In this document: positions 1-64,000 of the stretch, in pieces
How the letters are laid out: each line of letters begins with the position of its first letter
How positions within the stretch are numbered: the first letter of the stretch is position 1
Assembly (NCBI GenBank): GCA_002269645.1
Contig: NIVC01002952.1
Coordinates: forward strand, 1 to 64,000
Direction: 5' to 3'
DNA length: 64,000 nt
From: Macrostomum lignano
Taxonomy: Eukaryota
Notes under the pieces: generated by a model
Told to the model about the DNA's origin: nothing
What the model saw: only the letters and a program-made list of their open reading frames with translations
Databases searched by the model: none
Made by a program: the position numbers and the translations under genes

Positions 1-435
1 ATGAATTCGACTCGAAGAACTAGAGCTACTCTCGCATCTCCAATATGCGAGACGTCAACTGTAGAAGCGTTTTAAATATAAGCTTCCTGTTAGTCATGTG
101 CGAGTTTTGTAGTTTCTGTACACAGCTATTCGGCGCATTTCTGTTGTCTTTAATGTGCTGATTAGCATGCTACAAGATCTGAAGATGAAGATTTGGAAAA
201 TAATTCGGGATCGCTCTTCGCACAGGGACTAAAAGTTAAGCAGAGTTCGCCACGGTTAGTAGGTGGCACTACACTACTAGCATACCAAGCCTTTGGATGC
301 TGTGTTGCAATTCACTTCCTTGGCGGCACGCCTGGCCAACCTTGCTTCTATTTCTATGAATACGTTGCTATACACTTCCGATACGTGGTCAAGCAGTTTA
401 TACTCATCCTTTCTTTAATCAAAGTTCAATCGCAC

Positions 436-3400
436 CTGGCTCATGGTTGGTGCCCAGTTCTGGCGCTGAATTGGCGAATAGTCATCGGATGCGGCCGTGC
501 AGCTTGCTGGGAAATTATCGCCGTCGGCGGAGTTCAAGCTGGCCGCGTCGAACTGTTCGATCTGGCGCATCCGGGCGATGCCTCGCCGCAGGCGCAGACT
601 CACCTCCAGCTGGTTTGCGGCCGCTTCTTCGCGCCGGCTCCGCCACTTACGGTGCAGGCGCGCCAATTTGAGCACGAAGTCTCCTGGCCTGGCCTGCGCT
701 TCGGAAAAGTAAAAATGCGTCACCGTCACCGCCATGACAACCGCCAGGGCCACCATCAGCATTGTGACGCTGAATAAAAGACCTGGATCGGGTAAATTAA
801 GGAATGAGATCGGGATGCAGGCGAGGATGAAGACCAGCAGACAGTGGCGTACGCAGGAATTTCAATGAAAGGGGCCAGAAACCCTAAAGGGGCGCCAATA
901 ATCCAATATTTAGTGTTTTGGTAGGCGCCCCTGTCTCTTGATGGGCGCCCCTGTCTCTTGGTGGTCGCCCCTGTCTCTTGGTGGTCGCCCCTGTCTCTTG
1001 GTGGTCGCCCCTGTCTCTTGGTGGTCGCCCTGTCTCTTGGTGGTCGCCCCTGTCTCTTGATGGGCGCCCCTGTCTCTTGGTGGGCGCCCTGTCTCTTGGT
1101 GGGCGCCCCTGTCTCTTGGTGGGCGCCCCTGTCTCTTGGTGGTCGCCCCTGTCTCTTGGTGGTCGCCCCTGTCTCTTGGTGGGCGCCCCTGTCTCTTGGT
1201 AGGCGCCCCTGTCTCTTGGTGGGCGCCCCTGTCTCTTGGTGGGCGCCCCTGTCTCTTGGTAGGCGCCCCTGTCTCTTGGTGGGCGCCCCTGTCTCTTGGT
1301 GGGCGCCCCTGTCTCTTGGTAGGCGCCCCTGTCTCTTGGTAGGCGCCCCTGTCTCTCTTAGTGAGCGCCCCTGTCTCTTGGTGGGCGCCCGTGTCTTGGT
1401 GGTCACCCCTGTCTCTTGGTGGTCGCCCCTGTCTCTTGGTGAGCGCCCCTGTTTCTTGGTGGGCGCCCCTGTCTCTTGGTGGGCGCCCCTGTCTCTTGGT
1501 GAGCGCCCCTGTTTCTTGGTGGGCGCCCTAATATTTGGTTAAGAGGCGCGGCCCCCTGCCTTCCCTCTGCGTATGCCGCTGTCCGCACGATCCACTAATA
1601 ACGAGAGTCCTCACCAACTATGGGCACCGCATCCGGAGTTGGCGGCATAGCCTCGCTAACCATGAGCAGGAACACCACCAGAGCCAGCAGCACTGTGATC
1701 TCCAGGTTGACTTTCTCGCCGGACTCAATCGGCAGGAAGAAGCCCAGAATTGATACGCAGTAGATGAGCAGGCAGGGGCAGATGAGGTTGATCACGTAAA
1801 ACAGGCACCTGCGAAACATGTGGATGTTGAAGTGCACGAGCGGAAACGGCTCGGCACAGCAGGGGTAATTTTTCTCCTCCAGGTACGGCGTTATGGCCGT
1901 CACCATCCACTCCTGGTTACGCTCGATGAAATAAACTTTCTGATTCTCTGGCCCGGTGTGGTTCAGCTTCAGTCGCTGCCCGTCGTAGGTCCAGGACATC
2001 ATAGTCATGTTGCAGTCCTGCGTATCGAATGGAAAGTAGCGAACGTCGAGGGTGCAGTAGAGTTTCACCACGATGGGAAAAGTCCACATCACACTGCCGG
2101 TGGAGGTTACTATGGCGTTGGTGTTGATGTAGTCGGAGTACTCGTCGTTGGCGCTGAGGGTTTGACGGCAGAAATGGAATAGCTTCGGAAACGGTAGCAG
2201 CAACTGACAAAGCATCTGAGAGGGTGACAGAGCAACTGCGAGGGTGATAGAGCAACTGCGAGGGTGACAGAGCAACTGCGAGGGTGACAGAGCAACTGCG
2301 AGGGTGACAGAGCAACTGCGTGGGTGACAGAGCAGCTGCAAGGGTGACAGAGCAACTGAGAGGGTGACAGAGCAACTGCGAGGGTGACAGAGCAACTGTG
2401 TGGGTGACAGAGCAACTGCAAGGGTGACAGAGCAACTGAGAGGGTGATAGAGCAACTGAGAGGGTGATAGAGCAACTGAGAGGGTGACAGAGCAACTGCG
2501 AGGGTGACAGAGCAACTGCGAGGGTGACAGACCAACTGAGAGGGTGACAGAGCAACTGCGAGGGTGACAGCATCTGAAAGGGTGACAAAGCAACTTAGAG
2601 GGTGACAGCATCGCAGAGGGCTACAGCATCAGAGAGAGAGTGACAGAGCATCTGAGAAGACGACAGCATCGGAGGGTGACGGCCTTAAAGAGGGTGACAG
2701 CATCGGAGAGGGCGACAGCATCAAAGAGGCTGTCAGCATCGGAGGGTGACGGCCTTAAAGAGGGTGACAGCATCGGAGAGGGCGACAGCATCAAAGAGGC
2801 TGTCAGCATCGGAGGGTGACGGCCTTAAAGAGGGTGACAGCATCGGAGAGGGCGACAGCATCAAAGAGGCTGTCAGCATCGGAGGGTGACGGCCTTAAAG
2901 AGGGTGACAGCATCGGAGAGGGCGACAGCATCAAAGAGGCTGTCAGCATCGGAGGGTGACGGCCTTAAAGAGGGTGACAGCATCGGAGAGGGCGACAGCA
3001 TCAAAGAGGCTGTCAGCATCGGAGGGTGACGGCCTTAAAGAGGGTGACAGCATCGGAGAGGGCGACAGCATCAAAGAGGCTGTCAGCATCGGAGGGTGAC
3101 GGCCTTAAAGAGGGTGACAGCATCGGAGAGGGCGACAGCATCAAAGAGGCTGTCAGCATCGGAGGGTGACGGCCTTAAAGAGGGTGACAGCATCGGAGAG
3201 GGCGACAGCATCAAAGAGGCTGTCAGCATCGGAGGGTGACGGCCTTAAAGAGGGTGACAGCATCGGAGAGGACGACAGAACACTGGAGAAGGGAAGGCAG
3301 TATCGACGAGAAAGATTATGAAGAGGGGCAAATGAGAATGAGAGAAAATAAAATCAGGTATGTAAGAAGGGACCTGTCAGCTAAAAGACAGAAAGGACTG

Positions 3401-6400
3401 TTGGCACAGTGTGACTATAGACTTCTCAGTCGGAAAGATCCAAACCAATTGGATTACTAATCCCATTCTGATCCCATCAACAATCCATGTTGTCAGCTTA
3501 ACTTAGTCTGCTCTTGCAGATTAAATCCGGTGTCAATCAAACGCTCAAACACACCTAGCCCACCAAAAAAGCAACTATTGTATAAATGGAGGCGGCAACC
3601 TGAGATCGTTAACTTCAACAAGTGCTTTGTGCTTCGCATTAAGACCCTATTTTTCTCACGCTCGAACAGATTTTTTACTCTATAACTTCTATACTTCTTT
3701 GTGTACGAAATTATTGATCTTCTTCAATATCGTTCCTTAATTCCTTAATTGAGCTACTTGGTCTAAAGTACGCCTGTCTGCAAAGGCTGATTTTATCGAT
3801 TTTCCTGGTCAACTCTTCAATTCTTGTTTTTCTACCCCAGCCAATCCCAACTCGCTGTCATTGGCTGGCCGGGGGTAGGGGGTGAGAGAGACCCTAGCGT
3901 AACTCCTTCCCTATATCAAGCCTACCCACTCTATCGATTTTAGCGCCGCATGACTCACTAGTTGGAGATGATCACGTCCGGGCGCCAAATACTTCTCGAC
4001 GGGATCCAGATTTTCTCAATAGGATAGGTGCTTAGATTCCAGCGCATGTATTCGTCCACCCAGTACTGCAATGTTAAAATCGTTTTTTAATTAGAAAGCA
4101 CAATCGATATATAAAGCTGGCTCCTGCTGAGCACATACCAATCTGAGTGAAAGCAGTGCTGACACCGTTTGATGCCTTTCGCTCTGAAAAAGAATTAATA
4201 ATGAAGCTCTCAGCTTCTCATTTGAATCAACAAAGACAAAAATATTATCCGAGAACCAGAGAATGACAGGTTGATACGAGTATTGAGTAGCTAATACTCC
4301 GAGCATCTCACAGTGTCCAGGATGTGAAACAGCGACACACCGAGATCGCACGTGACCGCTGTTTTGTCGTCCCGGACTGGCCGGCTCGTGACGTCATAGC
4401 CTTTCATAAGGAACTGCTTGAGTCTGTACTCAACAGACGAATTACCGTACGGCAGGTCGCTTGTCCAGGTGTAGGCTCTCGCTGGAAGGATTAGAGATGG
4501 GAATGACCCTGTCTTATCTCACCCCATCCATTCTCACCCCATCCATTCTCACCCCATCCATTCTCACCCCATCCATTCTCACCCCATCCATTCTCACCCC
4601 ATCCATTCTCACCCCATCCATTCTCACCCCATCCATTCTCACCCCATCCATTCTCACCCCATTCATTCTCACCCCATCCATTCTCACCCCATCCATTCTC
4701 ACCCCATCCATTCTCACCCCATCCATTCTCACCCCATCCATTCTCAACTTATCAATTCTCACCGTATCCATTTCACTCTATCTATTTCACTCTATTTATT
4801 CTCACTCTATCCATTCTCACGCCATCTATTCTCACCCCATCCAATCTCAACTTATCCATTCTCACCCCATCGATTCTCAACTTATCCATTCTCACCGTAT
4901 CCATTTCACTCTATCCATTTCACTCTATTTATTCTCACTCTATCCATTCTCACCCCATCTATTCTCACCCCATCCAATCTCAATTTATAGGGGGGGCGTA
5001 GCCCAGCGGTAGCGCTGCTGCTCTGGTGTGCCAGCGACCCAGGCTCGATTCCAAGTGCAGTCACATTAATTTGGGGCTGAATTGGAATCTCGGCTTGGCT
5101 CTCTGCTCGTGCCGTTAACGGCCTTGAGAGCCAACCCCCCAAGGCGCAGTGAAGTGTACATGCCTAACGATAATATAAAGTTAGGGCCGCTGTACACTCC
5201 TGTGTGAGTGTGTGCCTGCGTACGTATCCGCGCGCTTGTATGCCTGCTCAGGGGAGTCGGCGGAATGGGCAGTAATGCCTCTCGCCGGTTGTGTGCCTAT
5301 GTCGCTTAAAGTGCGCCAGGGTGCACACAACCCCCCTGCCTCTAATAAAAAAATAAATAAAATCTCAATTTATCCATTCTCACCCCATCAGTTCTCAACC
5401 TATCCATTTTCAACCTCTGTATTCTCTCACTGTCCATTCTCACACCATTCATTCCTACCCTATCCATTCTCCTTTCCATTCCCACTCTATTCCATTCTTA
5501 TCCTATTCTTTCTCATCCTCAAGTATTTTAAAATTTGTTTGTGACTTGACTATTCTAATGGTTAATGCCGATATGTATCGAATCAAACTTTGTAAGGAAA
5601 GATCGAAAGTTTATGCATTTCGAAATCCATCTATAATTTTTCTTTCCTCGCAAAAAATGGAGAGGTTGCACTCTGTGCAATTCGTCAAAATCCAAAAGCA
5701 GTGCTTAACCTTGCTGCATCTTACAACACAGAAGTCGTAAAAAATGGTATTGCTGAAACCTGACTTGGACCCCAAAAATGTTTTTTTGGATTGCGCACTC
5801 GATGCGCGACGACACGTGCAGAGCGTCACCGCCCTCCATGGCGATGATAGCGACCAGGCCAACACTGCCCGGGACCAGCTGCAAGTCATCTATGCCCAGC
5901 GAACCGAGGTGTTTGTTGAAGAGGCAGTGAGCGAGATCCAGCTAGCGACCGACAACTGCCGCCACAGCGCTGCTTGGCGGGCCATCAACCAGCTGACTGG
6001 CAGGAAGCCCAGGCCTAGCGCAGTTGTTGGCGCGGACTCCATCGAGCATCGCAAGACTCAGCTGGTCAACCACTACCGCGATGTGCTTAATGCTCCTGCA
6101 CAAAATTTACTTCTTTTACCAATCCCAGACTTTGTCCCAGCAGAACCTAGCGTCTTCAACGTTGGCCCTATCACAACGAGCGAGGTTGGCCGGGCTCTGA
6201 GGACCATGCGTGCCGACGCCGCTGCTGGGGTGGATACGATTCCTCCCAGGGTCCTGAAGCTACCAGAGCTGACCCCCGCCATCACCGAGGTGCTGAACAA
6301 GCACTGCAGTCTTGGAGGCGACGCGGCCGCCTGCGCGCCCCCACAATGGCGCACCTCCAAGATCGTTTCCATCCCGAAGAAGGGGGCTTCTACAAGCCTG

Positions 6401-9172
6401 GACAACCAGCGTGGCATTGCGCTGGAATGTACCACGGCAAAGTTGCTGAATGCTGTGCTGCGCAACCGCCTCCTGCCAGGTCTCAACCCACTGCTGCTGA
6501 GTCTCCAGAGCGGTTTTCGGCCAGGCAGGTCCACCACTGAGCAGGTTGCAACCATCCGCTCAATCATTGAGGCCTGCAAGACCCGCCTCCGCTCCGTGTC
6601 GATTGTCTTCGTGGATTTCCGGAAGGCTTTTGACTCGGTGGCCAGGCTAGCGATTGCATGGCTGCTGTCCTACTACGGCGTCCCCCCTTCACTGGTGGCT
6701 GCGGTGATGGATCTGTACAGCGATTCCAGGGCATTTGTTCAGTCGAGCGACGGCCCCACTGATGAGTTCAGCACAAGCTCTGGCGTCCTTCAGGGCGACA
6801 CGCTGGCTCCTCTGCTTTTCATCATGGTCGTGGACTACGTGCTGCGCCGGTCTCTCCATGATGACGACGGCTATGTGCTAGTCCCACGTCGAAGCTCCCG
6901 ACACCCTGCAGTCCCGCTGCCGGCTCTTGCGTATGCCGACGACATCGCACTCCTCTGTCGCGATCCAGCTGCTGCCCAACGCGCTCTCTTAAGACTCTGC
7001 GAGGAGGGCGCTCGGGTTGGACTGATGATCAACGCACTGAAGACAGAAGTGCTGCACGTGGGCACTGATACCGCCCCGGCACTAGATCTGCCCAACGGAG
7101 ACGCCATCGCGGTGTGCGAGGACTTTCGGTACCTCGGCTCCCTGGTGATGAGTCCCGACTCCATCGTCTCCGACAGAAGGAATCAGGCCTGGCGTGCGGC
7201 GCACCTTCTCAGGAACGTCTTCAACTCTGCTGCAAGAGACAGCCTGAAGGTGCGCCTCTTCCGCGCTGCCGTTGAGCCTATCCTTCTGTACGGCATGGAA
7301 GCAGTGCCGATGACCGCCACGCGAGAGAAAGCCCTGGACGCGCTATACAGGTCCCTGCTGCGCCACGCCCTGGGCGTGCACTACCCGGAGAGGCTGCCGT
7401 CCAGAGACCTGATGGTTCGCGCCGGCGTCCCAGCCCTGAGCGTCACCCTGCGCCGGCGCCGCCAGATGCTGCTGGGCCACTGTCTGAGGAGCCACGGTCG
7501 CGGCGAGCGAAACCCGCTTGCGCTGGTCCTCCTGCACCAACCGACCGAGCGGCTGCGCCGCGGCCAAGGAAGAACTGTGACGCTAATTACCACTCTGTTG
7601 GCTGACTTGCAGGCTATCGGACTTGATCCCCAGTCCGCCATGGCCTGCCCCTCCCGACTGTTCTGCGAGCGCGTGCGCGCAAAAGCTATCTAACTTTTTG
7701 CGTCTATATATATATATACTCGATGCGGACACAGTTATTGCAGTATTTGATACAAGAATATTCCATTAGATTTTGTTGATATTAACTTTGCTGTATAATC
7801 TTTGATTAATTTTCTGCCCAAAAATTTTGTTTATTTCTTTCTTGAAACCTAGGTCGTATTCGACCCACTGCTGCGATTTCACCTAAAAATGGCTGTGGAT
7901 TCTTATTTACATCAGTATCTCTTTTTATCTCATCCCTTCTCACCCTATCTCATCCCTTCTCACCTATCCCATCCTTTCTCACCCCTATCTCATCCCTTCT
8001 CACCCCTATCCCATCCTTTCTCACCCCTATCCCATCCTTTCTCACCCCTATCTCATCCCTTCTCACCTATCTCATCCCATCTCACCCCATCTCATCTCTT
8101 CTCACCCCTATCTCATCCCTTCTCACCCCATCTCATCCTTTCTTATCCCTATCTCATCCCTTCTCATCCCTATCCCATCCTTTTTCACCCCTATCTCATC
8201 CTTTCTCACCCCTATCTCATCCCTTCTCATCCCTATCTCATCCCTTCTCACCTATCTCATCCCATCTCACCCCATCTCATCCCTTCTCATCCCTATCCCA
8301 TCCTTTTTCACCCCTATCTCATCCTTTCTCACCCCTATCTCATCCCTTCTCACCCCTATCTCATCCCTTCTCACCCCTATCTCATCCCTTCTCACCCCTA
8401 TCTCATCCCTTCTCACCCCTATCTCATCCCTTCTCACCCCTATCGAATCTCTATCTCTCCCCCTTGGCTCGTTTATCATCCCATCAAATCCTTTCTCATG
8501 CACACTTGTAAAAACATTTTCTCTAACTTTTTCGCCTTATTCTTAACTATTCTCACCCTCTTCCTCATCTACTCCCATCCGCTTCCAGTCTATTCTCACC
8601 ATTTCTCATCTACTCCCATCCGCTTCCAATCTATTCTCACCATTTGTCATCTACTCCCATCCGCTTCCAATCTATTCTCACCATTTCTCATCTACTCCCA
8701 TCCGCTTCCAATCTATTCTCACCATTTCTCATCTACTCCCATCCGCTTCCAATCTATTCTCACCATTTCTCATCTACTCTCATCCGCTTCCAATCTATTC
8801 TCACCATTTGTCATCTACTCCCATCCGCTTCCAATCTATTCTCACCATTTCTCATCTACTCCCATCCGCTTCCAATCTATTCTCACCATTTCTCATCTAC
8901 TCCCATCCGCTTCCAATCTATTCTCACCATTTCTCATCTACTCCCATCCGCTTCCAATCTATTCTCACCATTTCTCATCTACTCCCATCCGCTTCCAATC
9001 TATTCTCACCATTTCTCATCTACTCCCATCCACTTCCTATCTATTCTCAGCTTGTATCATCTACTCTCACCCACTCCTTATCTACCCCTTCGCATTTCTC
9101 ACCGCACTCAAAGGCCATCGCAGCCACCAGGAAGCGGCCAAGCGCAGTCACCAGCTGCTTCAATCTCGCCAT
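436..9172 (-). CDS. Nicotinic acetylcholine receptor-like (Cys-loop pLGIC) alpha-type subunit, at least 6 exons; 3' end (M4) unresolved
   Basis: Exons: 9172-9103 (signal-peptide-like MARLKQLVTALGRFLVAAMAFEC), 4481-4312 (RPVRDDKTAVTCDLGVSLFHILDT), 4183-4139 (45 bp, SERHQTVSALLSLRL), 4065-3959 (YWVDEYMRWN..IWRPDV), 2153-1615 (Cys-loop CTLDVRYFPFDTQDC, WTY, YPCC, M1, M2 GEKVNLEITVLL), 782-436 (M3 LLFSVTMLMVALAVVMAV plus loop). All introns are GT-AG with matching phases 1,0,0,2,1. No convincing M4 exon found in 1-435. Confidence 0.92.
918..1529. repeat. 20-bp minisatellite (GGGCGCCCCTGTCTCTTGGT)n, ~30 copies, intronic
   Basis: Directly visible tandem unit; explains ORFs 756-1406, 958-1542, 978-1202 and 1136-1342. 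Confidence 0.95.
2218..2575. repeat. 20-bp minisatellite (GAGGGTGACAGAGCAACTGC)n, intronic
   Basis: Visible tandem unit; makes up the spurious N-terminal part of ORF 1595-2611. Confidence 0.95.
2667..3277. repeat. 70-bp higher-order tandem repeat, ~8.7 near-identical copies
   Basis: CATCGGAGAG recurs at 2701, 2771, 2841 ... 3261 (period 70). The unit is built from GAGGGYGACAGCATC submotifs. Confidence 0.95.
4512..4745. repeat. 15-bp minisatellite (CCCCATCCATTCTCA)n
   Basis: Visible tandem unit; gives the spurious TPSIL and MDGVR ORFs. Confidence 0.95.
4990..5360 (+). mobile_element. tRNA-derived SINE with A-rich tail and 13-bp TSD
   Basis: Head GGGGGCGTAGCCCAGCGG (A box) and GGCTCGATTCC (B-box-like); tail TAATAAAAAAATAAATAA; AATCTCAATTTAT flanks it at 4976-4988 and 5361-5373. 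Confidence 0.8.
5807..7717 (+). mobile_element. 5'-truncated non-LTR retrotransposon (RTE-like), RT ORF uninterrupted to its stop at 7693
   Basis: RT motifs QSGFRPGRST, VDFRKAFDSV, GVLQGDTLAP, YADD, FRYLGS; RTE-type C-terminus RRRQMLLGHCLR..RRGQGR; 24-nt 3' UTR ending in (TA)n; perfect TSD ACTCGATGCG at 5797-5806 and 7718-7727; no endonuclease domain. Lies antisense in intron 1 of the receptor gene. Confidence 0.93.
7915..8445. repeat. ~21-bp C/T-rich minisatellite (CTCACCCCTATCTCATCCCTT)n
   Basis: Visible degenerate tandem unit; source of ORF 7889-9253. Confidence 0.9.
8555..9040. repeat. 41-bp minisatellite (CATCTACTCCCATCCGCTTCCAATCTATTCTCACCATTTCT)n, ~12 copies
   Basis: Period 41 (ATCTACTC at 8731 and 8772). 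Confidence 0.93.
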
Positions 9173-9799
9173 CGCTTTTTCTTGTTGCAGACTTTGTTTG
9201 CCAGCAGTTTCAAGCAATTGTTGTTTCTAAGAAGAGAAAAAACTCTGCCCTAATCGGAAATTCTTAGAACCAGTCTGTCCCTGTGCGACTTTCTAAATCC
9301 CAATAGTGCCGCAAATAATATCCTCATTCGCTTGGCCTGAGGCCATGGAGATCACAGAAGTGCAATCTGGAGTCGGGAATAGTAACGGCTGCATACACTC
9401 GTATAAAAACAGCAATAATTACTTATAATGGGATCTAATAGCATCCAACTCCATAAGCTAGTTCTAGATGGCCTTGGCCCAGCCAATCAGAACCGAGCTC
9501 GGGCGATTATCGACAGCCAAATTGGACGGATTATCGTTCGAGCCCTGTGTGTCTAGGCGGGCCATTGTCAGTGCTGAAATTGGCTGACAGATCCGTCATG
9601 ACGGCTTGAGTTGGGGTATCTGTGGCGCGCATCTCCTCTCTCTCAATTCTGACACTGACTTTCACTGGCGACATGAAATATCCGACGGCCAATGTTGCAG
9701 TGCAGATGGGCGCGTTTTGTTTCTGACACTTTCTGCTTTCCATGCGATTGGGATAAGTGCAGGCTTGCTGCCAACAAGGCCACTGGTTCTCCACTGCTC

Positions 9800-10275
9800 T
9801 CTCCTCTCCCTGCCCTCTCCCCCTCCTCTCTCGCATTCTCTCACTCTTCCTCTCCTCTCTCCTTCTCTCCCTCTCTCATCTCCCTCTCTCCTCTCCCTCT
9901 CTCCTTCTCTCCCTCTCATTTATCCTCTCTCATCTCTCCTCTTCTCTCATCTCTCCCTGTCTCCTTTTCTCCTCTCTCATCTCTCCTTCTTTCCCTCTCC
10001 TCTCTCTCTTCTCTCTCTTCTCCTCTCTCCCTCTCCCTCTCTCCTCTCTTTTCTCTCCCTGTCTCCTTCTCTCCCTCTCTCATCGCTCCTTGTCTCCTTC
10101 TCTCCCTCTCTCATCTCTCCTTCTTTCCCTCTCCCCTCTCTCTTCTCCTCTCTCCCTCTCTCATATATCCTTCTCTCCCTCTCCTTCTTTCTCTCTCATC
10201 TCTCATCTCTCCTTCTCTCCCTCTCTCATCTCTCCTCCTCTCTCCCTCTCTCATCTCCTTCTCTCCCTCTCCTCC
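9800..10275. repeat. CT-rich low-complexity polypyrimidine tract
   Basis: Almost purely C/T sequence; gives spurious S/L/P ORFs. Confidence 0.9.
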
Positions 10276-10947
10276 ATCAAACTCTCAATTCTCAACCTAT
10301 TTGATCGATTTTTGTTCGCCAGTTCAAATTGTTTATCTATCACATACGTATGAGTTTCGCAGTTTCCGTTAACTAACTGACCGTTTGGCTTGATTCAGAT
10401 TCAACAGGTTTTACTTCTGTTTACTTAAGCTTGGTGTTTGCAGCCTCCTCCACTCCTATGCAGGTTCCGGACAGGTCAAGTTGGTGGCCGCACTGGGGAG
10501 GTCATAAATAAGAATTAAATTTGCTTACACGAAATTTTGTTTTTCTTCGCTCGCCAACGCGCTAAAAGATTACCGACTGGCTACAGTAGCAGTGTACATG
10601 CAGGATTAAATGATGCATGCACATGCTCCCTGATTCACAAGGGTGTATGGACTGGTCTGAAAAGTAGGGTTTTTGTGTGTGGTTCTTTCCCAATATGCAG
10701 AACTCATAGCATGCAGCTGCTGCGCTATTCCAGTTCCGTGTGAAGCCTTCCGACTTGTCTAAAAAGGGTCTTCGCTAGCTGACTTCTTGCAGTGTATTGT
10801 ACGAGTATTGTGGGCAGCCAAGTATGATCCTAAAGTGCGTTGCTTATAAAAAGTCAAAAACTTTATTTCACCTACTGGACTGTTGAGCTGTGCTGTGCTC
10901 ATGTGTGCTGCTTTGAATATCGCTTGCGACTGGGATTCTCTTCTCCT

Positions 10948-10982
10948 ATCTATCTATCCATCTATCTATCCATCTATCTATG

Positions 10983-11029
<47 letters not shown>

Positions 11030-11030
11030 G

Positions 11031-11073
<43 letters not shown>

Positions 11074-11200
11074 AGATCTAACGTCTGTCTACATCCATCT
11101 AATCCTCCTATGAAAATTTCCGTTGATATGTCATTTCGTCTTATAGTGTCTTTCTTCTGTCTACCATCCACAACTAACATTTTGCATAGCAGATTTTCGC
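10948..11200. repeat. (TATC)n microsatellite plus conserved flank, copy 1
   Basis: (TATC)n followed by AGATCTAACGTCTGTCT..ATCCATCTAATCCTCCT, shared with copies ending at ~12151 and ~14265. Confidence 0.85.
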
Positions 11201-11504
11201 GAACATTTTCGCTTCGCTCGCTCTTTCTCGCTATCTACCATCTATTGCCAGGACCTGCACCGGAGCGGTTACGAAAATTAGATTTCTCGGTAGTTGCTCG
11301 CACTCTTTTGCACTACTTGAGTAGTCTGATTTTCGTTCGGCATGGCTGGTTCCAGAAGGTAGTTCCTCTGCATAAAAGCGCTTACCGCGCCCATTGGCTT
11401 TCCAGCTGCCTTAATCGTTTCCGGTGATCTTGTGTGCGTGCTTTCAGCTTGATTGGCTGCGGCATTAGTTGTCTATCTATCGCTTCGCTCGCTCTTTCTC
11501 GCTA

Positions 11505-12285
<781 letters not shown>

Positions 12286-12674
12286 GGTTTCATACGTGAT
12301 CATCCTGCTTCGCAGACTGCCGGAATTATTAGTTTAATGAAGCCAGATTGCAGACATTTTAACAGCCGTCAATAAAAAATTTGCTCCCCTAACTAGTGCT
12401 GACTTTATCGCTAGCCCGTTGCAAGGGAATGCCTGCTAGCAGCAACAGTATCTACCATAAGCACTTCGGTTTTACAAGCTGATTTAATATTCCAACTGTT
12501 TTATATGCTGCACAAGCGATTCCATGTTGTAAAAAAAGTCGTAATGTCGAAAAATTCAATGACACTACTTATTTCTTAAGTGTTCAGTAGACCTCTAGGA
12601 TAATATAAATAAAATTAATTCCAAAAAGAAAAAGAAAGAAAAAAGAAAAAACAGAAGATTTCTGTTCCAAAGAA

Positions 12675-12675
<1 letters not shown>

Positions 12676-12717
<42 letters not shown>

Positions 12718-12745
12718 GGCTGACAGACAGACAGACAGACAGACC

Positions 12746-12809
<64 letters not shown>

Positions 12810-12827
12810 GGCAGGCAGACAGACAGG

Positions 12828-12878
<51 letters not shown>

Positions 12879-12950
12879 GCAGGCAGACAGACAGGCAGAC
12901 AGACACACAGACAGAAGGCAGACAAACAGGCAGACAGAGACGGACACAGA
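12676..12950. repeat. (GACA)n microsatellite
   Basis: Directly visible. Confidence 0.95.
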
Positions 12951-13371
12951 CGGCTAAGCCGCATCATTGAAGCTCCAGTGTAATGCTTATCTATATTCTG
13001 ACATGAAAATGAGAGTCCTTTTTAGTAGCACACGCGCAGATTGAACTGCTCCACGGCAGTTTATTGCATGGAAATTCCGGGCAGATCAGAGTCGCCGCAA
13101 CGTGTCAGTCTTGATTGACATGCTTGACCATCCATTGAGTTTTATGGCTTTGATGGTGAAGCTGAGAATTCGCGTACAGTGGGAAACTCCGACTGCACCA
13201 GCCGCTCTGCTTGTACGAGTACTAAGCCAATGAGCGGCTGCACTTTCTTAGCTTGCTTCAGCTTTGCTGCATCCTCCGCGTCTTCTTCTCCAGCTCTGCT
13301 TGACTCTCCCGCTCTGAGCCCTCTCCCGATGCTACACTGAAACTCGCTGTATGCAGCTCCCACATTTTATC

Positions 13372-13833
13372 ACACTCTCTCCCAGTCTCACCCTCTCTAT
13401 CTCAGTCTCACCCTCTCCCAGTCTCACCCTCTCCCAGTCTCACCCTCTCTCTATCTCAGTCTCACCCTCTCCCAGTCTCACCCTCTCCCAGTCTCACCCT
13501 CTCCCAGTCTCACCCTCTCCCAGCCTCACCCTCTCCCAGTCTCACCCTCTCCCAGTCTCACCCTCTCTCTATCTCAGTCTCACCCTCTCCCAGTCTCACC
13601 CTCTCCCAGTCTCACCCTCTCCCAGTCTCACCCTCTCCCAGCCTCACCCTCTCCCAGTCTCACCCTCTCCCAGTCTCACCCTCTCCCAGTCTCACCCTCT
13701 CCCAGTCTTACCCTCTCCCAGTCTCACCCTCTCCCAGTCTCACCCTCTCCCAGTCTCACCCTCTCCCAGTCTTACCCTCTCCCAGTCTCACCCTCTCTCA
13801 GTCTCACCCTCTCCCAGTCTCACCCTCTCCCAG
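13372..13833. repeat. 16-bp minisatellite (CAGTCTCACCCTCTCC)n
   Basis: Directly visible tandem unit. Confidence 0.93.
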
Positions 13834-14085
13834 TATCGCTCTCTCTTACAGTCTTCGATTTTAATGCACTATTATGCTCGCAAGGGTTCCTATTAACCTA
13901 AAAGCTATCGATCAGTTCTAGTGGAAGTAGAACCAGACTATTTCCTTGAATACAAACTGACACTGCTGAAGTGCACTTGAGAGCCTGTCTTAGGCAGAAC
14001 CACAGAAGATTTTCTTTGAGTAAACTTCCGTGAGTTTTCTATTAAATAAATATGCTTATTGATCTATTTATGTATCAAATTACAG

Positions 14086-14300
<215 letters not shown>

Positions 14301-14863
14301 TTCAGTAAAGAGAGCCCGGGAAAGTGCAGTCGAGAGTCAGCAGGGGAATCGATGGCGGCGCCGGGCAAGTCATAAATTCATAACTCCCTAAAACTGCAGC
14401 AACTCATTGTCCATCTTTCTCTCCCGCAAAATCGTGCCTCTGGCAGCTACCACGAGAGGCTGATTGGGGCAGATGGTCAGGCACAGAGAGAGGCAGCAGC
14501 ATGGACTCCGTTGCCTGAGGCAACAAGCAGAACCGCGGACGCCCACAGCCTCCGGAGCTCAGTTTTTGCATTCTCTTTTTATTTTTTCACTCATCTTGGC
14601 CGCGCGCGAAGGAAGGGGAAGAGGAGACAGACTGGCCTGCGAGGTGAGTAAAAAGAGTAAAGAATACTCGTACACAACACAGGTAGTCAGTCAGCCAACC
14701 TTTTAGCTAAGTCCCTTTACCCAGATCTGCATCATGTAGCTAACTGTGGTACACACGTGAACTTGTTTGAGCAGGCTGGGGTTCTCGCGAAGTCAAAGTT
14801 TTGTTTAAACTGTTAAACATCGGTTTAATTTGGCTGCTCCTCCGACAATGTCAACTCTGGATT

Positions 14864-15498
14864 TGACAAGACTGTCTGACAATATCTGACAAGACTGTCT
14901 GACAATATCTGACAAGACTGTCTGACAATATCTGACAAGACTATCTAACAATTTCTGACAAGACTGTCTGACAATATCTGACAAGACTGTCTGACAATAT
15001 CTGACAAGACTGTCTGACAATATCTGACAAGACTGTCTGACAATATCTGACAAGACTGTCTGACAATATCTGACAAGACTGTCTGACAATATCTGACAAG
15101 ACTGTCTGACAATATCTGACAAGACTGTCTGACAATATCTGACAAGACTGTCTGACAATATCTGACAAGACTGTCTAACAATTTCTGACAAGACTGTCTA
15201 ACAATTTCTGACAAGACTGTCTGACAATATCTGACAAGACTGTCTGACAATATCTGACAAGACTGTCTGACAATATCTGACAAGACTGTCTGACAATATC
15301 TGACAAGACTGTCTGACAATATCTGACAAGACTGTCTGACAATATCTGACAAGACTGTCTGACAATATCTGACAAGACTGTCTGACAATATCTGACAAGA
15401 CTGTCTGACAATATCTGACAAGACTGTCTGACAATACCTGACAAGACTGTCTGACAATTTCTGACAAGACTGTCTGACAATATCTGACAAGACTGTCT
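14864..15498. repeat. 23-bp minisatellite (TGACAAGACTGTCTGACAATATC)n, ~27 copies
   Basis: Period 23 (AATATCTGAC at 14881 and 14904). Confidence 0.95.
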
Positions 15499-15592
15499 GG
15501 ATTTATCCGACAACACAAACCAAAAGTACAAGTGCAGCCTGTGACTGCAATGAAATTATTCTTGTCCAACTCTTTAAAATTGAATAATAAAT

Positions 15593-15695
<103 letters not shown>

Positions 15696-15924
15696 AACAA
15701 GAAGGATTAGACTCTGTCCGGATGCGGAACAGAGGCTGGATGCTGTCACAATTCTGCCAGCCAATAAAAGCCTGTCTCTCCAAGGCTATGAGCTCAAAGG
15801 GGATTAGAAGAAGACAGAGCAATGGGAAAATTTTGCTTGGGCAAAAAGCTCTATAAAATTCCCCACAACAATCATTAGCGGCAACATCAATCCTTTTCGA
15901 CATCCTGCCGCCAGTCAGCAGCAA

Positions 15925-16401
15925 ATGTCATCGACTGTCACCACGGAGTCGCCGGCGCCTCCAGCCAGTCCGCCTGTCTGGATCGCCCACGTGGCGCTGT
16001 CGGTGATTCTCGTCTGTTTGCTCGTGGCGTCGTTTCTCAGCTACCGGTCGAAACGGCGCAGGTCGGTCTGCCAGGTTCACGATTACAGCAGCGGTGGGGG
16101 CTGTTGCTGCTTCCGCCGGCTCTGCCGCTGCTGCACCAGCGCCGTCGGTGGCAGCGGCGTCGGCGGCCGGCCGAGCATCGAGATCAGCAGCGGCAGCGCC
16201 GCCGGAACAGCATCGTCGTCAACAACTTTTGGCGGCGCGTCGGCGTTGTCGGCGAACACGCCAGCGCCGGCGTCGGCAAGTCTGGCGATGCGCGGCTTCC
16301 GCAGCTCACCGAGATCCGTCAGCTACGCCAGCAGGGCCGCCTCGGCGGGCGGCGGCGGCGGAAGGCCGTCAACTGGACTGCGGGCCGACTACGGGTTTTG
16401 A
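15925..16401 (+). CDS. Predicted small single-pass membrane protein (158 aa), unknown family
   Basis: ATG-started GC-rich ORF between repeats; one hydrophobic segment (VWIAHVALSVILVCLLVASFLSY), then a basic stop-transfer RSKRRR and a Cys cluster CCCFRRLCRCC. A possible 5' UTR exon ends at GAG|GTGAGT near 14643. Confidence 0.6.
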   Translation: MSSTVTTESPAPPASPPVWIAHVALSVILVCLLVASFLSYRSKRRRSVCQVHDYSSGGGCCCFRRLCRCCTSAVGGSGVGGRPSIEISSGSAAGTASSSTTFGGASALSANTPAPASASLAMRGFRSSPRSVSYASRAASAGGGGGRPSTGLRADYGF

Positions 16402-16419
16402 AACTTGATGGCTTACATG

Positions 16420-16423
<4 letters not shown>

Positions 16424-16483
<60 letters not shown>

Positions 16484-16575
16484 ATTGATTGGTTGATTTG
16501 CTGATTGATTGATTGGTTAATTGATTGGTTTATTGATTTATTGATTGTTGATTGACTGATTGGTTGATTGATTCA
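16424..16575. repeat. (GATT)n microsatellite
   Basis: Directly visible. Confidence 0.92.
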
Positions 16576-16765
16576 TTAGTTGTTTATTCACCTGCTTTTT
16601 GATTGCCCGATTAAAATTGATGATTCTCCGGTCTATGATTTGACTGTTTTTCCGAGTACTTTTTTACGATGTACTCGTATTTATGATTATGTATTTTTAT
16701 GTTTGATAAACTCATCTTGCTTATTGCTCAGTCAGTGAAGATTTTTGTTTTGAATATTGTCATGT

Positions 16766-17149
16766 GGGGGAGCCCAGTCTCCATCACCTGGGGAAGCCCA
16801 GTCTTCATCACCTGGGGAAGCCCAGTCTCCATCACCTGGGGAAGCCCCCAGTCTTCATCACCTGGGGAAGCCCCCAGTCTCCATCACCTGGGGAAGCCCC
16901 CAGTCTCCATCACCTGGGGAAGCCCAGTCTCCATCACCTGGGGAAGCCCCCAGTCTCCATCACCTGGGGAAGCCCCCAGTCTCCATCACCTGGGGAAGCC
17001 CAGTCTCCATCACCTGGGGAAGCCCAGTCTTCATCACCTGGGGAAGCCCAGTCTTCATCACCTGGGGAAGCCCAGTCTCCATCACCTGGGGAAGCCCAGT
17101 CTCCATCACCTGGGGAAGCCCAGTCTCCATCACCTGGGGAAGCCCAGTC
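16766..17149. repeat. 24/26-bp minisatellite (GGGGAAGCCC[CC]AGTCTCCATCACCT)n
   Basis: Visible tandem unit with two length variants. Confidence 0.93.
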
Positions 17150-17699
17150 TGACCTGACCAAAGCAATGCTAGTTTTAGCAAACAATTTTCAAGTTTATAA
17201 AGTTTCGTTAGCAGGAAATAATCCTGTCTCGCATTACTAGATATTAAGTCAGAAAAATTAATGGCCTTTAATTAATTTGTACAGCCTTGATCAGCTTCTG
17301 TATATTATATAACTACTAGCAATAAAATATACAAGCACACAAGCACGCAGTATCACGCCGCAGCTCCCCTGCTTTCAGCTTATCAATACAACAATGCTTT
17401 TGATAAAAATTTCAGACAAGTTTTTTCTCTTTTTGTGCCTATTGTGCTGGCTGTCATTCCATAATTGTTTCTGTATTTCTGGCTAGCCTAGCTAGTTTAA
17501 AGAAGGCTAAAATCAATATTATTTTTTATGACTATAAAACAGCCTTAACTGCAAATTCAACTGCTGATAGCACGTAGCAATATACACTCACTGTTTAGCC
17601 AGACAGTAGTGTCTATAGCAAAATCTTTCCGATCTTAATAAAAGCGAAGACAGCCTCTTAAAATCTCTCACTACACTATAGCACTAGCACCTTCGCCAA

Positions 17700-18590
17700 A
17701 CCACACACCACATTATGCCCCCCCCTGAAACCCCACATCATGGCACCCACCCCGAACCCCACACCATGACTCCCACTCCAAACCTCTCACCATCTCATGG
17801 CCACCCCAAATCCCACATCATGGCACCCACCCCAATTCCACACCATGACACCCACCTAAACCCCACACCATGACACCCACCCCAATTCCACACCATGACA
17901 CCCACCTAAACCCCACACCATGACACCCACCCCAATTCCACACCATGACACCCACCCCAAACCCCACACCATGACACCCACCCCAAACCCCACACCATGG
18001 CATCACCCCAAAATCCCACACCATGACACCCACCCCAAACCCCACACCATGACACCCACCCCAAACCCCACACCATGACACCCACTCCAAACCCCACACC
18101 ATGGCACCCACCCCAAACCCCACATCATGGCACCCACCCCAATTCCACACCATGACACCCACCTAAACCTCACACCATGACACCCACCCCAAACCCCACA
18201 CCATGACACCCACCCCAAACCCCACACCATGACACCCACCCCAAACCCCACACCATGACACCCACCCCAAACCCCACACCATGACACCCACCCCAAACCC
18301 CACACCATGACACCCACCCCAAACCCCACACCATGACACCCACCCCAAACCCCACACCATGGCACCCACCCCAAACCCCACACCATGACACCCACCCCAA
18401 ACCCCACACCATGACACCCACCCAAACCCCACACCATGACACCCACCCCAAACCCCACACCATGACACCCACCCAAACCCCACACCATGACACCCACCCA
18501 AACCCCACACCATGACACCCACCCAAACCCCACACCATGACACCCACCCCAAACCCCACACCATGGCACCCACACTATGCCCCACACCAT
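17700..18590. repeat. 25-26-bp C-rich minisatellite (CACACCATGACACCCACCCCAAACCC)n
   Basis: Directly visible tandem unit. Confidence 0.93.
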
Positions 18591-19031
18591 ACTTCACGTG
18601 TCAAACACCAAGATCATGGTCAAAAAGGTATCAGCGCTAGTTATATGCTGATTAAGTCGCATATTAACTTTTAAAGCTAAACTGGTAGGCCAGCAATAAG
18701 CAGAGTGCCCTTATAGCATAGCATAACACTGCAATAAAGATGCTTACATAGAGCTTTCAACATTCATTTCTCTCTCCCTATGCTTCAACCAGCCAGTTAC
18801 CCAGTACACAGGCCACTGCATTCTGTACCGGTATGTACTCTTTTATCTACACTGCGCCGGCTGTTTCTCTGCCCGCAGTGTGCATAAATTATCTCCTATA
18901 TAATTCAAGCATTTGCAAGTATGTTTCTCTCTGGTTAAGTCACAACTGCTGCGAGTGTTCCGCACTGCTATGCAGCTTTGAGCAGCCTGCGATCGCTAAT
19001 AGATTTACTGAGCACAGTTTGCATCTTCCTG

Positions 19032-22000
19032 ATGCAGGGCGCGGACAGGATTCAGCGAGTTGACAGCGAATCTGATTCGCCGTCCACCAGTCAGCAAGAG
19101 TTCCTGTCGGCTGTGGCTACAGGAGACGCGAAAACCCTGCGGCGTTGTGTAGACAACGGAGCGAGCCTCTGCGACACCTTCGACTTCTACCAGATGCGCG
19201 GCTCCCCGCTACAGCTGGCCTGCGCCTTCGGGCAGCTGGCCTCCGTCAAGCTGCTGCTCAGCTTTCGAGCCGACCCGGATCCGCCATCCAATTTAGGCGA
19301 GTCGCCTCTGTTCCTTGCCGCAAAAAACGGTCATCTACAAGTTGTTGACCACCTCATCACACTGCAAGTAGACGTCAACTGTCCGAGCGTCGCCGGCGAG
19401 TCGCCCCTGTTCGCTGCAGCTCAGAATGGCCACCAGAAAGTTGTGCAGTCGCTGATCAGAGCACAAGCCGACGTCAATCTTGGCAATTGCGATGGGGAAT
19501 CGCCAGTTCACATTGCTGTTCGAAACGGTCACATGACAGTGATTGACACCCTCATCAAAGCACAAGCTGACGTCAGTACTCAAGCTAACGATTTCTGCTC
19601 ACCTCTTCACATCGCCTCGCAAATTGGTCATTCGCAGTTTGTTGAGTCATTAATCAGAGCGCTGGCAAATCCCGATCTTCAGACGCAGACAGGCAACTCT
19701 GCCCTACACGTTGCTATTGATAAAGGCCATCTCATGGTAGTTCGCGAACTTCTGAAGGCTCGCTCAGACGTCAATCTAAAAGACAACAGGTTCGGCTCCG
19801 TTCCTCTTCACGTTGCCACCCTGTACGGCAATCTGCCAATGGTGACTGAACTTGTCAAAGCCCATGCCGCCATTGATGCACAAAGAAATAGTGGCGCTAC
19901 AGCTCTCTACATAGCAGCGCAAACTGGCAATCAGCGAGTGCTAGAATTCCTCATCCGAGCACAAGCCGACGTAAATCTTCAGAGGGTCTCGGGAGAATCT
20001 CCTTTGTACGCCGCGTCATTCAACGGGCATACTCGAGTAGTGAGCTCCTTACTTGAAGCCAAAGCCGATGTTAGTCTTCAAGAAAAGAATGACCGCTATT
20101 CGCCGCTTTACATCGCGCTGCAAAACGGTCACGAAGATGTGGGTGAACTGCTGATTAAAGCGCAAGCTGATGTTAACCTGCAGAGCCAGTTTGGCTTGTC
20201 GCCAATTTACATCGCGGCACTGAATTACAGCTTAAAAGCGGTGGAGTCACTCCTCGGAGGGATGGCAGATGTTGATCTTCAGTCTCTCGATGGTGACACA
20301 GCGATTCACGTCGCATCTCAGAACGGCCACAAAGAGATGGTTGACGCGCTCATTCGAGCTCAGGCCAACGTTAATCTTTCCTCGCACAATGGTGAAACAC
20401 CTATTCACTGCGCATCGCACAATGGCCACGCACCGGTAGTGGGCTCGCTTATCAAAGCAGATGCGAGACTAAATCCTCAGAAATACTCTGGTGAAACGCC
20501 GCTACAAGCTGCAGCACTCAACGGCCACTCTGAAGCGGTGAAATTGCTCATCGAAGCCGGAGCAAATGTCAATTTGCAGAGAGCTGGCGGCGAGACTGCT
20601 CTCTACATCGCTGCCAATGGAGGTTACAATCAAATTGTTGACTCGCTGATCAAGGCTCACGCCATTGTAGATTTGCAGCAGGTCACAGGCGAGACGCCGC
20701 TGAACATTGCCTCTCACAATGGTCACCCGAAAGTGGTCGAATTGCTAATCAAAGCTCAAGCAGACGTCAATCTACAAAAAGACGACGGTTGTCCACCGAT
20801 ATTCATCGCGTCGCAGAATGGTTATCACGAAGTGGTTGACCTACTTATTAAAGCCCAAGCGGACGTCAATCTTCAAACAAACGATGGCGAGGCAGCTTTG
20901 CACATTGCATCGTATAAGGGTCATCGACGTGCTGTTGAGTTGCTTATCGAAGCACAAGCTGATGTCGACATTTTGACAAGTTCAGGCTCTTCAGCTTACT
21001 ATTTTGCAATCTTTAGTTCACATCAGGATATAGTGGACTTGCTAGCAACCGCTCAGGCCGATATTGACACCCTTCTTGACGAAAGATTTAAAGTAATCAA
21101 AGTTCCTAACCTTGTAGAGCGACGCTTTGTGGACGAAGCGTCTCTCATTGACGCAGACGGTTTGTCGAATTTAAGCAACGCGTCGGATTTCGACTACGGC
21201 GCTATGTCGGATGTGGAAGAAACAGTGCTAAAATTCGTTCTGAGGTCAAAGAATAGTTCACAGAGTGAGGATTCAGAGGAAATAGATGAGCCTAGTGTTG
21301 AAAAGTGGGTATATACAGGTTATATTGGTTTCTAAATGTTTTCGTATAGCTCGATCGTATCTACGAATAGATGACAAAAACTTGCTTACGATTTCAGTGC
21401 TGTTCCGCCAAGCGATGCCGAGCTCAGCCTGCAGTTGCACGCGAAACTTTCTCAGTCCGGATTCTTAGACACCAGAGCTGCTCTGCAAACCTCAGTTGCG
21501 GACGTACTGCAGAAGATCCTAAGAAAAAGACTAAACAACAATGGAATCTATGTTGTTGGTAGCTACTCAGAAGGCTGGGGAAACAATTTGAAAACGGTGG
21601 ACGGTAGAACGGACATAGAGTCGGACATCGACATGATGCGGCTGATTGCGGGCAAGCTCTACCATCCTAGGGGAGTGTGCAAGTGCGGCGGGGCGGTTGT
21701 TCAGCAAGAGTTCAGCAACGGTCACATTGTGTGCCCCGGATTTGGTAAGAGCTTGGAAATCAACATTCATCAGTAGCATGTAGCACAGGTTCGTCTGCAA
21801 AAAGTGATTGATACAATTTGCATTGCAGCATCGAACCCGTCTGAAGCATCATACGGATCCAATCTGAGACCGGCGGTGGACCACGTGGTCGCCAGTCGTC
21901 TGTGCAGCTACCCGGCCATCGCGCCACTGCTGCCAGATCGAGTGTCCAAGTCCAAAATTCCCAAGCCGGTGCTGCGGTCACTTCAGCAGCACATTGACGC

Positions 22001-23252
22001 TTTTGATACATCGCCCTGTCACGTGGTGCACGCTGCTTCTCCTGGTCGAGGTGGCCATGAGCTTCGGGTGAGCACCAGCTTCCTTGAGAGACTGCTACTG
22101 CGAAGTCTCAACACAGTCCAGGGTCAGATGTTCATCGCACTGAAGTACCTCGTCAAGAAGGTGATAACGCACGAGTCTGGCTACAATGTGAAGGGCGTCA
22201 AGCCGTACCATGTAAAAACCATCACGTTTCGAATGCTGGAGAAAACATCGCCCGAGGAATGGCGGCCAGAAAATCTCGTCAATCTCACAAGACAGTCAAT
22301 GCAGATGCTAGCTGACAGTGTTGAGAGCAGCTGCACTCCTGACAATATTCATGGTCAAGTCCTGAGCCATTTTTTCTTGGACGATGCCGCGTTGTATCTC
22401 AAAGGCGTTGACAACAAAAGAGCCTCAATCGAGTCTACACTGAAAAACATCGCAGACACCCTTAGAACAGTGATTGATCAGCTGCCGTCGCTGCTGATGC
22501 AGTTTAAGAACAGTCTCAAGCCGCTGGATGAGTCGGCCAGATTCTACTTTCATCCATTTCTAATCCTGCCAATTGTAATGTCTAATCCGGTAAGCGATTC
22601 TAGCAGTATCGAATACTGGGAGATTCCGGACGTGATTAACAGCTGTCTGTTGCGCCTTTCCCATGGCATTGTCAACGCGAGCTCGCTAGCGTCACTCACA
22701 GAGCTGATCGCCAGATTGCCAAACTGCGCCCGCTCGGCGCGGGAGGCCCTCAAAGCGCTGGCCTGTCTCAAGTTTGGCAACCGACATGCTGCAGCAAAAG
22801 TCATAGGCGACTGCCGAGGTCACGAGGTGAGCAGAGGTATCGATTGGCCTGCTGAGAGGTCATTGTCTGAGGCTACACCCGAGGCTGTGTGGCAACACCT
22901 ACTGAGCTGTGACTCGGCTTGGAAGTTCTGCTTGCGGTTTGAGCAGCGTCCTCAGCTTCAGTTCGTGACTGGTGCCCTGGCTGAGTGCTTTCCGCTGCAG
23001 ATGGGGCTTAACAGTGTCTCATTTTTCTACATGAACTTCGACGCGCTGCTGTGGGCTCTGCGGCTCGAGCTGGGGACTGAAAGCCAGAATACCGCGGCGG
23101 AATGGATTGAGGATGTGGCTCAACGAGAAGACGCAGACGAGCAGGAGCTGCTGGTGGCTGAGAAGTACTGCAGCCCCGACACCGAGTTGAAGCGAGAGCT
23201 GGACGAGAAGATTCGCCAGCTGCAGCTGAGACAGCTGGCCAGACCGTATTGA
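19032..23252 (+). CDS. Ankyrin-repeat / cGAS-like (Mab-21 family, cGLR-type) nucleotidyltransferase fusion, ~1347 aa, 3 exons
   Basis: Exons 19032-21304, 21398-21744, 21829-23252. Introns: GTGGGT..TTTCAG (93 bp, phase 2) and GTAAGA..TTGCAG (84 bp, phase 1). Total 4044 nt, in frame. About 20 ANK repeats, then NTase motifs VVGSYSEG..SDID (21558-21632), third Asp in AVDHVVA (21879), LRVSTSFLERLLL, KPYHVKTITF, EWRPENL, SHFFLDD. The true start may lie in an upstream exon (acceptor at 19037). Confidence 0.88.
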
Positions 23253-23539
23253 ATTCTTGCGACTCAGCATGCAATTACCTGTTACTTAAAGCGTTTCTAG
23301 AGAACGCACAATGTGAGTGAGTGTGTTCCATCTTCCGAAATGAATGACTACGAAACTCTTTAAGTTAATTGCAGTTGCTCGTTTTTCTTTCTTTCTTCCG
23401 CACACACATCACGGTTTATACTCGGATTTTAGCTGAATGAGCATGCACTATCCAGATGTGACGTAGTCATTGAGCTAATGGGACTAGGCGTGCGTATTAG
23501 TTACGTCGAATATTATATAATTTGATATACTGTCCGTCC

Positions 23540-24023
<484 letters not shown>

Positions 24024-24699
24024 TAGCTGATTTTTTCGTTTGAGTTCGGAGTCATTTGATTTTTAAATAGTTCTGCGTTCATTGCAATTTTATTTTATTT
24101 TATTTTAACAATCCTGACAGAAAATTCGTTTCTGTAATTGCAACCTACGAACACTTTTTCGAGTCGCATTAGGCTTAAAAATGCCTTCGTCGAGCTGAAG
24201 AACGTCAATGCAGTTTGAGAGACAGAGAGTATCCGGTTTTTCGCGAGGGAACCGCGAGTCGTATGCAAATATCATATTTGGCAGAATATTTTTCGTTTTA
24301 GTTCGAAGTTTCTCGATATTTGTATAGTTCTGCATTCGTTACAGTTTTAATTTTTTGGAATCAAGCTGTGATTACTTTTTTATATTGCAATTTGCTTTAA
24401 AACGCCTTACAACACGTACGAGACAGTAACGAAATCACAAAATATATTTATATACCAAACCCCCTAGGAAACTTACGGTGGAGATTCTCAGCTTTACTAG
24501 TATTATATCAGAGCTTTTTGAGACGCGATTGGGCTTTTCTCATGGCCAACAGTAAGTTTTTGCTTATCTGACCTGTACACTTTCTTGTCTTTGTTAGCAG
24601 AACAATTGAGATCACTCTACCGTAAGGTGCCATACTGATGGAGGACGTTTGGACAAGTCTTCCACAAAGCGTGGTCTATTTAGGCGTAAAGTATTTCCA

Positions 24700-24870
24700 T
24701 TCATATTTATCCATTGAGACAGCTGTTCTTCAGAAAGATTATTCGCTGTCTTCCACAATCTCTTTTTCTTAAATCTTTCCAGTCACTGACAGCTGCTCAA
24801 TTCCTCTCTACGTACCTCATGATAAGGCCAAAGAACTCCAACTGCCGTCTCCGGATATTTTCCATTTAAT
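24700..24870 (-). pseudogene. Decayed 3' fragment of an RTE/BovB-like LINE
   Basis: Minus strand reads ENIRRRQLEFFGLIMR, then after frameshifts EQLSVTGKI..GRQRIIFL, matching the post-RT C-terminus typical of RTE-clade ORFs. Confidence 0.6.
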
Positions 24871-27800
24871 TTCCTTTTTACAACCAGCTCGTCGTAAGGT
24901 CAGCCACCAACTGCTACTAGCACTATGTGAGCCATCAGTACTACCTGTTTTATGATCGAATGATCGGCGAGTCAATTGGGGTCTCCCCACTAGTTCAGGC
25001 TAGTCAAGAGGTGGCTGGACACCCTACAGGATAAAAAAAATCTGTCGTCATAAAAAATGCCGTCATTTTTGCCATGAAAGAGAAACTATCGTCAAGCACA
25101 AACACACAAAAAATCACAAGCTGATGTGAAGGGGGTCCTCACCACAAATAGGGGGGAATCCCTCGCCCGGTCAAGCAGATGAGAATGAACCTGGCTGGAA
25201 GATTTCCGGAGTACGGTCGTACGGATACAGATATAGTATCTGTTTTTGGTTTTCGATTGTCTCATAGTTAGGCTGCTTGCACTCTATGCCATTGGGCGTT
25301 GGTTCTCATGGGAGAAAATCATCAACTCTCATCATCAAATAATCATCACAAGCCCCTGGTCGACATTTCAGCAAAACTTTTAGAAAGATATTTTGCGATT
25401 TCAAAACAGTTTTTATGATTTTAATATATAAAACATTCATAAGAGTATTTTATTCGGCATTCCATTTAGCCCTGTGGCTGTGCTTTTCAAAACTGGCCCT
25501 CACTTTTCAGTGCTGCATGCTTAACGTTTAATACTTCGAAGTAATCTTTCTATTTTAGTAAACCTATTCGATCGGAAGGGCCTATGCCTTGTGCTCCTGC
25601 TGAGCCTGATGTTCGAGTCAATAAGCTGCTGTCGCTGTGTCATTCCGGTCGCCGAGTCGACAAACCGAAATATCGGGGGTTCGAGCGCGTTGGAAGGAGA
25701 TCCGACAATCCCAAAAGCGAGCCATCAACTGACAACCAACCCGATGTGGCAACGATGATTAAACGAGGAATTCAGGCTTATGACGTTTAAGGAAGACACT
25801 TCCTTATGCGACGCCAGTTTTCTGCAAGTACTCGTAATGTCAATTACAATTGTAGCATTAGTAGTGCTGCGCCCGTATATTGAGCAAATAAAATACTGAC
25901 ACGCCTGGTTATAATTCGCCTGATGGTGTTGGCAAACGTTTACTGATGTATTTTCTTTGGTTTGATGAAATAAAAGATACGACAAAACCGATCGGGGTAG
26001 CTTTAATCCGTCCAAGCCTCGCACACCGCTCCCCCCCACTTCATTCCTCAACTCAAGTCGGCCGCAACTCGTAAAGATGAGAGACTTTTATACCTGCACT
26101 CTCAGAAGTGGCGACCACAGACAGAATTTTCTGTGATCGCGACTTTTCGATGTTGCTGATTTTTTGTAGAAAATTACAGAGGGATTACTAAACATTTTAT
26201 CTTCCATCAAATATTTTGAGCGAGCCGCTTTTTTATTCAAACAAGTGGAAACATCAATTTAATTTAGACACGTTACAGGCGTATGGGGCTTGTCTTAATT
26301 GATTTTCTGCAAGCACAGTGCAACATAGACGTACGCTTGCTAAGTGCATGTCTATGCTGGCACAACAAATCGATAGGGACAAGCTGCAGCGCCTGTCCAA
26401 TTCCTGCGCCGGCGGCGACTTCAACTTGCGGGTAACGTGATCCGGGCCGAGAACTACAGCCCCAACCTGTTCAGGACGCGTCCTGCTGTAGTAAGTTGCA
26501 AGTGTACTTCGTATGCGCAAAGTCGCTAGAGCGGAGTTGGGGGTTGCTATTAAGTACAGCATGTACACGTGCTTTTCACTCACCCCCTCTGTCTCATATT
26601 TTATTACCCAGTTATGTAAACAATCGTTTTACATGTATCGTATTTAACCTGCGTATCGATCTAATAAACGCCATGAAGAGGCTTCGTCAACTCTCTGCAG
26701 TCGTACACTGTATCTCTCTGCCTTAGTACGGGCCGAGTTCGGGCCAGCCCCTCGTAATTATTCTCGTACCTAGCCCCCGACCTGTTCAGGACTTCCTGCT
26801 GCTCTCACCTTGCAAAAGGCCCGTTCAGCAAGGCGGGGTCAGGTCCGAATCGAACGGCCCTTCCGAATCCTGCTCTCCACTACTGTGATCTTTGCATGAG
26901 GGGCTGCGTATTAATTGTTTTGCGCTGTTGATGTTATTGCTGCACAATAGGCTTGTAGAAGTAATTCCCCGTTTATTCTACTACGCGGCTATAAGTGTCA
27001 CTTTGTACGAGCTACATGTAGAAAGATAAGGTTTGCAGTCGAACGGGGGTCAAGCTGCAGAGCAAATTGTTTTTTTTTTGATAGCAATTAAGGAGGAGAA
27101 GCTGTGTTTCCGTATTAAAGATTATCGCCCAGCTCGCGTTAATCGTTCCAACCAATCTCTGCAGGACGTGTGATGCATGACGTACATGTAGTACATATGT
27201 ACTCTCTCCAACGAGAGGCTGATGTGTAGTAGTGGATATATGTAGCGCGTGTCACCGAACACAGCAGCGGGGCTCTGGAGCGTTATTTACGTGAGTCTCT
27301 TTCCCAGCAGAAGTGATTTAGCGCACCATTTACATGTATCTCCAGCTGGCTCGAATTAGCTCATGCTTTAATTCTGCTCCTGCATCCTGCTCCAGTTCGA
27401 TCGTTGCCAATGGAAGAGCATGAAACTGAGATAGTATCAGGTTCTGCCGGAACAGCTAAAGGAGCATCCAAGACGATGATGGTTAATATCTGTGGCGAGA
27501 CAAACACGGCAGGGGGGCGCTGACAAAAACATCACTGGCAACAATGTATGAAGTTAAAAAGCAGGTGACCATCGATTCACAGACCGAACAGGCGCCTGAA
27601 ATGCCAGCCATTGATGAAAGATGGCTGGTAATTCTCGTAGTTGCAATGTAAAAGTATAGTATAGTCAATGCTGTAGCTGTAAAACATTTCGTCATGCATC
27701 TATTTAATCACAGCAAATATAGTTAAAAGTTTTCACTTGTCTTTTAATATTCTTAAAAATTATTTTAAAAAGCCATTTGGCTGTAAGCATAGTAATTTAA

Positions 27801-28987
27801 ATACTTTTGTTACTTTAAAATGCATAAAGCTTTAATTCGAGTTTGTTGTTTTCCTTGAAAATCCAATACGATTATCCATGACTGATCCATGATTCATTCA
27901 TCGTTCATCATTCATCATTCATCATTCATCATTCATGGAATGAATGACCATAGTCCAACACTTCGAGCTTAAAATATCAGAATTATGTCTTTATTCTTTT
28001 AAAATACTTTTTACCATGTTTCTTTTTTGTTGCTGGCTCTTGTCATTGTTATTTTCTTTCAAAAAATAGATCCATTTTCAATTTACAACAATCAATCTAG
28101 ATTTTTAATGCCAATTCCAAATTTTAATTTTTCAGATTTATGACATTTCTTATTGTTATGGTGATTAGGGATTCCAAAATCCCGACAATTTACAATCCCA
28201 GGATTGAGAAATCCTGAAATCCCAATGGTTTAAAATCCCGGGGGATCACTAATCCCAGAAAATCCTGACTGAGAGTAATCCCGGGATCCTGCTTCGAAGT
28301 TCAAAAAAATCCTGGGATCCCGGGATCCCAATATCAAATGTATTGAAACATCTGCATCCAGCTTCCACCACTACCACAGAGTATAATTATGATATTTATA
28401 ATGATAGCTAATGGTCCAAACTGGTATATTTACGCAATAAACTTCTCTTTGCTTAGTTATTGTACAAGTAGAAATAGAAAATTGTTTGATAATAATAAAT
28501 AATATTTATCCATAAAAGATAATTGATAATAATTGATTACAACAATAATAACTTGTTTTAATATAGGTTATATAGCCAGCTATGCAATATCAATATAAAT
28601 TATCAAAGTAAATGTCATGTTTAATGCCACGTTACAGTGTGACTTCTACCCCCTACCCCTTGTTCTAATTAGGCCCTATAGGCATAACTTTTGAATGAAT
28701 TGACATTTTTACCCCATTTAAAAAGCAAAGCAACCATTGGATTTTTTTTCTACTTATGATGCAGGTTGCATCAAATTTGAATATCATAGTCAGCTTCTAT
28801 ACCAGTTTTTCCCACTATTTCTGGGACAAGCCTTGTACATATGCAACATTGGGAATCACTTAGCCATTTCTATTGGCAACATACACATGTAAGTTGCTAA
28901 TTGGCTGAGAGCAGTCACATGACTACTATTCCATCCAAAAGCAACTTATATGTGTGTGTTGCTAATAGACACGGCTAGGTAAAACCT

Positions 28988-30242
28988 GGCATTCCTTCGG
29001 TTTATGATCATTTTTCCACCCACATTTCGGTTCACGATCCCCATGTAATTTTTCATATAAATGATCATAGCTTGCTTGAAATAAACAAAAATTGTTAAAC
29101 TGAGCTTATTCGTTACATTAAAAAAACTGAACGGAATAGCCAACAAATGGTTTCTTTCATGGCATGGCGATGACGAGGATCCTATATATCCACTTTGGTT
29201 TACGATCATTTAAACGGAAGCAATACATGTAAATGATCGTGAACCAAAGCTAGCGTATGTGTGTAAAGGGGTTTTAGTGTTTTACAAGCTCTATCTGAAA
29301 TCGATCACTATCTCAATACATGGCTAGCTTCGGTTCACGATTATTTACATGTATTTCTTCCATTTAAATGATCGTGTACCGAAGCTGAGGGGGGTGTCGA
29401 AGACATATGTAGTCATATATTTATTTGGTGGCTTGTTGGCGATTGAAATGTCATCTTGAGTTAATGTGCACTCCCAAGTAACTTGATGCTTTATTATTCT
29501 CTGCATGCTGCCACCCCCCCTCAGCTTTGGTTTACGATCATTTAGATGTAAGCAATACATGTCAAAGATTGTGAACCGAAGCTAGCCATGTATTGAGATA
29601 GTGATTGATTTCAGATAGAGCTTGTAAAACACCAAAACCCCCTTACACACATACGCTAGTCGCTAGCTTCGGTTCACGATCCCTATTGCAGCCAAGGTCT
29701 GAACCGCGCCGGACACCCCCCTTTCCCGCACCAGACATCTACCCGTACTGCGCCAGGGCCAGTCCTCAGGATCAGTGATTTGGTTCAATTAGTCAGTCAA
29801 TGGCTCGCATCAATTGACGTTGACCTGGCCCTTTGTTGCCGCGCGCCGCCGCCACACGCCATGCCACCACGCGCCGCCGCCACGCACCGCGCCGCCGCCA
29901 GGCCAATCCGCGCCGGACGCCGTCCGCCAAAATGCCCATGCGCTGCAATCAGGTTCACGATCATTTACATGTATCTCTTCCATTTAAATGATCGTAAACC
30001 GAAGTGGATATATAGGATCATCTTTGGATTCTTGGAACTGTGAAATGAATCACTATAACCCCTTTACCTTCTTTTTTCATTTGAACATGCAGCTAGTGTT
30101 ATGATGGATAAATAAAAAGGTTTGGAGTGCTTGTCTACACTGTTTTTTGCATTTTGATGAAATAAACAACAATTTTGTATCTTCCCTATCTCTCCAATGG
30201 GGATCGTCACTAATTTCAATGATCGTAAACTGAAGGAATGCC
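28988..30242. mobile_element. Non-autonomous TIR element (1255 bp) with repeated TTCGGTTYACGATCATTT motifs in both orientations and an internal foldback
   Basis: Termini GGCATTCCTTCGGTTTATGATCAT and its near-perfect reverse complement; 8-bp TSD TAAAACCT/TAAAACCC (7/8); internal inverted arms at ~29230-29400 and ~29520-29660; no transposase ORF. Superfamily uncertain. Confidence 0.75.
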
Positions 30243-30260
30243 TAAAACCCTAGGTTGCAC

Positions 30261-30925
30261 CTGGGTTTTTTGCCAGAGACAAGGTACAAAATCGCACCTT
30301 GTGCCAAATTTCAAGGTGCGATTTTAAGGCTCAGAGTGCAATTTCTCTTGAGTCTTGTTTTAGACAACTGGGAATATATATTTTAATATCTTACATAAGG
30401 CTATAGCTATGCCATAGGCTATATCGCCTATATGACTTAATAGGATTTAAAGAGTTATTTTGTTTCATATTTTAAGGCAGTGCATGAAAAATAGCTTAAG
30501 CATCATACATGTGCAACAGTCGGCCGAGTCGGCTGATCTGGCTGACCAATTTGGTGGCCAACCAAGGAATCGCAAAAATGCCCACCCGAAAAAATACCTA
30601 AGTAGTACTAAGTAGCTGACGAGACATTTTGACTTAATAAGACAGTCATAGTTACTCCTGCCGTTTACCCAAAGTTGCGTTAATTTTGCATTAGGGTTTT
30701 TTACTTGTAAGTCACATTTTTGGCCAAAAACTATGTTGCATTTTTGTTTAAACTAAGTCGCATGGCCGACCGAATTTGGGAGGTTGCGGATATATGTTAA
30801 GCATGGTTAAGCCTTTAAAGAAAAATGGTTATAAGACTGCACCTAAACTGCACCTACTTTTTTAATTTCAGAGTGCGATTTAAAAAATTTAGGGTGCATA
30901 CGCACACTGCGCACAAAAAACCCTG
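30261..30925. mobile_element. hAT-like MITE (665 bp)
   Basis: 12-bp TIR C(T/A)GGGTTTTTTG; perfect 8-bp TSD GGTTGCAC at 30253-30260 and 30926-30933. Confidence 0.85.
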
Positions 30926-31708
30926 GGTTGCACCCAAGCATGACTATGAATAGGCCTAAAATAGGGGTTGGCAACCTTTTTTTCCACTTGAGAGCTAAAT
31001 GAGGTTTTCAGTTCAAGACCACAGGCCATAGGTTGTCCCTTTCAATTACTCTACCCTTTCAATTACTTCATCTACCTCAATTATCCCCCCTTCATTGGGT
31101 CTTTACCTTCTAGAATCTGCCCACTGAGTCTTTAACCCCAAGGATGCAGGTGGCCTACTCTGCAGGCCATAGCTCATGGTCTAGAGCTATGGTCTAGTCA
31201 TGGTCTGATATTTTTCTGAAATTTCAGAAATCATGGTCTAGGCCTATGGCTTGTAAATCATTTTGATGCTATTTCAAAAAATAAGTCTACATAACCGTAG
31301 CTTGCAGCTTTGGCCTGCTGAGTAGGCCATAACTATTTTCTATATAGAAAACATCTTATAGATCATGGTCAATGAGTTTTTCTATCTGATGTAGTCATTT
31401 TTAATAAGAAACAGTAAAAATCAAGAAGATAAATTGCTATAATGTATAAACAATTTTTAACAGCTAAACAGCAATAATAACATAACCTGTTTGTAACCAG
31501 ATGGCATATTGGGTATAACTTCAGTTTCTCGCTCTAAATTATTTTCTTGTTTTTCAAAAATTAATACTAATTAATTAATACTTTAATTAATTGAAGTCAC
31601 CAAATTAATACTTTAATGCTTTTAAACCTGCTTTACTGATTATTTTCTAGCCTTTCCAGATTAGGAATTTAGAAATCTGCTTCATATTCCTGCTTTGGAT
31701 TTATACAT

Positions 31709-31864
31709 GCGCAACTTTGGGAATCACCCAGCTGTTTCTATTGGCAACACACACATGTAAGTCACTATTGGCTGAGAGCAGTCATGTGACTACTATTCCA
31801 TCCAATAGCGACTTACATGTGTGTGTTCCCAATAGAAACGGCCGGGTGAATCCCAAGGTTGCGC
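31709..31864. mobile_element. 156-bp hairpin MITE-like element; a second, interrupted copy begins at ~28840
   Basis: Arms of ~63 bp (GCGCAACTTTGGGAATCACCCAGCTGTTTCTATTGG..) with about 6 mismatches. The homologous copy at 28840-28987 continues after the insertions at 28988 and 30261. Confidence 0.7.
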
Positions 31865-32059
31865 CCAAGCATGTTTGGATTTTGGACTACAACATTGTGT
31901 TGTGTTCACTTTTTACCTTTTACCTTTTTACTTGTTTTAAATTTTTAGACTAAGTTTTAAAGAATCCAGAAAATAATTTAGAGTGAGAAACCAAAGTTAT
32001 GCCACATATTGTTTGTCAATTAAATATGAGCTGCCTTTGGCTTTGGAAACTAAAAACAA

Positions 32060-33779
32060 ATTTAAGTTACATCTGAGCCAGTTGGCAAAGCAGGGGGCTG
32101 CACACAGTCCAGGGTTGCCTTCACATGAGCCGCAGCAGAAGACTATTTTCTTGGCCTGGCCATTCTTGTAGCACTGCCTGCACTGCTTTGTTGGTTGGGC
32201 TTGCGCTTCGGTGGCTTCAATGTGCTTTAGCAAGTGTTGTTGATAAAGCCACTGCTGGCTGCTGCTATGCCCAAGCAGCTCTTACACAACCTGGTCCAGA
32301 GGAGTCAATAAAGTTCTTGATGATAGTCTCCAAAAACTATAAAAACTCCAGTGTACCTTCGCACAATCAGTACACAACCCAGGCATTTCTGGCCAATACA
32401 AAAAAAGGTGCACGCCAAGCTTTGTAGGTCACTTCTAAGTCCGCCAGCATGGGTTGTATGGCTGCAAGGCAGAGTTCAGCCTGTCGACACCACCCATAAA
32501 TCTGTTATACAACACAACTGTCTGTTGCTTCTGCTGGATAATCAGTTTGTTTTGCACAATTCAGTGAACAGGGTGAAGTTGGGCTACACCTTGCGTGTCA
32601 AGGAAGTAAACTTTCTTTAGGCCCAAGCTCTTCCTGTCAACTATTTTCAACGCTAGCACATTTCCTTTGCGCATAAACATGTAGCTTGGAGCTTGGTTTT
32701 CCTGGATACCACAAAGGCTATCTGGGACACCGCAATTGGCGCAAATTGTGCATGTCGTCATAGTGCTCCACTGCAGCAGATACATCGCAAGACGATAAGA
32801 TCTATCGCAGAAGATGTGATAACCTAAATCTAATACATACCTAACTGCCTCCACCAGGACTTTCTCACTCAGAGACAGCCCCCCCACACCCAAGACCTTG
32901 ACCAAATCGCTCATTCTTAGCTCTACTAGAGTGCACTAACAAGTTGCTGACGTAACTGGATCTAGCTTTGTAGAGACAATACAGTTTGATGCCATATTGC
33001 GCTTTCTTAGATGGAATATATTGACAAAACATGAGGCATCCCCTGAACAGAACACACTCTTTGTCAACACTAATTTCTTTTTCTGGCATGTATACACTAT
33101 GACATATCTCAGCTATATGCGTGATAAATGGCCTTGCTTTTGCTAGCGAGTCATTTCCATGAAGTTGTTGCAATCATAGAATGCAGCTGGCTACTGATCT
33201 GTTGGTACCTGTCCCTTGTCAGACAAGTGAGTTGTTGGAAGAAAGATATTGCGTAGAAATCATCATTGCTCCAATAGTTGGCTATTGCAGGCTTTTTATC
33301 TATTCCCATGTAAAGCAACATGGTGACAAACTTCTTTATCTTGTCCACAGTCACGTCTTTTCATGCAGAGAACCTTTGAGGCAGGTTTGGCATTGATGCT
33401 TGTAGCTGGTCAAATTTGCGTCACACCCTTGCATGGTCCAAGCGCAGAGCTGTTGCAGCAAGTCAGCAGTCATAAACAGCTTGAAAAACGCAGCTGGATT
33501 GTCATCGGCAGTCTCTGGCTTCGGTAAGTCAGGATTGATACCAGGCATTCCCAAGAACTCAGGCTCTGCATCTGGCCGTTGATCCTGCCCAGCTTCCCGT
33601 GCCACCCAAGCATCATTTGGCAAGCCTCCGGCGTCTTCATTTGGCTGGAGATGCAGGTCTTCCTCTTCTTTATCTTCACCCTTGTCCGCTGTTAGCCAGG
33701 CTTCTTCCTCCTTTAGTTTGGAGTCAATATCCAGATCAAATTGCACTTGAGCTGCAGCCATGCAAACACTGTCCAACAC
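32060..33779 (-). pseudogene. piggyBac (PGBD-type) transposase pseudogene
   Basis: Fragments in several frames: ISVDKECVLFRG..QYIPSKKAQYGIKLYCL, GYHIFCDRSY, MGGVD (32497-32483), and a C-terminal Cys-rich CRQCYK..CGSCEGNPGLCAAPCF; multiple stops and frameshifts. Confidence 0.9.
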
Positions 33780-36075
33780 TTGGAAAGTATTGCACTAAAA
33801 AAAGCTGCTGATGATTTAATTAATTAATTGGCACTTGACTTTGATAATGTAGCTTCAAGCTTTCTTGATTTGATGAATCCCACAATTTTACTGTGTCATT
33901 TATACCACCCACCCACCCATCTACCCCACTCCACTTTGTGTTTTGCTTTCATGTTTATCCTTTACTGCTACGAGTATAAGCTAATCTGCCGGCTATCGCA
34001 GGCTACAAGGGTGTAAAAAATATGCTGAAATCCACAAGCCATCAAGCAATCTGTAAGCCACACTGATGAATAGAATTCCAAACAGCAGTGTAGGGGTTAA
34101 CCTCTAGTATCTGCCCTCCCCCTGGGTCTTTACCCTCCATAATCTGCCCCCTGGGTATTTACCCTCTAGAATCTGCCTTTTTCCCCTCTAGGTCTTTACC
34201 CTCCAGAATCTACCATTGGGTCTTTACTTTCCAGAATCCACCCCTTAGGTATTTAGTACATTACTACATTTGTACCCCCATTGTTAGCCTATCACTATCT
34301 CACTTTTCTTTGCCGCCAGTTCCCCTGTTTCTTTTCTATTCAAAAGTTTAAACTGATGTGTTGTCTAGTCTAGACTTTGTAAAAAGCCACTTACACTCAG
34401 TTTGTATCTCATTACTAATTTGTCATTAAGGTTGAGGAAATTGAAGAAAGAAATTTCCCATTTTTAGTGCATAAATCTTTTGTAGAAAAAACAATGTGCA
34501 GTTACAATTTACAATAAAAGTGCAGGCCAGATTATAATATTGAAGATAAAGGAAGTTTGTAGGCCGCATAGAAAGTCTTTGTCAGTTAGATCTGGCCTGT
34601 AGGCCAGAGGTTGCCAACCCTTGGCCTAGAATGATACTTCTTGCGCTACTGCTACTTAAATGTTATCTGTGCACTATCTACAAGTATATATTGTTTGTAG
34701 ATGCCTTTTTATGTCCACAATCTAGAACTTATAGCCAATTAATAATATTTCATTGAAAAAGCAAGATGAGTTTTAAGGTTCTTTCAGTATATATTTTTAT
34801 GTTTTTTAAGAAAATTGTAGTAGCATAATCCTTTTTATGTATCATCAATAGTGACTTAACTTTTAGATTTAAAGATTTAGATAATAGAAATAATGTTTTT
34901 ATTATAAAAAAAATAGCAAAGTATTGTAAAGGATCAATATATAATAACTTTTTTCATTAGAAAACATTTTTCATAACTTATTATTTTGTAAAATTATAAA
35001 GACCTCGTAATGCCATTTGACATTCTAGATTCAAATTTAAGATGCCAAACTATAAACTAGGATTCTAGCAAGCAATGGTCAACTTTTTAAAAATCAAATA
35101 TAATATCAATATCTTTAAATACTGTTTTTTCATTGCTAAGCCTCTAGCTTATTCGTCTATTATATCACTCAAATGTGCTAATGCCATTGGCTATATTCCT
35201 ATTGTAGTCATAGTTTAAGGCTAAATTGGAATCTTATCTTAGCTCTGTTTATGTAATCAATATCTTTGAAACCAACCTCCAATGCATAGTAAAGTGTATA
35301 TGCCTAACAATAAATAAAGTTGGGGCTATTATATACTTATCAGAATGTGCGCCTGCTCAGGGCCAAGAGAACTAGTAGAATAGGCAAGTTATGTAAGAAT
35401 GTCACTTGAAGTTTGCTAGAGTACATATATCCTTTGGTTCTAACTAAAAAACCTAAGAGCCTCTGCAACCCAAAGAAGTTTTAGAAGTCTGCAGATTGAT
35501 GTTGATAGATTACTCATCTTTGACAATAGATAGAATAGTCTTTAATTTCTAAGTATCCCAATAGTTTTCAAATCATTAATATTTTGAATAGAATGTAAAA
35601 TACAGAAAAATATTAATTTATTAAACCCTGCTTTGAAATTAGTGCCAATTAGACATCTCCTAGATGATTGTAGATGATTGATCAACTTATAAATGTCACT
35701 TGAACTAAATCAGAATAAATTGTTTGCTGGCTTCTACAAGCATAATGATTGTTGTAGATTTGGCCATAGGTATAAGTAACAATAATCATCTATGCGGCTT
35801 TTTTTCCAACAGCAGTTGCATCTATTGAAGCAACTGAAATGAATAAATTTGAGTATTTTAAATAGCAACCCTTAGAATCAGATACTTTTTGTGTCAGCTT
35901 ATTTAACTTTTTTGGCAGTCTGTGGGTCAGAGAGGCTCCAAAATGTAAATGTTAAGGTAGAGATGCTGGTGTTTTATCTGATTTTGAATTTATCAGCAGA
36001 GGTAAACTGGGTTTTTGACAGAAAACAGGCCAATGTTTACCATAGAGAAATAACTGAAATTATCTGCATGCCCGC

Positions 36076-37119
36076 ATGACAGGCCTTCCCGACCACTCAG
36101 CCGGCCAGTTGTTGCCAGCGGACTCAGCCGACCCACCGCCAGCCCCAGCCGGCCACGTGAAGCGGCCAATGAACCCGTTTATGGTTTGGGCCAAACTGCG
36201 ACGGAAAGCCATCGCTAAAGAGAATCCCAAGATGCACAACTCTGAGATCAGTAGGAAGCTGGGCGAAGAATGGAAAACAATGCCGGATGATGAGAAGAAA
36301 GGCTACATAGACGAGGCAAACAGACTCAAGGATGAGCACAAGAGAGCGAATCCCGGCTATAAGTACAAGCCGAAGTCGAAGAAACGCGCCGCAGGCGCAG
36401 CCTCTACTGGAGCCGCAGCGCCCGCTGGCCAACAGCAGAAACCGCAGCAAAAATCCAAAGCGCAACAGAAGCAAAAGCAGCAGTCGATGACGCCAGAAGA
36501 TCACCTGAGCGTGCAGCACCAGCAGCAGCAGTTGTACCACGCCTATCCAGACAATAACAATGCAGCCGTCTCGGGGTACCCAGCCAACCAGCAGTTGCTA
36601 GGCCAGCACCATCAGCAGAGTCTGCAACAACAGTTGAATCTGCTATCTAGCGCTCATCAGCATCACCAGATTAGTGGCTATCAAATGCTCCTAGCGCCTG
36701 AGCAGCAGCAGCAGCAGCCTCAGAATCTGTACTCTCCATATGTTGATCCGCATCACATGCAGTCGGCTCTTCTGTTGCAGCAGCAGCAGCAGCAGCACTA
36801 TCACCAGCAGCATTATGACCAACAGTCTGCTTTTTCTAACTTGGACTCCTCGGCAACTCTGGACATGCAGCAGCAGCCGCAGCATCAAATGTACAGCGGA
36901 TTGACCGCTGCTTATGCTGCTGACCCGTCCATTTACCTGCAGTCTCTGCAGCAGCAGCAGCAATCTGCTGGCATGGCCGAGCAGATCCCTGTGCCATCCA
37001 ATCACTCGTCTAGCGCCTACTCAGGCGATTACGATGTGTTGGCGAACGGCGGCGGCGGCGGTGGTGGCAGCGCCGGGAGCGACGAGCAGCGGCAGACAGT
37101 GCCGCTGACCCTCATCTGA
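36076..37119 (+). CDS. soxB1: SoxB1-type HMG-box transcription factor, intronless, Gln-rich (347 aa)
   Basis: HMG box HVKRPMNPFMVW..PKMHNSEISRKLGEEWK..YKYKPK; the C-terminus QTVPLTLI matches the TVPLTHI/TLPLSHM end of Sox1/2/3; single exon, as is typical for SoxB genes. Confidence 0.85.
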   Translation: MTGLPDHSAGQLLPADSADPPPAPAGHVKRPMNPFMVWAKLRRKAIAKENPKMHNSEISRKLGEEWKTMPDDEKKGYIDEANRLKDEHKRANPGYKYKPKSKKRAAGAASTGAAAPAGQQQKPQQKSKAQQKQKQQSMTPEDHLSVQHQQQQLYHAYPDNNNAAVSGYPANQQLLGQHHQQSLQQQLNLLSSAHQHHQISGYQMLLAPEQQQQQPQNLYSPYVDPHHMQSALLLQQQQQQHYHQQHYDQQSAFSNLDSSATLDMQQQPQHQMYSGLTAAYAADPSIYLQSLQQQQQSAGMAEQIPVPSNHSSSAYSGDYDVLANGGGGGGGSAGSDEQRQTVPLTLI

Positions 37120-38009
37120 GATTGGAATTTCCCCTTTCTCCTTTGTTTTCCTTTTAGCAGCTTGTTTCCTTTATTTGTTTGTTTGCTTTATTCACTTTGC
37201 TCCGTCCGTCAGTAAAAGACAGTTTTTACTAAGATTTTTATTTGCTAACATAGTTTTTGTGCTTGTAACGACAGCTGCCTTAATTTCGTGTTTTGTTTTT
37301 GTCTGTTTTATTTTTTTTTTGGTTTTCCTCAAGTGCTACTCTCGTTTTCTAACAGTTGAGCGTTAACGCCATGACAGAATCGTGCGTCGATTTATTGTAC
37401 ATAGATTTACGCTGTTGGTGTCCATTATTTTGAATCAATACGTCCTTGCCTTGACTTGTGCTTTTGTTATCAGTTTTTGTAAGTTTTTTTCGTTGTTTTG
37501 TGTCTTTTGAAGTATGAAGCTGGCTTGGCTTTCTAGCTAACATTTATCTTCAACTTTAGCCGCTGGTGTGGAAAATTCCTAACTCGAAATATTGTTAGCG
37601 AACTTATTGCCTAGTAGAGACATAAAATGGAAACTAGCTAGGCCAGTCTCAGTAGTTTCCTACCTCCCTCACTCCACATTGAGTAGGTTAGGTTGTTGCA
37701 AAAGCAGCAAATAACTGAAAGCATAGAAGACCCCCCGAGGTAGTGATAGAAAGCTTTTCTTTAGAGTTGAGTTTGATGCATAAATTCTTGGAACAAGTTT
37801 GAGCTCGAATTTTAAGTCTGCGAGCGGCTAAACTCTCATGCACAGAGACTGCACCGCCCACCCCCACCCCGACACCGGCTGGCTGAGAGTGGAGCAGAAG
37901 TTTTAGTTTGTAAAGTTTATAGTTGCAGTCGCGCTATCATCATTTATTAGCCTAACTGACTGAGCCAGATGACCAGCTTTATATGGGGAATTTGGTGTGC
38001 TTTCTAACC

Positions 38010-39031
38010 CAGCGGTTCGGCCAACTTTTTTTACCTCAAGGGCTAGATGGAGAAACTAGCGCATGACTGCGGGCCAAAGGGGGAGAGGAGAGGCGAAGTA
38101 ATAAAGGAGAAAATATTGGATGAGAGAGGAGGGAAGACAGAGAAAGAGAGGTGAGAAGAGGAGAGCGGAGAGTCGAGAGAGGAGAGGAGAGAAGAGACTA
38201 GAGAAGAGAGGAGACAAGAGGAGATAGACGAGAGAGAAGAAGAGAGAAGAGAGGATAGGAGGGGGAGGGGAGAGAGAAGAGACGAGAGGATAGGATAGGA
38301 GAGAAAAGAGGCGAGAGGATAGGAGAGAGAAGAGGCGAGAGGATAGGAGAGAGAAGAGGCGAGAGGATAGGAGAGAGAAGAGGCGAGAGGATAGGAGAGA
38401 GAAGAGGCGAGAGGATAGGAGAGAGAAGAGGCGAGAGGATAGGAGAGAGAAGAGGCGAGAGGATAGGAGAGAGAAGAGGCGAGAGGATAGGAGAGAGAAG
38501 AGGCGAGAGGATAGGAGAGAGAAGAGGCTAGAGGATAGGAGAGAGAAGAGGCGAGAGGATAGGAGAGAGAAGAGGCGAGAGGATAGGAGAGAGAAGAGGC
38601 GAGAGGATAGGAGAGAGAAGAGGCGAGAGGATAGGAGAGAGAAGAGGCGAGAGGATAGGAGAGAGAAGAGGCGAGAGGATAGGAGAGAGAAGAGGCGAGA
38701 GGATAGGAGAGAGAAGAGGCGAGAGGATAGGAGAGAGAAGAGGCGAGAGGATAGGAGAGAGAAGAGGCGAGAGGATAGGAGAGAGAAGAGGCGAGAGGAT
38801 AGGAGAGAGAAGAGGCGAGAGGATAGGAGAGAGAAGAGGCGAGAGGATAGGAGAGAGAAGAGGCGAGATGATAGGAGAGAGAAGAGACGAGAGGGAATTA
38901 GAGAGAAGAGAGGGGAGAGAGAAAAGGAGAGTAGAGAGTAGACAGCTGAGAAGAGACCCGGGCCTTCAGCAGACCGAATTGCTATTGTAAAGTTTCAAAA
39001 GGAGCCAAGGGCCGGAGTTTGCCGACCCCTG
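38010..39031 (+). mobile_element. Charlie-like hAT MITE containing a 24-bp GA-rich satellite (38285-38885)
   Basis: Ends CAGCGGTTCGGCCAACT / AGTTTGCCGACCCCTG; internal (GAGGATAGGAGAGAGAAGAGGCGA)n, ~24 copies; TSD not clear. Confidence 0.7.
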
Positions 39032-39579
39032 CTACCAGAGTTCAGAAAAGTTAAAATATCTATACGCATCAAAATAGAAACTTTAATATTAGTATGGTTA
39101 GTAAATTAGCTGCTACCTTGCCTGTACTATCATGGCTTTCTTATCAGTATTTTGTTGTTAGGCTTTGCACCAATATATATTATACTACTGCCAATGGTTA
39201 GAATCTAACAAATTAACTAATTAGCCAACCATCTACGCCTTATAGTTTATGTCAGTCCAGTTTAACAACGCAAACTGATAAGCATTAAATTTTTTCATAA
39301 TATCTGCATCTTGCTACTTTCATCGACCTGATGAATATTTTTACTCTTTTTACTCTACATGTAGTCATTTTTTTCCATTTTCGCAACGATGTTTTATAAT
39401 AGCTTGGACTAAAGATTTTCTTCTTTGCCTTCGTTTGCCATTCAGCCAGTCTTGTTTAAATCGAATTTCTCCACAGTTTCGTATTTACACTTTTGTCTAA
39501 GTTGCTCAGCTGTATAATAATGCCGCCCTCTGCTTGCATCCTCTGGTTCACTTCAACGTTCAATTATTCTGTTATATTC

Positions 39580-40175
39580 ATCTCCTCTCTCCCCTCTCGC
39601 CTCTCCCATCTCCTCCCATCTCCCATCTCTCCCCTCATTTCCTCTCGTCTTCCTTCTCCTCTCATCTCCCCTCTCTCCCCTAATCTCTTCTCGTCTCCCC
39701 TCTCTCTCCGCTCCTCTCATCTCCCCTCTCTCCCCTCATCTCTTCTCGTCTCCCCCCTCTCTCCTCATTTCCTCTTGTCTCCCTTCTCCTCTCATCTCCC
39801 CTTTCTCCCCTCATCTCATCTCTTCTCGTCTCCCCTCTCTCTCCGCTCCTCTTATCTCCCCTCTCTCCCCTCATTTCTTCTTATCTCCCATCTCTCCCCT
39901 CTCTTCTCATCTCCCATCTCTTCCCTCATCTCCTCTCGTCTCCCCTCTCTCTCCGCTCCTCTTATCTCCCTTCTCTCCCCTCATTTCTTCTTATCTCTCC
40001 CCTCTCCCCTCATCTCTCGTCTCCATTCTCTCCTCTCTCATCTCATCTCTTCTCATCTCCTTTCCTCTCCCTTCTCCCCTCATCTCTCTTCTGTCTTCTC
40101 TTCTCTCTGAGCCGCAGTCATGCGCTACAATCTATATCTGGCTTATGATTTAAAAAAAAAGTTTTCCGCCCCCTG
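39580..40175 (-). mobile_element. Partial reverse-oriented copy of the same Charlie-like MITE family
   Basis: Reverse complement starts CAGGGGGCGGAAAACTTTTT..TAGCGCATGACTGCGG, then GA-rich sequence, matching the start of the 38010 copy. Confidence 0.65.
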
Positions 40176-41198
40176 CTGTAAATAGACCGGGCTTGTTTTT
40201 CCTTCAGAGTTTTATTTAGCCAAAAAGTGGTGTTTTCTGCCTTAAAGTTGGAGGAACGCCTTGAATCTCAGACTGTTAAAATTTCGAATTGTTTTGTTTT
40301 TTGCTCAATGTGAAACTTGCCTCAACTTGATAATATTGCCTTAATCATGAATTATTAATATTTATTTCCAATGCTATCTGTAGATTTTGTTATTCGTTTC
40401 CTCTGTGGCTTCTGTGAGGCCTTTCCTCTTGACTCCACTGTCTCTGCTTTGCTGGTAAAATAATCGCCATATAACTCGTATGTTTAAAGTTGAAAGTCAA
40501 GTCATCAATAATAAGACAGATATAAATGCTGACTAAGGCTTTGCCACATTCCGTACATTCCCAGTCCATAATATATCCAATATAATTTTTATAATTGCCA
40601 TTCTTGCAGTTGCGAGTCTGCAACTGTTGACAAATATTTTGAAAATGAAACAACAGCACTGGTTTTTTGTCTCGTTGAGTCATTAATGTTGTTTATTATA
40701 TAAGATGAAGCAGCCGCACCTACTGACAAGCAATTGTGTCTTGCCCCTCCCTGGCCTGGGGTTGGGCTGATTAATGAACATTTTGCTGGCTTTATTGCGA
40801 GGCGCTCCATGGCCAATCAGCGGCTTGAAAAGTTTGTTACCTTGGCCACCAACTTTTCGAACGTGAGGTTGGGTGAGGTGAGCTTACTCACTCAGACTAA
40901 TGTTTAGCATCTTGCCCGTATTGCCCTGTCAGCTGGAGCCTTGGAGACGGTAATTGGCCCAACCCCCCCGCATTTGCTCGGGGGGGGGGAGAGGTGCCAA
41001 GGCAAGCAAAGGGGGCTTGGATGGCAGCTGCAGGTTTTGTGTCTGTTTTATTGCAAACTGTTGAATCGCCTCTCGGACTCACTCGGTGTCAAGACTGTGG
41101 GCGGAGGGAGGGAGGGGGTTGCGGGCCTCGGTGCTGCTTTTGCCGAGAGACGAGCTCTTGCAGACAGCGGAGCAGACAGACTATAAGCGCAGGCTTTT

Positions 41199-41206
41199 TA
41201 TAAAAG
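41199..41206 (+). promoter_or_regulatory. TATA box of the calmodulin gene
   Basis: TATAAAAG about 100 bp upstream of the ATG; CCAAT box GGCCAATCAG near 40811. Confidence 0.6.
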
Positions 41207-41286
41207 CTGCTCGACCCGATGCAGTCTGTGTGACCACCGCCTCTCGCAAACAAAACTGCAAACACACAGCCTTACGCCCCCAGTAA

Positions 41287-41998
<712 letters not shown>

Positions 41999-42342
41999 AC
42001 TCGATCTATCGTGTCGTCCGCCATATCATCGCGCCCGAAAATGAACTAAAAAACTTGACATTTTTGTGCTATATATAAAATCTTTAAATTCTGTTTGCTG
42101 TACCAGATAATCCTGTTTTCCTAATCAATAAATTGCGTTTTGGCAGCCTTGACCCGCTTCTAATCTACTAATATCTTTAATAATTATAATATATCGATTG
42201 TTCCAATAAACATAAAATAGCCACAATTGACTGAATTGCGTCTTATCTAAATTCAGGCATATTGAGTTCAACGCTGATTTCATATACACATTCCTGATGT
42301 ATTAAATGTATATTAATTTATACAACGTAGTTTCTAGTGATA

Positions 42343-42590
42343 CAGGGGTCGGCAAAATTTTTACCTTAAGGGCCAGATTAAGAATCTACGCTCGTAGCTC
42401 GTGGCTGGGGGGGCAGATAAGAGCGGAAACGAGAAGGAATACTGGGAGAGGAGAGAAGATGAGATGAGGTGTGGATGGAATGAGAGAGAGAGGAGATGAG
42501 AAGATAGGGATGAGGGAATAGAGAAGAGGGGAGAGAATAGATCTCCATAGCCATTGTGTCAAAAGGACCCGAGGGCCCAATAGATAAAAT
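42343..42590 (+). mobile_element. Third, 3'-truncated copy of the Charlie-like MITE family
   Basis: Begins CAGGGGTCGGCAAAATTTTTTACCTTAAGGGCCAGAT, with a GA-rich interior. Confidence 0.65.
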
Positions 42591-42795
42591 GACCTATAGT
42601 TTCCCGATCCTGGGTACAATGCTACCAGTATTTCAATACATGCAGCTTTGATGTACGCTCCTGCACTGGTTGCATTACTATAAGTAGCATGGAAGAGAAG
42701 GGGTGTGCACAATTAAGCCTACAGTATTAGGTGTATCGACAATAAAATTCATGCCAATAACACACTACTTTGCCATTCAATAAACCAAACAAAAG

Positions 42796-43095
42796 GAGTA
42801 CATCGAAGAGATCGACTCCGAGCTGACTGGTGTACTCGAGCTCAACACATTCATGACGCTCATGGCCGAGAAGATGAAGCCCCGCGACACTGAAGAGGCC
42901 ATCATCGAGGCGTTCCGCGTGTTCGACAAGCAGAACAGCGGCATGGTGTCGGCCTCCGAGCTGCGCAACCAGCTAACTCAACTCGGAGAGCGACTCACAG
43001 ACGAAGAGGTCGACGCGTTGATTAAAGAGGCCGACTGCGACGGGGAGGGCCAGATCCGGTACGAGGACTTTGTCCGGTCTATTATCAACCAATAG
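42796..43095 (+). CDS. Divergent calmodulin-like exon (EF2-EF4), a duplicate of CaM exon 2 with no first exon of its own found
   Basis: Open for exactly 300 nt ([49 protein letters not shown]), colinear without gaps with CaM exon 2. Preceded by AAAAG at the homologous phase-0 position (atypical, pyrimidine-poor acceptor). Confidence 0.72.
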
Positions 43096-44297
43096 CAGCA
43101 GCGCGGACTTCGACTCAATGTGGCTGACTTTTGTATTCGTTTTATTTACTTTTCATTTTTTGTAAATACCAATGCTAAACTTTTGTGTTGAACTTGTATT
43201 GGACTGTAAAATTTCTACCACCAGCTTATACATGTACAAGTTAAGCAGAGTTGACCGTGGTTAGTATATCTAGTACGTATATATAGCTGAATAGGCTGCT
43301 TGCGACATTCTCAAGTCACAATTGAAGATAGGGATAGGGATGAGCCAGGGTGCTCACAACCCTCTGGCGAATATTTGTTATTTAATTTTTCATTCATGAT
43401 CTACATGTAAACTTAACCACAGAACCTAACTGTTAATCTACTCGCTCAGATAATAGTAAAAATGAATAGTCTATGGCCATGCCAAGGACTTCTCAATAAC
43501 TAGGGACAGGAAACTACAAAAGTTGGAGGCCGATCTATTTAATTCAGCGAATCCACAGGCAGGCATACTGTGCTAATGATTTTATTGGACTAATTAAAAA
43601 TTTATGACTAAGTTACAGACTCGCCTATTATCTTATCTGATTGTCTGCCAGCCAGATTATTTATTCTTTCATCCTCCAGAAGATCAACTAAATTTGTAGC
43701 TTTACAATCTTAACATACTACTAGCTAGCAAACTGAAAAACAGCCAAGTTTATAATAAAATAATAGGTAACAAAAGCCTGAAAGACAACGGAAACAGATA
43801 CAAAGAGTTGGCAGGGACACGCGTGGTTAAAACAGTCAAATTAATTTGGCTAAATAAAATGCATTTTTATTCTGATTTATTTATTAGCAGAAATTATTAG
43901 CTAGAAAAATGATGTTAAAAACTGAGGAAAAACACTAACAAAACTGCTTTATAATAATTCTATCAGCTAAATTAGCAGCTTTGTCAAGTACTTTACAAGT
44001 AAAGCTAAATAGCTGTTTCAAACGAAACACTCAAATGCACATTCGTTCTAAACAAATAAATTGTAATAAATACATGAGACAGATTAAAAAACAAAACGCT
44101 TTGATTGTTACTAAGAGAAATGATAGTAGTATAATGAAACTTGATTAATGAATAAGCTGTTCAGAGCAAAACAATTTTAAGTATTGGTAATGCAGGTAAT
44201 TGCAATTGTTGGCACCCAGACAATTTGCATTAGCCATGCAGATTCAAAGCTGTTAGCATAATTAATTCGAAATAAATACGGGTGTAGAAAAACTTTC

Positions 44298-44725
44298 GAT
44301 GGGTTTGATTAGATCTATCAACTCTCAGGTATAGATGGGTTTGATTAGATCTATCAACTCTCAGGTATAGATGGGTTTGATTAGATCTATCAACTCTCAG
44401 GTATAGATGGGTTTGATTAGATCTATCAACTCTCAGGTATAGATGGGTTTGATTAGATCTATCAACTCTCAGGTATAGATGGGTTTGATTAGATCTATCA
44501 ACTCTCAGGTATAGATGGGTTTGATTAGATCTATCAACTCTCAGGTATAGATGGGTTTGATTAGATCTATCAATTCTCAGTATAGATGGGTTTGCTTAGA
44601 TCTATCAACTCTCAGTATAGATGGGTTTGATTAGATCTATCAACTCTCAGGTATAGATGGGTTTGATTAGATCTATCAATTCTCAGTATAGATGGGTTTG
44701 CTTAGATCTATCAACTCTCAGGTAT
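44298..44725. repeat. 36-bp minisatellite (GATGGGTTTGATTAGATCTATCAACTCTCAGGTATA)n, ~12 copies
   Basis: Head-to-tail units with no spacers. Confidence 0.95.
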
Positions 44726-45149
44726 AAATGAAATTGATTAGATTAGATCTACCAACACTCTTGTGGTATAGATGAGTTTGAACAGAATTGATTTGATTAA
44801 CACTGCATCAACAAAAGTATGAAAGTGCAGTCTGATTACCAGACTACGATATTGAGCGGACGCAATGGCAATAAACGCAAAATCATCAATCACATGCCAA
44901 AACATGCTGTAAAAACAGACTAAGAAACCGAAAGATGACACAAACAAAAGGATGGCAATAGCTGTCATAGCAGTTTGAATGAAAGGAGCAGCAAGATTTT
45001 TATAGGCAAACAAAAAACAACACTAAAAAACGCGAAATAACTATACTTCAGTCCAACGTAAATAAAGCTGGGCTAAATCTCTAAAAAATCAGAAGAAACG
45101 CTTTTTTGGATATCTAGCTCACCAGCTTAGCATGCCCAGGATGCCCCAA

Positions 45150-45754
45150 ACTTCACAAAGCTGAAATATTAAAGCTCAAACTTCACAAAGCCCAAAATTC
45201 ACCAAGCTTAAAATTACAAAGCCCAGACTTCACAAAGCCCAAACTTCACAAAGCCCAAACTTCACAAAGTTCAAACTTCACAAAGCTCAAACTTCACAAA
45301 GCTTAAAATTACAAAGCCCAGACTTCACAAAGCTCAAACTTCACAAAGCCCAAACTTCACAAAGCCCAAACTTCACAAAGCCCAAACTTCACAAAGTTTA
45401 AACTTCACAAAGCCCAAACTTCACAAATCCCAAACTTCACAAATCCCAAACTTCACAAAGCCCAAACTTCACAAAGCTCAAACTTCACAAAGCCCAAACT
45501 TCACAAAGCCCAAACTTCACAAAGCTCAAACTTCACAAAGCCCAAACTTCACAAATCCCAAACTTCACAAAGCTCAAACTTCACAAAGCCCAAACTTCAC
45601 AAAGCCCAAACTTCACAAAGCCCAAACTTCACAAATTCCAAACTTCATTAAGCCCAAACTTCACCAAGCTCAAACTTCACAAAGCCCAAACTTCACCAAG
45701 CCCAAACTTCTCAAATCCCAGACTTCACAAATCCCAAAATTCACCAAGCCCAAA
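45150..45754. repeat. 16-bp minisatellite (AAACTTCACAAAGCCC)n
   Basis: Directly visible. Confidence 0.93.
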
Positions 45755-45885
45755 CTTGGTAACCTACTCCCAGATTAAGTTCATTTTTTTCACAAAATTT
45801 TTACTTTCTCAAGAGGCTACAAAAACCAGTGAGTTGAAGCAGAAAAACACAAGAGAGACTTCTTCCGTAGACGACCTGGCAAGCG

Positions 45886-54018
<8,133 letters not shown>

Positions 54019-54139
54019 CTAGAAGTACGCTGCAGATGGTGCCACTTTGAGCGGCCACAATTTTCAGGCTGAAACAGTTTGTACGCACAAGAATTATTTT
54101 ATGATAAAGATTAAGGATAAAGAACTAGGTTGTAGAAGT

Positions 54140-55930
54140 GATCTGTGTACGTAGAGGGAAGGGGTAGGGCAGGAGCTATGTACATAAGGGGAAGGGGTAG
54201 GGCAGGAGCTGTGTACATAGGGGGAAGGGGTAGGGCAGGAGCTGTGTACATAAGGGGATGGGGTAGGGCAGGAGCTGTGTACGTAGAGGGAAGGGGTAGG
54301 GCAGGAGCTGTGTACATAAGGGGAAGGGGTAGGGCAGGAGCTGTGTACATAAGGGGAAGGGGTAGGGCAGGAGCTGTGTACATAAGGGGAAGGGGTAGGG
54401 CAGGAGCTATGTACATAAGGGAAAAGGGTAGGGCAGGAGCTGTGTACATAGGGGGAAGGGGTAGGGCAGGAGCTATGTACATAAGGGGAAGGGGTAGGGC
54501 AGGAGCTGTGTACATAAGGGGAAGGGGTAGGGCAGGATCTGTGTACATAGGGGGAAGGGGTAGGGCAGGATCTGTGTACATAAGGGGATGGGGTTTGGCA
54601 GGATCTGTGTACATAAGGGAAAAGGGTAGGGCAGGAGCTGTGTACATAGAGGGAAGGGGTAGGGCAGGAGCTGTGTACATAAGGGGAAGGGGTAGGGCAG
54701 GAGCTGTGTACATAGGGGGAAGGGGTAGGGCAGGATCTGTGTACATAGGGGGAAGGGGTAGGGCAGGATCTGTGTACATAAGGGGATGGGGTTTGGCAGG
54801 ATCTGTGTACATAAGGGAAAAGGGTAGGGCAGGAGCTGTGTACATAGAGGGAAGGGGTAGGGCAGGAGCTGTGTACATAAGGGGAAGGGGTAGGGCAGGA
54901 TCTGTGTACATAGGGGGAAGGGGTAGGGCAGGAGCTGTGTACATAAGGGGATGGGGTTTGGCAGGAGCTGTGTACATAGGGGGAAGGGGTAGGGCAGGAG
55001 CTGTGTACATAAGGGGAAGGGGTAGGGCAGGATCTGTGTACATAAGGGAAAAGGGTAGGGCAGGAGCTGTGTACATAAGGGGATGGGGTTTGGCAGGATC
55101 TGTGTACATAAGGGAAAAGGGTAGGGCAGGAGCTGTGTACATAAGGGGATGGGGTTTGGCAGGATCTGTGTACATAAGGGAAAAGGGTAGGGCAGGAGCT
55201 GTGTACATAGGGGGAAGGGGTAGGGCAGGAGCTGTGTACATAAAGGGATGGGGTTGGGCAGGAGCTGTGTACATAAGGGGATGGGGTTTGGCAGGATCTG
55301 TGTACATAAGGGAAAAGGGTAGGGCAGGATCTGTGTACATAAGGGAAAAGGGTAGGGCAGGAGCTGTGTACATAGGGGGAAGGGGTACGGCAGGAGCTGT
55401 GTACATAAAGGGATGGGGTTGGGCAGGAGCTGTGTACATAAGGGGAAGGGGTAGGGCAGGAGCTGTGTACATAAGGGAAAAGGGTAGGGCAGGAGCTGTG
55501 TACATAGGGGGAAGGGGTAGGGCAGGAGCTGTGTACATAAGGGGATGGGATTTGGCAGGATCTGTGTACATAAGGGAAAAGGGTAGGGCAGGAGCTGTGT
55601 ACATAGGGGGAAGGGGTAGGGCAGGAGCTGTGTACATAAAGGGATGGGGTTGGGCAGGATCTGTTTACATAAGGGAAAAGGGTAGGGCAGGAGCTGTGTA
55701 CATAGGGGGAGGGGTAGGGCAGGAGCTGTGTACATAAGGGGATGGGGTTGGGCAGGATCTGTTTACATAAGGGAAAAGGGTAGGGCAGGAGCTGTGTACA
55801 TAGGGGGGAGGGGTAGGGCAGGAGCTGTGTACATAAGGGGATGGGGTTGGGCAGGATCTGTGTACATAAGGGGATGGGGTTGGGCAGGAGTGTGTACATA
55901 GGGGGAAGGGGTAGGGCAGGAGCTGTGTAC
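54140..55930. repeat. 33-bp G-rich minisatellite (GGGAAGGGGTAGGGCAGGAGCTGTGTACATARG)n, ~54 copies
   Basis: Period 33 (TACATA at 54181 and 54214); as a multiple of 3 it yields several long spurious ORFs. Confidence 0.96.
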
Positions 55931-56897
55931 ATAATGGTAACGGATAGCAGGAAAGAGCTGTGCGACATGGGGGGGAGGGGTTGGGCAGGAGCTGTGTTAA
56001 TGGTAGGGTTTATAGGGTTGGCCAAGATTTGTGTAAATAAATAAATAAAAAATTGGCTGATAGCTTCTAAAAACATTGCACCATTTTTTATTGCATTATT
56101 ATTTAGCTAGTAAAATCTATAATACTTATAATACATGTAAACTAGTACAGTAGTAAAGTTTTAGTTGTAACGGAAGCAGAATTAGTAAACTTAATTGACA
56201 TTGTTTGGAAAAGTTTACCTTTGCAAAAGGCATGCAATTATCAGATGATAATTAGAAAAATTGCTAATAACAATTGACTAGCTATAAATAAGCAAAAAGA
56301 TTTTCGCAAAATAGCAATACAATCATTTAAATAGAAAAAACATGTTCACAGCCAACTAGCAAATATTGTATTTCGGTGTAAGTAGTAATAATAGAGTATG
56401 TTTTCAATCACAATATCACAATCTTGGGATTAGGGATTGTGATTATGGACTATAATTTCAACTTAAGCACATAAAAAGGAGTCCCCGATTATCCCTTTGC
56501 TTGTTCTCCCTCATCCAAATTCCAATTTTCTTCGCTTATCTGCCAAACCCAGCTTCTTAGTGACACTGTGAGCAAAATAATGCAACATCTTTATACATAG
56601 GTTACCCAGGCTTCACTTTATGAGCTCAAGTGTTGACATGTCCTTTGTTGCTGGAATTAAGAATTGCTTTCAGTGTGTCTGGACTGTTTTTAAAACTCTA
56701 GTGGGAATTCAACTTTGATATAAATAATCTCTCATTTCTTTAATAACAACTGCTTTTGTTAGTTGCTAAATGATTACAATCGGAACCAAATGTAGTAAAG
56801 TTATGTAAGCAGAACTTAGAAATTCTTAACTTGCTTGTCATTTAACTAGAGAGCAGAGCCTGAAACAACTATCTTTGCTGTCAGTCTGGGGGAAAGA

Positions 56898-57284
56898 CAT
56901 GGATGAATGAATATAATGGATTGCTATTCTGGCTCTGGCTATTTTCGTTTTTGACTCTTTTGCATCCGGTTCCCCCCGTGCCTTTTCATTGGTTGATGAT
57001 TGCCATAGACAATTTTCGGCCTTCGCCCCTTTCTTTCGATGCACAAGCGCTTTCGCTCGTGTTTTGAAATAAAGGGGGAAGACCTACGAGCGCTCGATAT
57101 TCTCTGCAAGTAACTGACATTCTCAGTTCTTTGCGCTTGTGCATCGAAAGAAAGGGGCGAAGGCCGAAAATTGTCTATGGCAATCATCAACCAATGAAAA
57201 GGCACGGGGGAACCGGATGCAAAAGAGTCAAAAACGAAAATAGCCAGAGCCAGAATAGCAATCCATTCTATTCATTCATCCATG
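56898..57284. mobile_element. Foldback MITE (387 bp): ~152-bp near-perfect inverted arms, 82-bp loop, 8-bp TSD
   Basis: Arms 56898-57050 and 57133-57284 differ by 1 substitution and 1 indel; GGGAAAGA at 56890-56897 and 57285-57292; CATG termini. Confidence 0.9.
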
Positions 57285-58544
57285 GGGAAAGAGTGCAGCT
57301 TTGAACTGCGAGCTGTCCGATAGATTGTATGTATCAGTTTGACTGGCTTCATTGTCTATGGCTAAGTGAAGTATTTACTTACATTATTTACCATAGACAT
57401 AGCATTTCCCACTTAATTTGGCCCTGCGAGCAGTCAATGTAGAGTCCTAAAGGAAAAAAAACGCCTACATGAATTCACATAGCTATAGGGGTGTTCTATG
57501 GCCAAAGCTGTCGTTCCAGTCAATTTAGGAGCAATCAGAGAGTATGGAACGTGGAGAAGCACCATTGGCAATTGCGATCCGTGGCTGAATGTAAAGATCC
57601 GAACTCTCTACTCAATCAGAAGACGATACGAGACAACTGGACGCCGAGATCGTTCACCAAAAAGGCGTCAGACGTCACAAGAAACTGCACGATGAACAAA
57701 TACGTACACGCGTTGCTTTATCTTCTTGGAGTTTTGGTAACTTTTAGGAACTGATTAATCAGTACGATGGCTCATTTGTTCTGTTGTGCTGTTCCGTATT
57801 GAGTTGTCTAGTTAGATGCATGACGACAGATGTACATAGATTTTAAATGGCTTCGCAGGACCCAATTCAGTGGGAAATGCTATATATATATATATATATA
57901 TTAAAACTAAACCGCATTTATATAATTATGTTAGCCAATCGTTTTAAATACACGGGAAGTACAGGCAGTGCAACGGTGGAAGACACTTTTAGAAGCGAAT
58001 AAATTGTCATTTTTCTGCCCAGATTTTGTGACCGGAATCAATCAATTTAAGTTGAATCGAAACAAGCTTAATTTCGTATCCAATTAGAGTTTCAATGAAA
58101 TAGATACGGCGAAATCAAATCAAATCACATATAAAAGTAATATACATGTTACATTAAGAAAGCATATACGAGCATATCTCTGTGCTTAAATACTTTAGAG
58201 AAACTACAGAAAAATTGATGGCTACTAGATTATGGTACGCTCTTATACATGCTGAAACCAAAGCTGCATTGGTGCAAAAAATCTCAAACGAAAACGCGAG
58301 TACACTCGTAGTTTGGGCGCTACTAAAAATGTGCATTTTTTAAAGCAATATCCGTTCCACTTAGAGTCAAATTGAGCAAAAAATGTTTCGATACAAAAAA
58401 CCTATTCTTCGCAGAAAGAAAAAGATTGAATGCACGAACGCGTGCAACTGGTCTGTGCGGAATACTTTAGCGGTAATAAGGAAATACTTTTGCCCAGCGA
58501 CTCTTTAGGACTGTTTCTTGGTATGTTTTCAACACAATCCAAGT

Positions 58545-59200
58545 TAGACTGTTTAAGGGCGATTCTTCAAGCCTTTCACGGTAATCTTTCAAGACAATTC
58601 AAGGGCAATCCTTCAGGACTGTTTTAAGGGCGATTCTTCAAGCCTTTCACGGTAATCTTTCAAGACAATTCAAGGGCAATCCTTCAGGACTGTTTTAAGG
58701 GCGATTCTTCAAGCCTTTCACGGTAATCTTTCAAGACAATTCAAGGGCAATCCTTCAGGACTGTTTTAAGGGCGATTCTTCAAGCCTTTCACGGTAATCT
58801 TTCAAGACAATTCAAGGGCAATCCTTCAGGACTGTTTTAAGGGCGATTCTTCAAGCCTTTCACGGTAATCTTTCAAGACAATTCAAGGGCAATCCTTCAG
58901 GACTGTTTTAAGGGCGATTCTTCAAGCCTTTCACGGTAATCTTTCAAGACAATTCAAGGGCAATCCTTCAGGACTGTTTTAAGGGCGATTCTTCAAGCCT
59001 TTCACGGTAAACTTTCAAGACAATTCAAGGGCAATCCTTCAGGACTGTTTTAAGGGCGATTCTTCAAGTCTGTTTCACGGTAATTTTTCAACACAGTTCA
59101 AGGGCAATCCTTCAGGACTGTTTTAAGGGCGATTCTTCAAGTCTGTTTCACGGTAATTTTTCAACACAGTTCAAGGGCAATGCTTCACGACTGTTTTAAG
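58545..59200. repeat. 71-bp minisatellite, ~9 copies
   Basis: GTTTTAAGGG at 58621 and 58692 (period 71). Confidence 0.93.
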
Positions 59201-59633
59201 AAGATAGTCCAAGTCTGTTCAAGCCTATTCTCCCTATCCTACTAAAGGGAGATTCTTTAGGACAGTTTATCGGCGATTAGTAAGGACCCATCAAGGCCAT
59301 TTGTTTAAGACTCGAGAGAACGAAGTGAGACTCGTTCAAGACTTTTAAAGGATATTAAGATTATGTGACTTTACAGTAAGGGTTATTCTTTCATATCGCT
59401 TAGGGAGATTTTTTCAACGCTGTTTAAACGCAACTTTTTACAAATAGATAAGGAGGATTCTCCGAAATTGTTTAAGACGATGGCAGCTGTTTTTCTTGTT
59501 ACAATAATTCCCAATCGTCAACAGTGTTTCTTAGAAAAAATATTTATGATTATTATTTCAGGCAGAGTAGCATTGATCCAAGTCAGAAACCTAATCCAAG
59601 TCAGCTTGAAGGCTGGTCAGCCAGCTGGTCTCG

Positions 59634-60590
59634 TCAAGGCGGAGGCGGCGGTGGCTTGTTACCATAGCGAAGGCGCTCAAAGCTGCCAACTCCACCCACC
59701 ATGCGAACGGCTTCGTCTGCGTCCATGTGTTCGCCATTCTCTTCTTCGTCATCGAAAATGGCCGGCATTTCAACAGGCGGCCTTTCCACAGGTAGCACCA
59801 TCGGACGGGACGTGCCCAATGACATCGCTTCAACTTCGGCGGCAGCTTCCAGCTCTTCGGCAAAGATCACCGGCACATGCTTCTTGCCAACTAAGGCGTC
59901 ATGTAGAAACGCACCACCAACCGAGGCATCGCTGTGATCGTAAAACTGTTCAATATTGTTATTATCATTATAGTTAAATCGATGATCTCGTCGATACCAA
60001 CGACAACAAGGACAATAGTGGCGACAGCAGATTACTAATAGGATTAGTGACAATACTATGACGGCAATGCCAAGCAGAATGGTTAGACCTGGTAAGAACT
60101 CTGCGGTAGGAGCGGTTGCAGCAGATACTACTGTGCTTGCATTACCAGCCACTGGGGGCGTTAGTGTTGAAACTAAATATTCGGAAACTTCTCTATCTGT
60201 CGTTACTACCGCTGCTGCTTCTAGAGAAACTTGACTGTCGTATTGCGCCTGGAATGGAAACGCAAATGCAATAAATATACTTATAACTATAACATAAAAG
60301 CGACGCTGAGATGTAACATGAAGTCATGCAAAAATTAATCTTACTCTATTAGCTGCTCTAACTGCAGGATCAGGCATAGCCTCTAGTAGAATTGCTACAG
60401 AAGATGCTGAAAAAAGCGAAGCGACACCTGTAGGAATTAAGGAATATCAGGCAATGCGAAACTGTCACGGGGTTTAGCAGAGCGCTAAAAGCGAGGTTAG
60501 TTAATATTCAGTTGAATCGAGAGGGGCAGAGAGGATAGACTAGAGGTTAGGAAATAAGCAAAAAACACCCAGCCGCCCATGTCCGCCCAT
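59634..60590 (-). CDS. Predicted type I single-pass membrane protein (~240 aa), unknown family
   Basis: Model: 60590-60569 (weak GTGTTT donor, uncertain), 60427-60345, 60248-59634; phases 1 and 0 are consistent. Signal-like N-terminus, S/T/A-rich ectodomain, TM LTILLGIAVIVLSLILLVI, Cys cluster CCRHYCPCC, acidic tail ending YGNKPPPPP. Confidence 0.65.
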
Positions 60591-60907
60591 ACTCTCCGCT
60601 AGCTGCAGCATCCAATCCGATTAATAACTAGCTACAAAAATGGCCGAGTCAAGGACTTCTACACTAGCGCAAATTCTGGAATGAAAACCTAACTGTTATT
60701 AACATGTTCCAATTTACGAAGCATAATAAACTAACAAACTTAATTTGAATAAATCAACTAAAAGAATAATAGGGGAAGCTAATTTAAGTAAGTCAAGAAG
60801 TGGGCATGAAAATGCGCGCGAATACTGTACTGCAGGCATGTACGCTCACACAGGGTGTACACCGACCCTGACTTTCTAATCATCATCAAGCATGTACAAT
60901 CTCTGGG

Positions 60908-61679
60908 GGGTCTATGAAATTTGCTCGTGAGAAGTTAGCTTGCCGAAGTCTGCTTGCCGAACTTTGCCTGCCGAATTTTGCTTGCCGAACTTTGCTTGCA
61001 GAATTTTTCTTGCAGGAAATTTGCTTGCTGCACATAAGCTTGCCGAAGTTTGCTTGCAGGAACTTTGCTTGCCGAGATTTGCCAGCCACAGTTTTCTTGC
61101 GGAACCTTAGAGAATCTATTATTGAGCTCTTGTATTTCTAATTTTTGTTTTCTAAGATTCGTGGAAGTCGCCTATAGTGTTATGATTTTGTATGAGGATA
61201 TGGCGGATTTGTAAAGCCCTAATGCAGAACATCGTAAGATAAGATCGTTCTTAGCTCCCATCTCCGTAGTGTAAAAGTTCCGACGTACGATCGAACTTAC
61301 GCTACGACAGCTCTATATTGCAACCCCTAAATTCTTAGAATGAAACTCTATAAGCCTAGTTTGAAAGCTCAGTGTCAAGTCAGTTTACGTCGACGCTGAT
61401 AAGAATCCACTTGCAAAGCATCTGTATTAAGTAATAATTGACGGACCCACTTCACAAGCAATCAAAACAAGCAAGCAGACAAGAAAATATTCTAATTCGG
61501 CAAGTTAAAACCTTGCAATTGTGATTGCGAATTTCTAGGAAGCAGACATCAAAATTCCGCAAGCAAACTTCGGCAAGCAAAGTTTGGCAGGCAAAATTCC
61601 GCAAGCAAAGCTCGGCAAGCAAAGTTCGGCTAGCAAAATTCCTGCAAGCAGACTTCTCGCAAGCAAACGTCGTACTCCC
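60908..61679. mobile_element. Mutator-like (MULE) non-autonomous element (772 bp)
   Basis: Perfect 9-bp TSD ATCTCTGGG at 60899-60907 and 61680-61688; GGG..CCC ends; subterminal arrays TTTGCTTGCCGAA and TTCGGCAAGCAAA in opposite orientation. Confidence 0.78.
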
Positions 61680-62757
61680 ATCTCTGGGCTCTTATGAGCG
61701 AGAATTCAGCTATTCTAACGCTGAGCTGCTCTACTTGTACCCTTTAACGGTTTTTAAATCTTTTTCCAGATTCCCTATTCCAGATGTCCGTGGCTCCGCG
61801 CTTTGTGAGACATGGGAGGGGGGAAGAGAATAGCATAGGAACAGACTAACACAGCCTGCAATGACAGTATTCTTTAAAGAAGAAGGGATTATAATTTGAC
61901 AGAGGCGACTAAGAACAGGTAGGCACTGGAAAAAGCAGCTCAAAAAAGCGCTGAAGCAGAAATTAAGGTGTAGAAAAATCAGCAGAAAAAATGCTAGCTA
62001 ATGCTACTCAAAAAGAGCGCAGACTAAGAGGGCTGCGGATCTTTCGTCTAATTTAGGATTCTTCGCGTCGGGGTACACTTGATTAGCTTCGTTATAAAAA
62101 CAGGTATAATGCGCTTCCCTACCTAGGGGCATTGGTTTGCTATATGCTAGAATATGCCTGAGGGATTTGCTTCCTTCTAGTAGCAGCAATATAAGCTATT
62201 CGTTTTGCAACAGGCAAACAAGATAAGAAAGGGCTAACCCCTGTGCCGTTGCTTTGCATCGCTGCCTCTGCTGATGTTACTCTAAAAAACCAGTTTGCTT
62301 CCGCCAGAACGGATATGCGCTCGGCGAGGCAAAACGTCTTGTCGATCTGAGCATAAGGCAGACAAAAAGTTCCGTCTCTACTCTCTACTCATGTTCCTCT
62401 CTCTATCTGCTATCTGCTTTCTCGCTATTAGTTCTCACGCTCGCTTATCGACAAAATTGTTACTAAAACCCGAGGGAGCAATGAGTAGCTAGCTAGCTAG
62501 TTTCCTGATGTTGCTACAGCATGAAAACTCTGCTATGTGAGACTGAGCCATTGCTGACGGTAATAAATTATATGGGCTTGTATGGAACGCATTAACGATT
62601 GAAAATGATACATATGCATATTTGTGAAAGTGTGACAGTATAGCTTGTTGCGAAAATATACCAACTTAGTGTACAATGAGCTACTACGATTTTACAGAGC
62701 TATAGGACACTTGTACCTGTGCTTCAGGCACAAAGGCAAAGAAGTGGTTTATAAAGG

Positions 62758-63175
62758 ACTCAGTAGCTGTGTGGCAGTTTCCTAAGCAGGGCTCAGTAGC
62801 TGCAGGGGCAGTTTCCTAAGCAGGACTCAGTAGCTGCAGGGGCAGTTTCCTAAGCAGGGCTCAGTAGCTGTGTGGCAGTTTCCTAAGCAGGGCTCAGTAG
62901 CTGCAGGGGCAGTTTCCTAAGCAGGGCTCAGTAGCTGCAGGGGCAGTTTCCTAATCAGGGCTCAGTAGCTGCAGGGGCAGTTTCCTAAGCAGGGCTCAGT
63001 AGCTGCAGGGGCAGTTTCCTAAGCAGGGCTCAGTAGCTGCAGGGGCAGTTTCCTAAGCAGGGCTCAGTAGCTGTGTGGCAGTTTCCTAAGCAGGGCTCAG
63101 TAGCTGCAGGGGCAGTTTCCTAAGCAGGGCTCAGTAGCCGCAGGGGCAGTTTCCTAAGCAGGGTCCAGTAGCTGT
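62758..63175. repeat. 33/34-bp minisatellite (CTCAGTAGCTGCAGGGGCAGTTTCCTAAGCAGGG)n, ~12 copies
   Basis: Directly visible; two unit variants, no spacers. Confidence 0.93.
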
Positions 63176-63569
63176 AGCCGATTTAAAACCGATGGACAGT
63201 TCTATTATAGGCAGGTCATATGGAATGCCGTCGAGAAGAAACGCCAAGAATGCAATTAAATAGAAACAAACCCTCTTCCTTCATTGTACTGATAGTAGCG
63301 AGCTAAGCAATTTAACAGAAAATGATAAAACGTAGAAAAACTTTTTTACGAACGAATTTGATATCCTTTATTAAATACTCGTATAAAGTACAGAGTAGCA
63401 GTTAGTACAATTTTAATTGAAATCGCCGTGACAAAAATCTGATGCTAGAAAACTGACACAAGCTAACAGTTGAAATTGGCCTAAAATATGTTATGAATTG
63501 CGAAATCCAGACTAAATGAGTATTATTATCTAGCAATTAATTTTATAGGACTTATTACGATGAAAAACT

Positions 63570-63870
63570 GGAATTGGAAAACTGGGAGATCCGGGAGACT
63601 AAGGGTTGGGAGACTGGGAGATAAACGATTGGGAGACTGGGGGATGAAGGATTGGGAGACTGGGAGATGAGGGATTGGGAGACTGGAAGATGAAGGATTG
63701 GGAGACTGGGAGATAAAGGATTGGGAGACTGAAAGATGAAGGGTTGAGAGACTGGGAGATGAAGGATTGGGGGACTGGGAGATGAAGGATTGGGAGACTG
63801 GGAGATGAAGGATTGGGAGACTGGGAGATGAGGGATTGGGAGACTGGAAGATGAAGGATTGGGAGAGCTA
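63570..63870. repeat. ~23-bp minisatellite (GGGAGACTGGGAGATGAAGGATT)n
   Basis: Directly visible. Confidence 0.9.
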
Positions 63871-64000
63871 AATAAAGACTATAAAACCAGGACCCTAAAC
63901 AGCTTTCACTCCGAGAGCTATCACCGAATCTGCACGGCCCAACGAGTCACAGCAGACTTGGCAATCTGGTCGTGAACTGTTCGAGCCTCCTCGCTAGTCA

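What the first reader, a model, noticed from the sequence alone, without database searches (positions are those of the whole stretch)
19032..23252. One gene fuses ~20 ankyrin repeats to an apparently active cGAS-like nucleotidyltransferase: candidate innate-immune sensor
Seen: the ORF track shows three separate ORFs, but two short GT-AG introns (21305-21397, phase 2; 21745-21828, phase 1) join them into one 1347-aa frame. It reads as a long ANK solenoid, an acidic linker, then an NTase with GS (21558), D-x-D (21624-21632), a third Asp (21879) and Mab-21 helical motifs (LRVSTSFLERLLL, KPYHVKT, HFFL). Established: cGAS, Mab-21 and cGLR enzymes share this fold, and active members make cyclic dinucleotides when they sense a ligand; MAB21L-type members lack a full triad. 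Inference: the ANK array may be a ligand- or pathogen-protein-binding, or autoinhibitory, module gating second-messenger synthesis. My unverified recollection is that cGAS-STING components are sparse in flatworms, which would raise the interest if the host is one. No STING-like effector is visible in this window.
Basis: partly seen in the sequence, partly recalled or inferred. Interest (0 to 1): 0.9.

Follow-up and report, generated by a model that had tools for sequence, protein, structure and literature searches.

The report
Flatworm ankyrin–cGAS-like enzyme fusion gene
This is a real, already annotated gene of the flatworm Macrostomum lignano that joins about 20 ankyrin repeats to a cGAS-like enzyme with an intact active site. 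It is one of at least 73 such loci in a genome where I found no STING, and what these proteins sense or signal to is unknown.

Summary
Three + strand ORFs (18939-21335, 21375-21776, 21777-23252) join through two GT-AG introns (21305-21397, 21745-21828) into a 1347-aa frame. GenBank already holds this product as PAA54193.1 (BOX15_Mlig010266g1, Macrostomum lignano), with the same junctions, from an RNA-seq-based annotation.

- **Domains:** about 20 ankyrin repeats, an acidic linker, an NTase domain and a roughly 190-aa C-terminal extension specific to this family.
- **Fold:** the AlphaFold model (pLDDT 88.9) best matches human cGAS, then MAB21L1 and MB21D2.
- **Active site:** GS, D-I-D and the third Asp lie on the expected strands. 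They are kept in 29 of 30 paralog loci checked.
- **Selection:** against the gene's 98% copy, dN/dS is 0.26 overall and 0.17 for the NTase core.
- **Family size:** at least 73 loci in this genome, a lower bound. All strong relatives in public data are M. lignano.
- **Prior work:** Li et al. 2023 already list ANK-cGLR fusions, including M. lignano ones. They screened five M. lignano paralogs (32-36% identical to this one), and none is labelled among their 15 active enzymes.
- **STING:** not detected in this genome, though that search is not conclusive.

It is a new member of a known kind. Ligand, product and receptor are unknown.

The parts
18918..18938 (+). Pyrimidine tract plus AG, a possible spliced-leader trans-splice acceptor directly before the start of the GenBank CDS
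   Evidence: Sequence read; identical in both near-identical copies. The M. lignano spliced leader ends in ATG (PMC8629364). That this site is used is inference only.
18939..19031 (+). 31 in-frame codons upstream of the first ATG, included in the 5'-partial GenBank model; either 5' UTR or coding
   Evidence: Copy C650 has a 1-nt insertion here, which may be an assembly error.
19032..21304 (+). Exon 1: first ATG, ankyrin array and acidic linker
19095..21101 (+). Ankyrin solenoid: 18 canonical 33/34-aa repeats (motif positions 59-622) plus degenerate N and C caps, about 20 repeats
   Evidence: Pfam Ank_2 E 8.5e-127 and Ank E 7e-118. Periodicity. Repeat-to-repeat variation is highest at positions 1, 2, 3, 5, 13, 17, 18, 21, 22 and 27.
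21102..21304 (+). Acidic linker, residues 691-757, pI 4.05 (17 D/E against 5 K/R)
21305..21397 (+). Intron 1 (93 nt, phase 2, GT-AG); contains the in-frame stop at 21333-21335
   Evidence: Same junction in PAA54193.1. Splice sites identical in the copies.
21398..21744 (+). Exon 2: N-terminal helices and NTase N-lobe, with GS (21558-21563) and D-I-D (21624-21632)
21663..21725 (+). Conserved His-x4-Cys-x-Cys-x12-His cluster (H90, C95, C97, H110 of the NTase part), a candidate metal site
   Evidence: Nearly invariant in 46 family sequences. The region is modelled at pLDDT 85-90. Geometry was not checked.
21745..21828 (+). Intron 2 (84 nt, phase 1, GTAAGA...TTGCAG)
   Evidence: The same exon 2 / exon 3 boundary is seen in 28 of the 30 paralog loci, with a separating intron of about 87-1069 nt wherever it could be measured.
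21829..23252 (+). Exon 3: third catalytic Asp (21879-21881), Mab-21 C-lobe, C-terminal extension, stop codon at 23250-23252
22131..22397 (+). Mab-21_C (HhH/H2TH-like) helices, including KPYHVKT and HFFL
   Evidence: PF20266 E 5.3e-5, 23.7 bits against a 24.1 cut-off. Family profile hits cGAS chains in the PDB at E 0.0015. hhalign to Sp-cGLR1 gives 82% probability.
22677..23249 (+). Family-specific C-terminal extension (about 190 aa, helices plus two short strands), with no confident structural or Pfam match
   Evidence: pLDDT mostly 82-97. Only weak TPR-like matches, probability below 0.2. No Pfam hit. Conserved among paralogs.

Best explanation
Window 19032-23252 (+) is one three-exon gene of Macrostomum lignano (GenBank PAA54193.1).

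**What it encodes.** A soluble protein of about 1350 aa with four parts. First come about 20 ankyrin repeats, then an acidic linker. Next is a cGAS/Mab-21-fold nucleotidyltransferase with a complete catalytic set: G812-S813, D834-x-D836 and D891 in full-length numbering. Last is a C-terminal helical extension of about 190 aa that is specific to this family.

**Where it belongs.** It is one member of a large Macrostomum-specific expansion of ANK-cGLR genes, at least 73 loci.

**Most likely mechanism.** This part is inferred, not shown. The protein probably works as a cGAS-like receptor. The NTase rests in an inactive state, and binding of a ligand releases synthesis of a nucleotide second messenger from NTPs. 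The ligand could bind the concave face of the ankyrin solenoid or the basic NTase core (pI 9.0). The ankyrin array, the acidic linker or both would act as sensor or autoinhibitor.

**Open end.** No STING was detected in the genome, so the receptor of any product is unknown.
For: **One gene**
- The spliced frame is open over 1347 aa.
- It is identical to a transcript-derived GenBank model.
- At least 13 other NCBI transcript-based paralog models show the same ANK + NTase fusion.
- The intron 2 position is kept across paralog loci.

**Fold**
- The AlphaFold model of the spliced 590-aa C-terminal part has pLDDT 88.9 and pTM 0.90.
- Its best PDB match is the human cGAS-DNA complex 6ct9_A (E 1.1e-6, probability 1.0, target-normalised TM 0.58).
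- Next come other cGAS chains, MAB21L1 and MB21D2, then more weakly CdnG, OASL and OAS1.
- By sequence, the only PDB hits of the family profile are cGAS and cGLR1.

**Active site**
- G55-S56 follows strand 1 (residues 51-54).
- D77 and D79 lie on strand 77-89, and D134 lies on strand 132-141.
- D-I-D-M, 52 residues, then V-D-H fits the published cGLR motif [DE]h[DE]h X50-90 h[DE]h, although the last position here is His rather than a hydrophobic residue.
- These residues are at least 90% conserved in 46 family sequences.
- They are present in 29 of 30 paralog loci.

**Constraint**
- Against the 98% copy there are 35 synonymous and 30 non-synonymous changes, giving dN/dS 0.26.
- By region, dN/dS is 0.17 for the NTase core and 0.40 for the ankyrin part.

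**Features typical of immune-receptor families**
- At least 73 loci, several in local clusters on C558, C1673, C1795 and C176.
- Variable ankyrin length, with models of 820-1960 aa.
- The family is restricted to M. lignano in a library clustered from about 15 billion proteins.
- Repeat-to-repeat variation includes the canonical ankyrin binding-face positions 2, 3, 5 and 13.
- Li et al. 2023 place M. lignano relatives among the cGLRs.
Against: - No activity data exist for this protein.
- The five M. lignano NTase constructs in the published 140-enzyme screen carry no 'active' label. They are only 32-36% identical to this one, and they were tested without their ankyrin arrays and only with dsDNA and poly I:C.
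- STING_LBD (PF15009) and the human STING C-terminal domain found nothing credible in the 764-Mb assembly, so the canonical downstream receptor seems to be missing.
- The Pfam Mab-21_C score lies just under the curated cut-off, and PF03281 does not match at all.
- Profile-profile alignment to an active cGLR covers only the C-lobe. Equivalence of the catalytic residues therefore rests on motif, strand position and overall fold match, not on a residue-level superposition.
- The variable ankyrin positions also include ordinary surface positions (17, 18, 21, 22), so that signal is weak.
Confidence: 0.6

Rival explanations
1. The protein is a nucleotide-binding but non-catalytic Mab-21-type scaffold. 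Like MAB21L1 or MiD51, the NTase fold would serve as a regulated protein module and the ankyrin array would recruit partners. No second messenger would be made.
For: MAB21L1 chains rank almost as high as cGAS in the fold search. No STING was found. None of the five screened M. lignano paralogs is labelled active. At least one distant paralog (PAA93319.1) has D-x-N in place of D-x-D and carries a caspase domain.
Against: GS, DxD and the third Asp are kept in 29 of 30 paralog loci and at 90% or more across 46 sequences. MAB21L-type proteins have lost most of these residues (PMC4117786). The true Mab-21 orthologue is a separate gene present in three copies. The NTase core has dN/dS 0.17.
Confidence: 0.2
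2. The NTase is active but its output is not a STING-type cyclic dinucleotide. It could make linear 2'-5' oligonucleotides as OAS does, some other cyclic or linear nucleotide, or nucleotidylate a protein or RNA. The product would be read by a receptor unique to this lineage, possibly the family's own C-terminal extension or its ankyrin array.
For: The catalytic residues are complete. STING was not detected. The C-terminal domain is conserved and matches no known fold. OAS and OASL appear among the weaker fold matches. Li et al. note that cGLRs may control STING-independent responses.
Against: cGAS matches far better than OAS (E 1e-6 against 0.04-0.4). Nothing points directly to any particular product or receptor.
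Confidence: 0.12
3. The fusion is an artefact. On this reading there are two genes: an ankyrin protein ending at the 21335 stop and a separate NTase gene.
For: Intron 1 holds an in-frame stop, so a retained-intron mRNA would encode an ankyrin-only protein. Read-level RNA-seq was not available to me.
Against: The transcript-derived GenBank model uses both junctions. Exon 2 has no ATG-initiated ORF of its own that covers the N-terminal helices. More than 13 independent paralog models are fused in the same way. All four splice sites are identical in the diverged copy.
Confidence: 0.03
4. The gene is a decaying duplicate, an expressed pseudogene in a redundant, recently duplicated genome.
For: The two near-identical copies on C650 and C4186 each carry 1-nt indels. 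The genome has large-scale redundancy (PMC5730564).
Against: The window copy is open over all 1347 codons and dN/dS against the other copy is 0.26. C650 and C4186 are identical in every substitution and differ only in separate single-base indels. That pattern looks like assembly error rather than decay.
Confidence: 0.03

Closest known systems
ANK-fused cGAS-like receptors (cGLRs) catalogued by Li et al. 2023 (Cell; preprint PMC9980059), including M. lignano PAA86972.1, PAA45980.1, PAA68676.1, PAA58690.1, PAA67649.1 and PAA68216.1
   Same: Same species and same architecture, with N-terminal ankyrin repeats before a Mab-21/cGAS NTase. The motif block GS-x-x-EGWG...SD[IV]D...P-x-x-D...RVSTSFLE...YH[AV]KT...HFF is shared. 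Matches have E 1e-54 to 1e-71.
   Different: Identity to the five screened constructs is only 32-36%. The window gene belongs to a larger subfamily, at least 73 loci at 50-62% identity. Its accession is not in the held, truncated parts of their tables. No ANK-cGLR has a known ligand or product.
Vertebrate cGAS (for example human cGAS, PDB 6ct9)
   Same: Best structural match (E 1.1e-6, target-normalised TM 0.58). The GS, acidic pair and third Asp lie on equivalent strands. The SYHVKT and HYF/HFF C-lobe motifs are shared. The NTase core is basic, pI 9.0.
   Different: Sequence identity is about 13%. There is no disordered basic N-terminus. The GS-to-DxD loop is longer (21 residues against 12). 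The H/C/C/H cluster lies before the third Asp, not at the position of the vertebrate H(X5)CC(X6)C zinc thumb. It has an extra ankyrin array and C-terminal extension. No STING partner was detected.
MAB21L1 / MAB21L2 (developmental Mab-21 proteins)
   Same: Same fold (5eom, E about 6e-6).
   Different: Those proteins have lost most catalytic residues (PMC4117786) and match PF03281. The window protein keeps all of them and does not match PF03281. The genuine M. lignano Mab-21 orthologue lies elsewhere: C401, C402 and C835, E 2e-34.
Bivalve and coral cGLR expansions (for example Mercenaria mercenaria XP_053407825.1; Stylophora pistillata with 42 cGLRs, three of them fused to ANK or death domains)
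   Same: These are lineage-specific radiations of cGLRs in marine invertebrates, some fused to ankyrin or death domains. The nearest named relative outside Macrostomum is a clam protein.
   Different: Similarity to the clam protein is limited to the NTase core (profile positions 118-270, E 1.6e-10). Li et al. describe multiple STING genes alongside the cGLR radiations in such species, seven in S. pistillata. None was found here.

Membership tests
cGAS-like receptors (cGLR; catalytically competent Mab-21-superfamily NTases) | Bilobal cGAS/Mab-21 nucleotidyltransferase fold | tested here: met
   AlphaFold model with pLDDT 88.9 and pTM 0.90. The 26 PDB matches with E <= 0.001 are all cGAS, MAB21L1 or MB21D2, each at probability 1.0.
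cGAS-like receptors (cGLR; catalytically competent Mab-21-superfamily NTases) | Active-site signature: hG[GS] followed by [DE]h[DE]h, X50-90, h[DE]h | tested here: met
   V-G55-S56; D77-I-D79-M; 52 residues; V-D134-H, so the final position is His rather than a hydrophobic residue. These lie on strands 51-54, 77-89 and 132-141. Conserved at 90% or more in 46 sequences and in 29 of 30 loci. Motif definition taken from Li et al.. No residue-level superposition on cGAS could be made.
cGAS-like receptors (cGLR; catalytically competent Mab-21-superfamily NTases) | Mab-21 C-lobe sequence signature (Pfam PF20266) | tested here: inconclusive
   E 5.3e-5, 23.7 bits against a cut-off of 24.1. The family profile hits only cGAS and cGLR1 in the PDB (E 0.0015). 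hhalign to Sp-cGLR1 gives 82% probability.
cGAS-like receptors (cGLR; catalytically competent Mab-21-superfamily NTases) | Ligand-dependent synthesis of a nucleotide second messenger | not testable with these tools
   This needs biochemistry. Five distant paralogs were in a published screen and none is labelled active.
cGAS-like receptors (cGLR; catalytically competent Mab-21-superfamily NTases) | A cognate STING receptor encoded in the same genome (the usual partner, not strictly defining) | tested here: inconclusive
   PF15009 gave 0 candidates. The human STING C-terminal domain gave a best E of 2.2, with stops inside the match. The same tool finds PF03281 three times in this genome. Exon-by-exon search of a divergent gene could still miss it.
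ANK-cGLR fusion architecture (Li et al. 2023, Fig. 1C and Table S2) | Ankyrin repeats and a cGLR NTase in one polypeptide | tested here: met
   definition.
MAB21L1/2-type developmental Mab-21 proteins | Match to the Pfam Mab-21 N-terminal domain (PF03281) with degenerate catalytic residues | tested here: not met
   No PF03281 hit and the catalytic set is complete. The real orthologue is a different gene.
2'-5' oligoadenylate synthetases (OAS) | OAS-type fold as the closest structural relative | tested here: not met
   OASL has E 0.039 and OAS1 has E 0.40, far behind cGAS at 1e-6.

The most novel reading that the evidence does not exclude
Macrostomum lignano may run a large cGLR signalling system that does not use STING. 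Dozens of ANK-cGLR sensors with a family-specific C-terminal domain would make nucleotide signals read by a receptor not yet known in animals, or would couple directly to death-fold or caspase modules, as the ANK-NTase-ANK-caspase paralog PAA93319.1 hints. That would break the reported rule that species have both cGAS and STING or neither (PMC4117786).
Probability: 0.2. Interest if true: 0.75.

Novelty: new member of a known kind. Interest (0 to 1): 0.4.

Why it matters
Flatworms are usually described as having lost cGAS and STING: Schistosoma in PMC4117786, the planarian Schmidtea in PMC13563047, and 'most platyhelminthes' in Li et al. 2023. M. lignano is the exception. It has at least 73 loci of ankyrin-fused cGAS-like enzymes that keep their active sites and are under purifying selection.

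No ANK-cGLR has a known ligand, product or receptor. If these enzymes are active and STING really is absent, this worm would be a good place to look for a new nucleotide-signal receptor in animals, since transgenesis has been established in it (PMC5730564). It could also show what ankyrin arrays sense.

The fusion itself is not a discovery. It is annotated and catalogued.

Tried and rejected
- I used a family alignment instead.
- **Read-through model.** A first structure model read through intron 2 with TAG=Q, which added a 28-aa insert. Its N-lobe was poor (pLDDT 71). I kept it only as a weaker confirmation of the fold. The spliced sequence was accepted once PAA54193.1 had been returned.
- **Residue mapping.** hhalign of the family against Sp-cGLR1 aligned only the C-lobe, so it does not map the catalytic residues.
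- **Viral structures.** A fold search against viral structures found nothing.
- **Caspase-fused paralog.** The look-up of encoding contigs had no record for it.
- **STING search.** The tool's built-in controls for PF15009 rang nowhere. I added a human STING query and a positive control of the tool on this genome with PF03281. The result is still not conclusive.
- **Literature.** Searches for the locus tag and for functional work on ANK-cGLRs found nothing beyond Li et al..
- **C650 and C4186 indels.** I considered that they mark pseudogenes and rejected this. The two copies are otherwise identical to each other, so assembly error is more likely.
- **Neighbouring genes as partners.** I rejected this. 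They are a nicotinic-receptor-like fragment, a LINE reverse transcriptase, a SOX-type HMG box and a C2H2 finger.
Full report
**Observation**

The region holds three + strand ORFs: 18939-21335, 21375-21776 and 21777-23252. The sequence shows a GT at 21305 and an AG at 21396-21397. It also shows a strong GTAAGA donor at 21745 and a TTGCAG acceptor ending at 21828. Removing these two introns and starting at the ATG at 19032 gives a 4044-nt CDS, which is 1347 aa plus the stop.

GS is at 21558, D-I-D at 21624-21632 and the third Asp at 21879. The N-terminal 757 aa match the ankyrin families with E down to 1e-127. They contain 18 canonical repeats at exact 33/34-aa spacing plus degenerate caps. Residues 691-757 form an acidic linker of pI 4.05.

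**Host and annotation**

All homologues of the C-terminal 590 aa come from the flatworm Macrostomum lignano. The window's assembly has 764.4 Mb in 5269 contigs. This fits the published Mlig_3_7 assembly of 764,424,962 bp in 5270 scaffolds (PMC5730564).

A search with the full-length product returned PAA54193.1, 'hypothetical protein BOX15_Mlig010266g1, partial', on an 87,877-bp contig. That is the length of the window's contig.

The GenBank annotation of this assembly was derived from a genome-guided RNA-seq transcriptome built with StringTie, TACO and TBONE. The fusion is therefore an already annotated, transcript-supported single gene. At least 13 other NCBI transcript-based paralog models have the same ANK + NTase arrangement.

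**Fold and active site**

Pfam sees only Mab-21_C in the C-terminal part, just under its cut-off (E 5.3e-5, 23.7 against 24.1 bits), and no PF03281. A family profile hits only cGAS (E 0.0015) and cGLR1 among all PDB sequences.

The AlphaFold model of the true spliced 590 aa, built with 46 family sequences, is confident (pLDDT 88.9, pTM 0.90). Its best PDB match is the human cGAS-DNA complex 6ct9_A (E 1.1e-6, probability 1.0, target-normalised TM 0.58). Other cGAS chains, MAB21L1 and MB21D2 follow. CdnG, OASL and OAS1 are much weaker.

In the model, G55-S56 follows strand 51-54. D77 and D79 sit on strand 77-89, and D134 sits on strand 132-141. This is the layout of the Pol-beta-type NTase signature. 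It also fits the cGLR motif [DE]h[DE]h X50-90 h[DE]h used by Li et al., with 52 residues between the two elements, although the last position is His rather than a hydrophobic residue. I could not superpose residues, and the profile-profile alignment to an active cGLR covers only the C-lobe. The catalytic equivalence therefore rests on motif, strand position and overall fold.

These residues are at least 90% conserved in 46 family sequences. They are present in 29 of 30 paralog loci inspected at the DNA level, and 28 of those loci show the same exon 2 / exon 3 boundary.

Residues from about 400 to 590 of this part form a confidently modelled extension of helices and short strands. It has no credible structural or Pfam match. 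H90, C95, C97 and H110 are nearly invariant and may form a metal site.

**Family and selection**

The NTase part finds at least 73 loci with the large 3' exon in this genome, and only three of them contain stops. Just 74 of 1116 first-look candidates were scored, so 73 is a lower bound. Some loci are redundant haplotigs, and several form local clusters.

In a library clustered from about 15 billion proteins, every one of the 15 hits with E between 1e-137 and 1e-13 whose source I looked up is from M. lignano. Below that, one unnamed hit at E 8e-12 and three at about 1e-11 to 1e-9 from unnamed assemblies could not be placed. The nearest named outsider is a clam protein that matches only the NTase core.

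Two copies on C650 and C4186 are 97.8% identical to the window gene. They are identical to each other except for separate single-base indels, so those indels are probably assembly errors. Between the window gene and that copy there are 35 synonymous and 30 non-synonymous changes, giving dN/dS 0.26. By region, dN/dS is 0.17 for the NTase core, 0.40 for the ankyrin part and 0.30 for the C-terminal extension. This indicates purifying selection, although the counts are small.

Among the 18 repeats, variation is highest at positions 1, 2, 3, 5, 13, 17, 18, 21, 22 and 27. That set includes four of the canonical binding-face positions but also ordinary surface positions, so it is only weak support for ligand binding.

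**What is already known**

Li et al. [quoted passage not shown] Their Table S2 lists M. lignano proteins with Ank_2 domains. Their Table S3 includes five M. lignano NTase constructs (rows 89-93) in the 140-protein screen.

The label column that marks the 15 chosen active enzymes, for example '09. Sp-cGLR1', is empty for those five rows. The window's NTase is 32-36% identical to them. Its accession is not in the held parts of the tables, which are truncated. I found no paper on the function of any ANK-cGLR or on this locus.

**STING**

The STING_LBD profile gave no candidate in the assembly. The human STING C-terminal domain gave only a chance-level match, E 2.2 with stops inside it. The same tool finds the true Mab-21 orthologue three times in this genome (E 2e-34), so it does work on this assembly.

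The search runs exon by exon on a divergent target, so absence is not proven. Published surveys report that cGAS and STING were lost together in Schistosoma and that species have both or neither (PMC4117786). Schmidtea lacks both (PMC13563047). M. lignano would be an exception if the absence holds.

**Interpretation**

*Shown:* one transcript-supported gene; about 20 ankyrin repeats; an acidic linker; a cGAS/Mab-21 fold with a complete and conserved catalytic set; a family-specific C-terminal domain; a large species-restricted family under purifying selection.

*Inferred:* the protein acts as a cGAS-like receptor whose NTase makes a nucleotide signal when a ligand binds, with the ankyrin array or acidic linker as sensor or autoinhibitor. 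The NTase core is basic (pI 9.0) and the whole protein is acidic (pI 5.55). Li et al. link a positive surface to nucleic-acid sensing, but this is only a hint.

*Rivals:* a non-catalytic scaffold; an active enzyme with a product or receptor that is not of the STING type; a gene-model artefact; a decaying duplicate. The last two are poorly supported.

**Verdict**

Its structural reading is supported, and its functional reading remains untested. The finding is a new member of a known, already catalogued kind, not a discovery of the architecture. What remains interesting is the size of the expansion in a phylum thought to lack the pathway, the apparent lack of STING, and the uncharacterised C-terminal domain.

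Noticed in passing
window 18918-19031: A pyrimidine tract plus AG ends at 18938, and the 5'-partial GenBank CDS starts at 18939. The M. lignano spliced leader ends in ATG (PMC8629364), so a trans-spliced mRNA could start translation in frame 32 codons upstream of the ATG at 19032. Copy C650 has a 1-nt insertion near 18987, which argues against coding unless it is an assembly error.
   Followed up: partly
window 21663-21725: H-x4-C-x-C-x12-H (H90, C95, C97, H110 of the NTase part) is nearly invariant in 46 paralogs. It may be a zinc knuckle in the insertion between the DxD strand and the third-Asp strand. This is a different position from the vertebrate cGAS zinc thumb.
   Followed up: partly
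window 22677-23249: The C-terminal extension of about 190 aa is confidently modelled and conserved across the family. It has no Pfam hit and no credible match in the PDB or viral structure libraries.
   Followed up: partly
L035 (G000:C650:107400-112400) and L036 (G000:C4186:30100-35100): Two copies are 97.8% identical to the window gene. They are identical to each other in all substitutions but carry different single-base indels: two in C650 (near window 18987 and 20300) and one in a T-run in C4186. These are probably redundant haplotigs with assembly indel errors, not pseudogenes.
   Followed up: yes
elsewhere in G000 (protein P0113 = PAA93319.1, 2111 aa): This distant paralog model carries a long helical N-terminal region, ankyrin repeats, an NTase with D-x-N in place of D-x-D, more ankyrin repeats and a C-terminal caspase domain (Peptidase_C14, E 2.8e-27). 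It hints at direct coupling to cell-death machinery. The gene model was not verified.
   Followed up: partly
L032-L034 (G000:C401:225876-226424, C402:75870-76418, C835:100786-101334): The canonical Mab-21 orthologue (PF03281, E 2e-34, uninterrupted ORF of about 410 aa) is present in three copies and is separate from the ANK-cGLR family.
   Followed up: no
window 756-2628, 4422-5012, 7846-10372, 11428-12299, 13304-13901, 14945-15785, 16687-17240, 17818-18600, 23484-24062, 38043-40153, 45212-46010, 47197-48044, 54094-56106: Tandem and low-complexity repeats give long open frames on both strands that are not genes. The gene is flanked on both sides by such arrays, at 17818-18600 and 23484-24062.
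   Followed up: no
window 1595-2620 (-), 5741-7693 (+), 36058-37119 (+), 45886-46347 (-): The neighbours are an exon of a neurotransmitter-gated ion channel, a LINE-type reverse transcriptase ORF, a SOX-like HMG-box ORF and a weak C2H2 finger ORF. None is related to the finding.
   Followed up: partly
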